Origin: Acidimicrobiales bacterium
GTDB lineage: Bacteria > Actinomycetota > Acidimicrobiia > Acidimicrobiales > CADCSY01
Direction of reading: 5' to 3'
Assembly: GCA_035540955.1 (NCBI GenBank)
Contig: DATLFP010000066.1
Span: forward strand, 3,055-67,054
DNA length: 64,000 nucleotides
Shown: in pieces, positions 1 to 64,000 of the stretch
How positions within the stretch are numbered: the stretch's first letter is position 1
How the letters are laid out: every line of letters starts with the position of its first letter
The notes under the pieces: generated by a model
What the model was told of the DNA's origin: nothing
What the model saw: only the letters and a program-made list of their open reading frames with translations
Database searches by the model: none
Made by a program: the position numbers and the translations under genes

Positions 1-278
1 CAGCGCACATACCCCGATCCCCGCCAGCCGTTGGCCCGCAGGGCGTCGAGGCCGCGGTGGTAGCCGACGCGGTAGCACGCGTACCGCTCGATGTCGTCGC
101 GGCCGAGATCACCGAGGGCGGCCCACGCGAGCAGCGAGCGGGGATGGGTGGCGGCGACGGCAGCCACGGCGGCGCGGTCGGTGCCGGCGGCCGCGAGGGC
201 GGCGACGACGTCGGCCGGCTCCGCCGGCAGCACCGTCTCGGGAAGCCCCCGGCTGAGGTTCACGGGTGACCCGGTCAT
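1..278 (-). CDS. DUF3151-like protein, partial (start at 278, 3' end beyond the window edge)
   Basis: Not in the ORF track because it runs off the window. My minus-strand translation from ATG 276-278 is MTGSPVNLSRGLPETVLPAEPADVV...DDIERYACYRVGYHRGLDALRANGWRGSGYVR. The YxRVGYHRGLDALRxNGW block matches my memory of the actinobacterial DUF3151 family. Confidence 0.55.
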   Translation of the reverse strand, partial: MTGSPVNLSRGLPETVLPAEPADVVAALAAAGTDRAAVAAVAATHPRSLLAWAALGDLGRDDIERYACYRVGYHRGLDALRANGWRGSGYVR

Positions 279-316
279 CCATCACACGGTACGGGCGTCG
301 CCGTAGGGTCGCGGCC

Positions 317-607
317 GTGGAGCTACCTGAGGGGATCGAGCCCGACCAGGTGAAGGTGGCGGCCATCGTGGCGATCGCCGTCGTGGTCCTCGGCGCGTTC
401 CTCGTGCTCCGCTTCATCCAGAAGCTCATCCTGAAGCTGGTGATCGTGCTCGCGCTCGTCGGCGCCGGCGTGTTCCTCTACGCCCAGCGCGACTCCCTCG
501 ACGACTGTCAGCAGCGGGTGCGCGCGAGCCTGGGGCGAGATTGCGTGTGCGGCTTCGCCGGCTTCGACGTGACCGTCCCCGGCTGCACCGCCGTCAGCCG
601 CCCGTAG
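317..607 (+). CDS. small membrane protein (2 predicted TM helices, Cys-rich tail)
   Basis: ORF 266..607. In-frame GTG at 317 gives VELPEGIEPDQVKVAAIVAIAVVVLGAFLVLRFIQKLILKLVIVLALVGAGVFLYAQ.... It has two hydrophobic helices and normal codon bias. Its stop lies 4 nt before the next gene. Confidence 0.5.
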   Translation: MELPEGIEPDQVKVAAIVAIAVVVLGAFLVLRFIQKLILKLVIVLALVGAGVFLYAQRDSLDDCQQRVRASLGRDCVCGFAGFDVTVPGCTAVSRP

Positions 608-610
608 CCC

Positions 611-1204
611 ATGGAGCTCCTGATCATCAGGCACGGCCTGCCCGTTCGGATCGACGACGCCGGGGGGCCGGCCGATCCCGAGCTCTCCGACGAGGGCCAC
701 GCCCAGGCCCGGCGGCTGGCCGACTGGTTGCGGCACGACCGCATCGACGCGGTGTTCACGAGCCCGATGCGCCGCGCCCGCCAGACGGCGGCACCGTTGG
801 CCGAGGTCCTCGGGGTCGAGCCCATCGTCGACGACGAGCTTGCCGAGTTCGATCGCGGCCAGCACTTCTACGTGCCGCTCGAGGAGCTCAAGGCCGCCCG
901 GGATCCCCGCTACGAGCAGCTCATGCGGGGTGAGCAGATGGACGAGGTCGATCCCTACACGTTCCGGGAGGTCGTGACGGTCGCCGTCGAGCGAGTCATC
1001 GAGGCGCACGCCGGCGGCACCGTCGCGATCGTGTGCCACGGCGGGGTGATCAACGCCTACGCCAGCCACGTGCTCGGCCTCGACTTCCCGCTGTTCTTCC
1101 AGCCGACCTACACGAGCATCAGCCGGTTCCTGTGCTCGAGCGCCGGCCACCGTTCGGTGGCGAGCCTGAACGAAGCCGGGCACCTGCTCGGCACCCGTCA
1201 CTGA
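611..1204 (+). CDS. histidine phosphatase family protein (phosphoglycerate-mutase-like)
   Basis: N-terminal LLIIRHG motif (the catalytic RHG), followed by SPMRRARQTA and CHGGVI blocks typical of the family. 197 aa. Confidence 0.85.
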   Translation: MELLIIRHGLPVRIDDAGGPADPELSDEGHAQARRLADWLRHDRIDAVFTSPMRRARQTAAPLAEVLGVEPIVDDELAEFDRGQHFYVPLEELKAARDPRYEQLMRGEQMDEVDPYTFREVVTVAVERVIEAHAGGTVAIVCHGGVINAYASHVLGLDFPLFFQPTYTSISRFLCSSAGHRSVASLNEAGHLLGTRH

Positions 1205-1297
1205 GCCCCGTCTACGACCCTTGTGCGCGCAAGCTCGGCTTTGAGCCCGCCCCGAGTGAGCGCGCACAACGAGTGAGCGCGGATGGCCTGAGGAGCC

Positions 1298-2494
1298 TCA
1301 GCTGCGGGGCACCTTCGTCCACGGGAGCTCCTTGTCGACCCGGATGTCGCCGGGCAGACCGAGCACGCGCTCGCCGAGGATGTTGCGCATCACCTCGGAG
1401 GTGCCGCCCTCGATGGAGTTGGCGCGGGAGCGGATGAAGGCCTTCTGCAGGGAGTCCGAGCCCATCGCGGTCTCGGGCCGGCGCATCTCGTAGCTGCCGT
1501 AGAGCATGCCGTCGGCGCCCATGAGCTCGACGACGTACTCGTAGATCCGCTTGTTCGTCTCGGCGAAGGCGAGCTTGCCCACCGACCCTTCGGGACCGGG
1601 CGTGCCGACCTTGCGTGCGGTGCTGGCGCGGATGTTGGTGAGCCGGTTCACCTCGGCCTCGATCCAGAGCCGCATCAGCTTGTCCTTGCGGGCGATGTCA
1701 CTGAGGCCGCGCTGCTTCCAGATCTTGACGGCTTCGGCGATGGGACCCGAACCCCGCGGCGCGATCGAGCCGCCGATCGACACCCGCTCGTTCATCAGCG
1801 TGGTCAGCGCCACCCGCCAGCCGTCGCCCACGTCGCCGAGCCGCTCCGAGTCGGGAATGCGGACGTCGGTGAAGTACACCTCGTTGAACTCGGCCTCACC
1901 CGTGGCCTGGCGCAGCGGCCGGACCTCGACACCGGGGGCGTGCATGTCGACCACGAAGTGCGTGAGCCCCTTGTGCTTGGGCTGGTCGGGATCGGTCCGC
2001 ACGACCAGGGTGCCGAAGCGCGAGAGGTGGGCAAGGGTGGTCCACACCTTCTGGCCGTTGACGATCCACTCGTCGCCGTCGCGCACCGCCTTGGACGACA
2101 ACCCGGCGACGTCGGAACCGGCACCGGGCTCGGAGAAGAGCTGGCACCAGATCTCCTCGCCCGTGAACAGCGGTCGCAGGTAGCGCTGCTTCTGCTCCTC
2201 GGAGCCGTGGGCGACGATGGTCGGCGCCGACATCCCGTGTCCGATCGGGTTGCGGTAGTACGCCACCGGAGCACCGGCGGCGGCCAGCCGCTCGTTGATC
2301 AGCTTCTGGAGCTTCGGCGACAGGCCGAGACCCCCGTTGCCCTCCGGGAAGTGGACCCATGCCAATCCGGCGTCGAACTGCGCCCCGAGGAAGGCCTGCG
2401 CATCGGTCGTCTTCGGGTCGTGGGCGTCGAGCAGCTCGTCGATCTTCTGCGTGACGAGCGCTTCGTCGGTCATGGCGGCTTCGGCCAGCGCCAT
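1298..2494 (-). CDS. acyl-CoA dehydrogenase
   Basis: In ORF 1298..2914 only the part from the ATG at 2494 (MALAEAAMTDEALVTQKIDELL...) looks like protein. ACAD blocks present: WCQLFSEPGAGSD, KVWTTLAH, ANSIEGGTSEVMRNILGERVLGLP. The upstream 140 codons are Arg/Gly/Pro junk. Confidence 0.9.
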   Translation of the reverse strand: MALAEAAMTDEALVTQKIDELLDAHDPKTTDAQAFLGAQFDAGLAWVHFPEGNGGLGLSPKLQKLINERLAAAGAPVAYYRNPIGHGMSAPTIVAHGSEEQKQRYLRPLFTGEEIWCQLFSEPGAGSDVAGLSSKAVRDGDEWIVNGQKVWTTLAHLSRFGTLVVRTDPDQPKHKGLTHFVVDMHAPGVEVRPLRQATGEAEFNEVYFTDVRIPDSERLGDVGDGWRVALTTLMNERVSIGGSIAPRGSGPIAEAVKIWKQRGLSDIARKDKLMRLWIEAEVNRLTNIRASTARKVGTPGPEGSVGKLAFAETNKRIYEYVVELMGADGMLYGSYEMRRPETAMGSDSLQKAFIRSRANSIEGGTSEVMRNILGERVLGLPGDIRVDKELPWTKVPRS

Positions 2495-2571
2495 CGCGGT
2501 CTCCCCCTGCGATTCGTGTTCGGACGGTGCGACGAGCGTACTTGACCGAGCGGTCAAGTGCCCCGCCGGCC

Positions 2572-3372
2572 TCAGTTGAGCCGGGCCCGGAAACGCTCGG
2601 CGGCGGCCGCCGCCGCCACCGACCCGGATCCGCCCGCCGCCGCGTACCGGTCGAGGACCTCGGCCGCCTCCCGGAACCGGCCGCCGGCGGCCAGCGCCGT
2701 GGCGTGACGCTGGTGGTCGGCGAGGACGGCGCCGGGCATCGCCGCCCGCAGGGAGACCGCCCGCAGGAGCAGTTCCCGGTCGGAGCGGATGCCGGCCACC
2801 GACTCCAGGTTGGCGAGCATCCGCACGAGGATCGCCCGCTTCCCCACGGGCTCGAGGAAGGCGTCGTCGAAGACGGCGCCCGGCCCGTGCACGGCATGGA
2901 ACCGAGCCGCGCACCCACCGCGATCGAGCACCTGCCCGCGCGCGAAGGGATCGATGTACACCCCGGGGTCGACCTTGTCGCGCACGAGGAAGTGACCCGG
3001 CATCGACACGCCGGCCAGGGGGATGCCGACCCGGCGGCCGACCTCGAGCATCAGGACGGCGAGGGTGATCGGGATCCCGACCCGGCGCTCGATCACCTCG
3101 TCGAGCCAGGAGTTGGCGGGGTCGTGGTAGTCCTCGGCGTTCCCGGCGAAGCCGAGGTCGCGGAACAGGAGCGCTCGCAGACCGTCGAGCGTCGGTGCCG
3201 GCACCTCGGCGGCGAGCGCGTCGAGTGCCGCCAACCCCGCCTCCACCTCGCCGGTGCCCCGAGTCGCCGCCGCCAGGACGAGCGCGGCTTCGTCGAGCGG
3301 GATGGCCAGCTCGGGCCCTCCCGCGAGCGCCGCGAACCGCTCGACTGCCTCCACCCGCTGCACGGTACCCAC
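2572..3372 (-). CDS. transglutaminase-like / SirB1-family protein with C-terminal TPR-like region
   Basis: DYHDPANSWLDEVIERRVGIPITLAVLMLEVGRRVGIPLAGVSMPGHFLVR is the characteristic SirB1/UPF0162 transglutaminase-like core. GTG start at 3372; an alternative GTG is at 3353. Confidence 0.7.
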   Translation of the reverse strand: MGTVQRVEAVERFAALAGGPELAIPLDEAALVLAAATRGTGEVEAGLAALDALAAEVPAPTLDGLRALLFRDLGFAGNAEDYHDPANSWLDEVIERRVGIPITLAVLMLEVGRRVGIPLAGVSMPGHFLVRDKVDPGVYIDPFARGQVLDRGGCAARFHAVHGPGAVFDDAFLEPVGKRAILVRMLANLESVAGIRSDRELLLRAVSLRAAMPGAVLADHQRHATALAAGGRFREAAEVLDRYAAAGGSGSVAAAAAAERFRARLN

Positions 3373-3395
3373 GTCGGCGACTGGGAGGTCAGCCC

Positions 3396-4967
3396 ATGGT
3401 TGTCGGTACGGTTCGGGCCATGTACCCCGGCGTCCACGCGCAGACCACCCCGGACAAGCCCGCCTACATCATGGCGGGCACCGGTGAGGCCGTGACCTAT
3501 CGCGAGCTCGACGAGCGCTCCAACCGCCTCGCCCACCTCCTCCGGGAGGCCGGCCTGCAGCGCGGTGACTCGATCGCCCTCATGCTCGAGAACCATCCTC
3601 GCTACTTCGAGATCCTGTGGGCCGCGCAGCGGGCTGGCCTCTACTACACGGCGATCTCGTCGCGCCTGACCCCGGGCGAGACGTCCTACATCATCAACGA
3701 CTGCGGGGCGAAGGTCTTCATCACCTCCGCCTACAAGCGGGACGTCGCCGAGATGGTCGCCGTCGACACACCCGAGGTCACGGTCCGCTTGATGCTCGAT
3801 GGCACGACCACCGGCCACGACTCCTACGAGGACGCCGTCGCCAAGTACCCCGCCACGCCGATCGCCGACGAGTCAGAGGGCACCGACATGCTCTACAGCT
3901 CGGGCACGACGGGCCGGCCGAAGGGCGTACGGGTACCGCTTCCCGAAGGCGCGATGGGCCAGCCCAGCGGCGTCACGCTCGTCGGCCAGATGCTCTACGG
4001 CTTCAACGACAGCATGGTGTACCTGTCGCCGGCGCCGCTGTACCACGCCGCGCCCCTTCGCTTCACGATGGCGGTGCACCGCGTCGGCGGCACCGCGATC
4101 GTGATGGAGCACTTCGACCCCGTCGAGTTCCTCCGCCTCATCGAGACGCACAAGGTCACGCACACCCAGGTGGTGCCGACGATGTTCGTGCGCATGCTCA
4201 AGCTGCCCGAGGCCCAGCGCACGCAGTTCGACGTCTCGAGCCTGCAGATCGCCATCCACGCCGCCGCGCCCTGCCCGATCCCGGTCAAGGAGCAGATGAT
4301 CGCCTGGTGGGGACCGGTGATCATGGAGTACTACGCCGGCACCGAGGGGAACGGGTTCTGCGCCATCACCTCCGAGGAGTGGCTGCAGCACAAGGGGTCG
4401 GTGGGCAAACCGCTGATGGGCGTGGTCCACATCGTCGGCGAGGACGGCGAGGAGGTCGCCACCCGCGAAGAGGGCACCATCTACTTCGAGAGCGGCTCGA
4501 CCTTCGAGTACCACAACGACCCCGAGAAGACGGCCCAGTCGCGCGACCCGAAGGGAAGGGGCTGGAGCACGCTCGGCGACGTGGGCTACGTCGACGAGGA
4601 CGGCTACCTCTACCTCACCGATCGCAAGGCGTACATGATCATCTCCGGAGGGGTGAACATCTATCCGCAGGAGGCCGAGAACCTCCTCACCACCCACCCG
4701 AAGGTGCTCGACGTGGCCGTCATCGGCGTGCCCAACGAGGACTTCGGCGAGGAGGTGAAGGCGGTCGTGCAGCTCGTCGACGGCGTGGAGCCCAGCCCCG
4801 ACCTCGAGCGGGAGCTGATCCAGTTCTGCCGCGACGAGCTGGCCGACGTGAAGTGTCCCCGCTCTGTCGACTTCACCGATGAGCTCCCCCGCCACCCGAC
4901 CGGGAAGCTCTACAAGCGGCTCCTCCGGGACAAGTACTGGGAAGGGCATCAATCACGGCTCGTGTAG
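3396..4967 (+). CDS. acyl-CoA synthetase (AMP-forming, FadD-like)
   Basis: AMP-binding motifs LYSSGTTGRPKG, YYAGTEG, GDVGYVDEDGYLYLTDRK and HPTGKLYKR. ATG 3396 is preceded by GGGAGG at 3383-3388. An alternative ATG at 3420 would give MYPGVH.... Confidence 0.9.
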   Translation: MVVGTVRAMYPGVHAQTTPDKPAYIMAGTGEAVTYRELDERSNRLAHLLREAGLQRGDSIALMLENHPRYFEILWAAQRAGLYYTAISSRLTPGETSYIINDCGAKVFITSAYKRDVAEMVAVDTPEVTVRLMLDGTTTGHDSYEDAVAKYPATPIADESEGTDMLYSSGTTGRPKGVRVPLPEGAMGQPSGVTLVGQMLYGFNDSMVYLSPAPLYHAAPLRFTMAVHRVGGTAIVMEHFDPVEFLRLIETHKVTHTQVVPTMFVRMLKLPEAQRTQFDVSSLQIAIHAAAPCPIPVKEQMIAWWGPVIMEYYAGTEGNGFCAITSEEWLQHKGSVGKPLMGVVHIVGEDGEEVATREEGTIYFESGSTFEYHNDPEKTAQSRDPKGRGWSTLGDVGYVDEDGYLYLTDRKAYMIISGGVNIYPQEAENLLTTHPKVLDVAVIGVPNEDFGEEVKAVVQLVDGVEPSPDLERELIQFCRDELADVKCPRSVDFTDELPRHPTGKLYKRLLRDKYWEGHQSRLV

Positions 4968-4983
4968 GGGCATACTTCGTTCC

Positions 4984-5289
4984 GTGACGGCGGACGTCCA
5001 GGTTCACCACGACGGCCCGCGGGCCATCGTCGCCGTGCGAGGTGAGATCGACATCGCCACCTCGCCGGCGCTCGACGATGCCGTGGCCGGCATCACCTCC
5101 GGCGACATCGTGATCGACCTCGCCGGGGTGACGTTCATGGGCTCGAGCGGCCTCGCCTCGCTCCTGCGGGCGGCGCGGCGGGCCGAGGAGATCGGGGGCG
5201 CCCTGTCGCTCCGGGCGCCGAGCAAGGCGGTGTGCGACCTCCTGACCATGACCCACCTGGTGGAGCGGTTCACCATCGTCGTCGACTAG
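4984..5289 (+). CDS. STAS-domain anti-sigma-factor antagonist
   Basis: VRGEIDIATSPALDDAV...IDLAGVTFMGSSGLASLL is the SpoIIAA/RsbV-like STAS signature, including the phosphorylatable Ser in GSSGL. In-frame GTG at 4984. Confidence 0.8.
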   Translation: MTADVQVHHDGPRAIVAVRGEIDIATSPALDDAVAGITSGDIVIDLAGVTFMGSSGLASLLRAARRAEEIGGALSLRAPSKAVCDLLTMTHLVERFTIVVD

Positions 5290-5303
5290 GTACCGTCGGC
5301 GGC

Positions 5304-6059
5304 GTGCCCGCCTCGGAGTGGACCTTCCTCGACCATCCCGGCGTGCTGGCCTTCTCCCACCGGGGCGGCGCCGGCGACTGGCCGGAGAACACGATGCGGG
5401 CGTTCGAGCAGGCGGTCGAGCTCGGCTACCGCTACGTCGAGACCGACGTGCACCTCACCGCCGACGGCGAGCTCCTCGCGTTCCACGACGACGTGCTCGA
5501 CCGCGTCACCGACCGCCACGGGGTGATCGCCGACCTGCCGTGGACGGTCGTGCAGGAAGCGCGAGTGGGCGGGACCGAACCCATCCCCCGGCTCGAGGAG
5601 CTGCTCGTCACCTGGCCCGATCTCCGGGTCAACATCGACCCGAAGCACGATGCGTCCGTCGCCCCCCTGGCCGCGGTGATCCGCCGCACCGGCGCCACCG
5701 ACCGCGTCTGCGTCGGCTCCTTCAGCGACGAGCGGCTGGAGCGGATCCGCGAGCTGCTCCCCGGCGTGTGCACCTCCCTGGGTCCGCTCGGGATCCTGCA
5801 CCTCGGCCAGGCCGCGCAGGGTGAGGCGGTGGGCCCCCTGCCGGCGCCCTGCGCCCAGGTCCCCACGCACTTCGGCGACATCGAGGTGGTCACGCCGGCG
5901 TTCGTCGACGAAGCCCACCGACGGGGGATGCAGGTCCACGTGTGGACCATCGACGAGCCCGAGGAGATGGCTCGCCTCGTGGATCTCGGCGTCGACGGGA
6001 TCATGACGGACCGGAACGCGGTGCTGAAGGACGTGCTCGTGGCCCGCGGGCGCTGGTAG
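5304..6059 (+). CDS. glycerophosphodiester phosphodiesterase family protein
   Basis: FSHRGGAGDWPENTMRAFEQAVELGYRYVETDVHLTADGELLAFHDDVLDRVTD is the GDPD catalytic HR...E.D.H block; C-terminal VHVWTIDEPEEM...GVDGIMTD. GTG at 5304. Confidence 0.85.
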   Translation: MPASEWTFLDHPGVLAFSHRGGAGDWPENTMRAFEQAVELGYRYVETDVHLTADGELLAFHDDVLDRVTDRHGVIADLPWTVVQEARVGGTEPIPRLEELLVTWPDLRVNIDPKHDASVAPLAAVIRRTGATDRVCVGSFSDERLERIRELLPGVCTSLGPLGILHLGQAAQGEAVGPLPAPCAQVPTHFGDIEVVTPAFVDEAHRRGMQVHVWTIDEPEEMARLVDLGVDGIMTDRNAVLKDVLVARGRW

Positions 6060-6064
6060 CCGCG

Positions 6065-7564
6065 GTGGAGCTCCCGCTCACCCCTCTCGACCTGCTTGCC
6101 CGGGCCCGCCGCCTGTTCCCCGAGCGAGTCGGCGTGATCGACGGGGATCAGGAGTGGACCTACGCCGAGTACGGGGCCCGCTGCGACCGGCTCGCCCACG
6201 CCATCCGCAGCCTCGGTGTGGCGCCCGGTGACCGGGTGGCGTGGCTGTGCGGCAACACCCACGAGCTGCTGGAGGCCTACTACGGCGTGCTGCTGGCGGG
6301 TGCCGTGCTGCTGCCCCTCAACATCCGGCTCGCGGCGCCCGAGCTTCGCTTCTGCATCGACGACGCCGGGGCCGCGCTCCTGTTCTGCCACCCCGACCAG
6401 CTCGATCTGGGTGACGCCGGGATCCCGGTGGTGACCCTGGGCGACGAGCACGAGGCGCTGCTCGCCGCGCAACCACCGGAGGTGTTCGTCCCGCCCCCGA
6501 TCGAGGAGTCCTCACCGGCGGAGCTCTTCTACACGAGCGGCACCACGGGCGACCCCAAGGGCGTCGTCCTCACCCATCGCAACCTCTACCTCCACGCGAT
6601 CCACTCTGCCCTCACGAACGCGCTCACCGGCGAGGACGTGATCCTGCACACCATCCCGCTCTTCCACGTCAACGGTTGGGGCACCCCGCACTACGTGACC
6701 GGGCTCGGGGGCCAGCACGTCCTCCTCCCCCGCTTCGAGGCCGCCGAGGTGCTTCGTCTCGTCGAGACGCACCGCGTCACGCGGTTGTTCCTCGTGCCGA
6801 CCATGCTGCAGTCCCTGCTCACCCATCCAGCCTTCGACGCCACCGACCTGTCGAGCGTGCGGCAGATCTCCGTCGGTGGGGCGCCGGCTCCGCCGTCGCT
6901 GCTGGCCGAGGCCGAGGAGCGCTTCGGCTGCGAGGTCATCTGCGGCTACGGGATGACCGAGTCGGCGCCCACCCTCACGCGGTCGCTCGACAAGCCCGGG
7001 GAGCCGCGGTCGCGGGCACGGCGGGCGACGACCGGGCTCCCCATCCTCGGGGTCGACGCCCGGGTCCTCGACCGCGACGACGCCGAGGTGCCCTGGGACG
7101 GCGCCACGCCCGGCGAGATCTGCGCCCGGTCCAACCACGTCATGCAGGGCTACTGGAACCGGCCGGAGGAGACCGCGGCGGCGCTCCGGGGCGGGTGGCT
7201 GCGCACGGGCGACATCGCCGTCGTCGATCCCGACGGCTACCTGACGATCGTCGACCGCCGCAAGGACGTGATCGTCTCGGGCGGCGAGAACGTGTCGTCG
7301 GTCCAGGTCGAGAACGTCCTCGCCGAGCATCCCGCCGTGCTCGAGGTGGCGGTCGTCGGCATGCCGGACGAGCGCTGGGGCGAGGTGCCTCGGGCATGGG
7401 TCGCCCTCCGGCCCGGCGCCTCCGCCACCGAGGGGGAGCTCATCGCCTGGGTGCGCGCCCGCCTCGCCCACTTCAAGGCGCCGAAGGAGGTCGTGTTCCT
7501 CGACGAGCTCCCCAAGGGCGGCACCGGCAAGATCCTCAAGCACGACCTCCGCACCCGCCCGTAG
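6065..7564 (+). CDS. AMP-dependent synthetase/ligase (fatty-acid-CoA ligase-like)
   Basis: Motifs FYTSGTTGDPKGV, GYGMTE, LRTGDIAVVDPDGYLTIVDRRKDVIVSGGENV and PKGGTGKILK. GTG at 6065, 6 nt after the upstream stop. Confidence 0.85.
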   Translation: MELPLTPLDLLARARRLFPERVGVIDGDQEWTYAEYGARCDRLAHAIRSLGVAPGDRVAWLCGNTHELLEAYYGVLLAGAVLLPLNIRLAAPELRFCIDDAGAALLFCHPDQLDLGDAGIPVVTLGDEHEALLAAQPPEVFVPPPIEESSPAELFYTSGTTGDPKGVVLTHRNLYLHAIHSALTNALTGEDVILHTIPLFHVNGWGTPHYVTGLGGQHVLLPRFEAAEVLRLVETHRVTRLFLVPTMLQSLLTHPAFDATDLSSVRQISVGGAPAPPSLLAEAEERFGCEVICGYGMTESAPTLTRSLDKPGEPRSRARRATTGLPILGVDARVLDRDDAEVPWDGATPGEICARSNHVMQGYWNRPEETAAALRGGWLRTGDIAVVDPDGYLTIVDRRKDVIVSGGENVSSVQVENVLAEHPAVLEVAVVGMPDERWGEVPRAWVALRPGASATEGELIAWVRARLAHFKAPKEVVFLDELPKGGTGKILKHDLRTRP

Positions 7565-7582
7565 CGGACACGCTCCCCGAGC

Positions 7583-8860
7583 TCAGGGAAGGAGGACGTT
7601 CGGGTTCAGGATCGCCTGGGGATCGAGGGCGCGCTTCACCGCCCGGAAGGCGGCGATCTCCGCCTCCGACCGGTCGAGGTGCAGGAGCCGCTTCTTCGCC
7701 GTGCCGATGCCGTGCTCGGCGCTGATGCTCCCGCCCGACGCCACCACCAGGCGCAGGACGGCCTCGTCGACCGAGTCGTCCTCTTCCGCCGGTCCCACGA
7801 CGTTGACGTGGACGTTGCCGTCGCCCACGTGGCCGAAGAGGAACACGCGGTGGTCGCCGACCACCGTGCGGACCTCGTCGCAGAACGGGGCCAGCCGCGC
7901 CGCCGGCAGCGTGACGTCGAGCTTGTGCGGGACGCCGAGCGCGCTGATCGCCTCGGTGATCGACTCCCGGTAGCGCCAGAGCTCCCTTCGCCGGGTCTCG
8001 TCCGTGGCCACGGCGGCGTCGCCGGCGTCGACGGCGCCGAGCGCGTCGGGCGCGCCCGACCACTCGAGGAGCAGGTAGCACGCCGCGTCCGGCACCGGCG
8101 CCGGCAGGTCGAGCCACAGCTCGGCCGCCTCGAGGACGACGTGACGGCGCATGATCGCCACCGCCTCGACGGCGGCTGCCACCGACCCCCGCCCGAGCAC
8201 CGCCGTGACGAGGTCGCGGGGCCGAGGCACGAGCCGGAGCCGAGCGGCGGTCACCACGCCGAGCGTGCCCTCCGAGCCGCACAGGAGGGCCGACAGGTCA
8301 TAGCCCGTGTTGTCCTTCGTGAGCCCCGAGAGGCGGCGCACCACCGACCCGTCGGCGAGGACGGCTTCGACGCCGACGACGTTGGCCCGCATCGAGCCGT
8401 AGCGGATGTGGTGCAGGCCGCCGGCGTTGGTGGCGATCATCCCGCCGACGGTCGCCGAGTCGCGCGACGACAGGTCGACGGGGAACAGGAGATCGGCGGC
8501 CCTCGCCGCGTCCTGCACCGCCGCGAGCGTGGCGCCGGCGCCGGCCGTGACCTGCGCGGCGAGATCGTCGACCGCCTCGATCCCCGCGAGGCGCCGTAGC
8601 GAGAGCACGATCTCCCCGGCGAGCGGGACCCCACCCCCCACCAGCCCGGTGTTCCCGCCCTGGGGGACGACGGCGGCGCCCGCCTCGGCGCAGCACCGCA
8701 CGACCGCCGCCACCTCCTCGGTCGATGCCGGCCGGACCACCGCCGGCGTCCGCCCGCGGAAGCGCCCGGTCCAGTCGACCTCGTAGCCGGCCCGCAGGTC
8801 GGCGTCGACGAGGACGTTGTGCTCGCCGACGATCGACCGGAGCGCGTCGAGGTCGATCAC
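7583..8860 (-). CDS. FAD-linked oxidase (GlcD / D-lactate dehydrogenase-like)
   Basis: N-terminal FAD_binding_4-type block PAVVRPASTEEVAAVVRCCAEAGAAVVPQGGNTGLVGGGVP and C-terminal SAEHGIGTAKK. 425 aa. Confidence 0.85.
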   Translation of the reverse strand: MIDLDALRSIVGEHNVLVDADLRAGYEVDWTGRFRGRTPAVVRPASTEEVAAVVRCCAEAGAAVVPQGGNTGLVGGGVPLAGEIVLSLRRLAGIEAVDDLAAQVTAGAGATLAAVQDAARAADLLFPVDLSSRDSATVGGMIATNAGGLHHIRYGSMRANVVGVEAVLADGSVVRRLSGLTKDNTGYDLSALLCGSEGTLGVVTAARLRLVPRPRDLVTAVLGRGSVAAAVEAVAIMRRHVVLEAAELWLDLPAPVPDAACYLLLEWSGAPDALGAVDAGDAAVATDETRRRELWRYRESITEAISALGVPHKLDVTLPAARLAPFCDEVRTVVGDHRVFLFGHVGDGNVHVNVVGPAEEDDSVDEAVLRLVVASGGSISAEHGIGTAKKRLLHLDRSEAEIAAFRAVKRALDPQAILNPNVLLP

Positions 8861-8867
8861 GACGCGG

Positions 8868-10313
8868 TCACGACACCGGAGGCCGGTTGTCGATCTGGGC
8901 CCGCTGCAGGCGTCCCGAGTAGTCGATGTAGACGGTCTTCGTCTCGCTGAACTGCTCGAGCCCCCGCATCCCCGCCTCCCGATACCCGTTGCCGGTGTGC
9001 TTGGTCCCCCCGAAGGGCAGGTGGATCTCGGCGCCGATGGTCGGTGCGTTCACGTACACGATCCCGGTGTCGATCGCCGCCACCGCCCGCAGCGCCCGGT
9101 TGACGTCGCGGGTGTAGACGGCCGCGCTGAGCCCGAAGGCCGCGCCGTTCACCACGTCGACCGCCTCGTCGAGCGTCGCCGCCTCGATCACCGAGAGGAC
9201 GGGGCCGAACACCTCCTCGCGGGCGATGAAGGCGTCGCCGGCGACACCGGTCAGCACCGTGGGGCGCACGAAGGTGCCGCCCTCGCAGCCGTCGACGTCG
9301 CGGACGACCTCACCCCCGGTCACGACCGTGGCGCCGTCGGCCACCGCCCGCTCCACCATGGCCAGGATGCGATCACCGTCGCCGCTCGTGATGACCGGGC
9401 CGACGTCGGTCGCGGGGTCCGTGGGATCGCCGAGCCGGAGCTGCTCGGCGCGTGTCGAGATCCGCTCGACGAGCTCGCCGGCGACGGCGGGGTGCACGAT
9501 CAGCCGCGACGTGGACGTGCACCGCTGCCCGGCGGTGCCGAACGCTCCGAACAGCGCACCGTCGGCTGCCAGCTCGAGGTCGGCGTCCTCCAGGACGACC
9601 ATCGCGTTCTTGCCGCCGAGCTCCAAGGAGACGAGGCGGGGGCCGGTCTCCATCGCGGCGGCTGCCACCTTGCGGCCGGTCGGGACCGAGCCGGTGAAGG
9701 AGACGGCCCGTACGCCGGGGTGCACGGTGAGCGCCGCCGCCGGTTCGGCGTGCCCGTGCACCACCTGGACGAGCCCCTCCGGGATGCCGCCGTCGAGGCA
9801 GGCGGCGACGAACGCCTCGGCACACGCAGGCGCGTGCTCGGAGGGCTTGAGGACCATGCCGTTGCCGGCGAGCAGCGCCGGGAAGCACTTCCACGAGGGG
9901 ATGGCGACGGGGAAGTTCCACGGCGTGATCATCCCCACGACGCCGACCGGGTGGCGGGTCGTCCACGCCAGCTTGTCGGCCAGCTCCGACGGGTGGACGG
10001 TGCCCCACGCGGCCCGGCCCTGCCCGGCGACGAAGCCGGCCATGTCGATGGCCTCCTGCACGTCGCCCCCCGCTTCGACGAGCACCTTCCCGGCCTCCCG
10101 CGCCACGAGGTCGGCCAGCGTCGCCTTGCGGGCCGCCAGCACCTCACCGACCGCCGCGATGCGCTCGGCCCGCGCCGGAACCGGCACGCTGGCCCACACC
10201 CGCTGTGCGGATGCCGCCGCCTGCACGGCAGCGTCCACGTCGGCCGCCGTCGACGACGGGAACGTCCCCACGACCTCTGCGGGCCGCGCCGGGTTCGTGC
10301 TGTCGAAGCTCAT
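8868..10313 (-). CDS. NAD(P)-dependent aldehyde dehydrogenase
   Basis: Inside the 1146-aa ORF 8868..12308 the real gene starts at ATG 10313 (MSFDSTNPARPAEVVG...). ALDH signatures present: ITPWNFP, SLELGGKNA and FGTAGQRCTSTSR (catalytic Cys), plus EEVFGPV. Confidence 0.9.
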   Translation of the reverse strand: MSFDSTNPARPAEVVGTFPSSTAADVDAAVQAAASAQRVWASVPVPARAERIAAVGEVLAARKATLADLVAREAGKVLVEAGGDVQEAIDMAGFVAGQGRAAWGTVHPSELADKLAWTTRHPVGVVGMITPWNFPVAIPSWKCFPALLAGNGMVLKPSEHAPACAEAFVAACLDGGIPEGLVQVVHGHAEPAAALTVHPGVRAVSFTGSVPTGRKVAAAAMETGPRLVSLELGGKNAMVVLEDADLELAADGALFGAFGTAGQRCTSTSRLIVHPAVAGELVERISTRAEQLRLGDPTDPATDVGPVITSGDGDRILAMVERAVADGATVVTGGEVVRDVDGCEGGTFVRPTVLTGVAGDAFIAREEVFGPVLSVIEAATLDEAVDVVNGAAFGLSAAVYTRDVNRALRAVAAIDTGIVYVNAPTIGAEIHLPFGGTKHTGNGYREAGMRGLEQFSETKTVYIDYSGRLQRAQIDNRPPVS

Positions 10314-10759
10314 CGGGCCGCCGACACCTTGTAGACGAGGGTGGCGTTGGCGCAGACACGGTCGCTCGGCGACGACCGCACCTCGGCCCGGCAGAACACG
10401 ATCGACCGACCCCGCTGCTCGATCCACCCCTCGGCCACCGCGTCCTCGGCGACGAGTGCGCCGAGGTACTGGACGTTCATGGCCACGGTCAACATGGTGG
10501 GCCGCTCGTCGTAGCCGGTGCCGATGGCCGGCACCACCACGGTGTCGATGAGCGTCGCGATGGCGCCCCCGTGCACGACTCCCGCCGGCTGGTTCAGCTC
10601 GGGGCGGAACGGCAGCCGCATCCGCGCGTAGTCGGTCCGGAGCTCCTCGACCTCGAGACCGATCAGCTGGGGGAAGTAGGTGGCGTCGTCCCAGCGCCCG
10701 AAGCGCGACCACAGGTCGAGCTTGTGGGCCGGGAGCGGTGCGAAGCGGTCGGCGATCAC
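10310..10759 (-). CDS. PaaI-family hotdog-fold thioesterase
   Basis: LGLEVEELRTDYARMRLPFRPELNQPAGVVHGGAIATLIDT is the PaaI/4HBT motif. Its stop overlaps the ALDH start by 4 nt (ATGA). Confidence 0.8.
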   Translation of the reverse strand: MIADRFAPLPAHKLDLWSRFGRWDDATYFPQLIGLEVEELRTDYARMRLPFRPELNQPAGVVHGGAIATLIDTVVVPAIGTGYDERPTMLTVAMNVQYLGALVAEDAVAEGWIEQRGRSIVFCRAEVRSSPSDRVCANATLVYKVSAAR

Positions 10760-10781
10760 GCAGACAACCTACGGTGCCGTC

Positions 10782-12386
10782 GTGCCCGAGCCGCTCGTGC
10801 CGTTCGCCACCGCCCACGCCCCGACCGGGATGGTCTGCTCGGTCGATCACCTGGCCAGCGGCGCCGGGGTGGCGGTGCTGCGGGCTGGTGGGTCGGCCGC
10901 CGATGCGGCCGTCGCCACGAGCGCGGTGCTGGCCGTCACCACCCAGCACATGTGTGGCATGGGTGGCGATCTCTTCGCCCTCGTCCACCACGGGTCGGGG
11001 CCTCCCGAGGTGCTCAACGCATCGGGCCGGGCCGGGAGCGGCGCCGATGCCGACCGGTTGCGGGCCGAGGGCATGACGACGATGCCGTTCCGGGGCCGCA
11101 TCGAGAGCGTCCCGGTGCCGGGATGCGTCGACGGCTGGCTGGCCCTTCACGAGCGTCACGGCCGGCTGCCCCTCGCCGACGTCTTCGCTCCCGCCATCGG
11201 CTACGCCGAGCACGGCTTCCCGGCCTCGCCGACGCTCGCCGCGAGCGTGCCCGCCATCCGCGACATCGAGGGGAGCGACGACTACACGGCGGTGCCGGTG
11301 CGGGCGGGCACGTTGATCCGCCGGCCCCTCGTGGCCGGCGCGCTGCGCGACATCGCCGCGGGCGGCCGCGACGCCTGGTACGGGGGTCCGTTCGGCGAGA
11401 GCCTCCTCGAGCTCGGCACCCGCGCGGGCGGCGCTGGTGCGGGCGCCGAGTACACCGTCGCCGACCTCGAGCGGCACCACGCCGACTGGGTGGCGCCGCT
11501 CGGCGTGCGGGTGTGGGGCCACGACGTGTGGACCGTGCCGCCGAACAGCCAGGGGTACCTCACCCTCGCCGGGGCCTGGATCGCCGAGGGGCTCGACCTC
11601 CCCGACGACCCGGACGATCCGTCGTGGGCTCACCTGCTGATCGAAGCGGCGCGCCAGGCCGCGTTCGACCGCGTCGAGGTCCTGCACGAGCGCGCCGAGG
11701 GCCCCGCCCTCGTCGCGCCGGCCCGTCTCGCACCGCGGCGGGCGGCGATCGACCCCGACGCCGCGGCCCCGCTGGGCGATGGGTACCGGGACGGGGGCAC
11801 GATCCACCTCGCGGCCGTCGACGGCGATCGGATGGGCGTGTCGCTCATCCAGTCGAACGCGTCCGGCTGGGGGTGCGGGCTCGCCGTCCCGCGCGTGCGG
11901 GTCTTCCTGCAGAACCGCGGCTACGGCTTCTCGCTCGTCGCCGGCCACCCGGCGGAGTACGGACCGGGTCGGCGCCCGCCGCACACCCTGAGCCCCGCCC
12001 TCGTCACCCGGCCCGACGGCGCCCTGCAGCAGGTGATCGGGACGATGGGCGGCGACACCCAGCCGCAGATCCTGCTGCAGCTCCTGGCTCGGCTGCTCCG
12101 CCACGGCCAGTCGCCCGGGCGTGCCGTCGCCGCCGGACGCTGGGGCCTCGCCGGCGGCCAGAGCGGCTTCGACACCTGGCAGGACCGGGGTCGGGTCACC
12201 GTCCGGATCGAGGGCCATGCCTCCGAGCGGTGGGCCGACGGGTTGGTCACGCGAGGCCACGAGGTCGCCGTCACCGGGGCGTTCGACCACGGCGTCGGCC
12301 ACGCCCACGTCATCGCCGTCGACGGCGACGTGCTCGCCGGCGCGAGCGACCCGCGGGCCCGGACAGGCGCCGCCTCCGGCTACTGA
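10782..12386 (+). CDS. ggt: gamma-glutamyltransferase family protein
   Basis: GGSAADAAVATSAVLAVTTQHMCGMGGDLFALV, the autoprocessing/nucleophile region ...DGGTIHLAAVD, and the TMGGDTQPQ block are typical of GGT. First plausible start is GTG 10782; upstream codons overlap the thioesterase on the other strand. Confidence 0.85.
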   Translation: MPEPLVPFATAHAPTGMVCSVDHLASGAGVAVLRAGGSAADAAVATSAVLAVTTQHMCGMGGDLFALVHHGSGPPEVLNASGRAGSGADADRLRAEGMTTMPFRGRIESVPVPGCVDGWLALHERHGRLPLADVFAPAIGYAEHGFPASPTLAASVPAIRDIEGSDDYTAVPVRAGTLIRRPLVAGALRDIAAGGRDAWYGGPFGESLLELGTRAGGAGAGAEYTVADLERHHADWVAPLGVRVWGHDVWTVPPNSQGYLTLAGAWIAEGLDLPDDPDDPSWAHLLIEAARQAAFDRVEVLHERAEGPALVAPARLAPRRAAIDPDAAAPLGDGYRDGGTIHLAAVDGDRMGVSLIQSNASGWGCGLAVPRVRVFLQNRGYGFSLVAGHPAEYGPGRRPPHTLSPALVTRPDGALQQVIGTMGGDTQPQILLQLLARLLRHGQSPGRAVAAGRWGLAGGQSGFDTWQDRGRVTVRIEGHASERWADGLVTRGHEVAVTGAFDHGVGHAHVIAVDGDVLAGASDPRARTGAASGY

Positions 12387-12401
12387 CGCCGCGACGCACG
12401 A

Positions 12402-12429
12402 CGGCCGGCCCCCGGAAGGGGGCCGGCCG
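12402..12429. terminator. perfect 12-bp GC hairpin with GGAA tetraloop (intrinsic-terminator-like, no U-tract)
   Basis: cggccggccccc-ggaa-gggggccggccg read directly. It begins 16 nt after the ggt stop and lies between convergent genes. Confidence 0.6.
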
Positions 12430-12499
12430 CTGCGGACTGCCGGCAGCGTCGTTGGTGCCGGGTCCTGCTGGGGGATGGTGGGGGGAAGAGCTGTGCGGA

Positions 12500-12576
12500 G
12501 CTACGCGACCTGTCTCGAGGTCGCTTCGCCGGCTACGCGAGCCTGTCTCGAGGTCGCTTCGCCCGGCTACGCGACC
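12500..12576. repeat. tandem direct repeat, about 33 bp x 2.3 copies, each copy with an internal short hairpin
   Basis: Units are gctacgcgacctgtctcgaggtcgcttcgccg, gctacgcgagcctgtctcgaggtcgcttcgcccg and gctacgcgacc. Each full unit contains GCGACC...GGTCGC arms around a CTCGAG centre. The last partial unit overlaps the stop of the minus-strand gene 12567..12893. Confidence 0.75.
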
Positions 12577-12893
12577 TTGCGCAGCGGGCTGTGGGCCCCG
12601 AGGGTCTCGTCCTTCGTTGCATGGTCGTGGGTGAGGTAGCCGAAGATCGCCCGCCACCCGCTGGTCATGCCAGCGACGCAGAAGCCGGTGATCCACACAC
12701 CCACGGTCCGGTCGTCGATGGCGGTCTGGAACCCGTCGAACATGGACCAGTTCAGGAGCAACGTCGACCCGATGGCGACCACGAAGGTGGCCAGCGAGCG
12801 CATCCGATCGAGCATCGGCACGTTGTCAGCGAGGAAGTCCACGAGCTTCACGGTTGCCAGCGCCAGGAGGGCGACGATCGCGAACGTGTACAT
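12567..12893 (-). CDS. small 3-TM membrane protein, unknown function
   Basis: MYTFAIVALLALATVKLVDFL...TFVVAIGSTLLLNW...VWITGFCVAGMTSGW has three hydrophobic helices and a hydrophilic tail. By eye it is noticeably less GC-rich than its neighbours. Confidence 0.55.
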   Translation of the reverse strand: MYTFAIVALLALATVKLVDFLADNVPMLDRMRSLATFVVAIGSTLLLNWSMFDGFQTAIDDRTVGVWITGFCVAGMTSGWRAIFGYLTHDHATKDETLGAHSPLRKVA

Positions 12894-12954
12894 GGAACGC
12901 TCCTTTCGGGTACTGCCGCTCTGGCCGCACCCGGAAAGTCAGACCCGCGCCACG

Positions 12955-13025
12955 CTGCGGGGTCACATGACGAGTTGCCGACGCTCGTGTTTCCAATGTT
13001 GCTGATGTGACAGATGTGGTCACTC
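12955..13025. promoter_or_regulatory. divergent promoter/operator candidate region with clustered GTCAC/GTGAC half-sites
   Basis: This is the AT-richest stretch I noticed in the left part of the window. It contains GGTCACATGAC (12961-12971) and GATGTGACAGATGTGGTCAC (13003-13023). GTGAC and GTCAC form a 5-bp inverted repeat with an 8-nt spacer, just upstream of the wHTH gene at 13048. Confidence 0.3.
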
Positions 13026-13047
13026 AGGGCAGGCGCGAAGCGGGCGA

Positions 13048-13950
13048 ATGGAGAACACTGAAGCGATGGAGCACCCGGAGATCGCGCCCGACCTCCTGGG
13101 CCGCACCTCGGCGCGCCTCCTGGCCGCCGGCATCGGCCGCCGGGCCCGGCTCGACGCCCTGCACCTCCTCGCCGTCCTCGACGCCAGCACCGACGCCACC
13201 GGTGTGGTGCGGCGTCCGCTCGACGACCTCGCCGCCGAGTTCGAGCTCGAACCCCTCTCGGTCATCGTCGCCCTCGACCACCTCGAGCGCGCCGGCGCCG
13301 TGCAGCGCGTCGGCGACCACGTCGCCCTCGCCGGGCACGAGGGCGACACCGTCGGGGGCATGCAGCTCGCCGGGTTCCTCGACGACGTCCGAGCGTCCTT
13401 CGATGGTGGTCACGGAACCCCGGCGCCCCGTCGCGCCCGCCGCGTCGCCCGCGCCGGCGTGGCGCTCGTGGCGGCGGCCGCCGCCATCGCCGTCGTGACC
13501 ATCGCCCCGTCGAACCCGCCGGCCGCCGACACGCCCCTCGCCGTCGCCACCTCGACCACCGCCACGCCCGCATCGTCATCGAGCACGGCGCCGCCGACCG
13601 CGGTCGCCCCCACCACGACGCAGGCTCAGGTCCCGGTTCCGACGGCCGACGCGGTGCCCGCCGCGCCCCTGCCCGCTCCCGAGACCACCGTCGCCGCAGC
13701 GTCGTGCCCGACGGGCTCGCCCGTCGCCGAGGTCATCGACGGCATCATCCGCATCACGAACCCGACCGACGAGGATGTCGTGGTGGAAGCCGGCGCCATC
13801 GACGGGGTCATCCTCACCGAGGCGGTCGTCGTTTCCGCGGGGACGTCCGTCATCCGTCCGGCGCCGGGCGCGCTCTTGATCCCGGCCCACGCCCTGACCG
13901 ATGGTTGGGCGTGGCACGACGCGACGGTGGCGCGCACCTGTCCCGCGTGA
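13048..13950 (+). CDS. membrane-anchored protein: N-terminal winged-helix-like domain, one TM helix, Ala/Pro/Thr-rich linker, about 90-aa extracytoplasmic domain with 2 Cys
   Basis: N-terminus: LHLLAVLDASTDATGVVRRPLDDLAAEFELEPLSVIVALDHLERAGAVQRVGDHVAL (MarR/PadR-like wHTH pattern). TM helix: AGVALVAAAAAIAVVTIA. Low-complexity linker: TTATPASSSSTAPPTAVAPTTTQAQ. C-terminal domain: CPTGSPVAEVIDGIIRITNPTDEDVVVEAG...ARTCPA. Confidence 0.6.
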   Translation: MENTEAMEHPEIAPDLLGRTSARLLAAGIGRRARLDALHLLAVLDASTDATGVVRRPLDDLAAEFELEPLSVIVALDHLERAGAVQRVGDHVALAGHEGDTVGGMQLAGFLDDVRASFDGGHGTPAPRRARRVARAGVALVAAAAAIAVVTIAPSNPPAADTPLAVATSTTATPASSSSTAPPTAVAPTTTQAQVPVPTADAVPAAPLPAPETTVAAASCPTGSPVAEVIDGIIRITNPTDEDVVVEAGAIDGVILTEAVVVSAGTSVIRPAPGALLIPAHALTDGWAWHDATVARTCPA

Positions 13951-14522
13951 ACCTGGCCTGGTACGCCGCCTACGGCTCCAACACCGACGAGGGGCGCTTC
14001 CGCCGCTACCTGACCGGCTGCCGGGCGCCGGTCGAGCCGATCGACAGCCGACCCCTGGTCATCGACCTGCCGCTCTACTTCGCCGAACGCCGGTCCCGGA
14101 CCTGGGGCGTGGGCGGCGTGGCGTTCGCCGGCCCTGACCGGGACGACGAGCCGTCCACCCTCGCCCGGGCGTGGCTGCTCCCCGCGCCCCGCATCGCCGA
14201 GATCGGCGCCCAGGAGAACGGCCTCCCGCTCGACGCCGCCGCGCTCGACCCCGACGGTGGGGACCAGGTCGCCTTCCCCGATCGCTGGTACGACGTGTGG
14301 CGGCGATGCGGCGCGCTCGAGGGCCATCCTGTCTTCACGCTCACGTCGTCGTCGTCCCGGACCCCGTGCACAACCCCCGGGCGCCCGTACGCGGCGACCG
14401 TGGCTGCCGGACTCCGCCACACGCATGGTCTGTCGCCGGCAGCGACCGCGGCCTACCTCGCCACGCGCACGAACCTGCCCGTCGCCACGTTGATGGCATG
14501 GCAGGGCGCAGGAAACGGGTAA
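13947..14522 (+). CDS. gamma-glutamylcyclotransferase (GGCT/AIG2)-like protein
   Basis: GTG 13947 overlaps the upstream stop (GTGA). N-terminal WYAAYGSNTDEGRF resembles the GGCT YFAYGSNL motif. IAEIGAQENGLPLD resembles the GGCT Glu-containing region and the GAKENGLPLEY block of human GGCT as I remember it. Confidence 0.55.
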   Translation: MNLAWYAAYGSNTDEGRFRRYLTGCRAPVEPIDSRPLVIDLPLYFAERRSRTWGVGGVAFAGPDRDDEPSTLARAWLLPAPRIAEIGAQENGLPLDAAALDPDGGDQVAFPDRWYDVWRRCGALEGHPVFTLTSSSSRTPCTTPGRPYAATVAAGLRHTHGLSPAATAAYLATRTNLPVATLMAWQGAGNG

Positions 14523-14532
14523 CCGGGAGCGA

Positions 14533-15267
14533 ATGGGTGAGCCGATCGTCCGGGTGGCGGACAGCAACGTGACGGTCGGTCCCAAGGTCATCGTCCTGGG
14601 CCGCCAGGGGTCGGGCAAGGGCACGCAGTGCGCCCGCCTGGCCGAGCACCTCGCGATCCCCCACATCAGCACCGGCGATCTGTTCCGGGCTGCCATCGCC
14701 GCCGACACCGGCCTCGGACGGCGGGCGAAGGCGTTCGTCGACCGCGGCGCGCTCGTCCCCGACGAGCTCGTGCTCGACCTCGTCGCCTCGCACCTGGGCG
14801 GCGTCGCCGCCCGGCGCAGCGGCTACCTCCTCGACGGCTTTCCCCGCACGCTGGCACAGGGCCAAGCTCTGTTCGAGGTCCTCGGCGCCGGTGCCGCCGA
14901 CCTCGCCGTGGAGCTCCACGTTCCCACTGAGGTGGTGGTGCCGCGGCTGGCGGCGCGGCGGGTGTGCCGCGACTGCGGAGCCGTCACCGCCGCGCCGGAC
15001 GGCGTGACCCATCACCTGGCGTGCTCGTGCGGCGGCATCGCCACGCGCCGCGACGACGACACCGACGAGGCGATCGCCCGGCGGCTCGCCCTCTACGATG
15101 AGGAGTCGGCCCCCCTCCTCCTCTGGCTGGGAGAGGAGGGGCTCCTCGTGACCGTCGACGGCGTCGGCACGCCCGAGGAGGTGTTCGCCCGGCTCGACGC
15201 CGCGGTGCAGCCGCGGCTCGCCCGCCTGCGGGCGACCACGACGCGTCGCAGCGAGCGTCCGACGTAA
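14533..15267 (+). CDS. adk: adenylate kinase paralogue (atypical P-loop, Cys4 LID, C-terminal extension)
   Basis: Motifs VIVLGRQGSGKGTQCARLAEHLAIPHISTGDLFR, GYLLDGFPRT, LID RRVCRDCGAV...LACSCGGIATRRDDD, and IARRLALY. An alternative start, GTG 14569, would give a more typical short N-terminus. Confidence 0.8.
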   Translation: MGEPIVRVADSNVTVGPKVIVLGRQGSGKGTQCARLAEHLAIPHISTGDLFRAAIAADTGLGRRAKAFVDRGALVPDELVLDLVASHLGGVAARRSGYLLDGFPRTLAQGQALFEVLGAGAADLAVELHVPTEVVVPRLAARRVCRDCGAVTAAPDGVTHHLACSCGGIATRRDDDTDEAIARRLALYDEESAPLLLWLGEEGLLVTVDGVGTPEEVFARLDAAVQPRLARLRATTTRRSERPT

Positions 15268-15277
15268 CGTCGGCGCC

Positions 15278-16471
15278 GTGCCGACGCACGGAGAGGGCCC
15301 GCTGGCGGGCATCAGGGTCCTCGACTTCTCGCGCGTGTACTCCGGCCCCTTCTGCGGGCGGGCGCTGTCGGACCTGGGTGCCGACGTCGTCAAGATCGAG
15401 CCGCCCGATGGCGACCTGAGCCGGTTCCTCGGGGTGCGGTCGGGATCCATGTCGCTGTACCACGCACAGCAGAACGCCGGGAAGCGCAACATCAGCCTCG
15501 ACCTGAACCGCCCCGAGAGCCGCGACCTGCTGCTCCAGCTGGCGGCGACCGCCGACGTGGTGCTCGAGAACTTCCGCCCCGGGGTCATGGCCCGGTTCGG
15601 GCTCGGCTACGACGAGGTCGCCGCGGTCAACCCGCGCCTCGTGTACGCCTCGCTCACCGGCTGGGGCCAGGACGGGCCATGGCGGGACCGCCGCGCCTAC
15701 GCCGTCATCGTGCACGCGGAAGCCGGCCTCACCGCCGGCGTCATCGAGCGGGGCGGCGATCCCCGCAACGACGGCTACTCCCACGCCGACGTGTACGCCG
15801 GCCTGGAGTGCACGATCGCGATCCTCGCCGCCCTCCAGCAGCGATCGCGCACGGGCCGCGGCCAGCACGTCGACGTGGCCATGGCGTCGTCGCTCCTCCA
15901 CGTGAACGAGCACGTGAGCGGCGAGCTCCACGGCGCCGCGCGCGGACCCGGGCCCCACCTCTACCGCACCCGCGATGGTCGGTGGTCGACCACCTCGGCC
16001 GACGTGTGGGCGCCGGGGGTCTTCGAGCTCTTCTGCAAGGCCATGGATCGCGCCGACCTGCTCACCGACGAGCGGTTCGCCGATGAGCGGACCCGGTCCC
16101 GCAACCGCGACGCGCTCGTCGCCATCGTCGAGGCGTGGGTCGGGACCTTCGAGACCGCGGCCGACCTGGAGGCCGCCCTCGACGAGGTGCGCCTGCCGGT
16201 CGGGGTCGTCCGATCGGTGTCGGAGCTGGCCGCCACCGACTGGGCCGTCGAGCGAGAAGCCATCACGGTGGTGAGCGACCGATCGGGTGGCACCATCCAC
16301 ATCCCGTCGTCGCCGTGGCGCTTCTCCGACGCCGACGCCGGCGTCCGCCGCGAGCCGGCGTGGCGAGGTGAGCACAACCGCGAGGTGCTCCTCGAGGCCG
16401 GGTTCACCGACGTCGAGATCGACCGGCTCGAAGCCGACGGCGTGCTCTCCCAACGACCGCCCCGATCGTGA
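15278..16471 (+). CDS. CoA-transferase family III (CaiB/BaiF-like)
   Basis: LAGIRVLDFSRVYSGPFCGRALSDLGADVVKIEPPDGD is the canonical family III N-terminal block. 397 aa, starting 10 nt after adk. Confidence 0.85.
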   Translation: MPTHGEGPLAGIRVLDFSRVYSGPFCGRALSDLGADVVKIEPPDGDLSRFLGVRSGSMSLYHAQQNAGKRNISLDLNRPESRDLLLQLAATADVVLENFRPGVMARFGLGYDEVAAVNPRLVYASLTGWGQDGPWRDRRAYAVIVHAEAGLTAGVIERGGDPRNDGYSHADVYAGLECTIAILAALQQRSRTGRGQHVDVAMASSLLHVNEHVSGELHGAARGPGPHLYRTRDGRWSTTSADVWAPGVFELFCKAMDRADLLTDERFADERTRSRNRDALVAIVEAWVGTFETAADLEAALDEVRLPVGVVRSVSELAATDWAVEREAITVVSDRSGGTIHIPSSPWRFSDADAGVRREPAWRGEHNREVLLEAGFTDVEIDRLEADGVLSQRPPRS

Positions 16472-16525
16472 CCGGCCCCCACGGTGCGGTCGTCGGGCGG
16501 CGGCCCCTCTAACCTGCCCGCAGTC

Positions 16526-17770
16526 ATGCGGCGGACGCTCGGGGCTCCTCTCCTCATTGCCACCTTCCTCGCGTCGCTCGTCGCCGTGCCCGTCCCCGCC
16601 GGGGCGGCGACCACCCCCGCACCCGTCGACGCCCTCGGTTCCGCCGCCGATCGGGGGGCGGCCCAGGTGGCGCCCGGTCACCGAGCGGTCGGGATCGCGC
16701 ACGCCACCGGCACCGGGTACTGGATCCTCACGAGCGACGGCGGCGTGCAGTCCTTCGGCGGCGCACCGTTCTACGGCTCGGCCGCCACGCTCGCCGCCGC
16801 CCCCGCCGTCGCGATCGCCGCCACCCGTGAACGCGACGGCTATTGGGTCGTCACCGTCGATGGTGGCGTCTACTCCTTCGGCGGCGCCCCCTTCCACGGC
16901 TCGCTCGGGGGCACACCGTTGGCGGCGCCCGTCGTGGGCCTCGCGGCCACGCCCACCGACGACGGCTACTGGCTCGCCGCCGCCGACGGCGGCGTCTTCT
17001 CCTTCGGCAGCGCCCGCTACGCCGGTGGTCTGGCCGGCACGCCGCTGGCCGCGCCGATCGTCGGCATCGCCGCCTCCCCCACCGGGGGCTACTGGCTCGT
17101 CGCCTCCGACGGCGGGGTCTTCTCCTTCGGCGGCGCCCGCTTCCACGGCTCGGCCGGCGCCCTGGCCCTGCGAGCGCCGATCACCTCCGTCGCCGCCACC
17201 CCCTCCGGCAGCGGGTACTGGCTGGCGGCGAGTGACGGCGGGGTCTTCACCTACGGCGACGCCATCTTCCACGGAGCCGGCGGCGGCGGCAGCGACCCGG
17301 TCGCCGCCATGGCGTCGCTCGGGAGCTCCGGCTACTGGCTGCTCCGGTCACCGCAGCCGGCGTTCCCGCCCCTCCCGGCCGGTTCCGGCTCGGGCCGGCG
17401 CATCGTGTACAGCAACCCCCAGCAGCGCGTCTGGCTGGTCGAGGCCAACGGCACGGTGATCCGCAGCTACCTCGTCTCCGGCAAGTACCGCACCCCGGCG
17501 GCCGGCACCTACAGCGTGTTCTCCAAGTCGCGGCACACGAGCGCCGGCCACGACGGCATCACCATGAACGACATGGTGCGCTTCGCGCGGGGCTCGCGGC
17601 TGGCGATCGGCTTCCACGGCATCCCCCGTGACCGGTACGGCCGTCCGCTGCAGACCGAGCACGACCTCGGCGGCTTCCGGAGCGCGGGCTGCGTCCGCCA
17701 GTCCGACGGCGATGCTGCCTTCCTGTACGACTGGGCCCCCATCGGCACCACCGTCGTGGTGCTGCACTAG
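16526..17770 (+). CDS. secreted protein: about 5.5 copies of a roughly 42-aa GYWL-DGGVFSFG repeat fused to a C-terminal L,D-transpeptidase (YkuD) domain
   Basis: ATG 16526 gives a signal peptide, MRRTLGAPLLIATFLASLVAVPVPAGAA. Repeats look like VVGLAATPTDDGYWLAAADGGVFSFGSARYAGGLAGTPLAAP. The C-terminus IGFHGIPRDRYGRPLQTEHDLGGFRSAGCVRQ matches the YkuD His...SxGC(I/V)R catalytic motif. Confidence 0.8.
   Translation: MRRTLGAPLLIATFLASLVAVPVPAGAATTPAPVDALGSAADRGAAQVAPGHRAVGIAHATGTGYWILTSDGGVQSFGGAPFYGSAATLAAAPAVAIAATRERDGYWVVTVDGGVYSFGGAPFHGSLGGTPLAAPVVGLAATPTDDGYWLAAADGGVFSFGSARYAGGLAGTPLAAPIVGIAASPTGGYWLVASDGGVFSFGGARFHGSAGALALRAPITSVAATPSGSGYWLAASDGGVFTYGDAIFHGAGGGGSDPVAAMASLGSSGYWLLRSPQPAFPPLPAGSGSGRRIVYSNPQQRVWLVEANGTVIRSYLVSGKYRTPAAGTYSVFSKSRHTSAGHDGITMNDMVRFARGSRLAIGFHGIPRDRYGRPLQTEHDLGGFRSAGCVRQSDGDAAFLYDWAPIGTTVVVLH
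16685..17350 (+). repeat. coding tandem repeat (about 126-nt units, 5-6 copies) encoding putative beta-propeller blades
   Basis: Periodic GYW(L/V/I)xxxDGGV(F/Y/Q)(S/T)(F/Y)G(G/S/D)AxFxG(S/G) in residues about 54-275 of the 16526..17770 product. Confidence 0.7.
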
Positions 17771-17784
17771 CCGAGCACCCGGCG

Positions 17785-18330
17785 TCAGGTCACAGCGTCG
17801 CCGTAGTCGACGCACGCCGGCACCTGCGCGAAGGCCGGGTACCGCTCGGCGAGCGCCTCGCGGGCGGCCTTCGGGTACACGAAGACCTTCTCCATGCGGA
17901 CGAACAGACTGGAGATGCGCGACACCAGCGGCTCGGGGTCCTCGTCGTCGGGGAACGCGTCGGCCAGGGCCACGAGCTCCTGGGTGACGCGACGGCTCTG
18001 GCCGATCGCCTCGACGATCACGGCGGCCGCGGCCCGGCCGTCGCCCGTGGGCGGCGCCACCCGTCGCAGCTGTCGCTCGAGGTCCCAGGTTCGGAGGTCG
18101 ATGGCGCGCGCGAACTGCCGGTAGTGCTCGACGCGGTCCGACGCGCGCTCGATCGGTGTGATCGCTCGGGAGAGCCTCGTCGCCTCGTCCTCGAGGGCGT
18201 CGATCCAGGTCTGGATGGACGCGCACGACGATGCCGCGATCGCGGTCACGGGATCGACTCGACCGCCTCCGCAGCTCACCAAGGTCATCGCCGCGGCCAG
18301 GGCGGCCATCCCGGCAACGGCGCGCCTCAC
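17785..18330 (-). CDS. lipoprotein, unknown function
   Basis: GTG 18330 overlaps the PPK2 stop (GTGA) and gives VRRAVAGMAALAAAMTLVSCGGG with a lipobox LVSC. The mature part is helical and charged (IQTWIDALEDEATRLSRAI...). An alternative ATG is at 18309. Confidence 0.6.
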   Translation of the reverse strand: MRRAVAGMAALAAAMTLVSCGGGRVDPVTAIAASSCASIQTWIDALEDEATRLSRAITPIERASDRVEHYRQFARAIDLRTWDLERQLRRVAPPTGDGRAAAAVIVEAIGQSRRVTQELVALADAFPDDEDPEPLVSRISSLFVRMEKVFVYPKAAREALAERYPAFAQVPACVDYGDAVT

Positions 18331-19133
18331 GGCACCACGAGGCCGGCCACGGCTGGGTCGTCCGGCGGCAGCCGTGGGTCCATCGCTTCGAGGGCGCGCA
18401 CGACGATCTCGGCCACGACCGCGTCCCGCAACCACTTGCGGTCGGCGGGCACGACGTACCACGGCGCCCGCGCCGTGCTCGTGGCGGCGAGTGCCCGTTC
18501 GTAGGCGTTGATGAACTCGGGCCACCGGGCGCGGTCATCGAGATCGCCCACCCGGAACTTCCAGCGCTTCTCGGGATCGTCGAGCCGAGCCTGCAATCGT
18601 GCGCGCTGCTCGTCGGCCGAGATGTGGAGGTAGCACTTGACGATCGTCGTGCCCTCCTCGACCAGCATCCGCTCGAAGTCGTTGATCTGGCGGTAGCGCT
18701 GGCGCGCACGGGATCGGGTGATCGGCCCGCGAACGTGGGCCGCCACGACGTCTTCGTAGTGCGATCGGTTGAAGATCCCGATGTGGCCCCGGCGGGGCAC
18801 GAGGGCGTGGACGCGCCAGAGGTAGTCACGAGCCAGCTCGCTCGAGGTCGGCACCTTGAAGCTGGAGACCTGGAAGGCAGCGGGTGTGATCCCCCGCAGC
18901 ACCTTCCGGATCACGCCATCCTTGCCGCTGGCGTCCATCCCCTGGAGGACCAGCAGGAGCGAACGCCGGCCCTCGGCATAGAGCCGTTGCTGGAGGAGGT
19001 CGATGCGCTCGCTTCGTTCGGCGACGTACGCCTCCGCGTCGGCCTTGACGAGATCGAAGCCGGCGACGGACCGGGTGTCGATCCCCTCAAGGCGCAGCGT
19101 GGCCTTCGGGACCACGACAAGGGCATCGAGCAC
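18327..19133 (-). CDS. ppk2: polyphosphate kinase 2 family protein (single PPK2 domain)
   Basis: LLLVLQGMDASGKDGVIRKV (Walker A), ARDYLWRVHALVPRRGHIGIFNRSHYEDV and ERMLVEEGTTIVKCYLHIS are hallmark PPK2 blocks. Confidence 0.85.
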   Translation of the reverse strand: MLDALVVVPKATLRLEGIDTRSVAGFDLVKADAEAYVAERSERIDLLQQRLYAEGRRSLLLVLQGMDASGKDGVIRKVLRGITPAAFQVSSFKVPTSSELARDYLWRVHALVPRRGHIGIFNRSHYEDVVAAHVRGPITRSRARQRYRQINDFERMLVEEGTTIVKCYLHISADEQRARLQARLDDPEKRWKFRVGDLDDRARWPEFINAYERALAATSTARAPWYVVPADRKWLRDAVVAEIVVRALEAMDPRLPPDDPAVAGLVVP

Positions 19134-19158
19134 GAGCGCTCACGTTACGTTGGCAGCC

Positions 19159-19518
19159 ATGGGGAACGATGCCGAGCTCACCGTGTGGTTCAACGCCAAG
19201 TGCTCGAAGTGCCGGACCACCCAGGGGATCCTGGCGGAGCGCGGCGTCGACGCCGACTACGTGCGCTACCTCGAGCAGGCGCCGACGCGCCAGGACCTCG
19301 AGCGGGTGCTTCTCCTCCTCGGTGCCACGAGCCCTCGCGCCATCGCTCGCACCGGCGAGCCCCGCTGGCACGAGCTCGGCCTCGACGACGCATCCGACGA
19401 CGACATCCTCGAGGCCATGGCCGCCAACCCGATCCTGATCGAGCGCCCGATCGTGATCCGCGGGGATCGTGCCGTCGTCGCCCGTCCCCCCGAGAAGGTC
19501 CTCGACCTGCTCGACTGA
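19159..19518 (+). CDS. ArsC/Spx-family thioredoxin-fold protein (YffB-like)
   Basis: ELTVWFNAKCSKCRTTQGILAERGVDADYVRYLE...NPILIERPIVIRGDRAVVARPPEKVLDLL. ATG 19159 is 25 nt from the divergent ppk2 start. Confidence 0.8.
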   Translation: MGNDAELTVWFNAKCSKCRTTQGILAERGVDADYVRYLEQAPTRQDLERVLLLLGATSPRAIARTGEPRWHELGLDDASDDDILEAMAANPILIERPIVIRGDRAVVARPPEKVLDLLD

Positions 19519-19582
19519 CGGCCGCCTCGTGTGTCGCTCGTCGCACCCGGAACCGACGAGCGCCACCGGTCGTCTCAGTGGC

Positions 19583-20059
19583 GTGACCAGATCCCGCACG
19601 TTCCTGCTCCTGTTCGCCTGCCTCGTCGCCCTGGCGCTGGCCGGCTGCGGGGATGACGACGGCCGGTCGACCAGCCCGACCACGGCCCCCGCACCCGCAT
19701 CCGACACCTTCAGCGGCCGCGTCGTCCGCGCCGATCGGGATGGGCCGTCGGTCGAGATCGTGGAGGTCGAGATCGTGACCGGTGCGGATGCGACCGCCGC
19801 GGCCCGGGCCGATGGTGCCATCGGGCCCGACGAGGAGTGGGAGCTCGACTTCTACGTCGTGGAGGGAGAACGCCGGTGGCTCGACCTCGATCCCGACGCC
19901 TCGGTCGCCGTCTACGACTGCACCCAGGCGTGCGAGCACGTGGCCGGCACCCTCGAGCACGTGCTCGCCGGCTCGCCCTACGCCGGCGAGCATGCGATCT
20001 GGACCTTCGAGCTGCTCGACGGACGAGCCGTGAGCGTCGACGAGGTCTACCTCCCGTAG
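19583..20059 (+). CDS. lipoprotein, unknown function
   Basis: GTG 19583 gives VTRSRTFLLLFACLVALALAGCGDDDG with lipobox LAGC. 158 aa. Confidence 0.6.
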   Translation: MTRSRTFLLLFACLVALALAGCGDDDGRSTSPTTAPAPASDTFSGRVVRADRDGPSVEIVEVEIVTGADATAAARADGAIGPDEEWELDFYVVEGERRWLDLDPDASVAVYDCTQACEHVAGTLEHVLAGSPYAGEHAIWTFELLDGRAVSVDEVYLP

Positions 20060-20069
20060 CCCGCCCGAG

Positions 20070-20684
20070 CTACTGCTCGAGCGCCCGCCAGCAGTACCAG
20101 GCGACGATCGACCGGTACGGGCGGAAGCGCTCACCGAGGGGTTCGAGCTCCTTCGCCGTCGGGACCGCCGGCAGGTCCCACGCCCGCGCGTAGCCGGCGC
20201 GCACGCCGAGGTCGAGCACCGGCCACACGTCGAGCCGCCCGAGCTGGAGCAGCAGGAACATCTGAGCCGTCCACTCCCCGATGCCCCACACCTGCGACAG
20301 CTCTGCCACGATCGCCTCGTCGGTCAGCCGGGATGCCCGCCCCAGCCTGACGCGGCCATCGGCGACGTGGGCGGCGAGGTCGGTGATCGACCGGGTCTTG
20401 GCGCCCGAGAGCCCGGCGGCGCGCAGGTCGCGCGGATCGAGACCGATCACCGCCGGCGGCGTGAACGGTCCCGGGACCAGCGTGCGCACCCGCTGCCAGA
20501 TGGCCGCCGCCGCCCGACCGGCCAGCTGCTGGTAGGTGATCGATCGGCAGAGCGACTCGAAGTGCGACCGCCCAGCCCGCGCGCCGAGCACGCATGGCCC
20601 GGCCGTCTCGATCAGGCCGGCGAGCACCGGGTCCCGGACGGCCAGCGCCCGCTCCGCGTCCCAGATCCTCACGGCCGACATCAC
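20070..20684 (-). CDS. DNA-3-methyladenine glycosylase II-like HhH-GPD protein
   Basis: SITYQQLAGRAAAAIWQRV...LRAAGLSGAKTRSITDLA...LSQVWGIGEWTAQMFLLLQLGRLDVWPVLDLGVR is the AlkA-type HhH-GPD pattern. Confidence 0.8.
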   Translation of the reverse strand: MMSAVRIWDAERALAVRDPVLAGLIETAGPCVLGARAGRSHFESLCRSITYQQLAGRAAAAIWQRVRTLVPGPFTPPAVIGLDPRDLRAAGLSGAKTRSITDLAAHVADGRVRLGRASRLTDEAIVAELSQVWGIGEWTAQMFLLLQLGRLDVWPVLDLGVRAGYARAWDLPAVPTAKELEPLGERFRPYRSIVAWYCWRALEQ

Positions 20685-20719
20685 GGCGCAGTCTCGCGAC
20701 GATTCGCGATGCTGCAGCC

Positions 20720-21649
20720 ATGAGCCACAGCCACGACGACGAGCGAGCGCCTGACCCCGTCCTCTGCGAGGTGAGCGATGGCGTGTTCGCCTACGTCCAG
20801 CTCGACGGCTCGTGGGGCCTGAACAACAGCGGATTCTTCGTCGGCGGCGACGGGGTCCTCGTCGTCGACACGTGCTTCACCGAGCGGCGCAGCCGGGCGT
20901 TCCTGGAGGCGGTGCGCACCGTCACCGACCGCCGGTTGCGCACCCTCGTGAACACCCACCACCACGGAGATCACACGCACGGCAACTGGCTGCTCTCGGA
21001 GGCGACCATCGTCGGACACCGCCTGTGCCGGGAGTCGGTGATCCAGTCGGGCCATGCCGCCGCCGGTCTGTTTCCCGGCGTCGAGTGGGGCGAGATCCCC
21101 ATCACGCCTCCGTTCGTCACGTTCGAGGACCGGCTCACGATACACGTCGACGATCTCGCCGTCGAGCTCGTCTTCGCGGGACCGGCCCACACGACCAACG
21201 ACGTCGTCGCCTGGGTACCGGAGCGGCGGTTGCTGTTCGCCGGAGACCTGGTGTTCAACGGCGGCACGCCGTTCGTCGTGATGGGCTCGGTGGAGGGTTC
21301 GATCGCCGCCGTCGAGCGGCTGAAGGCACTCGACCCCGAGACCGTCGTCCCCGGCCACGGCGACGTGTGCGGCCCGGCAGCGCTCGACGACCAGCTCGCC
21401 TACCTCCGGTTCGTGCAGTCCGTCGCGCGCGAAGCGGTGGCATCGGGCACCCCGGCGCTCGACGCCGCCCGCGCCACCGACCTCGGCCGCTTCGCCGAGT
21501 GGCACGACCCGGAACGGCTCGTGGGCAACCTCCACCGGGCCATGGCCGAGGAGCGCGGCCTGGTCCCTGGCGGAGACCTCGACATCCTCACCGCGATCCA
21601 GGAGATGATCACCTTCAACGGAGGGCATCCCCTCCGCTGCCTCGCCTAG
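20720..21649 (+). CDS. MBL-fold metallo-hydrolase
   Basis: LVNTHHHGDHTHGN (HxHxDH zinc motif) with downstream PAHTTNDV and VVPGHGD. ATG at 20720. Confidence 0.85.
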   Translation: MSHSHDDERAPDPVLCEVSDGVFAYVQLDGSWGLNNSGFFVGGDGVLVVDTCFTERRSRAFLEAVRTVTDRRLRTLVNTHHHGDHTHGNWLLSEATIVGHRLCRESVIQSGHAAAGLFPGVEWGEIPITPPFVTFEDRLTIHVDDLAVELVFAGPAHTTNDVVAWVPERRLLFAGDLVFNGGTPFVVMGSVEGSIAAVERLKALDPETVVPGHGDVCGPAALDDQLAYLRFVQSVAREAVASGTPALDAARATDLGRFAEWHDPERLVGNLHRAMAEERGLVPGGDLDILTAIQEMITFNGGHPLRCLA

Positions 21650-21654
21650 CCGGG

Positions 21655-22776
21655 CTACGGCACGAACGCGCCGACGAAGATGAGGGCGGTGAACGCGGCG
21701 AGCCCGGCCCCGCACGCGGTCAGGACCGCCCGCTCGACCCGGGGATCGAGGGTGACCGACGCGAGCGCCATCGTGAGCGGGAACGCGAACAGCCCGTAGC
21801 GCTCGAAGGACCCGAGGTTGTTGGCCGACAGCGCCAACGCGAGCACGGCAAGCGAGAACGCACCGTAGGACGCCGGCCAGCGGGCGAAGGTGACCACGAG
21901 GAGGAACGCGAACAGGCCGATCCACGGCACGTGGAGCCCGTCGCCCATCCGGCCACCCGACACGAGCGCCTCCATCGACCCCCACACCGCCGAGAACGGG
22001 TCCTCCCACCCGGCCCGCAGGTCGGCGCTGTTCTGCAGCCGGAGCGGCAGGTTCCAGTCGCCGTGCTGCCAGTGCACCCACGCGAGGTACAGCCCCGTGC
22101 CGAGCGGGCCACCGGCCACGGCCGCCACCCTCCCCACCCGGTCGCGGGCGCTCGGCCACCCCCGGAGCGCCTCGATGAGCGCCGGCACCGCGAACAGCGC
22201 GGCGGTGGGTCGGCAGAGTCCCAGCAGCACCCCGAGCCCGGCGGCCGCCCACCAGCGCCGGCGACGGAGCATCAGGAACGCGGCGATCACCAGCGCCAAG
22301 GCCGGTGCCTCGGCGTAACCCAGCACCATCACCACCGCGGGCGGCAACAGGGCGATCAGCCACGCCGCCCGACCGGCCGTGGCCCGATTGCCCGACTCCT
22401 CCCGCACCAGCCGGTGCAGCAGGACGCCGGTCGCCAGGGCGCTGATGTTGACGATGATCACGAGCGCGAGGCCGACGTTGCCCACCAGTGGCACCGACAG
22501 CGCCCGCGCCGCCATCGGCAGCAGCGGGAAGAACCGGAGCCCCTCGCGCGCCACCCCGTCGTAGCCGTGCTCTGCGATGTCGCGATACCACGCCGCGTCC
22601 CACGCGAACAGGCCCTGATCGAGCTGCAACGGGCGGTCGCCGGGGCGCAGCTCGTCGGCGGCCACCACGGCGAGCAGCACGCCGAGCGCCACCGCCAGGC
22701 GAGCGATCAGCCAGGCCGGCAGCGCGGCGACGAGGTCGTCGCCGAACGGGCCTCTCAGCAGGCGCGGCTGCCTCAC
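21655..22776 (-). CDS. polytopic membrane glycosyltransferase candidate (PIG-V / mannosyltransferase-like GT-C)
   Basis: The FAWDAAWYRDIAEHGY loop after the first TM is what I associate with bacterial PIG-V-like mannosyltransferases. About 9-10 TM helices. GTG 22776 overlaps the upstream stop (GTGA). Confidence 0.6.
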   Translation of the reverse strand: MRQPRLLRGPFGDDLVAALPAWLIARLAVALGVLLAVVAADELRPGDRPLQLDQGLFAWDAAWYRDIAEHGYDGVAREGLRFFPLLPMAARALSVPLVGNVGLALVIIVNISALATGVLLHRLVREESGNRATAGRAAWLIALLPPAVVMVLGYAEAPALALVIAAFLMLRRRRWWAAAGLGVLLGLCRPTAALFAVPALIEALRGWPSARDRVGRVAAVAGGPLGTGLYLAWVHWQHGDWNLPLRLQNSADLRAGWEDPFSAVWGSMEALVSGGRMGDGLHVPWIGLFAFLLVVTFARWPASYGAFSLAVLALALSANNLGSFERYGLFAFPLTMALASVTLDPRVERAVLTACGAGLAAFTALIFVGAFVP

Positions 22777-24311
22777 GGCACCGGCCCGTACTGGTAGAGC
22801 CAGGCGTGCTCGAACTCCTCGCCCGACGCCACGACGGCGGTGCCGCCCGGCCGGAGCCGATGCAGCTGGTCGGCGATCGTCTCGCAGCTGGCGCCGAGCG
22901 TCCGGTAGCCGCCCGACCACACGAGCCACACGGTCGCGCCCGCCGCCCGCTCGTCGAGTGCTGTCGCGAACGCCGCCGGGTCGCCGCTCACCATTCGCTC
23001 CTCGTAGTCGACCCAGTCGACGAACCGCGGCGACCCGCCGTCGGGGAAGGTGAGCTGGTCGAACCCGGCCGGGAGGACACGGGTCACGGACGGGCCCAGC
23101 TGATCAGGGCAGAACGCCACGACGTCCCCGGCGTCGCCGTGCGCCGCGATGTAGCGAGCGATCTGTCCGCCTTGGGTGCGCTGTGTCAGCGCGTTGTCGA
23201 CGGCACCGACCAGCCCGAGGACGGCGAGGACCGCGACGAACCCTCCCTGGATCGTCTCCCGCGGCAGCCGAGTGATGCCGTAGGCGGCGACCAGCAGCAC
23301 GAGCGGGAACACGCCCGCGGTGTACCGGCTCGCGAAGGCACTCGACGTGGCGTAGCCCGCGAGCACGGCGAGGCCCATCGTCAGCGCCACGACGACGGCT
23401 TCCGCGCGGGCGTGCGGCGTCGTGCGCACGTCGACCTCGAACCGATGGCCGCGGGCGGCGCCGGCGAACAGGGCGAGCAGGGCGAGCACGGCGAGGCCGG
23501 CACCGAGCAGCTGGGCTTCGCCCCGCAACCCGTCGAGCGTGCCCCCGCCCCAGTCGGTGAGAGAGATCGTCACCACGTTGGTCGGCCGCTGGGGCCGACC
23601 CCAGGGGGTGCCGGTGCTCCCCGCCTGATCGAGGAACGCCGGCAGCCAGGGCAGGAACAGCGCGGTGCCGGCCGCCATCGCCACGAGCACCGCGCCGGCC
23701 TCAGCCCGTCCCCGGCGCCACCCCCACAGGAGGACGGCGCCCGCCGCCGCCACCAGGTAGAAGGACCAGTAGTGGGTGAGGAGCAAGAGGCCCGTCGTCA
23801 ACGCCACGCCCGTGAGCGCGATCCGCGACCGGGAATCGAGCGCTGACCGCACGGCGAGCCACCCGGTGAGTGCCAGCAGGCTGACGAGGGCGTACATCCG
23901 CGCTTCGGTGGCGTACCGGATGGCGAACGGGTTGGTGGCGAGCAGGACCACGGCCGCCAGCGCCGCGCCCCGCCCCCCGTAGCGCCGGGCGGCCACCCAC
24001 ATCACCGGCAGCGTGGCGACCGCGAAGATCCCGCTCAGGCTGCGCGCCGCCTCGTCACCCTCACCGAAGAGCGACAGCCAGCCGTGGAGGAGGAAGTAGT
24101 AGAGCGGCGGGTGCCCGTCCCGCCGGAGCGCGTCGACGAGCTCACCGGGCGGGAGGGAGGCGATGTGCACGCTCAACGCCTCGTCGAGCCAGAGGTCCGA
24201 TCGAGAGGCGACCCGGAACGCCACCCCAAGGGCGACGGCGAGTCCGGCCGCGATCAGCCCGACGGTCCGAGCCTCCGGGCGCGCGCCAGCGACGTCCGGG
24301 TGGGCAGCCAT
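22773..24311 (-). CDS. GT-C membrane glycosyltransferase (family 39 / ArnT-PMT-like) with C-terminal soluble domain
   Basis: SDLWLDEALSVHIASLPPGELVDALRRDGHPPLYYFLLHGW...ARSLSGIFAVATLPV is the typical first-loop/TM pattern of PMT_2/GT39-like enzymes. ATG at 24311. Confidence 0.7.
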   Translation of the reverse strand: MAAHPDVAGARPEARTVGLIAAGLAVALGVAFRVASRSDLWLDEALSVHIASLPPGELVDALRRDGHPPLYYFLLHGWLSLFGEGDEAARSLSGIFAVATLPVMWVAARRYGGRGAALAAVVLLATNPFAIRYATEARMYALVSLLALTGWLAVRSALDSRSRIALTGVALTTGLLLLTHYWSFYLVAAAGAVLLWGWRRGRAEAGAVLVAMAAGTALFLPWLPAFLDQAGSTGTPWGRPQRPTNVVTISLTDWGGGTLDGLRGEAQLLGAGLAVLALLALFAGAARGHRFEVDVRTTPHARAEAVVVALTMGLAVLAGYATSSAFASRYTAGVFPLVLLVAAYGITRLPRETIQGGFVAVLAVLGLVGAVDNALTQRTQGGQIARYIAAHGDAGDVVAFCPDQLGPSVTRVLPAGFDQLTFPDGGSPRFVDWVDYEERMVSGDPAAFATALDERAAGATVWLVWSGGYRTLGASCETIADQLHRLRPGGTAVVASGEEFEHAWLYQYGPVP

Positions 24312-24348
24312 CGGGGCGAGACGGTAGCGGCGGGTCCGGCGATGACCA

Positions 24349-25860
24349 GTGCAGGGCGACGGCGACGGTACGCTCGGACTTCCCCGAACCACGATCCGTC
24401 AGGCACTCGCATTGACCTCCGTCACTCCACCCAACGACCTCGAGGTCGTGATCATCGGCGCCGGCCCGGCCGGCCTGACCGCGGCCCACGAGCTGAACCG
24501 GCGGGGCGTCGCCTCCACCGTGCTCGAGGCCACCGACATGGTCGGGGGGATCAGCCGAACCGTCGAGCGCGACGGCTGGCGCTTCGACATCGGCGGGCAC
24601 CGCTTCTTCACGAAGGTGCCCGAGGTCGAGGCGTTCTGGCACGAGATCCTCCCGGATGAGGACTTCCTCCTGCGACCGCGGATGAGCCGCGTCTACTACC
24701 GGGAGAAGTACTTCGACTACCCGCTCGTGATCAGCAACGTGCTGAAGAACTTCGGGCTGCTCGAGTCGCTTCGCATCGGTCTGTCCTATCTCTGGGCTCG
24801 CATCAACCGCCCATCGAAGGAGGAGCAGGTCTATCTCGAAGGGTGGATCTCGGCGCGGTTCGGGAAGCGGCTCTACGAGCACCTGTTCAAGAGCTACAAC
24901 GAGAAGCTCTGGGGGCGTCCGGCGTCGGAGATCTCCGCCGACTTCGCGGCGCAGCGGATCAAGAACCTCACGGCGTGGAACGCGGTGATGACGGCCCTGA
25001 AGCCGAAGCGCTTCCGCAAGCAGGCGAACATCACCTCGCTGATCGAGGAGTTCCAGTACCCGAAGTTCGGGCCCGGGATGATGTGGGAGGTCTGCCGCGA
25101 CAAGGTCGAAGCGGCCGGCTCGAAGGTGCTGATGGAGTCACCCGTCGCCCGGATCCGGCACGAGAACGGTCGCGCCGTCTCGGTCACGGCGACGAACGGT
25201 GGGGTCGAGACCGAGTACCCCTGCACCTCGGTGATCTCCTCGATGCCGTTCCGCGAGCTGCTGCAGGCGATGGACCCGCCCCCACCGCCCGAGGTGCTCC
25301 AGGCCGCCAGCTCGCTCACGTTCCGCGACTTCCTGACCGTCGCGCTCGTCGTGCCGGAGGAGTACAGCTTCCCGGACAACTGGATCTACATCCATGATCC
25401 GACCGTGCGGGTGGGGCGCATCCAGAACTTCGGCTCGTGGTCGCCGTACCTCATCAAGGAAGGCCGCACCTGCCTCGGCCTCGAGTACTTCGTGTTCGAG
25501 GGCGACGCCGACTGGAACATGGCCGACGAGGACCTGGTGGCGCGGGGCGCGCGCGAGCTCGAGATCCTGAAGCTCTCCAAGGCCGACAAGGTCGAGGCCG
25601 GCTACGTCGTGCGGATGCCGAAGGCGTACCCGGTGTACGACCACGCGTACAAGGACAACGTCGAGATCATGCGCCGTTGGCTCGAGGAGCACGCATCGAA
25701 CGTGTGGCCCGTCGGGCGCAACGGGATGCACAAGTACAACAACCAGGATCACTCGATGTTCACGGCCATGCTCAGCGTGCAGAACATCGTCGAGGGCGCA
25801 ACGCACGACATCTGGTCGGTCAACGTCGAGCAGGAGTACCACGAGAGCAAGGCTCAGTAG
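24349..25860 (+). CDS. NAD(P)/FAD-dependent oxidoreductase (amine-oxidase / UDP-galactopyranose-mutase-like fold)
   Basis: Dinucleotide motif VVIIGAGPAGLTAAHEL...VLEATDMVGGISRT, followed by DIGGHRFFTK. 503 aa. A possible later TTG start is at 24412. Confidence 0.8.
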   Translation: MQGDGDGTLGLPRTTIRQALALTSVTPPNDLEVVIIGAGPAGLTAAHELNRRGVASTVLEATDMVGGISRTVERDGWRFDIGGHRFFTKVPEVEAFWHEILPDEDFLLRPRMSRVYYREKYFDYPLVISNVLKNFGLLESLRIGLSYLWARINRPSKEEQVYLEGWISARFGKRLYEHLFKSYNEKLWGRPASEISADFAAQRIKNLTAWNAVMTALKPKRFRKQANITSLIEEFQYPKFGPGMMWEVCRDKVEAAGSKVLMESPVARIRHENGRAVSVTATNGGVETEYPCTSVISSMPFRELLQAMDPPPPPEVLQAASSLTFRDFLTVALVVPEEYSFPDNWIYIHDPTVRVGRIQNFGSWSPYLIKEGRTCLGLEYFVFEGDADWNMADEDLVARGARELEILKLSKADKVEAGYVVRMPKAYPVYDHAYKDNVEIMRRWLEEHASNVWPVGRNGMHKYNNQDHSMFTAMLSVQNIVEGATHDIWSVNVEQEYHESKAQ

Positions 25861-26570
25861 GGCCAATCGCGCTTCACGACGCGGGCCGCGATCAAGCCCT
25901 TCAGCACCACGTTCTTCGCGAACCACGGGAGCTGCGACAGCTGTCGCGCCGCGTTCCGGGCTCGGCTCGGGGGCGGCTCGCGCCGGTACTCGGTGAGGGA
26001 GCCGCTGCGCCCGGTGTAGGTGTAGCCGGCGTCGGTCACCAGGCTGGAGAGGATGGCGAGGGTCACGCCGATCGAGCTGAAGGAGTCGTGGATCAGGAGG
26101 GTGCCCCCGGGCCGGACGCGCGCACCCCATGCTCTGATGTCGTCCCGGGCAGGGCGGTAGCGGTGGGCCCCGTCGATGTAGAGCAGGTCGATCGGGTCCT
26201 CGACCTCGCCGTGCGCCTCGCCCGAGAAGCGCCGGATGTGGCGGACGCGGTGGCGTACGCCGGCACGGGTGAGGTTCGCCTCGAACCGGCGGTTGTCGCC
26301 GGCGGCTTCGACCTCGAAGCCCTCGATCTCCTGCGGACCTCGATCGGTGCCGGCATGAGGATCGATGGCGACCACCTCGACGCCCTCGGCCGCGGCCCGG
26401 GCGAGCACGATCGTCGAGCGGCCCTGGAAGCTCCCGATCTCGACGATCCGAGCCGGCGGGGTCAGCGCCGACGCCGACGCCCACAGCCGGCGCGCCTGCG
26501 CGTCGGTCAGCCAACCGGCGACCCCGTCCAGGTCACGAAGGGTCGCGTCGAGTCCCACGGCGCAAGGCAT
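25854..26570 (-). CDS. class I SAM-dependent methyltransferase (Methyltransf_24/CmcI-like)
   Basis: IVEIGSFQGRSTIVLA...LLYIDGAHRYRPARDDIRAW...PGGTLLIHD. ATG at 26570. Its 3' end overlaps the convergent oxidoreductase gene by 7 nt. Confidence 0.75.
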   Translation of the reverse strand: MPCAVGLDATLRDLDGVAGWLTDAQARRLWASASALTPPARIVEIGSFQGRSTIVLARAAAEGVEVVAIDPHAGTDRGPQEIEGFEVEAAGDNRRFEANLTRAGVRHRVRHIRRFSGEAHGEVEDPIDLLYIDGAHRYRPARDDIRAWGARVRPGGTLLIHDSFSSIGVTLAILSSLVTDAGYTYTGRSGSLTEYRREPPPSRARNAARQLSQLPWFAKNVVLKGLIAARVVKRDWPY

Positions 26571-26584
26571 ACCATCGCCCGGCC

Positions 26585-27742
26585 ATGACGCCGGACCACC
26601 TCGCGGCCCTGGTGGCCGAGTCGGGCCTCCGGAGGATCCATCTCGTGTCCTGGCGGGACCTGGACGACAACGAGGCCGGTGGCTCCGAGGTCCACGCCTC
26701 GAACGTCGCCATGCGGTGGGCGGCGGCCGGACTCGACGTGCACCTTCGCACCTCTTTCGCCGTCGGCCGTCCCGCCACTGCAGTCCGCGACGGCGTCCGG
26801 GTGACACGACGGGCCGGGCGGTACGCGGTGTTCCCGCGGGCGGCGGTGAGCGAGGCGCTGCGACGAACCGGCCGCTGGGACGCCTTCGTCGAGATCTGGA
26901 ACGGGATGCCCTTCTTCTCGCCCCTGTGGACCGTGGGCAAGCCGTCGACGACCTGGTTGCACCACATGCACGCCGACATGTGGCACCAGACCTTCGCCGA
27001 CCAGCCCCGGGTCGGCGCCTTCGGCCACGCCCTCGAGACCCGCATCGCCCCGAAGCTGTACCGGCGCACGCGGATCGTCACCCTGTCAGCGTCGTCCAAG
27101 GACGAGCTGGTCCGGGAGATGGGCTTCCGCCCCGAGCGGGTCGATGTCGTGCCGCCGGGGATCGACGAGCGCTTCAGTCCCGGGGGGGAGCGCTCCCCCA
27201 CCCCCCTGGTGGTGGCGGTTGGCCGGCTCGTGCCGGTCAAGCGCTACGACCTGCTCATCCGGGTGCTGGCCGCCGTGAAGCAGCGGCACCCCGACCTCGA
27301 GGCGGTGATCGCGTCCGAGGGCTACGAGCGTCCCGCGCTCGAGGCCCTGCGCCGGGAGCTGGGTGCGGACGCGTGGCTCCGTCTGCCCGGTTGGCTGGGC
27401 GATGCCGAGATCGTCGACCTCTACCGGCGGGCGTGGGTGCTGGCCAGCACCTCGCTGCGCGAGGGATGGCACATGGGCATCACCGAGGCGGCGGCGTGCG
27501 GCACCCCGGCGGTCGTCACCGACATCGCGGGGCACCGCGACGCCGTCGACCATGGGCGCAGCGGGCTGCTCGCCGCCGACGAGCGGGGTCTCGTCGACGG
27601 GATCGACGCCGTCCTGCGCGACCGCGCCTTGCGGGCCCGCCTCGCCGAGGGCGCCCTCGCCCACGCCCGCCGCTTCACCTGGGACGCCACCGCGTTCGGC
27701 ACCTTCCGGGCCCTGGCCGAGGAGGCCGCCCGCCGCCGCTGA
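26585..27742 (+). CDS. glycosyltransferase family 4 (GT-B, retaining)
   Basis: GGSEVHASNVAMRWAAAG at the N-terminus. C-terminal half VGRLVPVKRYDLLI...STSLREGWHMGITEAAACGTPAVVTD contains the EX7E-type motif. Confidence 0.85.
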   Translation: MTPDHLAALVAESGLRRIHLVSWRDLDDNEAGGSEVHASNVAMRWAAAGLDVHLRTSFAVGRPATAVRDGVRVTRRAGRYAVFPRAAVSEALRRTGRWDAFVEIWNGMPFFSPLWTVGKPSTTWLHHMHADMWHQTFADQPRVGAFGHALETRIAPKLYRRTRIVTLSASSKDELVREMGFRPERVDVVPPGIDERFSPGGERSPTPLVVAVGRLVPVKRYDLLIRVLAAVKQRHPDLEAVIASEGYERPALEALRRELGADAWLRLPGWLGDAEIVDLYRRAWVLASTSLREGWHMGITEAAACGTPAVVTDIAGHRDAVDHGRSGLLAADERGLVDGIDAVLRDRALRARLAEGALAHARRFTWDATAFGTFRALAEEAARRR

Positions 27743-27760
27743 CCGCCCCCGACAGGATGG

Positions 27761-28360
27761 TCAGAAGCCGCGGGCAGCGCGCTGGGCTCGGCGCCAGACG
27801 CCGCGGTAGGCCTCGAGGCCGTCCTCGGCGAGCCACGACTCCGGACCCGACGCGATCGAGACCCGCTCGGGCACGCTTCCCCACACCGGCACCCCGGCCT
27901 CGGCCCACAGGTCGATGGTCTCCTGGTGGTCCCTCGTGTAGGTGCGGGCCGAGCTGATCACCAGACCGGCCGGGACCCGCTTGGGCACCAGCGCCAGCAC
28001 CGCATCGACCCGGGCGATCTCGACGCCGCCGACCCGGGTCGGGACGAGCACGACGTCGGCCCGCTCGATGGCCTTCGCCAGCATCCGGTCGTTGCCGGGC
28101 GGGGAGTCGACGATCGCCCACTCCTCGTCCTCGATCGAATCGAGCGCCTTCCCGAGCAGCCGCTCGGTGGGCGCCTCGACCAGCGACACCCGCTCGAGGT
28201 TCGGGTCCTCGGTGCCGTCGAGCCAGTCCGCGGCGCTCGCCTGGGGGTCGGCGTCGACCAGGGTCGACCACCGCCGGCTGGCCGAGGCCAACGAGGACAG
28301 GTACACCGACGCGGTCGTCTTGCCGACGCCGCCCTTGAGGGCCGCCACAACCAGGATCAC
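27761..28360 (-). CDS. orphan ParA/MinD-like P-loop ATPase (199 aa)
   Basis: Deviant Walker A VAALKGGVGKTT, followed by LVDADPQASA and IVDSPPG. GTG 28360 lies 27 nt downstream of the dprE2 stop on the same strand. No ParB-like gene is in the window. Confidence 0.8.
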   Translation of the reverse strand: MILVVAALKGGVGKTTASVYLSSLASASRRWSTLVDADPQASAADWLDGTEDPNLERVSLVEAPTERLLGKALDSIEDEEWAIVDSPPGNDRMLAKAIERADVVLVPTRVGGVEIARVDAVLALVPKRVPAGLVISSARTYTRDHQETIDLWAEAGVPVWGSVPERVSIASGPESWLAEDGLEAYRGVWRRAQRAARGF

Positions 28361-28387
28361 GGCGCCGACGCTAGCCCCGCGGCTCGA

Positions 28388-29134
28388 TCAGATCGGCAGC
28401 CGTGCGAACAGGGCGTGGGGCAGGTGCCGGAGGACGACCATCACCCACCGCATCGCCGACGGCGCCCACACGATCCGGGCGCCACGAGCCAGGCCGAGGT
28501 CGACGACCTCGGCCACAGCTTCGGGGGTCGTGGCCAGCGGCGGCACCCGCAACCCGGCGGTGAGCTTGGTCCTGACGAAGCCAGGGCGGACGACGAGCAC
28601 CTGCACACCCTGCGGCCGGAGCGCGTCACCGAGGCCGAGGGCGAAGGCGTCGATCCCGGCCTTGCTGGAGGCGTAGGCGAACAGGGACCGCCGGGGGCGC
28701 TCGGCAGCCACGGAGGACAGGACGACGAGGGCGCCGTGGCCCTGGGCGCTGAGCAGCCGACCCGCTTCGAGCGCGGCCGACACGGCACCCACGTAGTTCG
28801 TCGCCGCCATCTCGAGCGCCAGGCTCGGCTCCCGCTCGGCCGCCGCCTGGTCGTGCTGGACGCCGAAGGCCAGCACGACGGCGTCGAAGCCCCCGTGGTC
28901 GGCCCAGAGGCGCTCGAGGACGGCCCGGTGCTCGCCGGTCGCGAGGGCGTCGAACCACTCGACCGAGACGTCGGAGCCGGTGCGGGCCGCGAGGTCACCG
29001 GCGTCGACAGACCGCCCGGCGAGGACGACCGCCGCCCGGCGGGGCGCCGCCAAGCGCACCGCGATCGCCTGACCGATGTCGGATCCGCCGCCGAGCACCA
29101 GCACCCGCTGCACGGCGCCCAGCGCGTCCCTCAC
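28388..29134 (-). CDS. dprE2: decaprenylphospho-2'-keto-ribose reductase (DprE2-like SDR)
   Basis: VLVLGGGSDIGQAIA (Rossmann), YASSKAG (YxxxK), VVRPGFVRTKLT. It sits directly after dprE1 with a GTGA overlap at 29131-29134. The upstream 300+ codons of ORF 28388..30082 are out-of-frame shadow of dprE1. Confidence 0.8.
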   Translation of the reverse strand: MRDALGAVQRVLVLGGGSDIGQAIAVRLAAPRRAAVVLAGRSVDAGDLAARTGSDVSVEWFDALATGEHRAVLERLWADHGGFDAVVLAFGVQHDQAAAEREPSLALEMAATNYVGAVSAALEAGRLLSAQGHGALVVLSSVAAERPRRSLFAYASSKAGIDAFALGLGDALRPQGVQVLVVRPGFVRTKLTAGLRVPPLATTPEAVAEVVDLGLARGARIVWAPSAMRWVMVVLRHLPHALFARLPI

Positions 29135-30522
29135 GTTCGGGCTCCCCGGCCCAGCAGGTCGAGGCGGCGGGCGAGGTCCGACACCATGACACCGGCCGGG
29201 TCGAGGCCGGCCTGCACCGCTCGCCACTCGTCGAGGCGCGGGTACCAGGCCCGGACGAGGGCGGGATCGGAACGGCCGTCCTTGGCGAAGTAGCACCGCC
29301 CGCCCGCCTCGGTCACCCGCACGTCCAGCTCGTCGAGCAGGCCGGCGAGGTGGCGGGGGCCCACCGCGAAGTCGAGCGCCAACGTCCAGCCCGCGGTCGG
29401 GAACGACAGGGGCCCCGGCGTCCCCGGCCCGAAGCGCTTGAGCACGGCCAGGAACGATGCCGCGTGCGACCGGCTCAGGCGTTCGATCGCGTCGCGGAGC
29501 GCGTCTTCGGCCCCGAAGGGCACGACGCACTGGTACTGCACGAAGCCTCGCCGTCCATAGAGCCGGTTCCAGCCCGCCACCAGGTCGAGCGGGTAGAAGA
29601 ACCAGCCGTGGTGCTGTACCAGACCCCGGGCGCGCGCCGGGGCCTTGCGGAACCACAGCTCGTTGAACGCACCGACGGTGAGCCGGTTGACGAGGCCCGA
29701 CGGCACCCACGGGGGCGCCGGGACGCTCCGCGGCCGCGGCACCTCGAGCGCCGCGTGCCGTTCGCCGGAGGGGAGCTCGTCGGCCGTGGCGTGGCGACCC
29801 CTCGTCAGCACCGAACGGCCGAGCCCTCGCCCCACCGCCTGGCAGTCGATCCATGCCACCGAGTACAGGTAGTCGTCGTCGCCGTCGGTCATCAGCGCCA
29901 TGACCGTGTCGAGGTCCGGCGCCCGGTCGACGTCGACCAGGAGGCGTGAGGTCGCCACCGGGCGCAAGCGAACGGTGGCGTCGAGGATCACCCCTGTCAG
30001 CCCCAGCCCGCCGGCGGTGGCCCAGAACACCTCGGGGTCGTCGACGGGGCTGACCGACAGCACGCCGCGCCCCGGCGTCCACAGCGTCAGCGAATCGACG
30101 AACCGGACGAAGCTCCCGTCGACGTGGTGGTTCTTCCCGTGCACGTCGGCGGCGATGGCGCCACCGACGGTCACGTGCCGGGTGCCGGGGGTGACGGGTG
30201 GGAACCAGCCGTGGGGCAGGCCCACGTCGATCAGGTCGGCGATGCTCACACCGGCGCCGACGTGCGCGATGCCCGTCGACGGATCGAAGCCGAGGAACCG
30301 GCGGTGTCCCGAGAGGTCCAGGACCAGACCGCCACCGTTCTGGGCGGCGTCGTTGTAGCTGCGCCCGAGTCCGCGGGCGATCACCCCCCGGGCCGGCGCC
30401 CCCGAGGCCGCCTTCACCGCATCGTCACCGTCGGCGGCCCGGTGCACCGCGGCCGCCGATGGCGCCGTCCGTCCCCACCCGGTGAGGAGCTGGCGGGCTG
30501 CGTCAGGTGCCGGCACTGACAC
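29131..30522 (-). CDS. dprE1: decaprenylphosphoryl-beta-D-ribose 2'-oxidase (DprE1-like FAD enzyme)
   Basis: LTGWGRTAPS...ARGLGRSYNDAAQNGGG...TPGTRHVTVGGAIAADVHGKNHH...LKRFGPGTPGPLSFPTAGWTLALDF...YFAKDGR...YPRLDEWR...SDLARRLDLL aligns block-for-block with my memory of Rv3790. Confidence 0.85.
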   Translation of the reverse strand: MSVPAPDAARQLLTGWGRTAPSAAAVHRAADGDDAVKAASGAPARGVIARGLGRSYNDAAQNGGGLVLDLSGHRRFLGFDPSTGIAHVGAGVSIADLIDVGLPHGWFPPVTPGTRHVTVGGAIAADVHGKNHHVDGSFVRFVDSLTLWTPGRGVLSVSPVDDPEVFWATAGGLGLTGVILDATVRLRPVATSRLLVDVDRAPDLDTVMALMTDGDDDYLYSVAWIDCQAVGRGLGRSVLTRGRHATADELPSGERHAALEVPRPRSVPAPPWVPSGLVNRLTVGAFNELWFRKAPARARGLVQHHGWFFYPLDLVAGWNRLYGRRGFVQYQCVVPFGAEDALRDAIERLSRSHAASFLAVLKRFGPGTPGPLSFPTAGWTLALDFAVGPRHLAGLLDELDVRVTEAGGRCYFAKDGRSDPALVRAWYPRLDEWRAVQAGLDPAGVMVSDLARRLDLLGRGART

Positions 30523-31420
30523 CGAGCCCCACGAGCACGACCCAGCAGAGGCCGAGCGCCTGCAACGTGCGATCGCGCATGACGATCTCCTCCGGCGCCG
30601 ACCCCTCTCCCTGCTCCAAGCGGAGCGCGTAGTGGAGGATCCCCAGCACGAAGGGGATGATCGAGAGCTCGTACCAGATCTCGCCGCCCCCGATCTCCTG
30701 GGGCCGCTCGAACGCCCACAGGCAGTACGCGGCGAGGCACGACGCGGCCGACACCGACCGGACGAACCGGAGGAAGGGCACCGAGTAGTCGGCCAGCGTC
30801 GCCCGGATGGCCCCGGCGTCGACGCCGAGGTCGGCGTGCTCGGCTGATCGCTTGCCGGCGACGATGAACAGCGAGCCGAACCCGGCGACGATCAGGAACC
30901 ACTGGGAGATGGCCACGCCGGCGGCGGCGCCCCCGGCCACCGCCCGCAGCACGAACCCGGAGGCGACGGCGGCGATGTCGAACACGGCGATGTCCTTGAG
31001 CCGGTAGCTGTACGCGAGCTGCACGACCACGTAGGCGCCGACGACGGTGGCAAGCTGCCATCGCACCGCCAGCGCCGCACCGAGGCCGGCGAGGGCGAGC
31101 ACGGCACCCAGGACCACCGCGGTGCCGACCCGGATCTCCCCGGCGGCGACCGGGCGCCGGTGCTTCGACGGGTGAGCGCGGTCCGACTCGTGGTCGCGCG
31201 CGTCGTTGAGGCAGTAGACACCGCTCGAGACGAGGCAGAAGGCGACGAAGGCCGCTGCGGTGCGGAACGGCGTCCCACCTTCGAGGAGCGACCCAGCGGC
31301 GAACGGCGCGCCCAGGACCAGGACGTTCTTGGACCACTGCCGGGGTCGGATCAGGCGCACCACCGCCGGCACGCGAGAGGGCGACGGCACGGCGGCGGCG
31401 GGCGAGGCGGCGGCGTCCAT
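30503..31420 (-). CDS. ubiA: decaprenyl-phosphate 5-phosphoribosyltransferase (UbiA-family, Rv3806c-like)
   Basis: LIRPRQWSKNVLVLGAPFAAG...YCLNDARDHESDRAHPSKHRRPVAAGEI is the UbiA NDxxD motif in the Rv3806c-type context. About 8-9 TM helices. It lies immediately upstream of dprE1. Confidence 0.8.
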   Translation of the reverse strand: MDAAASPAAAVPSPSRVPAVVRLIRPRQWSKNVLVLGAPFAAGSLLEGGTPFRTAAAFVAFCLVSSGVYCLNDARDHESDRAHPSKHRRPVAAGEIRVGTAVVLGAVLALAGLGAALAVRWQLATVVGAYVVVQLAYSYRLKDIAVFDIAAVASGFVLRAVAGGAAAGVAISQWFLIVAGFGSLFIVAGKRSAEHADLGVDAGAIRATLADYSVPFLRFVRSVSAASCLAAYCLWAFERPQEIGGGEIWYELSIIPFVLGILHYALRLEQGEGSAPEEIVMRDRTLQALGLCWVVLVGLGVSAGT

Positions 31421-31525
31421 GGGGTCGGACGAGGGTAACCCCGAGCAACGCGGGCGCCGGGCCACGGTGGGCGCCGCCCTGCTGCCGTGCCGGCTGCCTC
31501 ACTCCCCTATCTTGTGCCACTCAGG

Positions 31526-33586
31526 GTGACCACGCACCAGACGACGCAGCCGCAGGAGATCGGTGCTCCGCGCATCGGCGCGCTCGACGGGCTGCGGGGG
31601 CTGGCGGTCGCCGGTGTCCTCGCCTACCACGCCGGCTTCGGGTGGGCGCGGGGCGGCTTCCTCGGCGTGTCGCTGTTCTTCACGCTCTCCGGGTTCCTGA
31701 TCACCACCCTCCTCCTCGGCGAGTGGGCGAGCTCCGGGCGGATCTCGCTCCGCGCGTTCTGGGCCCGGCGGGCGCGGCGACTCCTCCCGGCGGCGATGGT
31801 CGCGCTCGGCGGCATCGTCGTCTTCGGCGCCACCGTGGCTTCGGCGTCCCAGCTGCGCGATCTGCGCGGCGATGTGCTGGGCGCCCTCGGCTACGTCGCC
31901 AACTGGCGGTTCGTCGCCGCCGGGTCGTCCTACGGCGACCTGTGGTCCTCGCCCTCGCCGGTGCAGCACTTCTGGAGCCTGGCCATCGAGGAGCAGCTCT
32001 ATCTCGTGATCCCGCTCGTGGTCGCGGCGTCCCTCGCCGCGGCACGGGGCCGGCTCGGCGTCGTCGCCGCCGCGCTCGGGACGCTGCTGCTCGCGTCGGT
32101 CGGCGCCGGGCTGGTCGCCGGCGATGGGCTGCGCGCCTACTACGGCACCGATGTCCGCGCTGCCGAGCTGCTGGTCGGCGCCCTGCTCGCCGTGGCCGTC
32201 GCCGGCCGACCGGCGATCGAGCGCCATCCCGTGGTGCCCGTCGCGGCACCGGTGGCGCTCGTGGCGCTCGTGGTCGCGTGGGTGGCGACGAGCCAGACCG
32301 ATCCCCGCCTCTACCGCGGCGGCCTCCTCGCCCACGCCGTGCTGGCGGCGATGGTGATCGTGGGCAGCCGGTCCGGCGGGCCGATGGCCACCGCGCTCGA
32401 ATGGGCACCGCTGCGATGGCTCGGCCGGATCTCCTATGGCGCCTACCTGTACCACTGGCCCATCTTCCTGTGGCTCGACGAGACGCGGGTCGGCCTCTCC
32501 GGTGTCTGGCTCGCCGCCACTCGGGTCGCGGTGACGCTCGCCGCCGCCGCCGTGTCGGCTCGGGTGCTCGAGGAGCCGGTGCGGCGCGGCGCTCGCGTCC
32601 GCGGCCGGTTGGTGCCGGTGATCGCGGGAGCCGCCGCGGCAAGCGTCGCCGCCGGCGTCCTGCTCGTCACCGTGTCCGTGCCGGCCCCGGCCATCGGCGT
32701 CGAGCTCACGGGCGCATCGCGGCTCGTGGAGCCGTCCCGCGTCGCGCCCGCGCCGCTCGCCGTGGCACCCATCGTCGCGCCCGGCGCTGCGCCGGCCACC
32801 GCGCCCCTCGCGGACGCCACGACCATCGCGCCGCCCGCCGGTCCCGGCCCCGGTGTGCACATCGCCCCGGTCCCCCGCGCGCCGGGTGAGCGCCTGCGCG
32901 TCTACGTGGCGGGCGACTCGAACGCGTTCGTGCTGGGACTGAAGATGCTGCGCTGGGGCGAGCGCAACGGCGCCGACGTCTGGGCCAGCGGCTGGTTCGC
33001 CTGCCACATCGTCCCCGGTGGCACCTACCGATGGGCGGGCCAGCCCAAGCACACCGAGGACAAGTGCAACAACTGGAAGGAGACCCGCGCCCGGGAGATC
33101 GCCACGATCCAGCCCCACGTGGTCCTCGTGATCTACGGATCGTTCGACCTGCTCGACCGTCGGTGGGACGGCTCCGACGAGTGGACCCACATCGGCCGGC
33201 CCGACTTCGACCGCCTCCTCAAGCAGAACATCGAGGAGATGACCGACCTCCTCGCCGCCGGCGGCGCCCGGGTCATCTGGGCCACCTATCCCCGCACCCG
33301 CACGGGCGTCATCGACGGCGTGCCGCCACCCCGCGACTTCCCCGAGGTCGACGAGTACCGCGTGGCGCGGCTCAACACCTTCATCCGCGAGGTCACCGCC
33401 GCCCGGCCGTTCGCCGGCGTGATCGATCTGCGCCGGTACATGCAGGCGTGGCCGAACGGCGAGCTCGATCCCGAGCGCCGCCCCGACGGGATCCACCCCA
33501 GCGACCACGAAGCGGTGAACATCGCCGAGTGGGCCGCGCAACAGCTCATGTCGCGGATGGAGCGCGAGCGCGCCGCGACACCATGA
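31526..33586 (+). CDS. acyltransferase-3 (OafA/YrhL-type) membrane protein fused to a C-terminal SGNH domain
   Basis: LDGLRGLAVAGVLAYHAGF...GVSLFFTLSGFLITTLLL...RRARRLLPA is the AT3 signature. C-terminal RVYVAGDSNAF...DGIHPS is SGNH-like. The start is uncertain (GTG 31526 or ORF start 31487). Confidence 0.8.
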   Translation: MTTHQTTQPQEIGAPRIGALDGLRGLAVAGVLAYHAGFGWARGGFLGVSLFFTLSGFLITTLLLGEWASSGRISLRAFWARRARRLLPAAMVALGGIVVFGATVASASQLRDLRGDVLGALGYVANWRFVAAGSSYGDLWSSPSPVQHFWSLAIEEQLYLVIPLVVAASLAAARGRLGVVAAALGTLLLASVGAGLVAGDGLRAYYGTDVRAAELLVGALLAVAVAGRPAIERHPVVPVAAPVALVALVVAWVATSQTDPRLYRGGLLAHAVLAAMVIVGSRSGGPMATALEWAPLRWLGRISYGAYLYHWPIFLWLDETRVGLSGVWLAATRVAVTLAAAAVSARVLEEPVRRGARVRGRLVPVIAGAAAASVAAGVLLVTVSVPAPAIGVELTGASRLVEPSRVAPAPLAVAPIVAPGAAPATAPLADATTIAPPAGPGPGVHIAPVPRAPGERLRVYVAGDSNAFVLGLKMLRWGERNGADVWASGWFACHIVPGGTYRWAGQPKHTEDKCNNWKETRAREIATIQPHVVLVIYGSFDLLDRRWDGSDEWTHIGRPDFDRLLKQNIEEMTDLLAAGGARVIWATYPRTRTGVIDGVPPPRDFPEVDEYRVARLNTFIREVTAARPFAGVIDLRRYMQAWPNGELDPERRPDGIHPSDHEAVNIAEWAAQQLMSRMERERAATP

Positions 33587-34838
33587 GCACGCCCACGCCG
33601 ATGGCGGCGACCGGCACGGCCGGCACGTGGAAGCGCGGGTCCCCGAAGAAGATCAGCGGTGGCAGCAGCGCGCCGACACCGGTGAGGACGACCAGCAGCC
33701 CGGCGGGTGCGGCGCGGCGGACCAGGATGGCGAGACCGGCGACGCCGACCACGCCGGCGACCGCCCCGTACCAGTTGGCCACCGTCCGCAGGCGGTCACG
33801 GGTGCCGTCCGCCATCCATGGGTCGTCGCCGTAGGACTCCACCGCCGCCAACCCGTCGGCGTCGTCGGCGAAGAGGGCGCCGATCCGCCGGAAGACGAGG
33901 CGCAGCTCCTCGCCCGGGTGCCCGCGCACGAACTCGAGAGCGACTCGCCGGCCATGGGCATCCCGGGCGGTCTCGAACTCCGGCCGGTCGAGGGCGTCGA
34001 AGGGCCCGACGAAGCAGTCGTCGTTGGGGAAGTCGAAGCCGCCCGACGCCCCGAGGTGCCGGCTCATGCACAGGTTGTCGCCCGTGTTGGTCGACAGCGT
34101 GAGCTGGTCCATCACCATCGCGTTGCGGACCATCCACGGGATCAGCACGGCGACCGCCACCCCTGTGATCACCGCCGTCTGCGTGAGCGCCCGACGCCAT
34201 CCGGCACGCCCGGCCAGGAACACGACGAGCAGCAGCGGGAACACCGGCGCCGTGACGGGCCGCACCAGGGTGGCGGCGCCCAGCACGAGTCCCACGGTCA
34301 CGAGCCGCCACCGCTCCCACTGTCCAACCGGCCACGGGGCACTGACCCCGAGCAGCACCGCCACCAGCAGGAGGCACAGGAAGAGCGACTCGGTGAGAGC
34401 GGCGGCGGTGTGGAACACGAGGTTCGGCCAGAGCGCGAGGACGGCCGCGGCGGTGTACCCGGCGAGAGGGACGCCGGTGAGCCGGCGAGCCGCGAGGAAG
34501 GCGAGGACGATCGTCGCCAGCTGCCAGGCGATGTTGAGAGTGGCGACGATGCCGACCTCGGGGTGGGTGAGGCGGTCGAGCGGCCAGTGGTAGCCCAGCC
34601 ACATGAACGGGGCGAGGGCGAAGGCGTAGCCCGGCGGGTAGTACGCCGTCGGCGCGCCGTCGAGCAGCCGGTACCCGTTCCCGTTCGCCAGCTGCTGGCC
34701 GTACAGGTAGTAGAAGTTCGGATCGTGGAGCCCGCCGCCGGGCAAGCGGGCGGCGTAGAAGCACCAGACGACGCGCAGCACGAGGGCGACGGCGAGGATG
34801 GTGCCGAGGATCGCCCGCTCCTGCCTGGTCACAGTCAC
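33546..34838 (-). CDS. GT-C membrane glycosyltransferase (family 39/83-like)
   Basis: ILAVALVLRVVWCFYAARLPGGGLHDPNFYYLYGQQLANGNGYR...YYPPGYAFALAPF is the typical ArnT/PMT-like N-terminal loop. About 10 TM helices, 430 aa. Confidence 0.65.
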   Translation of the reverse strand: MTVTRQERAILGTILAVALVLRVVWCFYAARLPGGGLHDPNFYYLYGQQLANGNGYRLLDGAPTAYYPPGYAFALAPFMWLGYHWPLDRLTHPEVGIVATLNIAWQLATIVLAFLAARRLTGVPLAGYTAAAVLALWPNLVFHTAAALTESLFLCLLLVAVLLGVSAPWPVGQWERWRLVTVGLVLGAATLVRPVTAPVFPLLLVVFLAGRAGWRRALTQTAVITGVAVAVLIPWMVRNAMVMDQLTLSTNTGDNLCMSRHLGASGGFDFPNDDCFVGPFDALDRPEFETARDAHGRRVALEFVRGHPGEELRLVFRRIGALFADDADGLAAVESYGDDPWMADGTRDRLRTVANWYGAVAGVVGVAGLAILVRRAAPAGLLVVLTGVGALLPPLIFFGDPRFHVPAVPVAAIGVGVLMVSRRARAPSAT

Positions 34839-34876
34839 TCATCCTGACCCACGCGCCCGTACGATCCCGCGATCCC

Positions 34877-36031
34877 ATGACCACGCCGCCGCTGCTCGAT
34901 CTCGTGGTCCCGGTGTTCAATGAGGAGGCCGCGCTCGAGCCGAGCATCCGTGCGCTCGCCGCTCACCTCGCCGGGATGCCGTTCTCCTGGCGCGTGTCGA
35001 TCGTCGACAATGCGAGCACCGACCGCACGGGCGAGATCGCGGCGGCGCTCTCGGAGGAGCTCACCGGTGTCCGCCTCCTGCGACTCGACGAGAAGGGCCG
35101 GGGCCGTGCCCTCCGAGCGGCGTGGATGGCCAGCGATGCGGAGGTCGTCGCCTACACCGACGTCGACCTGTCCACCGACCTCGCCGCCCTCGAGCCTCTC
35201 GTCGACGCCGTCCGGACCGGCGCGGGCGACATCGCCATCGGCTCGCGCCTGGCGCCGGGGTCGATCGTCACCCGCGGCGCCAAGCGCGAGCTCGTGTCGC
35301 GCTCGTACAACAGCATCATCCAGGCGATGACGCGCGCCGGCTTCAGCGATGCCCAGTGCGGCTTCAAGGCACTCCGCGCAGACGTGGCGCGAGCCCTGTT
35401 GCCCGAGGTGGAGAACGAGAACTGGTTCTTCGACACCGAGCTCCTCCTGCTGGCCGAGCATCACGGCCTCCGGATCGCGGAGGTGCCGGTGGCCTGGGTC
35501 GACGACCCGACCTCGTCGGTCGACATCCGGCAGACGGCGATGGAGGATCTCCGGGGCCTTTTGCGCCTCACCAGGCGCCTCCTCGGCCAGCGCGCTCCGG
35601 CGGCGCCGATCCTGCAGCGCCAGGTCATCTCCTTCGCCGCCGTCGGAGCGTTCACGACGGTCGTGCACGTCGTCCTGTTCCTGGCGCTCCGCGCCGGCAT
35701 CGGGTCGTTGCCGGCGAACGCGGTCGCGCTCGCGGTCGCCACGCCGGTGAACACCGCCCTGAACCGGCTCGTGACCTTCTCCGTCCGCGGCCGTCGACGT
35801 CTGCTGCGGGATCACGCCCAGGCCGGTGCCATCTTCCTCGCCGGCCTGGCGATGACGTCGCTGGCCATCATCGGCTTCGGCCTGATGTGGCCCGATCGCC
35901 CGGCCCTCGTGGGCGTCGTCGCCGTCCTCGCTGCCAACGCCACCATCACCCTCGGTCGGTTCCTGCTCCTTCGCGCCTGGGTCTTCAACCCTGCGCGCCG
36001 CCGTCAGCCACCGCCCTCGCCGGCGCCGTAG
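34877..36031 (+). CDS. bifunctional GT2 polyprenyl-phosphate glycosyltransferase / GtrA-like membrane domain
   Basis: LDLVVPVFNEEAAL...IVDNASTDRT...YTDVDLSTD...QCGFKA (GT2, DxD). The C-terminal ISFAAVGAFTTVVHVVLFLAL...NRLVTF is GtrA-like with 4 TM helices. Confidence 0.8.
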   Translation: MTTPPLLDLVVPVFNEEAALEPSIRALAAHLAGMPFSWRVSIVDNASTDRTGEIAAALSEELTGVRLLRLDEKGRGRALRAAWMASDAEVVAYTDVDLSTDLAALEPLVDAVRTGAGDIAIGSRLAPGSIVTRGAKRELVSRSYNSIIQAMTRAGFSDAQCGFKALRADVARALLPEVENENWFFDTELLLLAEHHGLRIAEVPVAWVDDPTSSVDIRQTAMEDLRGLLRLTRRLLGQRAPAAPILQRQVISFAAVGAFTTVVHVVLFLALRAGIGSLPANAVALAVATPVNTALNRLVTFSVRGRRRLLRDHAQAGAIFLAGLAMTSLAIIGFGLMWPDRPALVGVVAVLAANATITLGRFLLLRAWVFNPARRRQPPPSPAP

Positions 36032-37905
36032 GGGTCCGGGTCGAGGAACAGCCCCACGGTGAGGCGGTCCCAGCGGTAGCGGAGGGCGGCATAGCGAGCC
36101 ACCTCGGCAGCCCGGTCGTCGGGGATCTCGAGCAGGCCGTCGTTCACGAGGGCGGCCAGCTCGCCGAAGGCGAGCAGCTGCTCGGCCGTCGGCGTCCCGT
36201 CGGCGAAGGAGAGGAGGGCGCCGTTGGATCGGGCGGCCCGGCCGCTGTCGCTCAGCTCGACGGGCAGGTCGACCAGCCGCCGCTCGAGGGCATGGAGCTC
36301 GCGGACCTCCTCGACGTCGAGCCCGGGGACGTAGGCGACCCTCCGGGTCCCGTCGGGCACGGTGCTCGCAGCATCGCCCTCGAGCGCGAACACGCGGGCC
36401 GCAGCCTCGCCTCGATCCGCGCGATCCCCGCCCAGCTGCCGCGCCCACACCGGATCGTCGACCGTGAAGTCGATCCCTCGCTCCTGCATCACCGCCAGCA
36501 GTGCGGAGGTCCACGGCTCGGCGAACCGCAGGCGACTCGTGTCGTACACGACCGTCCCGACGCCGGCGAGCGAACCGAGCTGGCCGCTCAGCTCCCGCAC
36601 GATCGGGATGGCCGCCCGATCGGCCTGCGGGCCGGCGGGCACGGCATGGGTCGGCAAGGTGAGGATGGCCAGCCCGGCGGCCGCGACCCCCAGCGCTCGC
36701 ACCGCCCACCGCGCCGGGAGCAGCGCGAGGGCGGCGGCCACCGTGGCGAACGCGCCGATGGGCCAGAGGTACCGGACCTGGTGCGGCGGGACGCCAACCC
36801 CGCCGACGGGCAGCCGAACGGTGACGGCGGCGGCAACGAGCGCGGCGAAGGCTGCGACCCCGACGACCGAGCGCGTCTCGGGGGTCACCGACCGGCGTGC
36901 CCGGAGCCCGGCCCCGGCGAGCACCACCCCAACGAGGAGCAAGCCGACGACCGCGACCGCGAGGGAGGGCAGGCCGCTCACGTTCGGACGATCGCCGACC
37001 AGCGGCGCCTGGCCCGGCGGAACGCGGAGCGCGTCGCCGAAGCCGGGCCGTCCCCACCACGGCGGCGTGGCGAGGACCTCGGCGGTGATGCGGATCCCGA
37101 GCGCCGGGCCGACCGTCTCCTGGTCGACACCGACGCCGCTGACCAAGGTTCCGAGGTTGCCCTCGCCCGCGATCTGATCGGCGAGGGGCTGCGCCCAGCA
37201 GACCGCCGCGACCACGGCGCTCACACCGAAGGCGACGAGCACGTCCCGGCCGTGGCGACGCACCAGCCACGCGACGCCGAGGGCGACGAGGGGTGGGACC
37301 AGCAGGGTGTAGCTGAGGTGGGTCTGGACGATGAGGCTCGCCACACCGACCGCCACCGGCATGGCCAGCAGGTCGCCCCGCACCATGCCGACGACGAGCA
37401 CCACGAGCAGGAGCACGGGGAACAGCAGGGTGTGTGGCTGCCAGGGGTCGTAGAGCAGCTCGCTGCCCATCGACCATGCCAGGCCGGCACACGCAGCCAA
37501 TGACGCGAACGCGAGTCGGGTGCCGCCCGCTCGCTGCCCGAACCACGCCATGAGCCCGATGGCGGCGAGATGCACGAGCAGGACCCCCACCGCCAGCCCC
37601 CCGGATCCGCCGAGCTTGGCCGGGATGGCGAGGAGGTCGAACAGCAGCGGACCGGGATGATTGACGTTCTCACCGATCGGGATCGACGCCGACGACCACG
37701 TGCCGAGCAAGGGGTGATGCGACGTGAAGACGTCGCGGGAGCGGATCAGGAAGTTGCCGTTGTCGCCGATCGCCAACCACCCGTCGCGCAGCGCCCGGAT
37801 CGTCGACACCACGAACGGGAGGGCCACGACCGCCGCCAGCCCCGCGATCAGCCTGCCGTCTCGAGAGGGCGGTTCGATGCTGGCCGGTCGCCGCAGCGCG
37901 GTCAT
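36004..37905 (-). CDS. large polytopic membrane protein with C-terminal soluble domain, uncharacterised (GT-C candidate), paralogue A
   Basis: ATG 37905 overlaps the upstream stop (ATGA). MTALRRPAS...GDNGNFLIRSRDVFTSHHPLLGTWSS...VNHPGPLLFDL...YDPWQPH...GDLLAMPVAVGVASLIVQTHLSY. About 13 hydrophobic helices, then about 230 hydrophilic residues. Confidence 0.65.
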   Translation of the reverse strand: MTALRRPASIEPPSRDGRLIAGLAAVVALPFVVSTIRALRDGWLAIGDNGNFLIRSRDVFTSHHPLLGTWSSASIPIGENVNHPGPLLFDLLAIPAKLGGSGGLAVGVLLVHLAAIGLMAWFGQRAGGTRLAFASLAACAGLAWSMGSELLYDPWQPHTLLFPVLLLVVLVVGMVRGDLLAMPVAVGVASLIVQTHLSYTLLVPPLVALGVAWLVRRHGRDVLVAFGVSAVVAAVCWAQPLADQIAGEGNLGTLVSGVGVDQETVGPALGIRITAEVLATPPWWGRPGFGDALRVPPGQAPLVGDRPNVSGLPSLAVAVVGLLLVGVVLAGAGLRARRSVTPETRSVVGVAAFAALVAAAVTVRLPVGGVGVPPHQVRYLWPIGAFATVAAALALLPARWAVRALGVAAAGLAILTLPTHAVPAGPQADRAAIPIVRELSGQLGSLAGVGTVVYDTSRLRFAEPWTSALLAVMQERGIDFTVDDPVWARQLGGDRADRGEAAARVFALEGDAASTVPDGTRRVAYVPGLDVEEVRELHALERRLVDLPVELSDSGRAARSNGALLSFADGTPTAEQLLAFGELAALVNDGLLEIPDDRAAEVARYAALRYRWDRLTVGLFLDPDPYGAGEGGG

Positions 37906-39761
37906 GGGCCGGACAGCGTGGCGCCGACGGGCACGAGGAACACCGCTCCCGGGCTTCCGAGCGCGAGCATCCGCTCGATCCGCTCTCTGGTGGCAGCCGG
38001 CAGCCGCGTGTCGATGGACAGGCCGAAGAGGTTGCCGTCGACGAGGTCGATGTCGCCCTCGGGGAAGCCGGCGGCCCGCAGGTCGGTGATGACGCGCTTC
38101 CGGAGGGCGTCGTACTCCGCCACGTCGCGCCCATCGCGCGGGTCGTGATGCGCGAGCTCGACCGCGTCGGGGTGGCGCCGCCAGAGCTCGACGAACCGGC
38201 CGACCGCGAGGTGCACCTCCTCCTGCGCCTCGCCGGGCTGCAGGACCCGATGCGGCGTGAGGGGGACGCGCCAGGTCTCGGTCACACCCACCCGGAACCC
38301 ACGCCGATCGAGCGCGCTGAGCAGTCCCATCCCCTGCGAGCCGATGTAGAAGCTGTCGTCCCAGGTGATCAGGTAGGTCGTGGCCCGGTCGAGGGCGGCG
38401 GCCGTCGGGGGCACCACCTCGGCGAGCACTTCGGACAGCTGAGGCGCCGGCGGTTCGGCGACGGCCGCCCGGACCGTCAGCAGCCCCGCGCTCACCACGC
38501 TGATCGCGACGAGGACGGCGCCGACCGCGCGAGTGGCTCGCTCGCGGTCCACGACGCGCCACACCGTCATGCCCACCGACAGCAGCAGGAGCGCGGCCGT
38601 CCCCCACGACCACAGCATGAGGTAGTACCAGACCTTGCCGAAGATCCGGCTCATCGACACCACGCCGAGCAGCAGGGCGCTGCCGACCACGACGTTCAGC
38701 CGGTTGATGGATGTGTACCGGTGCCGCCAGGCCACCACCGCCGCGACGACCCAGCCCAGCAACGTCACGAGGCCGGGCAGGATCGAGCCGCCGGCATCAC
38801 CTGAAGACGTGGCGAGCGATCCGAGCGAGCTCCCCTGGCGGCTCAGGAACGACGTGACGTCCAGGTGGCGCAACCCGAGCCGAACCCCCTCGACGACGCC
38901 GACGGTCTCGCCTTCCTCCTGCGGCGGTGAGGTGAAGTGATCCCACAGCATCGACAGGTTGCCGGGGTCCTCGGTGATCTGGTCGACCACGACCGGCGAC
39001 CAGAGGAGGACGCCGAGGGCGACTGAGGCCACTGCCCATCGCCCGATCGACCGCCGCGTTGCGGCCGCGGCGTGCTCGTCGGCGGTCCGGCGCCACCACC
39101 ACACCAGCCCGCCGCCGGCGACCGCGGCGAGGCCGAGGCACAGGCCGAGGTAGGGCACGTGGGTCTGGGCGGCGATGGAGGCGGCCAGGACGGCCACCGG
39201 GAGCATCGGCAGATCACCGTCGAGCACCGACCACACGCTCAGGAGGACGAGCACCCACCACAGCAGCGGGAGGTAGGGGTTCCAGGGCTCGGCGAGGGTC
39301 TCGATGCCGTAGCCCCCCATGAGGACCGCGAGCAGGGCGGTGACGGCAACGGCCACCCGCAGGCCGCCGCGGCGGAAGGCGACGAGCACCGCCGCCGAGG
39401 CGGCGATCCCGTTGAGCACCAGCGCCCCGGCCTGCATCCCCCACGGCGTCCCTCCGAACGCTCTCCATGTCGGCCAGAGCGCGTAGAAGCTGGCGGGCCC
39501 CGGATGGCTGCCCTGCTCCGGGAACCGTCCGATCCGGCCGGGGAGACCGATCAGCGGGGTGCGGGAGCTGAAGATGTCGCGCAGGCGCAGCTCGGCCATC
39601 GCGTGGTCGAGGACCGGGTACCACGGCGGTCGTCGCAGGGCGACGATACCGACCACCAACGGCACGATGAGGATGGCCATCAGCGCGACGAGCAACCACC
39701 GGGCCTGCCGCACCGGCCGGAGTGTAGGAGGCGGAGGCGTCAGCTCCGATCCAGCAGCCAC
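37902..39761 (-). CDS. large polytopic membrane protein with C-terminal soluble domain, uncharacterised (GT-C candidate), paralogue B
   Basis: It shares ordered blocks with paralogue A: LRLRDIFSSRTPLIGLPGR...GSHPGPASFYAL...AEPWNPY...GDLPMLPVAVLAASIAAQTHVPY. 619 aa. Confidence 0.65.
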   Translation of the reverse strand: MAAGSELTPPPPTLRPVRQARWLLVALMAILIVPLVVGIVALRRPPWYPVLDHAMAELRLRDIFSSRTPLIGLPGRIGRFPEQGSHPGPASFYALWPTWRAFGGTPWGMQAGALVLNGIAASAAVLVAFRRGGLRVAVAVTALLAVLMGGYGIETLAEPWNPYLPLLWWVLVLLSVWSVLDGDLPMLPVAVLAASIAAQTHVPYLGLCLGLAAVAGGGLVWWWRRTADEHAAAATRRSIGRWAVASVALGVLLWSPVVVDQITEDPGNLSMLWDHFTSPPQEEGETVGVVEGVRLGLRHLDVTSFLSRQGSSLGSLATSSGDAGGSILPGLVTLLGWVVAAVVAWRHRYTSINRLNVVVGSALLLGVVSMSRIFGKVWYYLMLWSWGTAALLLLSVGMTVWRVVDRERATRAVGAVLVAISVVSAGLLTVRAAVAEPPAPQLSEVLAEVVPPTAAALDRATTYLITWDDSFYIGSQGMGLLSALDRRGFRVGVTETWRVPLTPHRVLQPGEAQEEVHLAVGRFVELWRRHPDAVELAHHDPRDGRDVAEYDALRKRVITDLRAAGFPEGDIDLVDGNLFGLSIDTRLPAATRERIERMLALGSPGAVFLVPVGATLSGP

Positions 39762-41764
39762 CCGAGCACGAGGGCCGCATCATCGGGGTCGACGTGCGTG
39801 CCGTCGGTCTCCCGCAGATCGCTGCACGGCCCGTCGGGACCCGACGGGCACAGGATCTCGGCGAGATCGATGACCGGCACCTCGAGGTCGCCGGCGAGTG
39901 CGAGCAGGCGGCTGCGGATGCACGCCGAGCGCTCCAGGTGGTCGTCGGTGGCGAGGAAGCGGGCCTTGTCGCCGCCCCACGCCGGCAGGACCAACACCAC
40001 CCGGCCGGCGTGCGACCGCAGGTAGTCGATCCGCCGCGTGACATCCTCCGCGTACCACTGGAGGTCGTCGCAGGGCCCGACCCAGCGATCGCCCACCAGG
40101 CGGTCGACGATCGGCGCGTTGCCGACCATGAGCAGCGCCACGTCGACCAGGAGTGACGGATCCTCCACCGCCTTGGCGTAGGTGACGGGCCACTCGTCGC
40201 AGTCAGCGGGGAGCGGGAGGATCTGCCCGGCCCGGCCGCGGGCCGTCGGGATGTCGACGGCGCCGTCACAACCCTCGATGGCCGCATCGATGACAACGAC
40301 GTCCGGTCGGTCGAACGTCGCCGCTGCGTCGCGCAGGAGCCAGTCGGCGATGGAGTCTCCGAAGATGGCGACGACGCGCGGGCCCGTGGCGGTGGGCGCG
40401 ACGGCGTCCGGCACGAACGTGTCCGGTGCGATCCTGCTCGACGCCACCGCGTTCGGCGCCGAGTCGGCCGCCATCACCGGCACCGTCCCATCCGAGGAGC
40501 GGGCCGACGCGGACACGACGAGTGCCATGGCGAGCACGAGCTCCTCGGGTTCCTCGACCAGGGCCTCGAACGCGACGAGCGCCGGCGACTCGGTCGAAGC
40601 TGGTCTCGGTGGCACCGGCGCGCCCGCGGCCACGAGCACCACCGGTTCACTGGTGCGAACGGGCCGGTCGACCGTGGGCACCAGCACCACCACGGCGGCG
40701 GCCACCACCAACAGCGTGCCCGCCGCCGCCGGGACGAAGGCGCGCCGCGTCGACAGGCGGACACCGGTGCGGATCGGTCGCTCGACGAGGTAGTACGACG
40801 CCACCGTGAGCCCGCCGGTCAGCGCCAGCTTCTCGGCGACCCCGGCGTCTCCGAGGATCGTGAAGACCGGCCAGTGGAAGAGGTACAGCCCGTAGCTGAT
40901 GCGCCCGATCCACGGGAGTGGCTCCGTCGACAGCAGGCGCGCCACCGGCCCCGGCGCCTGCACGCCGAGGATGAGCGCGGCCGAGAGCAGGGCGAAGAGG
41001 GGCAGACCGCCGGCATACGCCCACCCACGGCCGGCCGGCGTGAACGCGGCGAGGGCGACGACGGCGACGAGGCTCGGTGCTGCCAGCCGGGCCGCCCACG
41101 CCGGGACCGGTCGCCCGTGGAGCGCGGCCGCGAGCGCCGCTCCGGCCAGGATCTCCGGGAACCGGGCCCACGATGCGAAGTAGGCGGCATCGCCACCTGC
41201 GACGCGGGCGGTCACCAACGCCGACGCGGCGAAGACGACGAACCCGACCGCCAGGATGCGTCCGACGCGGCGAGGCGCGACGGTGGTGAGCCCCGCCATC
41301 GCCAGCGGCCACACCCAGTAGAACTGCTCCTCGATCGCGAGCGACCAGAAGTGGTCGACCGGCGATGGTGCCAGGAACAGGTCGGCGTAGGAGCGCTCGC
41401 TCAGCAGCTGGTGCCAGTTGGCCACCTGGAACACCCCGGCGAGCACGCCGCCGCGCAGGTCGCTCCGCGCTGCCACCTCGCCGAGCGCCGCGAGGAGGGC
41501 AATCCCGAGGAGCACCAGCATGGCGGCGGGCAGCAGCCGCCGCATGCGCCGCACGTAGAAGGCCCGCACGTCGATCCGACCACTCGCCGACCGCTCCGCG
41601 AGCAGCAGTGACGTGATGAGGAAGCCCGACAGCGTGAAGAACACCGAGACCCCGAGATAGCCGCCCTCGAGCCACGGCGCGCCGAGGTGGAAGACCAGGA
41701 CCAGCGCGATCGACAGCGCACGGACGCCGTCGAGCGCCGGTCGGTACCCGAGCTTCCCCCCCAT
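39740..41764 (-). CDS. acyltransferase-3 (OafA-type) membrane protein fused to a C-terminal SGNH domain (second copy)
   Basis: LDGVRALSIALVLVFHLGAPWLEGGYLGVSVFFTLSGFLITSLLL...RRMRRLLPAA. C-terminal VVAIFGDSIADW...DGTHV is SGNH-like. Confidence 0.8.
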   Translation of the reverse strand: MGGKLGYRPALDGVRALSIALVLVFHLGAPWLEGGYLGVSVFFTLSGFLITSLLLAERSASGRIDVRAFYVRRMRRLLPAAMLVLLGIALLAALGEVAARSDLRGGVLAGVFQVANWHQLLSERSYADLFLAPSPVDHFWSLAIEEQFYWVWPLAMAGLTTVAPRRVGRILAVGFVVFAASALVTARVAGGDAAYFASWARFPEILAGAALAAALHGRPVPAWAARLAAPSLVAVVALAAFTPAGRGWAYAGGLPLFALLSAALILGVQAPGPVARLLSTEPLPWIGRISYGLYLFHWPVFTILGDAGVAEKLALTGGLTVASYYLVERPIRTGVRLSTRRAFVPAAAGTLLVVAAAVVVLVPTVDRPVRTSEPVVLVAAGAPVPPRPASTESPALVAFEALVEEPEELVLAMALVVSASARSSDGTVPVMAADSAPNAVASSRIAPDTFVPDAVAPTATGPRVVAIFGDSIADWLLRDAAATFDRPDVVVIDAAIEGCDGAVDIPTARGRAGQILPLPADCDEWPVTYAKAVEDPSLLVDVALLMVGNAPIVDRLVGDRWVGPCDDLQWYAEDVTRRIDYLRSHAGRVVLVLPAWGGDKARFLATDDHLERSACIRSRLLALAGDLEVPVIDLAEILCPSGPDGPCSDLRETDGTHVDPDDAALVLGWLLDRS

Positions 41765-41802
41765 GCAACTCTCTCGAGAAATCGGTGCAAACCGGTCGAA
41801 CT

Positions 41803-41876
41803 CAGGACAGCTCGAACCGCTCCCAGCAGGACAGCTCCGACTGTGCCACGAAACCCGACCAGATCCATGTCACATG
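41803..41876. promoter_or_regulatory. intergenic promoter/operator candidate: 11-nt direct repeat plus perfect 11-nt palindrome
   Basis: CAGGACAGCTC occurs at 41803-41813 and again at 41826-41836, a 23-nt register. CATGTCACATG at 41866-41876 is a perfect odd palindrome. The region lies between divergent genes and is less GC-rich. Confidence 0.25.
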
Positions 41877-41962
41877 GCCCTGGTTCCCCCCGCTCGACCG
41901 GCGTGCACTGGACCCATGACCGCGGCCAGGCGTCCCGCCCGCGACCTGTGTGGTCGCGTCCG

Positions 41963-43246
41963 GTGACACCGCGCCTCTTGCTCGTCCTGCTCCCCGCTGC
42001 CGTCGCCCTCCTGCTCGTCCCGCTCGTCCAGCGCGCGACCGCGCAACCGGGCGCGGCGCCCGTGTCCGCGAGCTGCCGCGGTGAGCAGTGGGTCGCCGCC
42101 TGGCGCGCCGCTCCGCAGGGGTCGTCCCTCGGGCGCCCCGACGACGAGCCGTGGGGCGACGCGGACGGACTCGCCCGCACCTTCGACGACCAGACGCTTC
42201 GGATGGTGCTGACGCCCAGCATCGACGGCTCCGGGTTGCGAGTCCGGTTCGGCAACCGCTTCGGCCCGGCGCCGGTCACGATCACCGCTGCCACCATCGG
42301 GACCAGCGCCGGCGGGGCGGCGGTCGATCCCGCCACGGTGCAGGGCGTGACGTTCGGCGGCGACCGGTCGGTCACCATCGGCGCCGGCGCCGCCGTCGTC
42401 AGCGATCCGCTGTTCGGCCCCGTCGCGGGTGGCGTGCCGCTCTCGGTGACGATGCACGTCGCCGGGCCGGCCGTGCTGGATCACCACCAGTGGGCGCTCG
42501 CCCCGCAGTACCTGGCGCCGGCGGGCACCGCCCACCTGGACGACGCGACGGGCACACCGTTCTCCGAGGAGCTAACCGGCTGGTACGGCGTCTCCGGCGT
42601 GGACGTGCTCGCGCCTCGCGGCACCGGTGTCGTCGTCGCGCTCGGAGACTCGATCACCGACGGGATCGGCTCGACGCCGGGCGCCGACCGCCGGTGGCCG
42701 GATGTGCTGGCCCGCCGGCTCGCCGCCGGCGACGACGCCTTCGCGGTGGTCAACGCCGGCATCGCCGGCAACCACGTCGTGACGAGCGGGCTCACCTCCG
42801 TGACCGCCATCGGCCCGAGCCTGCTCGACCGGTTCGCCACGGACGCGCTGGCGGTCGACGGGCTCACCGACCTCCTGGTCTTCGCCGGCATCAACGACAT
42901 CTACATGGCGGGCGACGGCACCGACATCGCTCCCGACCTGATCGCTGCGTACGAGCAGGTGGCGGCCACGGCACGCGCCGCCGGCGCCCGGGTGCTCGTC
43001 GCCACCATCACTCCGGCGTCCCTGAGCGCCGACAAGGAGGAGGTCCGCGTCCGGGTCAACGACGCGCTACGGGCGAGCGATGCGTTCGACGCGGTGGTCG
43101 ACTTCGACGCGGCGGCGCGCGATCCCGAAGACCCCTCCCGTCTCCGGCCCGAGTGGGATGCCGGCTTCGCCCACCTCAACGACGCCGGCTACGCCGCGCT
43201 CGCCGCTGCCGTGCCTCTCGATGCCCTGCAGGGCGCCAGCTGCTGA
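41963..43246 (+). CDS. secreted SGNH/GDSL hydrolase
   Basis: GTG 41963 gives a signal-like VTPRLLLVLLPAAVALLLVPLVQRATAQP. Block I is VVALGDSITDG, with FAGINDI and a later DxxH-type region HLNDAGY. An alternative ATG is at 41867. Confidence 0.7.
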   Translation: MTPRLLLVLLPAAVALLLVPLVQRATAQPGAAPVSASCRGEQWVAAWRAAPQGSSLGRPDDEPWGDADGLARTFDDQTLRMVLTPSIDGSGLRVRFGNRFGPAPVTITAATIGTSAGGAAVDPATVQGVTFGGDRSVTIGAGAAVVSDPLFGPVAGGVPLSVTMHVAGPAVLDHHQWALAPQYLAPAGTAHLDDATGTPFSEELTGWYGVSGVDVLAPRGTGVVVALGDSITDGIGSTPGADRRWPDVLARRLAAGDDAFAVVNAGIAGNHVVTSGLTSVTAIGPSLLDRFATDALAVDGLTDLLVFAGINDIYMAGDGTDIAPDLIAAYEQVAATARAAGARVLVATITPASLSADKEEVRVRVNDALRASDAFDAVVDFDAAARDPEDPSRLRPEWDAGFAHLNDAGYAALAAAVPLDALQGASC

Positions 43247-43251
43247 CGCCG

Positions 43252-44274
43252 TCAGGGAAGGCGCTTGAGGAGCGCCATGACCCCCATCCTGACCGGCGAC
43301 TGGTGGTGGCTGGCACCGGCAGCCTCGCCGCGGTGGGTGCGGAACCACTCGTAGGACTCGATGACCATCGAGACGTTGGAGTGCAGCGGTGACCACTCCA
43401 GCTCCTCGCGTGCCCGCGTCGTGTCGAACCACAGCGACTCCGAGTACAGGAGCCAGTGGTAGGGGGCGAACGGGGCGAGGCCGAGGCCGGAGAGCACGCG
43501 CATGCCCCAGCGGGCCGGGGCGACCGGGACCGATCGGACCCGCGCGCCGGTCGCCGCGTGATCGCAGAGCGCTTCGAGGGTCTCGCGCATGGTCCCGAAC
43601 TCGGTGGCCCCGATGTTGTACGTGCGAGGTCCCGGTCGGTCCGCGGCGCGGAGGATGGCGTCGGCCAGGTCTTCGGCGTGCACGAGCTGGTACCGGTTGT
43701 CACCCGGACCCATGACGAAGACGGGCGCGCCGGCCGCCACCAGCTCGAAGAGGACGGCCATGATCCCGAGGCGCCCGTGACCCAGGATCGTCCGCGGCCG
43801 CACGACGGTCACGTCGAGGCCGCCGGCGGCCGCCTCACGGCACAGCGCCTCGGCCTCCGCCTTGGCCCGGCCGTACGCTTCGAGCGGCCGTGCCGGCGCC
43901 GACTCGTCGACCGGGTTGTGGTCGGGGATCCCGAAGATGGCGCTCGACGAGGTGTGCACGACCTTGCCCACGCCGGCGTCGCGCGCCGCCAACAGCACGT
44001 TGGCGGTGCCGGCCACGTTGACCGACCAGAACAGCGCCCGGTCCTTGGCGAGCGGCACCTGGGCGACGTTGTTGAGAACGACGTCGACGCCCTCGCACGC
44101 GGCCCGTACCGCGGCGAGGTCGCGCACGTCGGCCACGACCGCCCTCACCCCCGGGGCCGGCGCCGGCTCGTGCAGGTCGAGCACGACCGCCTCGTCGCCG
44201 GCGGCCGCCACGCGGGCGGCGAGGATCGAACCGAAGTAGCCGGCTCCGCCGGTGATCAGGACCCGGCGGGTCAC
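43252..44274 (-). CDS. NAD-dependent epimerase/dehydratase family protein (extended SDR)
   Basis: VLITGGAGYFGS, HTSSSAIFG and YGRAKAEAE (YxxxK). GTG 44274 overlaps the upstream stop (GTGA). Confidence 0.85.
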   Translation of the reverse strand: MTRRVLITGGAGYFGSILAARVAAAGDEAVVLDLHEPAPAPGVRAVVADVRDLAAVRAACEGVDVVLNNVAQVPLAKDRALFWSVNVAGTANVLLAARDAGVGKVVHTSSSAIFGIPDHNPVDESAPARPLEAYGRAKAEAEALCREAAAGGLDVTVVRPRTILGHGRLGIMAVLFELVAAGAPVFVMGPGDNRYQLVHAEDLADAILRAADRPGPRTYNIGATEFGTMRETLEALCDHAATGARVRSVPVAPARWGMRVLSGLGLAPFAPYHWLLYSESLWFDTTRAREELEWSPLHSNVSMVIESYEWFRTHRGEAAGASHHQSPVRMGVMALLKRLP

Positions 44275-45305
44275 TCGAAGCGCATCCCGCGCTCGAGCCC
44301 CCAGCGGATCGACGCCCGCATGCCCTCCAGCAGGCCGACGGAAGGCGCGTAACCGATCTCCCGCTGCGCCGCCGACACGTCACAGGCGATGGTGTCCTTG
44401 AGCTCGCCGAGGACGTGGACCGCCTGCTGGTACCGGCCGCGCGACTGCAGGACGCGATCCGCGACCTCGGCGATCGTGCCCACCGCCCGGGGCACCCGTC
44501 GGAGCCGGCCGGAGACCGCCAGGCCCTCGGCCTCGAGCGCGGTCCGCACCGTCTCGAGGATCTCGCGCAGCTCGTACGGGTCGGGATCGGCGATCCACCA
44601 TGCCCGGCCCGGAGCGGCACCGGCGACCTCAGCCCGCAGGAGCCCGTGCACCAGGTTGCCGGCATAGACCATCGACCGACGCTGCCTGCCGTCCCCGACG
44701 ACGGGGAAGCGGCCCCGCCGCACGGCCGCGAACCACCGGGACTGCCGCTCGGGCTGGAACGGTCCGTAGAACCACGGCGGCCGGACGATCACCGCGGTGA
44801 TGTCACCCCGATCGTGGCTCCGAGCGACGATGCCCTCGGCCTCGAGCTTCGACCGCCCGTACGCCATGTACGGGTTGGGGGTCGAGTCTTCGTCGAAGCG
44901 ATCGAGCGGGTGCCCGTTGGCCCCGAACGGCGAGTTCGACGACACGTGGACGAAGCGACGCACGCCGGCCCGCCGCGCCCGGTCGAGGACGAGCTGGGTC
45001 CCGCCGACGTTCACGTCGAACAGCTCTCGCACCCGCCGGCGGGGGTGGATGACGGCCGCGGCGTGGAAGACGGTGGCATCCTCGCCGATACCGGCGAAGA
45101 GGCGGTCGGCGGTGACAGGGTCGCGGACGTCGCCCACGATCACCTCGACCGCCGGCGAGACCAGGCCCAGCGACGACCCCTCGTCGGGGCTCGCGACGAG
45201 GCATCGCACCTGCTGCCGGTCGCGCAGCGCCCGGACGAGGTTCTGCCCGAGCCAACCGGCGGCACCGGTGACGACGACGGTGGTCGACGGCGGAAGATCG
45301 CTCAC
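44271..45305 (-). CDS. NAD-dependent epimerase/dehydratase family protein (extended SDR)
   Basis: VVVTGAAGWLGQNL, VHVSSNSPFG and YGRSKLEAE. GTG 45305 overlaps the GMC gene stop (GTGA). Confidence 0.85.
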   Translation of the reverse strand: MSDLPPSTTVVVTGAAGWLGQNLVRALRDRQQVRCLVASPDEGSSLGLVSPAVEVIVGDVRDPVTADRLFAGIGEDATVFHAAAVIHPRRRVRELFDVNVGGTQLVLDRARRAGVRRFVHVSSNSPFGANGHPLDRFDEDSTPNPYMAYGRSKLEAEGIVARSHDRGDITAVIVRPPWFYGPFQPERQSRWFAAVRRGRFPVVGDGRQRRSMVYAGNLVHGLLRAEVAGAAPGRAWWIADPDPYELREILETVRTALEAEGLAVSGRLRRVPRAVGTIAEVADRVLQSRGRYQQAVHVLGELKDTIACDVSAAQREIGYAPSVGLLEGMRASIRWGLERGMRFE

Positions 45306-46717
45306 GTGGTCGCCAGGAGGTGCTCAGCGTTGCGGAGGGCGATGGTCATGATGGCGGCCTGCGGGTTCACGCCGGGCGCATCGGGGAGGAGCGACGCGTC
45401 GTTGACCCGCAGGTTCTGCGTGCCGTGGACGCGCCCGAAGCTGTCCGTTCCCGTCCGCCCGGCATCCTCGCCCATCCGCACCGACGACGTGAGGTGCACG
45501 GTCATGAGGTTCGTCCGGCGGCGGTCGACCTGGTCCCACCACGCCCCGAGGTCCTCGAGGCGGTGGGCCACCGTTCCGCCGATCATCGACGGGTACAGGT
45601 CGGTGGCGCCGGCCGCCAGCAACAGCTCACCGAGGTGCACGAGGCCCCGCGCCAGGCGCGACATGTCGGCGTCGGTGAGCGAGTAGGTGACGATCGGCGA
45701 GCGGAGGCCCGGCACCCACACGACGCGGCCGCCGGCGTCGCTGCGGATCGCCGCGTAGTACACGAACAGCTGCTCCCACTCCTCGAGCGACGCCGCCGGG
45801 TCGATGCCGGCGTCCGCGACGGCGAGTGCCAGGTGGCCGCGCCGGCTGGCGGAGCCCCCGATGGTGAGGTTCGGCGCGAACTCGTTGACCCGGTGCATCG
45901 GCACCTCGTCGTGGTCGACGGGGTGCGGGAACCGCGCCGCGATCTTGATCGTGGGGTGGAGCTTCAGCCCGTTGCCGATGTTGCGGCGGAACCCGCTGCG
46001 CTGGAGGAGCGCGGGCGTCTGCACGGCCCCACCGCAGACCACGACGTGGTCGGCGCGGATCTCCAAGGGCTCGCCGTCCCGCTCGCAGCTGGCGCCGATG
46101 ACGCGGTCGCCCGATCTCCGCACCCGCTGGACGCGGCAGCTCGGCAGCACGACGGCGCCGGCGGCGACGGCTCGCGGCAGGAGGGTCCGCGTCATCGTCT
46201 GCTTGACGCCGCGCCCGCCGCCGTCGTCGTCGAAGCGGAACACCCTCGGGAACTCCACCGAGTGCCACCCGAGCTTGCTCGCTCCCCGCTCCAGCAGGGC
46301 TGAGGAGAGCGGCGGCGCTCCCGGGAGGCGCGACACCGACTGCCACTCCTCGACCCGTTCCGCGTAGCCGTCGAGCGCCGCCGCCGAGAACTCCTCGATG
46401 CGGTACCGAGCACGCCACTCCTCGGCAAGGTCCTCCGGCAACCGGTGCCACAGCCCGCTGTTGATCTCGGTGCTGCCGCCCACGCATCGCCCCTCGGCGA
46501 ACGCGACGGGCGGCGAGCCCAACGCCGCCGACGGCCCGTGGTGGCGGTACTTGGCGCGCATCTCCTCGAGGGAGAACGGCTCCAACGAGTCGGGGTCGAC
46601 CCAGGGTCCCTCCTCGGCGACGACGACGTCACGCCCGGCCTCGGCCAGCACCGCCGCTGTGGTCGCCCCGCCGGCGCCCGATCCGATCACCAGGAACTCG
46701 GTGTCGAGACGGCTCAC
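45302..46717 (-). CDS. GMC-family FAD oxidoreductase
   Basis: GTG 46717 gives VSRLDTEFLVIGSGAGGATTAAVLAEAGRDVVVAEEG (GxGxxG). It also has GRCVGGSTEINSG and the C-terminal GTDSFGRVHGTQNLRVNDASLLPDAPGVNPQAAIMTIA GMC signature. The upstream 75 codons of the ORF overlap the small gene. Confidence 0.8.
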   Translation of the reverse strand: MSRLDTEFLVIGSGAGGATTAAVLAEAGRDVVVAEEGPWVDPDSLEPFSLEEMRAKYRHHGPSAALGSPPVAFAEGRCVGGSTEINSGLWHRLPEDLAEEWRARYRIEEFSAAALDGYAERVEEWQSVSRLPGAPPLSSALLERGASKLGWHSVEFPRVFRFDDDGGGRGVKQTMTRTLLPRAVAAGAVVLPSCRVQRVRRSGDRVIGASCERDGEPLEIRADHVVVCGGAVQTPALLQRSGFRRNIGNGLKLHPTIKIAARFPHPVDHDEVPMHRVNEFAPNLTIGGSASRRGHLALAVADAGIDPAASLEEWEQLFVYYAAIRSDAGGRVVWVPGLRSPIVTYSLTDADMSRLARGLVHLGELLLAAGATDLYPSMIGGTVAHRLEDLGAWWDQVDRRRTNLMTVHLTSSVRMGEDAGRTGTDSFGRVHGTQNLRVNDASLLPDAPGVNPQAAIMTIALRNAEHLLATT

Positions 46718-47019
46718 CGACCGCGCTCCGAGCCCGCCAGCTCCTGCTCGGCGAAGAGCACCAGGCCCTTCAGCAGCCGCACGTACTGACGCACGGGCCA
46801 GAGCGGGCTGCGCTCGAGCGCGGGGACCAGCGCGGCGTCGTCGACGCCGCTGACGCGGGCCCACAGCCCGAGTCCGACCGACTCGGCGGCCACGCCGAGG
46901 CGCAGGTGCTCGGGCATGTCCCGCAGCGTGTCGGCCACCCACACCTCGATCCCATCCCGGCGGGCGGGGTCGGTCGAGGCGGTGAGGGCGGCGAGCATCC
47001 GCCGCTCGAAGCCGAGCAT
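46714..47019 (-). CDS. small soluble protein (101 aa), unknown function, first gene of the GMC/SDR operon
   Basis: MLGFERRMLAALTASTDPARRDGIEVWVADTLRDMPEHLRLGV.... Composition is protein-like, and its stop overlaps the GMC start by 4 nt (GTGA). I recognise no family. Confidence 0.5.
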   Translation of the reverse strand: MLGFERRMLAALTASTDPARRDGIEVWVADTLRDMPEHLRLGVAAESVGLGLWARVSGVDDAALVPALERSPLWPVRQYVRLLKGLVLFAEQELAGSERGR

Positions 47020-48697
47020 GGCGGGCGAGGCTAGTGGCGAGCCCTACCGTCTCCCTTCCGTGAGCCGATGGAGCCGGTGGGGACCGATCGCCCTCGTCGC
47101 GGTCGTGTGCGCCCTCCCGCTACCCGGCCTGTGGCGGGCGCCGGGGGCCCCGATGGAAGAGGGCTTCATGCTCACCTTCCCCGAGCTGGTCCTCAAGGGC
47201 TTCGTCCCCCATCGCGACTTCCTGCACCTCTACGGTCCCGGCGGTCTGTGGCTCCTCGCCGGCGTGTACAAGGTCGTCGGCGTCAGCATCGAGGCCGAGC
47301 GCGCCGTCGGCTACCTCCAGCAGCTCGGTGTCGCATTCGGGGTGTTCGTGCTGCTGCGCGGGTGGGGCCGGTGGGTGGCAGCCGCCGGTGGCGCGACGGC
47401 GGCGGTCATCGTGATCCCGCCGATCGGCCTGGTGGCCCTGGCGTGGGTCGGCGCCGTCGCCCTCGGCCTGTGGTCGCTCCAGGCCACGATGGCCGGCACC
47501 GACCGGAACGACCACCGGCTGATCGGCCTCGGCGGGTTGCTCGCCGGTCTCGCCCTCCTGTGGCGCCCCGACCTGATCCTCGCCGTCGCCCTCTCCGGCG
47601 CCGTGCTGCTCACGGCCCTCTCGCCCGCCGCCCGCCGCTGGTACGGCGCCGGGCTCGGCGCCGGGCTGGCGCCGTACCTGTTCCTCCTCGCGTGGGCGGG
47701 GGTCGGCAACGTGGTCACCGGTCTGTTCATCGAGCCCGTCTTCCACCTGCGGGGCGGGCGGCGCCTGCCCCTTCCCCCCTCGTTCGACGCGTTCGACGGG
47801 TTCCTCCAGCGGGCCGGTCTGCTGGCTGAGCCGCCGTGGCCGTTCCCCACCCTCGGGTCGCCACTGCAACTGTCCGTGTGGCTTGGCCTGATCCTCGGCT
47901 CCTGCGCGCTGCTCTTCGCGATCGGTCGAACCGTCGCTCGCCGCACCGGCGACCGCCGGCTGTTCGCCCTCGCACTGTTCGCCTGCGGACTGCTGCCGCA
48001 AGCGCTGCAGCGGGCCGACTCCACCCACCTGGCGTGGGTGAGCTGCGTGCCGTTCGGCTTCACCGCCGCTGCCGTCGCCGTGCTCGTGCGCGACCGGTGG
48101 ACGTGCCGGTGGCGGACCGCCGTCGCCGGGCTCGCCGCCCCGCTGATCATGCTCGTCGTCATCCCCGACTTCACCTGGCGCGCGTACGCCGACTACGTGG
48201 CCGAAGGGTTCGGCCAGGCCCGGAGCGCCGGGGTGATGCGCAAGGGTGACCGCGTCTTCTACTACGGCCGGCCCGACGCGGTCGTGGCCGTGAACGAGCT
48301 GCTCCCGGTGGTCCAGCGCATCGCCCGTGCCGGCGACACCCTCTTCGTGGGCACCGGCGACCTCCGCAAGACGCCCTACAGCGAAGCCTTCCTCTACTAC
48401 CTCCTTCCCGACCTCGACCCCGCCACCCGCTACATCGAGATGGACCCGGGCGTCGCCAACGCCGAGGACTCGGGCCTCGCCGACGAGCTGCGACGAGCCG
48501 ACATCGTGATCCTCTCCTCGATCCGCGACGACTGGGACGAGCCCAACGACTCCCGACTCTTCGGGCCCGACGAGCCGAACCGCGTCATCGAGTCCGAGTT
48601 CTGCCTGGTCCAGTCGTTCGGCACCGGCCTGTTCGGCCGCGGCCTCTACGAGCTGTACACCCGATGTGACCGGGGTGTGCAGGGGGCCGACCGGTAG
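47018..48697 (+). CDS. polytopic membrane protein with C-terminal soluble domain, uncharacterised (GT-C/polymerase-like candidate)
   Basis: About 11 TM helices (IALVAVVCALPLPGL...LLAGVYKVVG...), then the hydrophilic domain MRKGDRVFYYGRPDAVVAVNELL...FVGTGDLRKTPYSEAFLYYLLPDL.... ATG 47018 shares the tetranucleotide CATG with the divergent start. A later start is possible. Confidence 0.6.
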   Translation: MAGEASGEPYRLPSVSRWSRWGPIALVAVVCALPLPGLWRAPGAPMEEGFMLTFPELVLKGFVPHRDFLHLYGPGGLWLLAGVYKVVGVSIEAERAVGYLQQLGVAFGVFVLLRGWGRWVAAAGGATAAVIVIPPIGLVALAWVGAVALGLWSLQATMAGTDRNDHRLIGLGGLLAGLALLWRPDLILAVALSGAVLLTALSPAARRWYGAGLGAGLAPYLFLLAWAGVGNVVTGLFIEPVFHLRGGRRLPLPPSFDAFDGFLQRAGLLAEPPWPFPTLGSPLQLSVWLGLILGSCALLFAIGRTVARRTGDRRLFALALFACGLLPQALQRADSTHLAWVSCVPFGFTAAAVAVLVRDRWTCRWRTAVAGLAAPLIMLVVIPDFTWRAYADYVAEGFGQARSAGVMRKGDRVFYYGRPDAVVAVNELLPVVQRIARAGDTLFVGTGDLRKTPYSEAFLYYLLPDLDPATRYIEMDPGVANAEDSGLADELRRADIVILSSIRDDWDEPNDSRLFGPDEPNRVIESEFCLVQSFGTGLFGRGLYELYTRCDRGVQGADR

Positions 48698-48708
48698 GTT
48701 CCCGGCCC

Positions 48709-49443
48709 GTGCGGACCCTCGTCGTGATGCCCACCTACGAGGAGGCGACCAACGTCCGGGAGGTCCTGCACCGGATCCGGGCGGCCGCTCCCGAGGTCGA
48801 CATCCTCGTGGTCGACGACAGCAGCCCGGACGGCACCGCCGCGCTCGCCCGCGAGGTCGGCGAGGAGCTCGGACGCATCGAGGTGGTCGTGCGGCCCCGC
48901 AAGGACGGCCTCGGCAACGCGTACCGGCACGGCTTCGGGATCGGCCTCGAGCGGGGCTACGAGCGGCTCGTCCAGATCGACGCCGACCTGTCGCACGACC
49001 CCGCGGTCCTGCCCGAGCTGCTCGCCCGCCTCGATCTCGGCGCCGACCTCGCGGTCGGCTCCCGCTACGTCCCCGGCGGTGCCATCCCCGCCGACTGGCC
49101 GTGGCACCGGCGCGCCCTGTCGCGGTGGGGCAACGCGTACGCGTGCTGGGTGCTGGCCCTGCCGATCCGCGACGCCACCGGGGCGTTCCGCGCCTACGAG
49201 GCGCACGCGCTGAAGAGCATCGACGTCCAGTCGACACGGGCCCGCGGCTACGGCTTCCAGATCGAGACCGCGTACCGGATCGCCCGCATCACTGACGCCA
49301 TCCAGGAGATCCCGATCACGTTCACCGACCGCGTGCGCGGCCACTCGAAGCTCTCCCTGCTCGTCGCCGTGGAGGAGCTGGCGCTGGCGACCGGGTGGGG
49401 CGTGCGGGACGTACTGCTGCGGCGACGCCGGCGGCGCCGTTGA
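48709..49443 (+). CDS. ppm1: polyprenol-monophosphomannose synthase (Ppm1 / DPM1-like GT2)
   Basis: VVMPTYEEATNV...ILVVDDSSPDGT...GLGNAYRHGF...QIDADLSHDP...VGSRYVPGG...DATGAFRAY is the canonical bacterial Ppm1 catalytic-domain pattern. Confidence 0.85.
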   Translation: MRTLVVMPTYEEATNVREVLHRIRAAAPEVDILVVDDSSPDGTAALAREVGEELGRIEVVVRPRKDGLGNAYRHGFGIGLERGYERLVQIDADLSHDPAVLPELLARLDLGADLAVGSRYVPGGAIPADWPWHRRALSRWGNAYACWVLALPIRDATGAFRAYEAHALKSIDVQSTRARGYGFQIETAYRIARITDAIQEIPITFTDRVRGHSKLSLLVAVEELALATGWGVRDVLLRRRRRRR

Positions 49444-52400
49444 GCCGGCTGCGGCGGGTCACCAACGCCCTCCCGTTCCTCCTGCTCGCCGGCGTCGCCT
49501 ACGTCCCGCTCCTGCTGACGGCTCCCGGCCGGGTGGCCGCCGACACCAAGACGTACCTCTACCTCGACCCCGGCCGACTCCTCTCTCGGGCGTGGTCGAT
49601 GTGGGACCCGAACATCGGGCTCGGCACGGTCACCCACCAGACGATCGGCTACCTCTGGCCGATGGGACCGTGGTTCTGGTTCTGGGAGTCGGTCGGCGCG
49701 CCCGACTGGGTGGCGCAGCGACTGTGGGTCGGCACCGTGATGCTCGCCGCGGGCGCCGGTCTCGTCTACCTGCTTCGCACCCTGGGCATCCGCTCCGTCC
49801 CCGCGCTCGTCGCCGCCGCGCTCGTCTACGAGCTCTCGCCCTACGTCCTCCACTACGCGGCGCGCATCTCGGTCATCCTCCTGCCGTGGGCCGCCCTCCC
49901 GTGGCTCGTCGCCCTGGTGCATCGCGCACTCCACTCGCGATCGTGGCGCTACCCGGCGGCCTTCGCCCTCGTGGTGGCCACCGCCGGCGGCGTGAACGCC
50001 ACCGCGCTCGTCCTCGCCGGGCTCGGACCCCTCGTGTGGCTGGTGGCAGCGGTCCTCATCGACCCTGACCTGCGCTGGCGAGATGCCGGCCGCGTCGTCG
50101 CCCGCTTCGGCGCCCTCACCACCCTGTGCTCGCTGTGGTGGATCGCCGGGCTCTGGGTGCAGGGCGGGTGGGGCATCGACATCCTCCGTTACACCGAGAC
50201 CGTCGAGACCGTCGCCCGCACGTCGCTGTCGTCAGAGGTGCTCCGGGGTCTTGGCTACTGGTTCTTCTACGGCGGCGACAAGCTCGGCGCCTGGATCGAG
50301 CCGGGCCGCTCCTACACCCAGGAGCTGTGGCTGATCGCCGCCGGCTTCGCCGTCCCCCTCCTCGCGTTCGCGGCGGCGGCCGTCACCCGCTGGCGGCACC
50401 GGGGCACCGCGGTCGCGCTCGTGCTCCTCGGGACGGTGATCGCCGTCGGCGCTTACCCGTACGGCGCGCCGTCGCCCGCCGGCGCCGCCTTCAAGGCGCT
50501 GGCCACGTCCTCGACCGTGGGGCTGGCGTTGCGGAGCACGCCCCGGGCCATCCCTCTCGTCGCCCTCGGCCTCGCCGTGCTGATCGGCGCCGCGCTGGCG
50601 GCCCGACGCGCAGCCGCCCCCGCCATCGCGGTCGGCCTCGTCGCCCTGATCGGGCTCCCACCGCTCTGGACCGGCGACTTCATCGGCGAGAACCTCCAGC
50701 GGCCCGAGACGATCCCCGAGCACTGGCGCGAGGCGGCCGCCGTCCTCGACGGCGGCGATCACGGGACGCGCGTGTGGGAGATCCCCGGCATCGACTTCGC
50801 CTCCTACCGGTGGGGCAACACCGTCGACCCGATCACCCCCGGCCTCATCGACCGGCCCTACGTCGCGCGAGAGCTCATCCCGTACGGCACGCCGGCGGCT
50901 GCCGATCTGCTCATCGCCGCCGACCGGCGCATCCAGGAGATGGTCCTCGATCCCGACGGCCTGGCGGCGGTGGCCCGGCTGCTCGGCGTGGGCGACATCG
51001 TGCTCCGCTCCGATCTGCAGTACGAGCGCTACCGGACACCGCGACCCCGCACCCTCTACCGAGACCTGCGGCCGACGCCCGTCGGCCTGGAGCAACCTCG
51101 GCCCGTCGGCGCGCCGGTCCCCAACGAGGCCATCGACCGGCTCGCCCTCCGCGACGAGGTGTTCCTCGCCACGCCCGCCGACGCCCCCCACCCCGCGCCG
51201 GTCGAGATCTTCGGGGTCGTCGCTCCCCTGCCCATCGTGCGGGCCCGGGCGGCGACGGCCCCGATCGTCGTGGCCGGCGACGGCGAGGGCATCGTCGAGG
51301 CGGCGGCGGTCGGACTCCTCGGCGGCGACTCGGTCGTCCTCTCGAGTGCCGCCCTCACCGACGAGGAGCGGCGCGCCGCCATGGAGGCCGGGGCCGTGCT
51401 GGTCCTCACCGACACCAACCGGCAGCGGGGTCGGCGGTGGGCGACGCTGCGCGACAACGCCGGCTACACCGAGCCAAGGGGCGAGACCCCCCTGCGTCCC
51501 GACCCGAGCGACAACCGCCTGCCGCTGTTCCCCGGTGCGTCCGACGACGCGTTCACCACGGTCGACCTGAGGGGCGCGGCCGCGGTGCGAGCGACCGCCT
51601 ATGGGAACCCTGTGTCGTTCACCCCCGAAGACCGCCCGGCCCTGGCCCTCGACGGCGATCTCGCCACCGCCTGGCAGGTCGGCGCCCTCGACGGGGTGGG
51701 CGGCGAGCGCTGGCGGCTCGACGTCGCCGACCCGGTGCGGACCTCGTCGATCAACGTCGTGCAGGCCCTCAACCCCCACGCCAACCGGTGGATCACCCGG
51801 CTCGAGGTGCGCCTCGACGGCGAGCCGGTCACCACCGTCGACCTCGATGACCGGTCCCGGACCTCCGACGGGCAGGACATCGACCTGGGAGGTGAGCGAC
51901 TGGTCACGGCACTGGAGCTCGTGGTGCGGGGCGACAACGTCGGGAAGCTCGCCCGCTACGACGGGTTCTCCGGTGTCGGCTTCGCCGAGGTACGGGTCGG
52001 CGGCGTGGAGGTCGAGGAGGTCGTGCGTCTGCCCGCTGATCTCCTGCGCGACGGCGCCGCCGGTCACCCGCTCGCCATCGTGCTCGCCCGCATGCGGTCG
52101 AACCCGATCGAGCCGACCGCCGGTGACGAGGAGCGGGCGATGGCCCGCGTGTTCACCCTGCCCGAGGCGCGCTCGTTCCGCCTCAGCGGCCAGGCCCGGG
52201 TGTCGGCCGACCAGCCCGACGATGCCGTCGACCGCGCCCTCGGTGGGACGGCGGTGGTCCGCACGTCGAGTCGCATCGGCGGGGACCTCACCTCCCGGGG
52301 CGTGCACGCCGTCGACCGCGATCCCCGCACCGCGTGGACCACCGCGTTCGGCGAGCAGCGCGGGCAGTGGCTCCACGCCGACCTCGGCGCCGCCCGTTCG

Positions 52401-53741
52401 TTCGCCGCCCTCGATCTGCGGGTGCGGGCCGACGGCCACCACTCCGTCCCGACGCGGCTGCGGGTGACCACCGACGCCGGCGACGACGTCGAGGCCGAGG
52501 TCCCGCCGATCGCGGACGGCGGCGAGCGCGGCCACGTCGCTCGCGTGCCGGTCGTGCTCCCCGAGCGGGTGCGGGGCCAGCGGGTGCAGGTCGAGATCCT
52601 CGACGTCCGGGAGACGCGCACGATCGACTGGTACAGCGAGTCGCCGATCACGATGCCGGTGGGCGTCGTCGAGCTCGGACTGCCGGGCACGAGCATCCCG
52701 CCCGCCGGTGCGCTCGACGTGTGCCGAGACGACCTGCTCACCGTCGACGGCCGGCCGGTGGCGGTCCGCCTGACCGGCGACGTGGGGGCCGCGTCGCGAC
52801 GCCAGCCCGTGCAGGTCTCGCTGTGCGAGGGCAGCCTGCGCCTGCCCGCCGGCGAGCACGAGCTGCGGACGGCTCCCGGCGCGACCACCGGCTACGACCT
52901 CGATCGGCTGGTCCTCACGTCGGGGGTCCGCGGCGAGGCCGTGCCGCCACCGTCGCCGGGATCACCGCCGGCCGCCACCTCCTCGGTGGCGCTGCGGGTG
53001 GTGGACGAGGGGCGGGCGTCGCTCACGGTCGAGGTCGACGGCGACGAGCCCTTCTGGCTGGTGCTCGGCCAGAGCCACTCGTCGGGATGGACGGCGACGA
53101 CCGCGCCCGTCGACGGCGGCCCGACCCGGGACCTCGGCGAGCCCGTGCTCGTCGACGGCTACGCCAACGGGTGGCACGTCACGCCGCAGGGCGGCCCGCA
53201 GCGGGTCACGTTGCGCTTCACCCCCCAGCGCACGGTCACCGCCGCGCTCGTCCTCTCCCTGCTCGGTGCCCTGCTCTGCCTCGTGCTCATCGCCCGCTCC
53301 GGGCGGGGACCGAGGGCGACGGCGCTCGACGCGCCTGTTGACGCCGACGCGCCGTCGTGGGTCTGGCCGTGGCAGCCGGTCGGATCCCGACCGTCGGTGC
53401 GGTGGGTCGCAGGCGTTGCCGTGACCGGCGGCGCCGTCGCCGCCCTGCTCGTGCACCCTGTCACCGGGGTCGGCATCGCCGCCGCCCTCGTGCTCGGGCT
53501 GCTCGGGGCGCGCGGTCCCGGCGTGCTGGCCGGCGCCGCCGTCGCCCTCCTCGGCGGTGCCGCCCTCTTCACCATCGCGAAGCAGCACCGCAACGGCTAC
53601 CCGCCCGACTTCGGGTGGCCCGGCTTCTTCGGCCTCGCCCACCACCTGGCGTGGATCGGGCTGCTCCTCATCGTGGCGTCCGTCGCGGCGGCCGCCGTCC
53701 GCCGGCGTGCAGGAGGGCGAGACCCGCAGCGCACGCCGTGA
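49440..53741 (+). CDS. aftD: AftD-like giant GT-C arabinofuranosyltransferase homologue (DUF3367-type N-terminus, multiple C-terminal carbohydrate-binding-like domains, C-terminal TM helices)
   Basis: The N-terminus VAADTKTYLYLDPGRLLSRAWSMWDPNIGLGTVTHQTIGYLWPMGPWFW matches the conserved AftD (Rv0236c) opening. About 1430 aa. It has DGDLATAWQ and VDRDPRTAWT discoidin-like motifs. The start is either TTG 49440 (TTGA overlap with the ppm1 stop) or GTG 49395. Confidence 0.8.
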   Translation: MSRLRRVTNALPFLLLAGVAYVPLLLTAPGRVAADTKTYLYLDPGRLLSRAWSMWDPNIGLGTVTHQTIGYLWPMGPWFWFWESVGAPDWVAQRLWVGTVMLAAGAGLVYLLRTLGIRSVPALVAAALVYELSPYVLHYAARISVILLPWAALPWLVALVHRALHSRSWRYPAAFALVVATAGGVNATALVLAGLGPLVWLVAAVLIDPDLRWRDAGRVVARFGALTTLCSLWWIAGLWVQGGWGIDILRYTETVETVARTSLSSEVLRGLGYWFFYGGDKLGAWIEPGRSYTQELWLIAAGFAVPLLAFAAAAVTRWRHRGTAVALVLLGTVIAVGAYPYGAPSPAGAAFKALATSSTVGLALRSTPRAIPLVALGLAVLIGAALAARRAAAPAIAVGLVALIGLPPLWTGDFIGENLQRPETIPEHWREAAAVLDGGDHGTRVWEIPGIDFASYRWGNTVDPITPGLIDRPYVARELIPYGTPAAADLLIAADRRIQEMVLDPDGLAAVARLLGVGDIVLRSDLQYERYRTPRPRTLYRDLRPTPVGLEQPRPVGAPVPNEAIDRLALRDEVFLATPADAPHPAPVEIFGVVAPLPIVRARAATAPIVVAGDGEGIVEAAAVGLLGGDSVVLSSAALTDEERRAAMEAGAVLVLTDTNRQRGRRWATLRDNAGYTEPRGETPLRPDPSDNRLPLFPGASDDAFTTVDLRGAAAVRATAYGNPVSFTPEDRPALALDGDLATAWQVGALDGVGGERWRLDVADPVRTSSINVVQALNPHANRWITRLEVRLDGEPVTTVDLDDRSRTSDGQDIDLGGERLVTALELVVRGDNVGKLARYDGFSGVGFAEVRVGGVEVEEVVRLPADLLRDGAAGHPLAIVLARMRSNPIEPTAGDEERAMARVFTLPEARSFRLSGQARVSADQPDDAVDRALGGTAVVRTSSRIGGDLTSRGVHAVDRDPRTAWTTAFGEQRGQWLHADLGAARSFAALDLRVRADGHHSVPTRLRVTTDAGDDVEAEVPPIADGGERGHVARVPVVLPERVRGQRVQVEILDVRETRTIDWYSESPITMPVGVVELGLPGTSIPPAGALDVCRDDLLTVDGRPVAVRLTGDVGAASRRQPVQVSLCEGSLRLPAGEHELRTAPGATTGYDLDRLVLTSGVRGEAVPPPSPGSPPAATSSVALRVVDEGRASLTVEVDGDEPFWLVLGQSHSSGWTATTAPVDGGPTRDLGEPVLVDGYANGWHVTPQGGPQRVTLRFTPQRTVTAALVLSLLGALLCLVLIARSGRGPRATALDAPVDADAPSWVWPWQPVGSRPSVRWVAGVAVTGGAVAALLVHPVTGVGIAAALVLGLLGARGPGVLAGAAVALLGGAALFTIAKQHRNGYPPDFGWPGFFGLAHHLAWIGLLLIVASVAAAAVRRRAGGRDPQRTP

Positions 53742-54828
53742 GCATCGGGGCCAGCGCGTCGGTGCCCCATGCCTGCGCCCCGAGGCCCAGGACCGCCGGG
53801 AACGTGACACCCCCGACCGCCGACGCCGCGATCTGCACGCCCAGGGCACGCGCCGCGCGGTGGACCCCCAGCCGCACCGGGGTCAGGGCCACCAGCACCG
53901 GGAACACCGACGCCAGCGACAGGCCCAGGGGCACCAGCGCGAGGTGGCCGACGCCGGCGGGGTCGCCCCACAGGAGCGCCGTCGAGGCCAACGCCGCCAG
54001 CACGCTGGCGGAGAGCACCGCATCGGGGCTGCGCCGCTCGCCGCTGATGCCGAGCGCGACGCGGCCGGCGGTGAGCGCCAACCAGTAGGCCGCCGTCCAT
54101 GCGCCGGCGGTGGCGGCGCTCAGCCCACGGCTCTCGGTCAGGAGCGTGAAGGCCCACGCGCCGGTCCCCGCCTCGATGCCGACGTAGAGGACGAACAGGG
54201 CGACGGAGACCGCGAGACCCACCCGGTCGAGCGGCTCGGCGTCATCGGGCACGTCGCGCCGACGAGGCACCGCCGGCCAGTCCCGGCGCACACCCACGTA
54301 CGCGAACAGCAGCACCGTCTGGATGACCACGACGGGCACGAACGCCAGCCGCCATGTGCGCCCTCCGGCGACGAACGCCGTGACCACGAGCGGGCCGGCG
54401 GTCGCCCCCAGGCCCCACGCGGCATGCAGGAACCCGATGGCCCGCATGCCGTGGTGCTGGGCGACCTCGTGGTTCAGGGTGACGTCGGCGGCGCCGCCGG
54501 ACACGCCGAGCACGGCGGCACCCACGAGCACGACGGACCAGCCCGGCGCGAGCGCGAAGGTGGCGGTGCCGGCGATCGCCGTGCCGGCGATCGCGAGCAT
54601 CGCCACGCCTGTCCCCACCCGCTCCAGGACCCAGCCCGATGCGAGCGACGTGACGAAGTAGGCGCCGGTGTAGGCGGCGTACACCGCGCCGAGCGCCGCC
54701 AGCGGCTGGTCGAACGTGGCCCGCATCGACGGCCACGCGACGCCGAGGGCCCCGTCGAAGACGCCCACGGCGGCCAGGGCCGCCATCCCCAGCAGCACCC
54801 GACCCCGGGCGCTGCGCAGCACCGGCAC
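53668..54828 (-). CDS. MFS transporter
   Basis: About 12 TM helices, with GAAVLGVSGGAADVTLN and WGLGATAGPLVV type blocks. GTG 54828 lies 12 nt after the upstream stop. The 3' end overlaps the aftD-like 3' end by 74 nt. Confidence 0.75.
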   Translation of the reverse strand: MPVLRSARGRVLLGMAALAAVGVFDGALGVAWPSMRATFDQPLAALGAVYAAYTGAYFVTSLASGWVLERVGTGVAMLAIAGTAIAGTATFALAPGWSVVLVGAAVLGVSGGAADVTLNHEVAQHHGMRAIGFLHAAWGLGATAGPLVVTAFVAGGRTWRLAFVPVVVIQTVLLFAYVGVRRDWPAVPRRRDVPDDAEPLDRVGLAVSVALFVLYVGIEAGTGAWAFTLLTESRGLSAATAGAWTAAYWLALTAGRVALGISGERRSPDAVLSASVLAALASTALLWGDPAGVGHLALVPLGLSLASVFPVLVALTPVRLGVHRAARALGVQIAASAVGGVTFPAVLGLGAQAWGTDALAPMLTACAAGLALLHAGGRRPPRRTPR

Positions 54829-54839
54829 GAACCCGGCCG

Positions 54840-55025
54840 TCAGTCCTTGGTGGCGACCTGGTTGGGCACGACGTTCATCTTCGGCTCGTAGGCGGCGGCC
54901 TCGACGTCGCGCGCCTCGCCCCGCATCGTCGCGACCAGCTCGGCTCGGCACCCCCGACACGGGCCGTAGAACGGCTCCGCCACCGTGGCAGCGCAGCGCG
55001 GGCAGGAGAACTCGAGGGCGTCCAT
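54840..55025 (-). CDS. 61-aa zinc-ribbon protein (CPRC...CRGC)
   Basis: My translation is [61 protein letters not shown]. Its ATG overlaps the galE stop (ATGA at 55023-55027). The rest of the 386-aa ORF 54840..56000 is shadow of galE. Confidence 0.55.
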   Translation of the reverse strand: MDALEFSCPRCAATVAEPFYGPCRGCRAELVATMRGEARDVEAAAYEPKMNVVPNQVATKD

Positions 55026-56074
55026 CAGCCCTTCACCTTGGCACCGCCGCCGCCGCCGGTCGCGTATCCCTCGGGGTTCTCGGACTGCCATCGCCAGTGG
55101 TCGACGACCATCTCGTCGAGGCCCAGGCGTGCCTCCCACCCCAGCACCTCCCGGGCATGGGTCGGGTCGGCCCAGGTCGCGGCGATGTCGCCTGGGCGCC
55201 GGGCCTCGACCTCGTAGGGGATGGGCCGCCCCGCAGCCCGTGACGCCGCCTCGATGACCTCGAGCACCGAGTAGCCGCGCCCGGTGCCGAGGTTCACCGC
55301 CTCGCACCCGTCGATCGTGTCCAGCCGCTCGAGCGCGGCGAGGTGGCCCTCGGCGAGATCGACCACGTGGATGTAGTCGCGCACGCCGGTTCCGTCGGGC
55401 GTGCCGTAGTCGGACCCGAACACCCGGACCTTGTCGCGCCGACCGGCGGCGACCTGCATCACGTTGGGCATGAGGTTGTTCGGGATGCCGGCCGGGTCCT
55501 CGCCGATGCGACCGCTCGGGTGGGCCCCGACCGGGTTGAAGTACCGCAGCAGCGCGATGTGCCAGCCGGCCTCGGCGACCGGCAGGTCGCGCAGCATGTC
55601 CTCGATGTAGAGCTTGCTGCGCCCGTACGGGTTGGTGGTCGGTCCCAGCCGGCAGCCCTCGGTGACCGGGACCCGCTCGGGATCGCCGTACACCGTGCAC
55701 GACGAGGAGAAGACGAGCTTCTGCACGCCGCCGGCGCGCATGACCTTCAGCAACGAGATCGTGGCGGCCACGTTGTTCTCGTGGTAGTCGAGCGGCTTCG
55801 CCACCGACTCCCCGACCGCCTTGAGCCCGGCGAAGTGGACCACGGCATCCAGGTCGTGTTGCGCGAAGACGGCGTCGAGCTCGGGCTCGTCGAGGAGGTC
55901 GACGCGGTGGAACGCGACGTCGCGCCCGGTGAGCTCGGCCACCCGCTCGACCGCCACCGGCGAGCTGTTGGCCAGGTTGTCGACGATCACGACCGACCAC
56001 CCGGCCTCGAGCAGCACGACGGCCGTGTGCGACCCGATGTAGCCGGCGCCGCCGGTCAGGAGCGCGGTGGGCAT
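55025..56074 (-). CDS. galE: UDP-glucose 4-epimerase
   Basis: [25 protein letters not shown]...[10 protein letters not shown]...FSSSCTVYG...[14 protein letters not shown] is canonical GalE. ATG at 56074. Confidence 0.9.
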
Positions 56075-56081
56075 CGGCCCG

Positions 56082-56492
56082 TCACTCTTCCAGATCCCGC
56101 CGGGCCCGCTTGCGCTCCGACCGGCGCCGCTTCTCCGCGAGGCGCCGTTCGACGGCGGCGCGGCTCGGGCGGGTCGCCCGCCGCGGCGTCGCCACCCGCA
56201 GCCCCTCGGCCAACCGCTCCCGCAGCCGGGACAGGGCGAGGTCGCGGTTGCGGGCCTGTGATCGCTCGTCGCCCGCCACTGCCCGCACCTCGGCACCGAG
56301 CCGGCCGAGGAGCCGCTCGCGCTGGCGGGGACCGAGCGACGGCGAGCCCGCCACGTCGAAGATCACCTCGACCCGCGTGTCAGCAGTGTTGGCGTGCTGA
56401 CCACCCGGACCGCCACTGCGGGAGAAGCGCCAGCGAAGCTCCGACATCGGGATGGCGCACGACTTCGTCACCCGCAGCACGTCCCGGTCCAC
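56082..56492 (-). CDS. arfB: alternative ribosome-rescue factor ArfB (class I release-factor-like peptidyl-tRNA hydrolase)
   Basis: [25 protein letters not shown] has the GGQ motif, and the basic C-terminal tail is [18 protein letters not shown]. About 136 aa from GTG 56492. Confidence 0.8.
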
Positions 56493-56525
56493 AGGACGAC
56501 GGTAACGACGCTCTACCCTCCACCG

Positions 56526-57434
56526 GTGGCTCCTCTGACGCGGCGGGTACCGCTCCGGGCGCCCCTCGTCTCGCTCCTCGGTCGCCTCCAGCGGGGCCGC
56601 GGCGATCCCTGCATGCAGCTGTGGGACCGTGGCTGCTGGCGGGCCGGTCGCACGCCCGACGGTCCCGCCACCACCGCGCTCGTCGACACCGGGGATGGTC
56701 ACCTCGAAGCGACGGCGTGGGGACCGGGGGCGGCATGGTCCATCGAGCACCTGCCCGACCTGCTCGGTGAGCACGACGACACGGTCGATGCCTTCGCGCC
56801 CCCTCCCGGCCTCGTGCGCGACCTGCTCCGCCGGTCGTCGGTGCGCATCGGTCGCAGCCTGGCGGTCGCCGAAGCCGTGTTCCCGACCGTGCTCGAGCAG
56901 CGGGTCACCGGCGCCGGCGCCCGCCGCTCCTACCGGTGGCTCGCCCGTCGCCTCGGCGAGCCGGCGCCCGGCCGCGGGGGCGCGCTCGGGCTCCGCCTGC
57001 CTCCTGCGCCCGAGGTCCTGGCGGCCACGCCCTCCTGGGTGTTCCACCGGGCCGGGGTGGAGCGGGCCCGGGCCGACACGGTCCGCAGCGCCATGCGCCG
57101 GGCCGACCGGCTCGAGGAGGTCGCCGCCATGACGGCCGCCGCCGCGCACCGGCGGCTCACGGCCTTCGCCGGCATCGGGCCCTGGACCGCCAGCGAGGTC
57201 GCCCTCGCGGCCCTCGGCGACCCCGACGCGGTGAGCGTCGGTGACTTCCACCTGAAGCACGTCGTCGCGTTCGCCCTCGCCGGCGAGCCCCGCGGCACCG
57301 ACGAGCGCATGCTCGAGCTCCTCGAGCCCTACCGGGGCCACCGCGCTCGCGCCGTGATGCTGCTCGAGCACGCCGGCATCACGCCACCCCGCTACGGCCC
57401 GCGGATCGAGACCCCCTCCATCGCCCACCTCTGA
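56526..57434 (+). CDS. AlkA-like DNA glycosylase (HhH-GPD superfamily), second copy in the window
   Basis: VFPTVLEQRVTGAGARRSYRWL...AGVERARADTVRSA...LTAFAGIGPWTASEVALAALGDPDAVSVGDFHL. GTG at 56526. Confidence 0.7.
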   Translation: MAPLTRRVPLRAPLVSLLGRLQRGRGDPCMQLWDRGCWRAGRTPDGPATTALVDTGDGHLEATAWGPGAAWSIEHLPDLLGEHDDTVDAFAPPPGLVRDLLRRSSVRIGRSLAVAEAVFPTVLEQRVTGAGARRSYRWLARRLGEPAPGRGGALGLRLPPAPEVLAATPSWVFHRAGVERARADTVRSAMRRADRLEEVAAMTAAAAHRRLTAFAGIGPWTASEVALAALGDPDAVSVGDFHLKHVVAFALAGEPRGTDERMLELLEPYRGHRARAVMLLEHAGITPPRYGPRIETPSIAHL

Positions 57435-57446
57435 CCCACGCCACCT

Positions 57447-58775
57447 TCAGAGCCAGGCGAGCGGGTTGGTGTGGACGCCGTGGACCCGCACCTCGAAGTG
57501 GAGGTGGTCGCCGGTGGCGAAACCGGTGCGGCCGACGGTGCCGACCGCCTGACCCCGGCTGACCGCCTGGCCGCTGGACACCGCCGGCCGGGCCAGGTGC
57601 GAGTACGACGTGCCGACGCCGTCGCCGTGGTCGATCACCACGGTGATCCCGTAGCCGGGCCGCTCCCGGACCTCGACGACGGTGCCCGCCGCCGCGGCCA
57701 ACGCCGTCGATCCGCCGGCGAAGTCGACGCCGGTGTGCACCTGCGGGCGCCCGTAGACGGGATGGGTCCGGCTGCCGTAGCTCGAGGTGACCCGAGCGCC
57801 GGGAAGCGGGTGGGCGAGGGCCCCCCGGCGAGGGCTGGCGCCGGGCTGGCAGCCCTGGCGGATCCGCAGGAGGGAGGTCAGCTGCGCGCTCTCGCGGGCC
57901 ACGGTGTCGAGCGGATCGCGATCAGGGTGGCTGGCCGCCGGGAGCGGCGTGGTGGCGAGCCAGTACCCGCCGCCGGCGCGGGCGGCGACGCCCAGCACCG
58001 CGTCCTTGCACGCGTTGGCCGCCGAACCCCGGAACGGCGCGCCTCCGAAGGTGTGCACGGCCCCGTCGCGCGTCACCAGCCAGTACGCGGTGCTCGACGC
58101 CGCGTCGATGCCGGTCACCGGCTCGTCGAGGCGCTGGCCGGCGAGCGCCCCGCCGAAGACCGCGGCGCCGAAGGTGTACACGCCGCCGACCGCCGTCGCG
58201 AGCCAGTACCCGTCCCCGGCGGAGGTGGCGGCCATCCCCACCACCGGCGACCCGGGCGCGGAACCGGTGAGGTCACCGGCGTGGCGGGCCGACCCGAAGC
58301 CGAAGACCGACCCACCGGCCGTCACCAGCCAGTAGCCGGCGCCGGCCGGCGCGGCCTCGATGTCGACCACCGGATGGGTCAGCCGCCGATCACCGGTGGA
58401 GCCGAGGAACGGCGCATCGCCGAAGGTGAAGACGCCTCCGTCGGCGGCCGCCAGCCAGTACCCCCTTCCCGACGGGGTCGGCGCCATCGCCACGATCGGC
58501 TGGTTGAGCGGGATCGCCCCGAGCGATCCGCTGTAGCGGGCCCCGCCGAAGGAGAACACGCCACCGTCGGACGCCACCGTCCAGTAGCCCGATCCGTCGG
58601 GACTGGCGGCGACGTCGACGACGGGTGCGTTGAGCGCGACCCCGGCGGTCGACCCGTGGTGGGGCGCGCCGTAGGCGAGGATGTCGCCGCCGGCGACCGC
58701 GGCCGCGGCCGGGTCGCCGCCGAGGAGCGCGGACGTGGCGAGGATGAGGGCGAGGAGCGCCCGCCGGATGCGCAT
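57447..58775 (-). CDS. secreted protein: about 6 copies of the GYWL-DGGVFSFG repeat fused to a C-terminal M23 (LytM-type) metallopeptidase domain
   Basis: ATG 58775 gives a signal peptide, MRIRRALLALILATSALLGG. Repeats look like IVAMAPTPSGRGYWLAAADGGVFTFGDAPFLGSTGDRRLTHP. The M23 motifs are HTGVDF (HxxxD) and GDHLHFEV (HxH). Confidence 0.8.
   Translation of the reverse strand: MRIRRALLALILATSALLGGDPAAAAVAGGDILAYGAPHHGSTAGVALNAPVVDVAASPDGSGYWTVASDGGVFSFGGARYSGSLGAIPLNQPIVAMAPTPSGRGYWLAAADGGVFTFGDAPFLGSTGDRRLTHPVVDIEAAPAGAGYWLVTAGGSVFGFGSARHAGDLTGSAPGSPVVGMAATSAGDGYWLATAVGGVYTFGAAVFGGALAGQRLDEPVTGIDAASSTAYWLVTRDGAVHTFGGAPFRGSAANACKDAVLGVAARAGGGYWLATTPLPAASHPDRDPLDTVARESAQLTSLLRIRQGCQPGASPRRGALAHPLPGARVTSSYGSRTHPVYGRPQVHTGVDFAGGSTALAAAAGTVVEVRERPGYGITVVIDHGDGVGTSYSHLARPAVSSGQAVSRGQAVGTVGRTGFATGDHLHFEVRVHGVHTNPLAWL
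57948..58691 (-). repeat. coding tandem repeat (about 126-nt units, about 6 copies), same repeat family as 16685..17350 but on the opposite strand
   Basis: Periodic (S/A)GxGYW(L/T)xxxxGG(V/S)(F/Y/H)xFGxAxxxG in residues about 29-276 of the 57447..58775 product. Confidence 0.7.
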
Positions 58776-58784
58776 CGGTGCATC

Positions 58785-59480
58785 ATGTCGCAGATGTCTC
58801 CCAACCCGGTCCTCCTCGTCCACGGCTTCGCGTCGTCGTTCCACCTGAACTGGCAGGAGCCCGGGCTCTCCTACCTCCTCGAGGACGCCGGTCGCACCGT
58901 CATCGGCGTCGACCTCCTCGGCCACGGCGAGGCGCCGAAGCCGCACGACCCCGCGGCCTACGCCGACCTCGGCGGTCGCGTCGTCGATGCCCTGCCCGCC
59001 GACGGCAGCCCGGTCGACGCGGTCGGGTTCTCGATGGGCGCTCGCACGCTGGTCGAGGTCGCCTCGGCTCACCCAGAGCGCTTCGGTCGCCTGGTGCTGG
59101 CCGGCGTGGGTGAGAACCTCTTCGCCACGGGCGACAAGGAGCCGCTCGCCCACGCCATCGAGACCGGCGACGGCGGTCCCGGCGGGGTCGCCGCCCTGTT
59201 CGTGAGCTTCGCCAGCGGCTCCGGCAACGACCCGAAGGCCCTTGCCGCCTGCATGCGCCGGCCCGAGCCGCCCATCACCGAGGAGCAGCTGGCCCGCATC
59301 ACGTGCCCGACCCTCGTCGTGCTCGGCGACAAGGACTTCGTCGGGACCGGCGACCGCCTCGTGGCCGCCCTGCCCGACGCGCGGCTGAAGGTCCTCCGCA
59401 ACGTGGAGCACTTCGCGACCCCGAAGGACTTCGGCTTCATCGACGCCACCCTCGAGTTCCTCGGCGCCGTACCGGCGTGA
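58785..59480 (+). CDS. alpha/beta hydrolase
   Basis: Only the last 231 codons of ORF 57471..59480 are protein-like: MSQMSPNPVLLVHGFASS..., nucleophile elbow GFSMGA, and a C-terminal VEHFATP histidine region. Confidence 0.8.
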   Translation: MSQMSPNPVLLVHGFASSFHLNWQEPGLSYLLEDAGRTVIGVDLLGHGEAPKPHDPAAYADLGGRVVDALPADGSPVDAVGFSMGARTLVEVASAHPERFGRLVLAGVGENLFATGDKEPLAHAIETGDGGPGGVAALFVSFASGSGNDPKALAACMRRPEPPITEEQLARITCPTLVVLGDKDFVGTGDRLVAALPDARLKVLRNVEHFATPKDFGFIDATLEFLGAVPA

Positions 59481-59481
59481 T

Positions 59482-60150
59482 CTAGCGGGTGAAGCGGGTG
59501 CCGGGCGGATCGACCGCCCACGGCGCCGGGCCCTCCCACCGATCCTCGTAGACCACCTCGCCGAGCGGGCGGCGCCGGACCGGTCCGTGACGGCCCTCCG
59601 GGTGTCCGATCGGGACGGTGGCGGCGATGGCGACGCCCTCGGGGATGCCGAGCACCGTCCGCAGCTCGTCCTCGACGGCACCGTGCCACATCGTGAGCAC
59701 ACCGCCGAGCCCCCGGTGGCGAGCAGCCAGGAGGAGGTTCTGGCACGCGGGATAGACGGACGCCCCCTCGGTCGGATCCGGAGGCCGATAGCGGATCAGG
59801 CACGGGAGGATGACGACCGGGATCTGCTCGAAGCGGTCGACGAACTGCTGCATCGCCCGCCCGGCGCGCCCCGCCGCCGTCGAGGTGTCGGCCTCCGCCA
59901 GCCGTTCGTAGCGGCCGGCGCCCTTCATCGACTCCCAGGTGGACCGGAAGGCGCGGCCGAGGATGGCCTTGGCTTCCGTCGCCACCGGGCCGTCGCGGAG
60001 CACGACGAAGCGGAACGCCTGGCGGTTCGAGCCGTTCGGCGCCCGGCTGGCGGCGAAGAGGATGGCGGCGAGGTCGTCGTCGCTGACCGGTTCGGCGGTG
60101 AAGCGGCGGATCGACCGGGTGGTGCAGATCCCCTCGTAGAGATCGATCAC
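59482..60150 (-). CDS. nitroreductase family protein
   Basis: GTG 60150 gives VIDLYEGICTTRSIRRFTAEPVSDDDLAAILFAASRAPNGSNRQAFRFVVL, the nitroreductase N-terminal signature. It overlaps the upstream stop (GTGA). Confidence 0.8.
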   Translation of the reverse strand: MIDLYEGICTTRSIRRFTAEPVSDDDLAAILFAASRAPNGSNRQAFRFVVLRDGPVATEAKAILGRAFRSTWESMKGAGRYERLAEADTSTAAGRAGRAMQQFVDRFEQIPVVILPCLIRYRPPDPTEGASVYPACQNLLLAARHRGLGGVLTMWHGAVEDELRTVLGIPEGVAIAATVPIGHPEGRHGPVRRRPLGEVVYEDRWEGPAPWAVDPPGTRFTR

Positions 60151-60407
60151 AGGTGGTCGGCGGCGGCCGCCCGCACCGCCGCCTCGATCGCGCCCCAGTC
60201 GCCATCCGGGGTGCGGGTGATCGTCACGAAGTTGGCGGTGCCGAACACCGAGGCGACGCCACCCGCGGTGAACACCGCCTTGGCGAAGGCGTTCTGATCG
60301 GCGTCCTCGGCGTTGACGATGTTGAACATCTCGTCGAAGTGGCGGTCGACGGTGTACTTCATCGCGTCGGGGTTGGGTGTCGTCGCGATGTCGAGGACCT
60401 CGGCCAT
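60147..60407 (-). CDS. Nfu/NifU N-terminal-domain-only protein (86 aa)
   Basis: TTPNPDAMKYTVD...VFTAGGVASVFGTANFVTITR resembles the Nfu_N scaffold domain. No CxxC NifU C-terminal domain is present. Confidence 0.7.
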   Translation of the reverse strand: MAEVLDIATTPNPDAMKYTVDRHFDEMFNIVNAEDADQNAFAKAVFTAGGVASVFGTANFVTITRTPDGDWGAIEAAVRAAAADHL

Positions 60408-60422
60408 GGGCCGAGAGGCTAG

Positions 60423-60644
60423 TTACAGCGGGTGCGGGGCGTTGATCTCGGCGCTGTTCCAGTGCTCGCCGACGATCCGCTCGGCCGTGGCGGCCAAGTC
60501 GTCCTGGAGCTCGGTGATCTCCTCTTCCAGCTCCCGCATGCGCTCGCCGCGCCCCTGTACCCGGGCCCGCTCGAGCTCCTCGGTCAGCTCGGTGAGCTGC
60601 AGCTCGACGCCGACGGCGTGGTCTTCGAGTCGTGGATCCGCCAT
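60423..60644 (-). CDS. small acidic coiled-coil protein (73 aa), unknown function
   Basis: LQLTELTEELERARVQGRGERMRELEEEITELQDDLAATAERI has heptad-like charged helix composition and fits the gene spacing. Coding status is not certain. Confidence 0.45.
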   Translation of the reverse strand: MADPRLEDHAVGVELQLTELTEELERARVQGRGERMRELEEEITELQDDLAATAERIVGEHWNSAEINAPHPL

Positions 60645-60692
60645 GGGGCCCTCCTACCCCGGACGCCCGAGGTCCCAGTCGTTGCGATCTCC

Positions 60693-61667
60693 TTACGGCG
60701 CCGCGACATCGAGGCCGGCGAGCAGCTGCGTGCGGATCGACGGTCGGCTGCCGAACACGAGGAGCGTGCCCGCCTCGCGGTACAGGCGCTCGGCATCGGT
60801 ACCCCGCTCGACGGCGCTGCTGCCCTCGTGGACCACGAGCGCGGCCGCCGCCCGTACGGCAAGGGTGCACGCTGCGGCCCGCAGGCCCGGGAACGACGTC
60901 GCGTCACCCGCGTCGAGGGCGTCACGGACGCACTCCAGCTCGTCGTCGAGCGGCGACAGCCCGCGCAACCGGCAGCACCGGTCGGCGATCCCGAGTGCCA
61001 TCGACCCGTTCGTGCGCAACCCGGCGGCGTCCCGGGCCGGCCACTCGGCCCACGGGAACCGGCTCGTCACCCGGTCGGCGCCCACCCGCACGGCGTCGGC
61101 GTGCAACGTCACCGTGGCCGAGGCGTTCATGCCGAGCAGCCGGTGGGGCTCGGCGCGAAGCCCCTCCGCCGCGGCATCCACGATCAACCACACGACGTCG
61201 TCGTCGGGAGCGCGGGCGGCAACGTGGATCACGTCGGTGAGTCCCCAGCCGCTGACCCATGGGGCGACCCCGTCGATGACCCACGACTCGCCGTCGGGCC
61301 GGCATCGGAGCTTCGGCTCGGGCAGGAGGCCGGCGAACGCCACGGTCGAGCGCACGTCGCCGCTCGACAGCGGCGCCACCCACTCCCGCACGTGGTCGGA
61401 GCCGAACGCGCACGCTGCGAGGGTGCCGTGGTGCTGGATCCACACCAAGGTCGTCGTCATGCACCCGCCGGCGAACGCCGCATTGATGGGGTGGGCTTCC
61501 TCGATCGACGCCACGCCCCCCTCCGGGTTGGCGAGCCCGTAGAAGCCCTCGGCCGCGAGCCGGTCGAGACGGTCGCGGGGCACGACCTCGGCGCCGTCGA
61601 CGACGCCGGCGGTCGGGAACAGGACGTCGTCGGCGAACGCCCGCGCCTTGGCCGGCCAGTCGGTCAC
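60693..61667 (-). CDS. acyl-CoA dehydrogenase family protein (short, divergent)
   Basis: FYGLANPEGG...MTTTLVWIQHHG...WVIDGVAPWVSGWG...NASATVTLHADAVRV follows the ACAD middle/N-domain pattern. 324 aa. Confidence 0.7.
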   Translation of the reverse strand: MTDWPAKARAFADDVLFPTAGVVDGAEVVPRDRLDRLAAEGFYGLANPEGGVASIEEAHPINAAFAGGCMTTTLVWIQHHGTLAACAFGSDHVREWVAPLSSGDVRSTVAFAGLLPEPKLRCRPDGESWVIDGVAPWVSGWGLTDVIHVAARAPDDDVVWLIVDAAAEGLRAEPHRLLGMNASATVTLHADAVRVGADRVTSRFPWAEWPARDAAGLRTNGSMALGIADRCCRLRGLSPLDDELECVRDALDAGDATSFPGLRAAACTLAVRAAAALVVHEGSSAVERGTDAERLYREAGTLLVFGSRPSIRTQLLAGLDVAAP

Positions 61668-61680
61668 GCGCCGCGCACGC

Positions 61681-62466
61681 TCATGTGTTCTGGCAGGTCA
61701 TGCCACCGTCGACGGGGATGACGACGCCGTTGGTGTAGGACGCGGCCGGGAGCACGAGCGACAGCGTCATCTGCGCCACCTCCTCCGGCTCGCCGTACCG
61801 GCGCAACGGGACCCGACGGCGGGCGAACTTGTCCTTCGCGTCGTCGGGGATGCCGGCGGTCATGCCCGTCCTGATCGGTCCAGGGCAGATGCAGTTGAAC
61901 GTGACCCCGGTGCGGCCCAGCTCCACCGCGAGGCCCTTCGTGAGGCCGATCACGCCGTGCTTGGCGGCGACGTACGGCGAGTTGCCGGCGGTGGCGCCCA
62001 GCCCCTCGGTCGAGGCGATGTTCACGACCCGACCCTCGCCGTTGCGCTGCAGGTCGGCCAGGCACGCCTGGATGAGGAGCACGTGGGCGTCGAGGTCGAC
62101 CTCGAAGGTGCGCCGCCACGCGCTCAGGTAGGCGTCGTCGCCACCCTGGAAGGCACCGCCGAGGGCGATGCCGGCGTTGTTCACGAGGATGTCGATCGGT
62201 CCGAGCGCCTGTCGCACCTCGTCGACGACGCGGAGGACGGCGTCGCGATCGGACACGTCGAGGACCCAGCCCCGAGCGGTCCCGCCCGCGCTGGTGATCT
62301 CCTCGACGACCCGCTGCACGCGGTCCTCGCCCAGGTCGATGACCGCCACCTTCGCCCCCTCGTCGGCGAAGAGGTGGGCCGTCGCCCGTCCCATCCCGCT
62401 GGCGGCGCCGGTGACGATGGCGACGCGACCGGCGATGGAGCGGTTTCCCGTTGTCAGCCTCGGCAT
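61681..62466 (-). CDS. SDR-family oxidoreductase (classical, FabG-like)
   Basis: VAIVTGAASGMGRA, NNAG, YVAAKHG (YxxxK) and PGPIRTGM. Confidence 0.85.
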   Translation of the reverse strand: MPRLTTGNRSIAGRVAIVTGAASGMGRATAHLFADEGAKVAVIDLGEDRVQRVVEEITSAGGTARGWVLDVSDRDAVLRVVDEVRQALGPIDILVNNAGIALGGAFQGGDDAYLSAWRRTFEVDLDAHVLLIQACLADLQRNGEGRVVNIASTEGLGATAGNSPYVAAKHGVIGLTKGLAVELGRTGVTFNCICPGPIRTGMTAGIPDDAKDKFARRRVPLRRYGEPEEVAQMTLSLVLPAASYTNGVVIPVDGGMTCQNT

Positions 62467-62490
62467 GGCGTCTGCCTACCATCCCCGGCG

Positions 62491-63429
62491 GTGACCGAGC
62501 CCGACCTCGACGACGAAGCCCGCGCCGCCCGCGCCGCGGTGCCCGACGCCCGCCGACCCGACCGCTACCGGACGGTGTCCTCGAACGGGTTGCGGCTGGC
62601 CGTCTACGAGTGGGGCGACGTCAACGCCCCGCCGCTCCTGCTCGCCCACGGGGGCTTCGACTTCGCCGGCACGTACGACCTCTTCGCTCCCCTCCTGGCC
62701 GACGGGGGGTGGCGGGTGGTGGCCTGGGACCAGCGGGGTCACGGCAGCTCCGAGCATGCCGCCCTCTACTCCTGGGACGCCGACGTCCGGGACGCGCTGG
62801 CGGTGATCGACACGCTCAGCCCCGACGCCATCCCCGTCATCGGCCACTCCAAGGGCGGCGGCCTGATGATGCAGCTGGCCGAGGCGTGCCCCCACCGGGT
62901 GAGCCTTCTCGTGAACATCGACGGGCTGCCGGGGAAGCGGCGCATGGCCGATGTGCCCGAGCGCGAGCGCACCCGGATGATGGCCTCCGAGCTCACCAGC
63001 TGGCTCGAGCACCGCCGGCGGAGCGCCACCGGCGAGCGCAAGCCGGGGACCCTCGACGAGCTGGCCGGCCGCCGGGCCCGCATGAACCCCCGCCTCCCGC
63101 GGGCCTGGCTGCGGTACCTGGTGACGATCGGCGCCCGCAGGGACCCCGACGGGTGGCGGTGGCGGATCGACCCGTCGATGCGCTTCGGGGGCTTCGGGCC
63201 GTGGCGGCCGGAGTGGTCGCTCCTGCGCATGCCCGGCCTGGGCATGCCGTTCCTCGGCATCCTCGGCACCGAGATGGAGGAGATGGGCTGGGGCGTCAAG
63301 CCGGCCGACGTCGCCCCCTACCTCCCGCCGGGTGCCGAGTTCCACGCCCTCGACACCGGCCACTTCGTGCACATCGAGCAGCCCGCCGAGGTGGCGGCGC
63401 TCACCCTCGACTTCCTGGCCCGCCGATGA
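62491..63429 (+). CDS. alpha/beta hydrolase
   Basis: GTG 62491. LLLAHGGFDFAGTYD...WDQRGHGSS, nucleophile elbow GHSKGG, and C-terminal DTGHFVHIEQP. Confidence 0.8.
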   Translation: MTEPDLDDEARAARAAVPDARRPDRYRTVSSNGLRLAVYEWGDVNAPPLLLAHGGFDFAGTYDLFAPLLADGGWRVVAWDQRGHGSSEHAALYSWDADVRDALAVIDTLSPDAIPVIGHSKGGGLMMQLAEACPHRVSLLVNIDGLPGKRRMADVPERERTRMMASELTSWLEHRRRSATGERKPGTLDELAGRRARMNPRLPRAWLRYLVTIGARRDPDGWRWRIDPSMRFGGFGPWRPEWSLLRMPGLGMPFLGILGTEMEEMGWGVKPADVAPYLPPGAEFHALDTGHFVHIEQPAEVAALTLDFLARR

Positions 63430-64000
63430 CCCGACCGACGGTCATGCTGCGCCACAACAAGGTCGACCTCGCCCTCCACCGGCTGCGGGATGGTGCCGGC
63501 GGGCCGCTGCTGCTCCTCCACGGGCTTGGCGAGCGATCACCGGCGTCGGTGCCGCTGCAGGCGGAGGGGTGGCCAGGGCCGGCGTGGGCCCTCGACTTCA
63601 CCGGCCACGGCGGCTCGACCATCCCGGCCGGCGGCGGCTACACCGCCGAGGTGCTCATGGGCGACGTCGACGCCGCCCTGGAGCACCTGGGCCCGGCCAC
63701 CATCTTCGGCCGGGGCCTGGGCGCCTACGTCGCCCTGCTCATCTCGGGGGCGAGGGCGGAGGCGGTGCGGGGCGCGGTGCTGGCCGACGGGCCCGGTCTC
63801 TTCGGCGGTCCCGCCGGACCGACCTCGCCCCAGATGGTGGCGGTGCCGCCCGGGGTGACCGGCCCGCCCGACCCGTTCGCCATGATCGAGCTGTCGCGCG
63901 ACGTCCGTCCCGCCGACTACGCGACCACCTTCGCCCGGGCCGCCGCCGAGCACAGCGATCTCGACCAGCCCATCGCGGTGGCGGCCATCGGGCGGCCCCC
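63426..64000 (+). CDS. alpha/beta-hydrolase-fold-like protein, partial (runs off the window), nucleophile position not Ser
   Basis: Not in the ORF track because no stop occurs before the window end. ATG 63426 overlaps the upstream stop (ATGA). My translation is MTRPTVMLRHNKVDLALHRLRDGAGGPLLLLHGLGERS...ALDFTGHGGS...ATIFGRGLGAYVALLISG..., open to position 64000. Confidence 0.6.
   Translation, partial: MTRPTVMLRHNKVDLALHRLRDGAGGPLLLLHGLGERSPASVPLQAEGWPGPAWALDFTGHGGSTIPAGGGYTAEVLMGDVDAALEHLGPATIFGRGLGAYVALLISGARAEAVRGAVLADGPGLFGGPAGPTSPQMVAVPPGVTGPPDPFAMIELSRDVRPADYATTFARAAAEHSDLDQPIAVAAIGRP

Follow-up and report, generated by a model that had tools for sequence, protein, structure and literature searches.

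An overlapping pair of paralogous membrane proteins of Acidimicrobiia with a predicted GT-C glycosyltransferase fold

In a 64,000-nucleotide stretch of DNA from an Acidimicrobiales bacterium, referred to in its entirety as the window, two adjacent genes on the minus strand, here named A and B, encode polytopic membrane proteins whose structural models place them in an unannotated family predicted to belong to the ArnT/PMT-like (GT-C_A) part of the GT-C superfamily. Judging from the modeled fold, the conserved residues, and the neighboring genes, A and B are probably two catalytically competent GT-C transferases that would use a polyprenyl-phosphate sugar donor at the outer face of the membrane.

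A preliminary description of this DNA had listed a tandem pair of genes for proteins of about 620 to 630 aa at positions 36004 to 39761, with an ATGA overlap at 37902 to 37905, and we found both open reading frames there on the minus strand. Gene A, the upstream member (37902..39761, minus strand), encodes 619 aa if translation starts at the GTG codon at 39761 or 603 aa if it starts at the GTG codon at 39713. The public gene call for A (P0121) has 603 aa, consistent with the alternative start, and a clear Shine-Dalgarno sequence was present at neither of the two candidate starts. Gene B, the downstream member (36004..37905, minus strand), starts with ATG and encodes 633 aa. The ATGA overlap, in which the A stop codon and the B start codon share nucleotides, was read directly from the sequence. 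The GC content at third codon positions was 0.92 for A and 0.91 for B, and the codon-position GC is consistent with real high-GC genes. In 49 of the 79 genome loci retrieved, A was located directly upstream of B. When the in-frame start codon closest to the A stop codon was taken as the B start, a 4-nt NTGA overlap was possible at 31 of these 49 junctions and the gap was at most 7 nt at 47 of them. This conserved 4-nt overlap indicates that A and B are co-produced, and the coupling suggests either that they catalyze successive steps on one acceptor or that they form a heteromer like EmbA-EmbB or Pmt1-Pmt2. B-like genes without A occurred in a few loci, and in L057, L076, and L078 B alone was accompanied by the GT2-GtrA gene described below.

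BLASTP aligned 279 N-terminal residues of A and B with 32% identity (E 1e-18), and an hhalign comparison of the two family profiles gave a probability of 100% (E 1.1e-50) over 568 columns. As the hhalign alignment spans residues 13 to 628 of B and 17 to 616 of A, the C-terminal domains are homologous, too, and by these sequence comparisons A and B are full-length paralogues. The four shared ordered motifs on which the paralogy had initially been based are all present, and neither family shows variation at their core residues (D52, R59, D62, P87-G88-P89, W160, P162, and H201, numbered as in A). The proteins had been described as belonging to no recognized family, and in agreement with this, neither A nor B had a match in Pfam-A or NCBIfam at E≤1. 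The family has no model in either collection, and the sampled members are all named "hypothetical protein." The family is large, as a search with a combined A/B profile yielded, at E≤1e-30, at least 3,322 clusters (50% identity), and all class-labelled loci among the 79 genome loci belong to the Acidimicrobiia.

The models and hydropathy analysis indicated about 11 transmembrane (TM) helices in each protein rather than the roughly 13 proposed earlier. The soluble tail, described as about 200 aa long, has about 218 aa in B and 186 aa in A. In both proteins this tail is predicted to be an extracytoplasmic alpha/beta domain, comprising residues 416 to 633 of B (36007..36660, minus strand), as deduced from the secondary structure of the model, and residues 434 to 619 of A (37905..38462, minus strand). 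The predicted topology of A and B is N-in and C-out; for B, the external position of the C-terminal domain follows from the odd number of TM helices and the cytoplasmic N-terminus. Both proteins follow the positive-inside rule, with a Lys/Arg density inside versus outside of 0.23 versus 0.05 for B and 0.17 versus 0.08 for A, and both are predicted to have the cytoplasmic N-terminus and a number of helices within the range of 7 to 13 that are characteristic of GT-C proteins. The invariant polar residues are located on the predicted outer face, with the exception of one Arg (R130 in A, R125 in B) and D183 of A.

The AlphaFold models of A (pLDDT 90.0, pTM 0.91) and B (pLDDT 94.8, pTM 0.94) were compared with known structures by Foldseek. 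For A the best match was ArnT 5f15 (E 4.5e-6, TM-score 0.49/0.55), and for B it was likewise ArnT 5f15 (E 9.7e-5), followed by EmbB, EmbC, and ALG12. With E≤0.001, three matches were obtained for B (ArnT 5f15 and 5ezm, EmbB) and five for A (with ArnT, ALG9, STT3, and AftA), all of which were GT-C proteins with a probability of 1.00; EmbC, ALG12, Pmt4, and AftD followed with weaker E values. A profile comparison with hhalign linked the A family to a PMT_2-type family (94.8% probability, E 5.4e-8, 212 columns), but the B family alone reached only 0.7%, so that B is linked to it only via A. Among the 79 members of family A, four matched Pfam PMT_2 (weakly, best E 5.8e-6) and five matched PTPS_related, which are both GT-C families; the window proteins A and B themselves had no PMT_2 (PF13231) match at E≤1. 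The significant Foldseek matches, the profile link of A, and an invariant Asp in the first loop support the earlier suggestion of a GT-C-type protein, which had been made from size and topology.

The first extracytoplasmic loop (EL1), the proposed active site, comprises residues 42 to 105 in A (39447..39638, minus strand), with invariant D52, R59, D62, and H86-P87-G88-P89, and residues 41 to 99 in B (37609..37785, minus strand), with invariant D48, R55, D58, G85, and P86. In the hhalign alignment the positions of the two loops are column-for-column equivalent. A search of this loop for a conserved acidic residue, as proposed in the preliminary description, yielded D52 of A and D48 of B, which are invariant across 81 sequences of both families and, according to the topology, lie 8 to 11 residues past TM1 on the outer side. 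D52 of A aligns with the Asp of the invariant DE motif ("WLDEAL") of the PMT_2-type family, and the HPGP motif of A, which is situated at the end of EL1, aligns with its "GHPP." In ArnT, K85 within the sequence "FEKPP" binds the carrier phosphate. The first Asp of the DD/DE motif is a common active-site residue, represented by D55 in ArnT, D77 in Pmt1, and D281 in Emb (PMC7801869). The second acidic residue of this motif is missing and is replaced by His in A of the window (Leu in the family consensus) and by Asn in B. By this mapping, which combines sequence alignment with topology, D52 and D48 are the candidate catalytic residues.

ArnT (GT83), the undecaprenyl-phosphate-L-Ara4N:lipid A transferase, was thus the best structural match of both proteins, with about 600 aligned columns and TM-scores that are moderate (0.45 to 0.56; E 1e-4 to 1e-6) and refer to predicted structures of A and B. 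A and B share with ArnT a polytopic core with the N-terminus inside, juxtamembrane helices in EL1, an Asp soon after TM1, a basic-Pro-x-Pro motif where EL1 ends, an extracytoplasmic C-terminal domain, and a gene for a GT2 polyprenyl-phosphate-sugar synthase alongside (ArnC in Escherichia coli). In contrast to ArnT, which has 13 TM helices, a D-E motif, and an E-K-P-P motif, A and B have 11 helices, D-(H/L/N), and H/N-P-G-P; they are encoded as a coupled paralogous pair, lack a Pfam PMT_2 match, and show only 13 to 16% identity in the structural alignment. Acidimicrobiia are bacteria of the Gram-positive lineage and therefore presumably lack lipid A. Paralogous GT-C pairs are also known in EmbA-EmbB, which are encoded side by side, and in Pmt1-Pmt2, and each of these pairs acts as a complex; EmbB, EmbC, and Pmt1 or Pmt4 were among the Foldseek matches. 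For A and B, however, a complex is suggested only by the conserved 4-nt overlap, and neither Emb-type carbohydrate-binding modules nor MIR domains are present.

As described previously for the window, a GT2-GtrA gene adjoins the pair. It is located at 34877..36031 on the plus strand and encodes a 384-aa protein with a GT2 domain (PF00535, E 6.7e-23) and a GtrA/DPMS-TM domain (PF04138, E 1.5e-13), a candidate polyprenyl-phosphate sugar synthase. Its top NCBIfam matches, all below cut-off, include several polyprenyl-phosphate glycosyltransferases, namely Dol-P-hexose transferase, ArnC, and PpgS. In the window this gene is convergent with B, with a 28-nt overlap of the 3′-ends, and not co-transcribed with it. 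Among 68 evaluable loci it was directly adjacent to B in 29, in 23 of these downstream and on the same strand, and not directly adjacent in 39; in locus L080 the order is A, B, GT2 with overlapping junctions. A second set of neighbors consists of a GMC oxidoreductase gene (45302-46942) and two SDR "epimerase" genes (44271-45305 and 43252-44274), all on the minus strand and assigned by Pfam, with NCBIfam matches only below cut-off. The listed 5′-end of the GMC gene is probably over-extended, as the Arg-rich N-terminal 80 aa look artefactual. In most relatives the GMC and two-SDR module is located directly upstream of A, and one of the SDR genes, Epi1, is the gene immediately upstream of A in 18 loci. 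In the 33 loci whose flanks were complete over 10 kb, the GMC gene was found in 26, the SDR genes in 24 to 25, and the GT2-GtrA gene in 21. Directly upstream of A in the window is instead an AT3 and SGNH acyltransferase gene (39740..41764, minus strand; PF01757, E 4.7e-28, and PF19040), which probably belongs to the same operon as A; as only 14 of the 79 loci have it close to A/B, it is not a conserved neighbor. Two proteins with clearer PMT_2 assignments than A and B are encoded at 21655-24392.

In three-component systems a polyprenyl-phosphate-sugar synthase, a flippase, and a GT-C transferase cooperate, with auxiliary epimerases (PMC11127046); examples are GtrA/GtrB/GtrX, CsbB/GtcA/YfhO, and the pentofuranose system PPPRS/MATE/GT136 (Kelly et al. 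2024, PMC11127046). At the level of the genes, a comparable set is found at A/B, where the GT2 and GtrA/DPMS-TM gene adjoins B, so that a candidate synthase, a GtrA-type TM module, and predicted GT-C proteins are encoded together, and variety in the lipid-linked sugar may come from the SDR epimerases. Unlike in these systems, the synthase is fused to the GtrA-type TM domain, two GT-C paralogues are present rather than one, and a GMC flavoenzyme accompanies the SDRs. GT136 (ORF12 of Citrobacter youngae) has a beta-rich C-terminal carbohydrate-binding module, in contrast to the alpha/beta tails of A and B, a difference taken from its description.

In the mechanism we propose, each protein would have a cytoplasmic N-terminus, 11 TM helices, an outward first loop bearing the putative catalytic Asp (D52 in A, D48 in B), and an extracytoplasmic C-terminal domain of about 200 aa, and the His-Pro-Gly-Pro motif would take the place of the phosphate-binding Glu-Lys-Pro-Pro of ArnT. 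On the external side of the membrane, A and B would each use a polyprenyl-monophosphate sugar as donor and pass its sugar to a glycan of the cell envelope, a protein acceptor being less probable. The most likely source of the donor would be the GT2 and GtrA/DPMS-TM synthase encoded beside B, with decaprenyl-phosphate arabinose (DPA), the product of the DprE1/DprE2/UbiA genes of the island, as second candidate, and the sugar might be remodeled beforehand by the GMC-oxidoreductase/two-SDR module. A bolder version, which we regard as quite unlikely, is that an obligate A-B heteromer installs an undescribed envelope sugar across the Acidimicrobiia, with the donor made by GT2-GtrA (or a UbiA-type phosphoribosyltransferase) and remodeled in its lipid-linked form by the GMC protein and the SDRs as a non-homologous functional analogue of DprE1/DprE2.

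The preliminary description had emphasized arabinofuranosyl transfer from DPA while also pointing to the adjacent GT2-GtrA gene. According to such a reading, A and B would be analogues of AftA, AftB, or Emb that build or branch an arabinan, and the context offers some support. As noted before, DPA genes are close by: those for DprE2, DprE1, and decaprenyl-phosphate phosphoribosyltransferase (28388..31465, minus strand) are located 4.5 kb from B and match NCBIfam equivalogs above cut-off (273.8 versus 250, 561.3 versus 500, and 362.3 versus 207, respectively). As the complete DPA pathway is thus encoded in the island, DPA stays a candidate donor. An AftD-like GT-C protein of 1448 aa with an F5/8 type C domain (49395..53741, plus strand; PF11847, E 5.2e-94) is encoded 9.6 kb from the pair. 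DprE1 and DprE2 occur within 10 kb of A/B in L014, L038, L041, L059, and L061, and a UbiA gene directly precedes GMC-Epi2-Epi1-(A)-B in L048, L072, and L077. The size of A and B is close to that of AftA and AftB, and like AftA (GT85), AftB (GT89), and AftD of Mycobacteriales they have a (predicted) GT-C fold and are encoded together with genes for DPA synthesis in an island; AftA (8if8; E 5.7e-4 for A), EmbB, EmbC, and AftD (6wby, a weak match of B) are among the Foldseek matches. However, the AftA profiles AftA_N/C (PF12250/PF12249), the Emb profile Arabinose_trans (PF04602), and the GT-C_AftD profile (PF11847) had no match to A or B at E≤1, although the last of these clearly recognized the 1448-aa protein, which served as control and provides the island with an AftD homologue of its own. 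The closest structure was that of ArnT, and the best 50 Foldseek matches included none of AftB. The suggested co-occurrence with dprE1/dprE2, examined as linkage within 10 kb, was not conserved: DprE1, DprE2, and UbiA were found in 4, 5, and 1 of the 33 full-flank loci, compared to 21 to 26 for the GT2-GtrA, GMC, and SDR genes. Where DPA genes were seen, the neighbor of DprE2 was a homologue of an unannotated membrane protein (46916-48697) rather than A or B, and an A-like gene was present in 1 of 42 DprE1-centered metagenome loci of at least 8 kb, most of which probably stem from other taxa. We therefore consider transfer of arabinofuranose from DPA by A and B unlikely, and of the two donors suggested initially the evidence favors the product of the neighboring GT2-GtrA gene.

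Protein O-glycosylation by A and B as PMT-like enzymes, with secreted or membrane proteins instead of a polysaccharide as acceptors, is improbable. PMT_2/PTPS_related is the sole sequence-level link of A and B to known families, the Pmt1-Pmt2 paralogue heterodimer parallels the coupled pair, and a synthase of the DPMS-type GT2 and TM kind adjoins it, but Pfam PMT_2 also includes ArnT-like lipid and glycan transferases, the two clearer PMT_2 proteins mentioned above are already encoded in the window, PMT hallmarks other than MIR domains are absent as well, and the surrounding GT4, GT2, AftD-like, and AT3 acyltransferase genes resemble those for polysaccharide assembly. It is very improbable that A and B are a transporter, flippase, or polymerase/ligase type of protein, or that one of them is an inactive scaffold partner, since, in spite of the missing family annotation and a weak Foldseek match to the O-antigen ligase WaaL (probability 0.54 to 0.60), Foldseek gave no transporter or flippase assignment (transporter and pyrophosphatase matches had a probability of ≤0.38 and a TM-score of ≤0.18) and both paralogues retain all invariant outer-face residues including the EL1 Asp, so that neither looks degenerate.

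The reading of A and B as GT-C transferases with a polyprenyl-phosphate sugar donor extends a known enzyme class and introduces no new principle. Soil, freshwater, and marine habitats all harbor abundant Acidimicrobiia, yet a literature search found no publication dealing with the chemistry of envelope arabinan or DPA in this class. The presence of true DprE1, DprE2, and DPPR-synthase homologues together with AftD homologues in this class suggests that envelope polymers containing arabinofuranose also occur outside the Mycobacteriales. For A and B, the predicted GT-C assignment, the candidate catalytic Asp, and the conserved partners turn hypothetical proteins into testable enzymes and provide the basis for a new family model and possibly a new CAZy family.

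Both tandem open reading frames reported in the preliminary description were recovered on the minus strand: the upstream gene A (37902-39761), a long ORF of 619 aa with a GTG start, and the downstream gene B (36004-37905), for which the ATG at 37905 is the sensible start and gives 633 aa. They are coupled as had been described, the ATGA at 37902-37905 (read in 'ccATGAcc') containing both the stop of A and the start of B. In a window with a G+C content of 70-77%, the GC value at the third codon position was 0.92 in A and 0.91 in B, which agrees with genuine genes of this genome. Public annotation (P0121) starts A at the GTG at 39713 and gives it 603 aa, and the homology between families A and B (the homologue sets of the two genes) begins near residue 17 of A in hhalign, in agreement with the shorter start; a clear ribosome-binding site to decide between the two starts of A was not found. 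BLASTP aligned A with B at 32% identity across the N-terminal 279 residues (E 1e-18), and comparison of the family profiles by hhalign, each purged of the other paralogue's sequences, gave 100% probability (E 1.1e-50, 568 columns). By these alignments the two proteins are full-length paralogues, and all four motifs said to be shared were found, with key residues invariant in both families. Neither protein matched any Pfam-A or NCBIfam model at E<=1, so that the initial impression of no recognised family stands. According to the DNA sequencing runs the source of the window is a soil metagenome, and as to transcription, the locus was absent from the RNA-seq runs searched.

A search of 1.84 billion cluster representatives with the combined alignment of both families returned 7,189 proteins at E<=1e-3, 5,726 at E<=1e-10, and 3,322 at E<=1e-30, the weakest of which may belong to other GT-C families. 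Every name seen among family members was 'hypothetical protein'. In GTDB, with one genome per species, 206 relatives were found, and among the best 79 of these 206 loci all class-labelled ones were Acidimicrobiia (Iamia, Ilumatobacter, Microthrixaceae, Acidimicrobiaceae, and isolate IMCC26256), the remaining ones being labelled Actinomycetota, Actinomycetes, or 'uncultured bacterium' without a class level. Two metagenome-assembled genomes labelled 'Bifidobacterium breve' (loci L037 and L049) hold the A-B pair in a gene order typical of Acidimicrobiia, and these labels are almost certainly wrong. By tblastn, 69 of the 79 loci have A within 10 kb of B, and 49 have it immediately upstream of B in the same orientation. 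When B was taken to begin at the in-frame start closest to where A stops, a rule biased to small gaps, these 49 junctions comprise 31 with a 4-nt NTGA overlap, 5 with a 1-nt overlap, and 7 with a 1-nt gap; we would expect 31 exact 4-nt overlaps to be far above chance. The conservation of linkage and overlap indicates that the duplication predates the radiation of the Acidimicrobiia and that coupled expression has been retained. Extra copies of B occur in some loci (e.g., L003, L027, and L050, the last being the locus of isolate IMCC26256), and in a few others (L057, L076, and L078) B is found with the fused GT2-GtrA gene and without a nearby A. From these single-gene loci B would be predicted to function on its own as well.

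Family alignments obtained from protein searches comprised 79 sequences for A and 91 for B. The AlphaFold2 models were of very high confidence, with a pLDDT of 90.0 and a pTM of 0.91 for A and a pLDDT of 94.8 and a pTM of 0.94 for B, and in Foldseek searches against the PDB the significant matches of both were GT-C glycosyltransferases. The best match of the B model was ArnT 5f15 (E 9.7e-5, TM 0.45/0.51), with ArnT 5ezm, EmbB, EmbC, ALG12, AglB, ALG3, STT3, Pmt4, DPY19, and AftD among the further matches; the A model matched best to ArnT 5f15 and 5ezm (E 4.5e-6 and 7.6e-6, TM 0.49-0.56) and further to ALG9, STT3, AftA 8if8, Pmt4, and EmbC. Identification as a transporter or flippase, which the preliminary description had named as refuting its proposal, was dropped and the proposal thus withstood that test, as transporters and membrane pyrophosphatases were hit at a probability of <=0.38 and a TM-score of <=0.18.

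Profile comparisons also linked family A to GT-C enzymes. When its 79 members were scanned singly against Pfam, 4 matched PMT_2 and 5 matched PTPS_related, both of which are GT-C families. Against an alignment of 17 homologues, taken from related loci, of the clear PMT_2 protein of the window (22773-24392, minus strand), family A gave 94.8% probability in hhalign (E 5.4e-8, 212 columns) and 92.5% in another run. Family B alone gave nothing significant against the PMT_2-type, GT87-like, and PIG-V-like neighbour families, nor did either family against GT2-GtrA; at the profile level, the tie of family B to the PMT_2-type families would run through family A. Searches of PDB chains with the profiles of family A, family B, and the PMT_2-type family yielded chance GPCR or designed-protein matches alone (E>0.01), and the window protein PMT2b alone had no match there. 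With the Foldseek matches and the profile link between family A and PMT_2, the GT-C assignment proposed at the outset holds, and we consider it very probable that A and B are both GT-C glycosyltransferases.

Model helices and hydropathy gave 11 transmembrane helices for each protein, instead of the approximately 13 counted before, with the N-terminus inside. The density of Lys and Arg in loops predicted inside and outside was 0.23 versus 0.05 for B and 0.17 versus 0.08 for A. This topology places the alpha/beta C-terminal domain of about 200 aa outside, as is the case for the C-terminal domain of ArnT. All invariant polar residues but one Arg (R130 in A, R125 in B) and D183 of A map to the predicted outer face. 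The first extracytoplasmic loop (EL1) holds D52, R59, and D62 of A (D48, R55, and D58 of B) and the HPGP motif, EL2 the (D/E)PW(Q/N)P motif, and EL3 the QTH motif, while W254 and N268 (A numbering) are located in EL4 or at its edge. An acidic residue conserved in the first outer loop is thus present as the invariant D52 of A and D48 of B.

The profile alignment pairs D52 of A with the Asp in 'WLDEAL', invariant in the PMT_2-type family, and HPGP with that family's 'GHPP'. The first Asp of the EL1 motif is a common active-site residue, represented by D55/E56 in ArnT, D77/E78 in Pmt1, and D281/D282 in Emb (PMC7801869). The ArnT sequence shows 'FEKPP' at the end of EL1, which includes K85, the residue contacting the lipid-carrier phosphate. 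On the basis of these correspondences, D52 of A and D48 of B may act as catalytic base or acceptor-binding Asp, and H86 of A and H83 of B could contribute to the pocket for phosphate and sugar. Alignment and topology are the basis of this mapping; as hhalign gained no alignment of the PMT_2-type profile with the single E. coli ArnT sequence, the placement on ArnT residues is positional, via the ArnT motifs and the alignment of A with the PMT_2-type family. Every invariant residue common to both families is kept in both paralogues, and neither A nor B therefore looks like a dead partner.

The arabinan-type island proposed to surround the pair proved real. DprE2 (28388-29134), DprE1 (29131-30522), and decaprenyl-phosphate phosphoribosyltransferase (30503-31465), all on the minus strand, exceeded their NCBIfam equivalog cut-offs (273.8 over 250, 561.3 over 500, and 362.3 over 207, respectively). 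What appears to be an Acidimicrobiia genome thus carries a complete DPA-synthesis trio at 28388-31465. As listed, the ORFs of DprE1 and DprE2 overlap each other, and a 564-aa ORF at 28388-30082 is over-extended. The island also encodes an AftD-like GT-C of 1448 aa with F5/8 type C domains (49395-53741, plus strand; PF11847 GT-C_AftD, 5.2e-94), whose presence suggests a polymer with arabinofuranose outside the Mycobacteriales; homologues lie near the A-B pair in 11 of 79 loci and also in L080. Further GT-C genes encode the clear PMT_2 protein (E 5e-15), a PIG-V/PMT_2-like protein (21655-22929, minus strand), and a 430-aa protein with a sub-threshold GT87 match (33546-34838, minus strand). A 593-aa membrane protein without family (46916-48697, plus strand), which has at least 7 transmembrane helices and an 'EE' pair right after the first, is probably also a GT-C; its hhalign match to A/B was weak (44-51% probability). 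Including A, B, and the AftD-like protein, the 35-kb island thus contains six GT-Cs, or seven with the 593-aa protein. It also holds a second, free-standing GT2 (48709-49443) and a GT4 gene. Interleaved with the glycosyltransferase genes are two AT3 acyltransferases with SGNH/DUF459-type C-terminal domains and a GDSL hydrolase (31487-33586, plus; 39740-41764, minus; 41687-43246, plus), suggesting O-acylation of the same envelope glycan. These are not conserved neighbours of A/B, the second AT3 gene occurring in 14 of 79 loci. The G+C content, 0.71-0.75 in the rest of the island, falls locally to 0.67 at 24001-26000, around a flavin amine-oxidase-like gene (24349-25860, plus strand).

The conserved neighbours of A/B differ from the DPA genes. 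Within 10 kb of the pair in 33 loci with full flanks, a GMC flavoprotein oxidoreductase was found in 26, two HpnA/OleD/3-beta-HSD-like SDRs in 25 and 24, GT2-GtrA in 21, and the 593-aa protein in 20, versus 4 for DprE1, 5 for DprE2, 1 for UbiA, and 5 for the AftD-like gene. GT2-GtrA directly adjoins B in 29 of 68 evaluable loci, counted with projected gene ends, and in 23 of these the two genes are co-directional with GT2-GtrA downstream. On a 1.8-Mb contig annotated independently, A (598 aa) is followed by B (684 aa, 4-nt overlap) and the GT2 (537 aa, 1-nt overlap). In the window, GT2-GtrA (34877-36031, plus strand) and B are convergent and their 3' ends overlap by 28 nt at 36004-36031; as GT2-GtrA is co-directional and directly downstream of B in most relatives, the window carries a local inversion. 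Among the top NCBIfam matches of its GT2 domain, none of which reached cut-off, are the polyprenyl-phosphate glycosyltransferases Dol-P-hexose transferase, ArnC, and PpgS, with AglJ as the best match of all; its C-terminal domain is the Pfam 'GtrA/DPMS transmembrane domain'. The GMC gene and the two SDR genes form a module (43252-46942, minus strand) that is located directly upstream of A in most relatives. Its enzymes, non-homologous to DprE1/DprE2, could epimerise a lipid-linked sugar by a similar oxidation-reduction. In the GMC ORF as listed, the Arg-rich stretch of 80 codons at the start is probably untranslated.

DPA itself is a possible donor for A/B; a UbiA-type gene directly precedes the GMC gene, the two SDR genes, (A), and B in L048, L072, and L077. 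Near the pair, however, DprE2 is adjoined by a homologue of the 593-aa protein rather than by A or B (L014, L038, L041, L059, and L061; also L122), which makes that protein the better candidate for a DPA-dependent GT-C. A DprE1-centred metagenome scan of loci of at least 8 kb found the UbiA-DprE1-DprE2 trio in 35 of 42 and an A-like gene in 1 of 42; these loci, mostly of 45-59% identity and probably from other taxa, have little bearing on linkage within the Acidimicrobiia and indicate solely that DPA genes need no A/B. The initial interpretation is upheld in part: besides the GT-C assignment, its alternative of a donor linked to GT2-GtrA is preferred, and the earlier emphasis on arabinofuranosyltransferases is not favoured. 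The locus has the layout of three-component extracytoplasmic glycosylation systems, with a lipid-sugar synthase, a small transmembrane module, and a GT-C, and such systems can include auxiliary SDR epimerases altering the lipid-linked sugar (Kelly et al. 2024, PMC11127046). Given this layout and these epimerases, the donor would be the GT2-GtrA product, possibly remodelled by the GMC/SDR module. We regard this explanation of A/B as a whole, including the source of the donor, as reasonably likely.

A and B are predicted from their models to fold and work like ArnT-type GT-C_A enzymes, but they fall below the profile thresholds of the PMT_2/ArnT, Aft, Emb, and AftD families and have only the first acidic residue of the DE/DD motif of ArnT, Pmt1, and Emb. 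For these reasons we assign them to a family of their own in the GT-C superfamily, new with respect to GT83, GT39, GT53, GT85, and GT89, the families compared. Coupled pairs of paralogous GT-Cs have precedents in EmbA-EmbB and Pmt1-Pmt2. Literature on Acidimicrobiia dealing with arabinofuranosyltransferases, DprE1, or cell-wall sugars was not found. Unsurprising in principle, the A/B family is useful to define for its size, its restriction to one class, and its complete lack of annotation.

Follow-up and report, generated by a model that had tools for sequence, protein, structure and literature searches.

A secreted M23 peptidase of Acidimicrobiia with a predicted six-bladed beta-propeller that probably binds the cell wall

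The DNA analysed was a stretch of 64 kb from an Acidimicrobiales bacterium, referred to below as the window. Two genes in the window encode predicted secreted proteins in which a series of repeats, here called blades, precedes a C-terminal wall enzyme. The features of the two genes are as follows.

57447–58775, minus strand: propeller-M23 peptidase gene, with ATG at 58775 and stop codon at 57447–57449; 442-aa product (open reading frame and translation)
58698–58775, minus strand: predicted signal peptide, about aa 1–26 (MRIRRALLALILATSALLGGDPAAAA), with a basic n-region, hydrophobic core and Ala-rich c-region
57945–58682, minus strand: six blades of ~42 aa with a GYWL/DGGVFxFGDA repeat (blade HMM, AlphaFold2, Foldseek)
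58563–58682, 58437–58562, 58311–58436, 58185–58307, 58062–58184 and 57945–58061, minus strand: the individual blades (blade HMM, every blade with E between 1e-17 and 2e-21)
57741–57941, minus strand: linker, aa 279–345, with a predicted helix at aa 287–308 (AlphaFold2 confidence low outside the helix)
57462–57740, minus strand: Peptidase_M23 (LytM-type) catalytic domain, aa 346–438 (Pfam PF01551, E = 1e-26)
16484–17770, plus strand: propeller-YkuD L,D-transpeptidase gene, 428 aa, secreted (open reading frame; alternative start at an internal ATG at 16526)
16622–17356, plus strand: the YkuD protein's six blades, from the same repeat family (blade HMM, E = 1e-14 to 2e-21)
17396–17761, plus strand: YkuD catalytic domain, aa 305–426 (Pfam PF03734, E = 1e-15, 59 bits against a cut-off of 23.4)

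The 442-aa product of 57447–58775 recurs exactly in the public gene calls of four metagenome contigs. Residues 3–14 were modelled by AlphaFold2 as a helix, at low confidence, and the signal peptide would be cleaved after AAA. The GYW anchors of the repeats lie at aa 63, 105, 147, 189, 230 and 270. C256, in blade 6, and C309, in the linker, are invariant in all eight M23 orthologues and may form a disulfide. The catalytic domain scored 93.4 bits against PF01551 (cut-off 28.7) with profile positions 2–96 of 96 aligned, and M23 chains in the PDB, including NMB0315 and ShyA, matched it by sequence at 2e-20. The zinc and catalytic residues H347, D351, H393, H424 and H426 are intact and fall within the motifs HTGVD (347–351, H347-TGV-D351), S392-H393-L and HLH (424–426); the HxxxD, mid-domain His and HxH elements are therefore complete, whereas those of the EnvC/NlpD type are degenerate. 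The NCBIfam equivalogs ShyA, ShyC, MepM and DipM all scored far under their cut-offs on the protein. Judged by its motifs the protein would be catalytically competent, and it is most likely a peptidoglycan endopeptidase acting in growth of the wall or in cell separation. The neighbouring genes encode an alpha/beta hydrolase, a 273-aa protein with no Pfam match, an RF-1-domain protein, which we take to be ArfB-like, and an epimerase; this neighbourhood is kept in orthologues, is unrelated to the wall and gives no clue to function.

The YkuD gene is located 39.7 kb from the M23 gene on the opposite strand. Its product has the catalytic H378 and C403, the latter within SAGCVR, which fits the SxGC[IV]R motif. 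Accessory non-catalytic domains are also found in YkuD of B. subtilis (LysM and YkuD), YcbB of E. coli (PG_binding_1) and LdtMt2 of M. tuberculosis (Ig-like); here the accessory module is likewise N-terminal but is a propeller rather than LysM, PG_binding_1 or Ig-like. A six-frame HMM scan of the window detected exactly 12 blades, all within the M23 and YkuD genes. The sequence-only reading of this DNA had described the M23 gene as a second fusion, with about six copies of the repeat shared with the YkuD gene and ending in M23 motifs. This description was borne out, as blades are joined to M23 on the minus strand and to YkuD on the plus strand, the HMM placed six blades in the M23 protein, and both HTGVD and HLH are present.

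AlphaFold2 modelled the repeats of the M23 protein as a beta-propeller of six blades in a closed ring (pLDDT 95.6, pTM 0.92). The model contains 18 strands, three in each of six blades, and the sixth blade is assembled from the strand ILAY at the N-terminus and two strands at the C-terminus; closure of the propeller, which the earlier reading had proposed from half-blades at the two ends, agrees with this arrangement. The closed six-bladed fold is a prediction only. The top Foldseek matches of the model were all beta-propellers (the top 50 being propellers and not pinwheels), and searches of PDB and BFVD with Foldseek returned no close relative, only generic seven-bladed WD40/RCC1-like propellers with TM 0.4–0.6. 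The highest fold match by sequence identity was the HERC2 RLD, at 19–20%, and Pithovirus RCC1 proteins were also among the matches.

Sequence searches gave little to set beside the fold. No family in Pfam or NCBIfam matched the repeat in either window protein, and the repeat regions of both proteins had no match at E ≤ 1 in these databases to LysM, SH3b, PG_binding_1, SPOR, CW_binding_1/2, SLH or GW. The labels CSD_RNase_II, DUF5818, L24e, RNR_Alpha and SH3_YKFC_2nd were rejected as sub-threshold short matches to the GYWLVASDGGVF hairpin and do not represent real domains; the sub-threshold SH3_YKFC_2nd match (E = 0.12) is noise summed over the repeats. Sequence and profile searches of the PDB gave only marginal matches to the repeat, the best by profile being 3NO0, a GyrA/ParC C-terminal beta-pinwheel (E = 4e-4), followed by HERC2 RLD1 (E = 3e-3). 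When a single blade was aligned to RCC1 blades with hhalign the expected register was obtained, with a probability of 25% and P = 8e-4, which is suggestive only. Pfam RCC1 did not match the window proteins, and one family member was matched at E = 0.0058, under threshold. Sequence matches of this kind between repeat proteins are regarded as structure-induced, and their scores as inflated (PMC3797127); the marginal matches to GyrA and HERC2 were therefore not taken to decide the question of homology. The GyrA/ParC pinwheel has six repeats of a length similar to those of the module, but it is cytoplasmic, binds DNA and has a different strand topology. In the RCC1/BLIP-II superfamily (RCC1, the HERC2 RLDs and BLIP-II of Streptomyces) the RCC1 motif DGxVyxWGxNxxGQLG resembles the hairpin of the module, DGGVFsFGdAxfxGSxG; these propellers have seven blades of ~50 aa, the module has six of ~42 aa, and TM-scores reach only 0.46–0.6. 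BLIP-II is itself a secreted actinobacterial propeller with three-stranded blades, like the blades of the module in the model. Homology of the module to RCC1/BLIP-II is not established by these sequence comparisons.

The module belongs to a very large family: matches at E ≤ 1e-3 fall into 18,649 clusters at 50% identity, and those at E ≤ 1e-30 into 8,164. Six is the commonest number of blades. More than 590 module loci were found in GTDB genomes, and nearly all of the best 80 came from MAGs of Acidimicrobiales or Acidimicrobiaceae in which a genome carries several copies. The family is for the most part confined to Acidimicrobiia, and neither Pfam nor NCBIfam has a curated model of it; full-text literature searches that combined beta-propellers with peptidoglycan hydrolases, with endolysins or with Acidimicrobiia returned no description of the module. 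The class itself is abundant in soil and freshwater and poorly cultivated. In a census of fusion partners that covered top-scoring proteins only, and is biased accordingly, the wall-active partners were M23, YkuD, NlpC/P60, CHAP, VanY, Amidase_2, Amidase_3, SpoIID, 3D, an Rpf-type transglycosylase domain, PG_binding_1, AMIN-like, Beta-lactamase2 and CAP. Other partners were S8 and S53 proteases, peptidase A4, GH99, arrays of TIG, Big, fn3, PKD and cadherin domains, and other propellers. This range of partners is that of general surface-anchoring modules.

Relatives of the module were also encoded at 73 loci in IMG/VR, on contigs that are predicted viruses. The typical protein is 260–390 aa long with a catalytic N-terminus and two to four C-terminal blades; the catalytic domain was Amidase_2 in 42 of the 73, GH25 in two and VanY in one. 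One example (L110:5488-6399) has Amidase_2 at aa 20–141 followed by three blades. At the six loci for which neighbours were examined, these included tail fibre, tape measure, major tail and endolysin PHROGs. Among GenBank phages there was a single distant match (35% identity) to a 1304-aa tail-region protein of Caudovirales GX15bay annotated as GH25, an annotation unconfirmed by Pfam at E ≤ 1e-3. The C-terminal module of endolysins directed against Gram-positive bacteria is normally the wall-binding domain. The repeat occupies this targeting slot in the viral Amidase_2 proteins and is common to them and to host autolysins.

The two propellers of the window were compared, as the sequence-only reading had regarded the genes as a domain-swapped pair in which one shared module brings a cross-link-forming and a cross-link-cleaving enzyme to the same envelope site or ligand. 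The propellers are 43% identical. The M23 propeller shares 69–77% identity with those of M23 orthologues and 48–53% with propellers fused to CAP or YkuD in other organisms, and the identity between the two window propellers is lower than that of either to propellers from other organisms. In 35 of 47 cases propellers clustered with others that have the same fusion partner, and therefore the fusions appear to be old and separate. Blades of the M23 and YkuD proteins were 44% identical at the same index and 45% at other indices, against 42–46% within each protein; so far as sequence identity goes, the blades are neither paired by position nor separated by protein. A recent swap creating a dedicated make-and-break pair, in which this M23 enzyme would cut the 3-3 cross-links that L,D-transpeptidases make, is consequently improbable. 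It is true that both genes are in one genome and share an architecture of signal peptide, six blades and C-terminal wall enzyme, and that both enzymes would be at the wall if the family is generally wall-binding. However, the propellers are closer to those with other partners in other organisms than to each other, the blades show no positional correspondence, grouping by partner points to separate fusions, and the genes lie 40 kb apart in unrelated contexts. Nor is the pairing exclusive: the module is present on thousands of proteins, some of which do not act on the wall, and its occurrence on proteases, Ig-like arrays, glycosidases and other propellers as well as on wall enzymes is the outcome that the earlier reading had set beforehand as speaking against its own proposal. 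Both enzymes may reach the wall through the module, as would all other members of the family.

The two arrays do run in opposite orientations, as had been stated, but their proposed role as substrates for recombination or inversion is not supported by comparison of the DNA. Inverted homologous arrays might flip the 40 kb between them or exchange the catalytic ends of the two genes, and from the geometry an in-register exchange would preserve both reading frames. Against this, DNA identity between the arrays is 65–70%, they have no exact word longer than 17 nt in common, and their best inverted arms span 108 nt (71% identity) and 75 nt (79%). The DNA of the blades has diverged, and for this reason Tandem Repeats Finder detected no array of 126-bp units. 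Recombination of the RecA type requires longer stretches that are nearly identical, and it drops sharply as sequences diverge. The flanks of the M23 gene, both upstream and downstream, are collinear with the contigs of two orthologues (P0016 and P0078), so that synteny around the gene is the same in all three. Recombination between the arrays is thus extremely improbable.

We consider that 57447–58775 probably encodes a Sec-secreted modular M23 autolysin, the N-terminal propeller of which belongs to a large Acidimicrobiia family and binds the wall, and that the YkuD protein represents a separate old fusion lineage. The ligand of the propeller would be peptidoglycan or else a lineage-specific wall polymer, and binding would hold the M23 catalytic domain on its substrate, much as choline-binding, SH3b, LysM and SLH modules do in other Gram-positive bacteria. 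The L,D-transpeptidase, at a distance of 40 kb, would be just another member of the family, from its own old fusion lineage. Wall binding is the most likely function because the module is carried by many secreted proteins and by phage lysis enzymes. Here we infer wall binding and its ligand, as we do the bond specificity of the peptidase and the cleavage site of the signal peptide. It counts against a wall anchor that known wall-binding families do not match the repeat, that the closest resemblances in both fold and sequence are to RCC1-like propellers, and that the genes next to the M23 gene have nothing to do with the wall.

RCC1-like propellers typically bind proteins, and BLIP-II, a propeller of the RCC1/BLIP-II type, binds beta-lactamases. 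The propeller might accordingly be a protein-binding or regulatory module that docks on a partner, for instance a PBP or a protein of the divisome, or that auto-inhibits the M23 site until it is released. The RCC1-like identity of the best fold matches (HERC2 RLD, Pithovirus RCC1 proteins), the HERC2 RLD1 profile match and the in-register alignment to RCC1 blades are consistent with such a function, and in the M23 clade propeller and linker could be held together by the C256–C309 pair. In the M23 enzymes ShyA and LytM, accessory domains do auto-inhibit. However, dozens of unrelated fusion partners sit badly with a single protein partner, as does C-terminal use of the module in phage Amidase_2 and GH25 lysins, and the RCC1 likeness is itself marginal, with Pfam RCC1 models under threshold and scores that repeat proteins inflate (PMC3797127). 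A protein-binding role is for these reasons unlikely for the module, and wall binding is preferred. In the M23 clade, blades 3 to 6 depart from the symmetric family consensus and the cysteine pair is clade-specific; the propeller of this clade could therefore have a specialised, for example regulatory, role.

A close parallel to the proposed wall-binding module is the choline-binding module (CW_binding_1) of S. pneumoniae and its phages, which is found in LytA, LytB, LytC, CbpD, PspA, Cpl-1 and Pal. In both cases one lineage-specific repeat is carried by varied autolysins, other surface proteins and phage endolysins. The two are unrelated in sequence (Pfam), and CW_binding_1 forms a solenoid of ~20-aa repeats, whereas the module is predicted to be a closed six-bladed propeller. 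Combination of a catalytic domain with a separate accessory domain is equally familiar among M23 enzymes, as in lysostaphin (M23 and SH3b), ShyA and MepM (LysM and M23), zoocin A (M23 and a target-recognition domain) and LytM. Unlike in these enzymes, the accessory domain here is an N-terminal beta-propeller that lies outside Pfam and NCBIfam.

The M23 gene itself is most likely that of an ordinary modular autolysin, and the uncatalogued module is the noteworthy part. We tentatively propose, at somewhat less than even confidence, that the repeat is a new class of wall-binding module, the first to be a beta-propeller, that it defines much of what Acidimicrobiia display on their surface, from autolysins and L,D-transpeptidases to proteases and adhesin-like proteins, and that it would offer several equivalent sites for a lineage-specific polymer. 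Phages would have taken a three-blade half-propeller, which must oligomerise into a ring. If true, this would explain how secreted enzymes are retained on the surface of Acidimicrobiia and would bring a new fold into the set of wall-binding domains available for endolysin engineering. It would also provide a sequence marker tying uncultured phages to Acidimicrobiia hosts, and an annotation for thousands of proteins that are currently labelled hypothetical.

The M23 gene was translated to a protein of 442 amino acids, and the same product is present as an exact match in the public gene calls of four metagenome contigs, one of which, an 88.8-kb ENA contig, carries neighbours identical to those in the window. 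The G+C content of the window is 70-77%. The features of the M23 gene and of the partner gene are as follows.

57447-58775, minus strand: M23 gene, 442 amino acids
Amino acids 63, 105, 147, 189, 230 and 270 of the M23 protein: GYW anchors of six repeats (blades) of ~42 amino acids
~65 amino acids between the repeats and Peptidase_M23: linker
Amino acids 346-438: Peptidase_M23 domain (Pfam, 93.4 bits against a cut-off of 28.7)
58008-58010: C256, in blade 6 (ANACKDAV)
57849-57851: C309, where the linker helix ends (RQGCQPG)
16484-17770, plus strand: partner gene, whose product combines a signal sequence and a YkuD domain with six repeats of the same type

The N-terminal sequence of the M23 protein resembles a signal peptide. 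The M23 domain matches solved M23 enzymes at 2e-20 and its zinc and catalytic motifs are complete (H347xxxD351, H393 and H424xH426), which, from sequence, points to an active enzyme rather than a degenerate activator of the EnvC/NlpD type. We regard this architecture as practically certain, and the product is a modular M23 autolysin, a known kind of protein. The YkuD domain of the partner scored 59 bits and retains the catalytic H378 and C403. Searching a six-frame translation with a blade HMM located exactly 12 blades in the 64-kb window, all in these two genes (E = 1e-14 to 2e-21 each), and no further blades elsewhere in it. Only 9 bp separate the start codon of the M23 gene (-) from that of the alpha/beta hydrolase gene (+), which is read divergently (58775-58785). 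Their promoters lie within the adjoining coding sequence, unless the two genes produce leaderless transcripts.

The repeat region, modelled with AlphaFold2 from a 66-sequence alignment, gave a confident propeller (pLDDT 95.6, pTM 0.92), each repeat contributing three of its 18 strands. The sixth blade is left with one strand from the N-terminus (ILAY) and two from the C-terminus, which, by strand counting, would close the ring, in agreement with the closure by terminal half-blades proposed in the sequence-only reading. The full-length model reproduced the propeller at pLDDT 90-98, with a helix at amino acids 287-308 and a confident M23 core attached via a low-confidence linker. Foldseek searches of the PDB and BFVD matched only beta-propellers (WD40 and RCC1-like, TM 0.4-0.6) and found no close structural relative. 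The highest sequence identity among these matches was to RCC1-like proteins (HERC2 RLDs, 19-20%, and also Pithovirus RCC1 proteins). The propeller profile gave only marginal matches to PDB sequences (GyrA C-terminal domain 3NO0, E = 4e-4; HERC2 RLD1, 3e-3). Single blades aligned by hhalign with RCC1 blades from two family members (P = 8e-4, probability 25%), placing DGGVFsFGdA.f.GS opposite DGsVyaWG.N..GqLG. Matches among repeat proteins may be induced by structure (Kopec and Lupas, PMC3797127), therefore membership of the RCC1/BLIP-II group is treated with caution.

Every factual detail of the earlier observation, that is a second fusion with six repeats, M23 motifs and a YkuD partner, was borne out. 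The proposal that the two genes form a dedicated make-and-break pair of wall enzymes was not. The two propellers share 43% protein identity; blade-to-blade identity is 42% inside the M23 protein, 46% inside the transpeptidase and 45% when blades of one are compared with those of the other, and blades at the same index are no closer (44%) than those at different indices (45%). The M23 propeller is 69-77% identical to those of seven M23 orthologues and 48-53% identical to CAP- and YkuD-fused propellers of other organisms, above the transpeptidase of its own genome. Of 47 propellers whose partner is known, 35 have a best match fused to the same partner. Grouping by partner, together with the lower identity within the genome, argues that the M23 and YkuD fusions are old, separate lineages, and that no recent domain swap took place between the two genes. 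The module is, moreover, common on proteins without wall activity (TIG, fn3 and protease fusions), the very situation in which the sequence-only reading had said that its pairing would be coincidental.

The two arrays are indeed inverted, as had been noted, but they are a poor substrate for the recombination or inversion suggested: DNA identity is 65-70%, they share no exact word longer than 17 nt, and inverted arms reach at best 108 nt (71% identity) and 75 nt (79%). TRF detected no 126-bp tandem array. Gene order on one side is SDR, acyl-CoA dehydrogenase-like, Nfu_N, nitroreductase, hydrolase and then M23, followed by a 273-299-amino-acid protein, an RF-1-domain protein, an epimerase and an MFS transporter. 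Both flanks are, insertions aside, collinear with the contigs of two M23 orthologues (P0016 and P0078), and no inversion among these lineages has broken within the M23 gene. The P0016 contig (L159) has an IS481-family transposase and an ABC transporter gene pair inserted in the conserved upstream neighbourhood (2760-3710 and 5689-9218).

When 1.84 billion representatives were scanned in full with HMMER, 18,649 clusters matched the repeat module at E <= 1e-3, and 8,164 still did so at E <= 1e-30; GTDB species genomes yielded >590 loci. The best 80 of these are nearly all from Acidimicrobiales, Acidimicrobiaceae or Acidimicrobiia MAGs, with several per genome, and include one isolate, Acidiferrimicrobium sp. 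IK. This cultivated organism is a handy experimental entry point; its locus NZ_JAIMCB010000008.1 (L062:1000-3741) encodes an S8 subtilase with a C-terminal six-blade propeller. Typical copies on contigs labelled Thermoplasmata archaeon MAG (L029) and Candidatus Angelobacter (L084) are more likely binning contamination than true transfer. Six blades are commonest, a few proteins have ~12 or 17, and the array may be N- or C-terminal. Enrichment of the module on almost all classes of peptidoglycan enzyme is striking: partners in proteins of ~400 amino acids include M23, YkuD, PG_binding_1, 3D, VanY, NlpC/P60, Amidase_2 and CHAP, besides CAP, an Rpf-type transglycosylase domain and S8. The 125 top representatives carry TIG, Big, fn3, PKD and cadherin arrays, Calx-beta, other propellers (NHL, PQQ, FG-GAP, RCC1) and enzymes (S8, GH99, peptidase A4, M23, CHAP, YkuD). 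Partners in 67 genome loci were TIG (8), pro-kumamolisin (5), YkuD (5), SpoIID (4), Beta-lactamase2 (3), Amidase_3 (2) and PG_binding_1 (2). An AMIN-like domain is a genuine additional partner. No model of the repeat exists in either Pfam (2025 copy) or NCBIfam (2026). Precomputed Pfam labels on four members (P0006, P0015, P0083, P0090), for example CSD_RNase_II, DUF5818, RNR_Alpha and Ribosomal_L24e, were rejected as brief matches, below threshold, to the GYWLVASDGGVF hairpin, added up over repeats; such false labels would misguide automatic annotation.

Relatives are also encoded at 73 IMG/VR loci, usually as proteins of 260-390 amino acids with a C-terminal array of 2-4 blades, and carry Amidase_2 (42/73), GH25 (2/73) or VanY (1/73). 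Neighbours at the six loci examined matched PHROGs tail fibre, tape measure, major tail, virion structural and endolysin families. In Gram-positive endolysins the wall-binding domain is, as standard, the C-terminal module. The protein at L110:5488-6399 has this layout, with Amidase_2 at amino acids 20-141 joined through a Pro/Ala-rich linker to three blades in the targeting position. One GenBank phage, GX15bay, encodes directly after a minor tail protein a 1304-amino-acid protein that contains six distant blades (35% identity). The Amidase_2 and GH25 lysins (L110:5488-6399 and most of L090-L157) have chiefly three blades, half a propeller, which suggests that the ring is completed through dimerisation.

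Like the pneumococcal choline-binding module, the propeller occurs in phage lysins as well as in autolysins and other surface proteins of the host, and by this analogy it probably binds the Acidimicrobiia cell wall. The main alternative, a protein-binding or regulatory module, agrees with the RCC1-like resemblance and with the invariant cysteine pair of the M23 clade, and is considered unlikely. C256 and C309 are the only cysteines in that clade, invariant in 8/8 orthologues, and are candidates for a disulfide joining linker to propeller. On L159, the M23 orthologue is followed at a distance of ~5 kb by genes for an AftD-like GT-C glycosyltransferase (1418 amino acids) and a GT2 enzyme (16003-20259), which hint at an arabinan-type wall polysaccharide as a candidate ligand. 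The propeller is an accessory domain from a large uncatalogued family, with wall binding its likely role; if true, a wall-binding beta-propeller would be a novel variation on a known targeting-module design.
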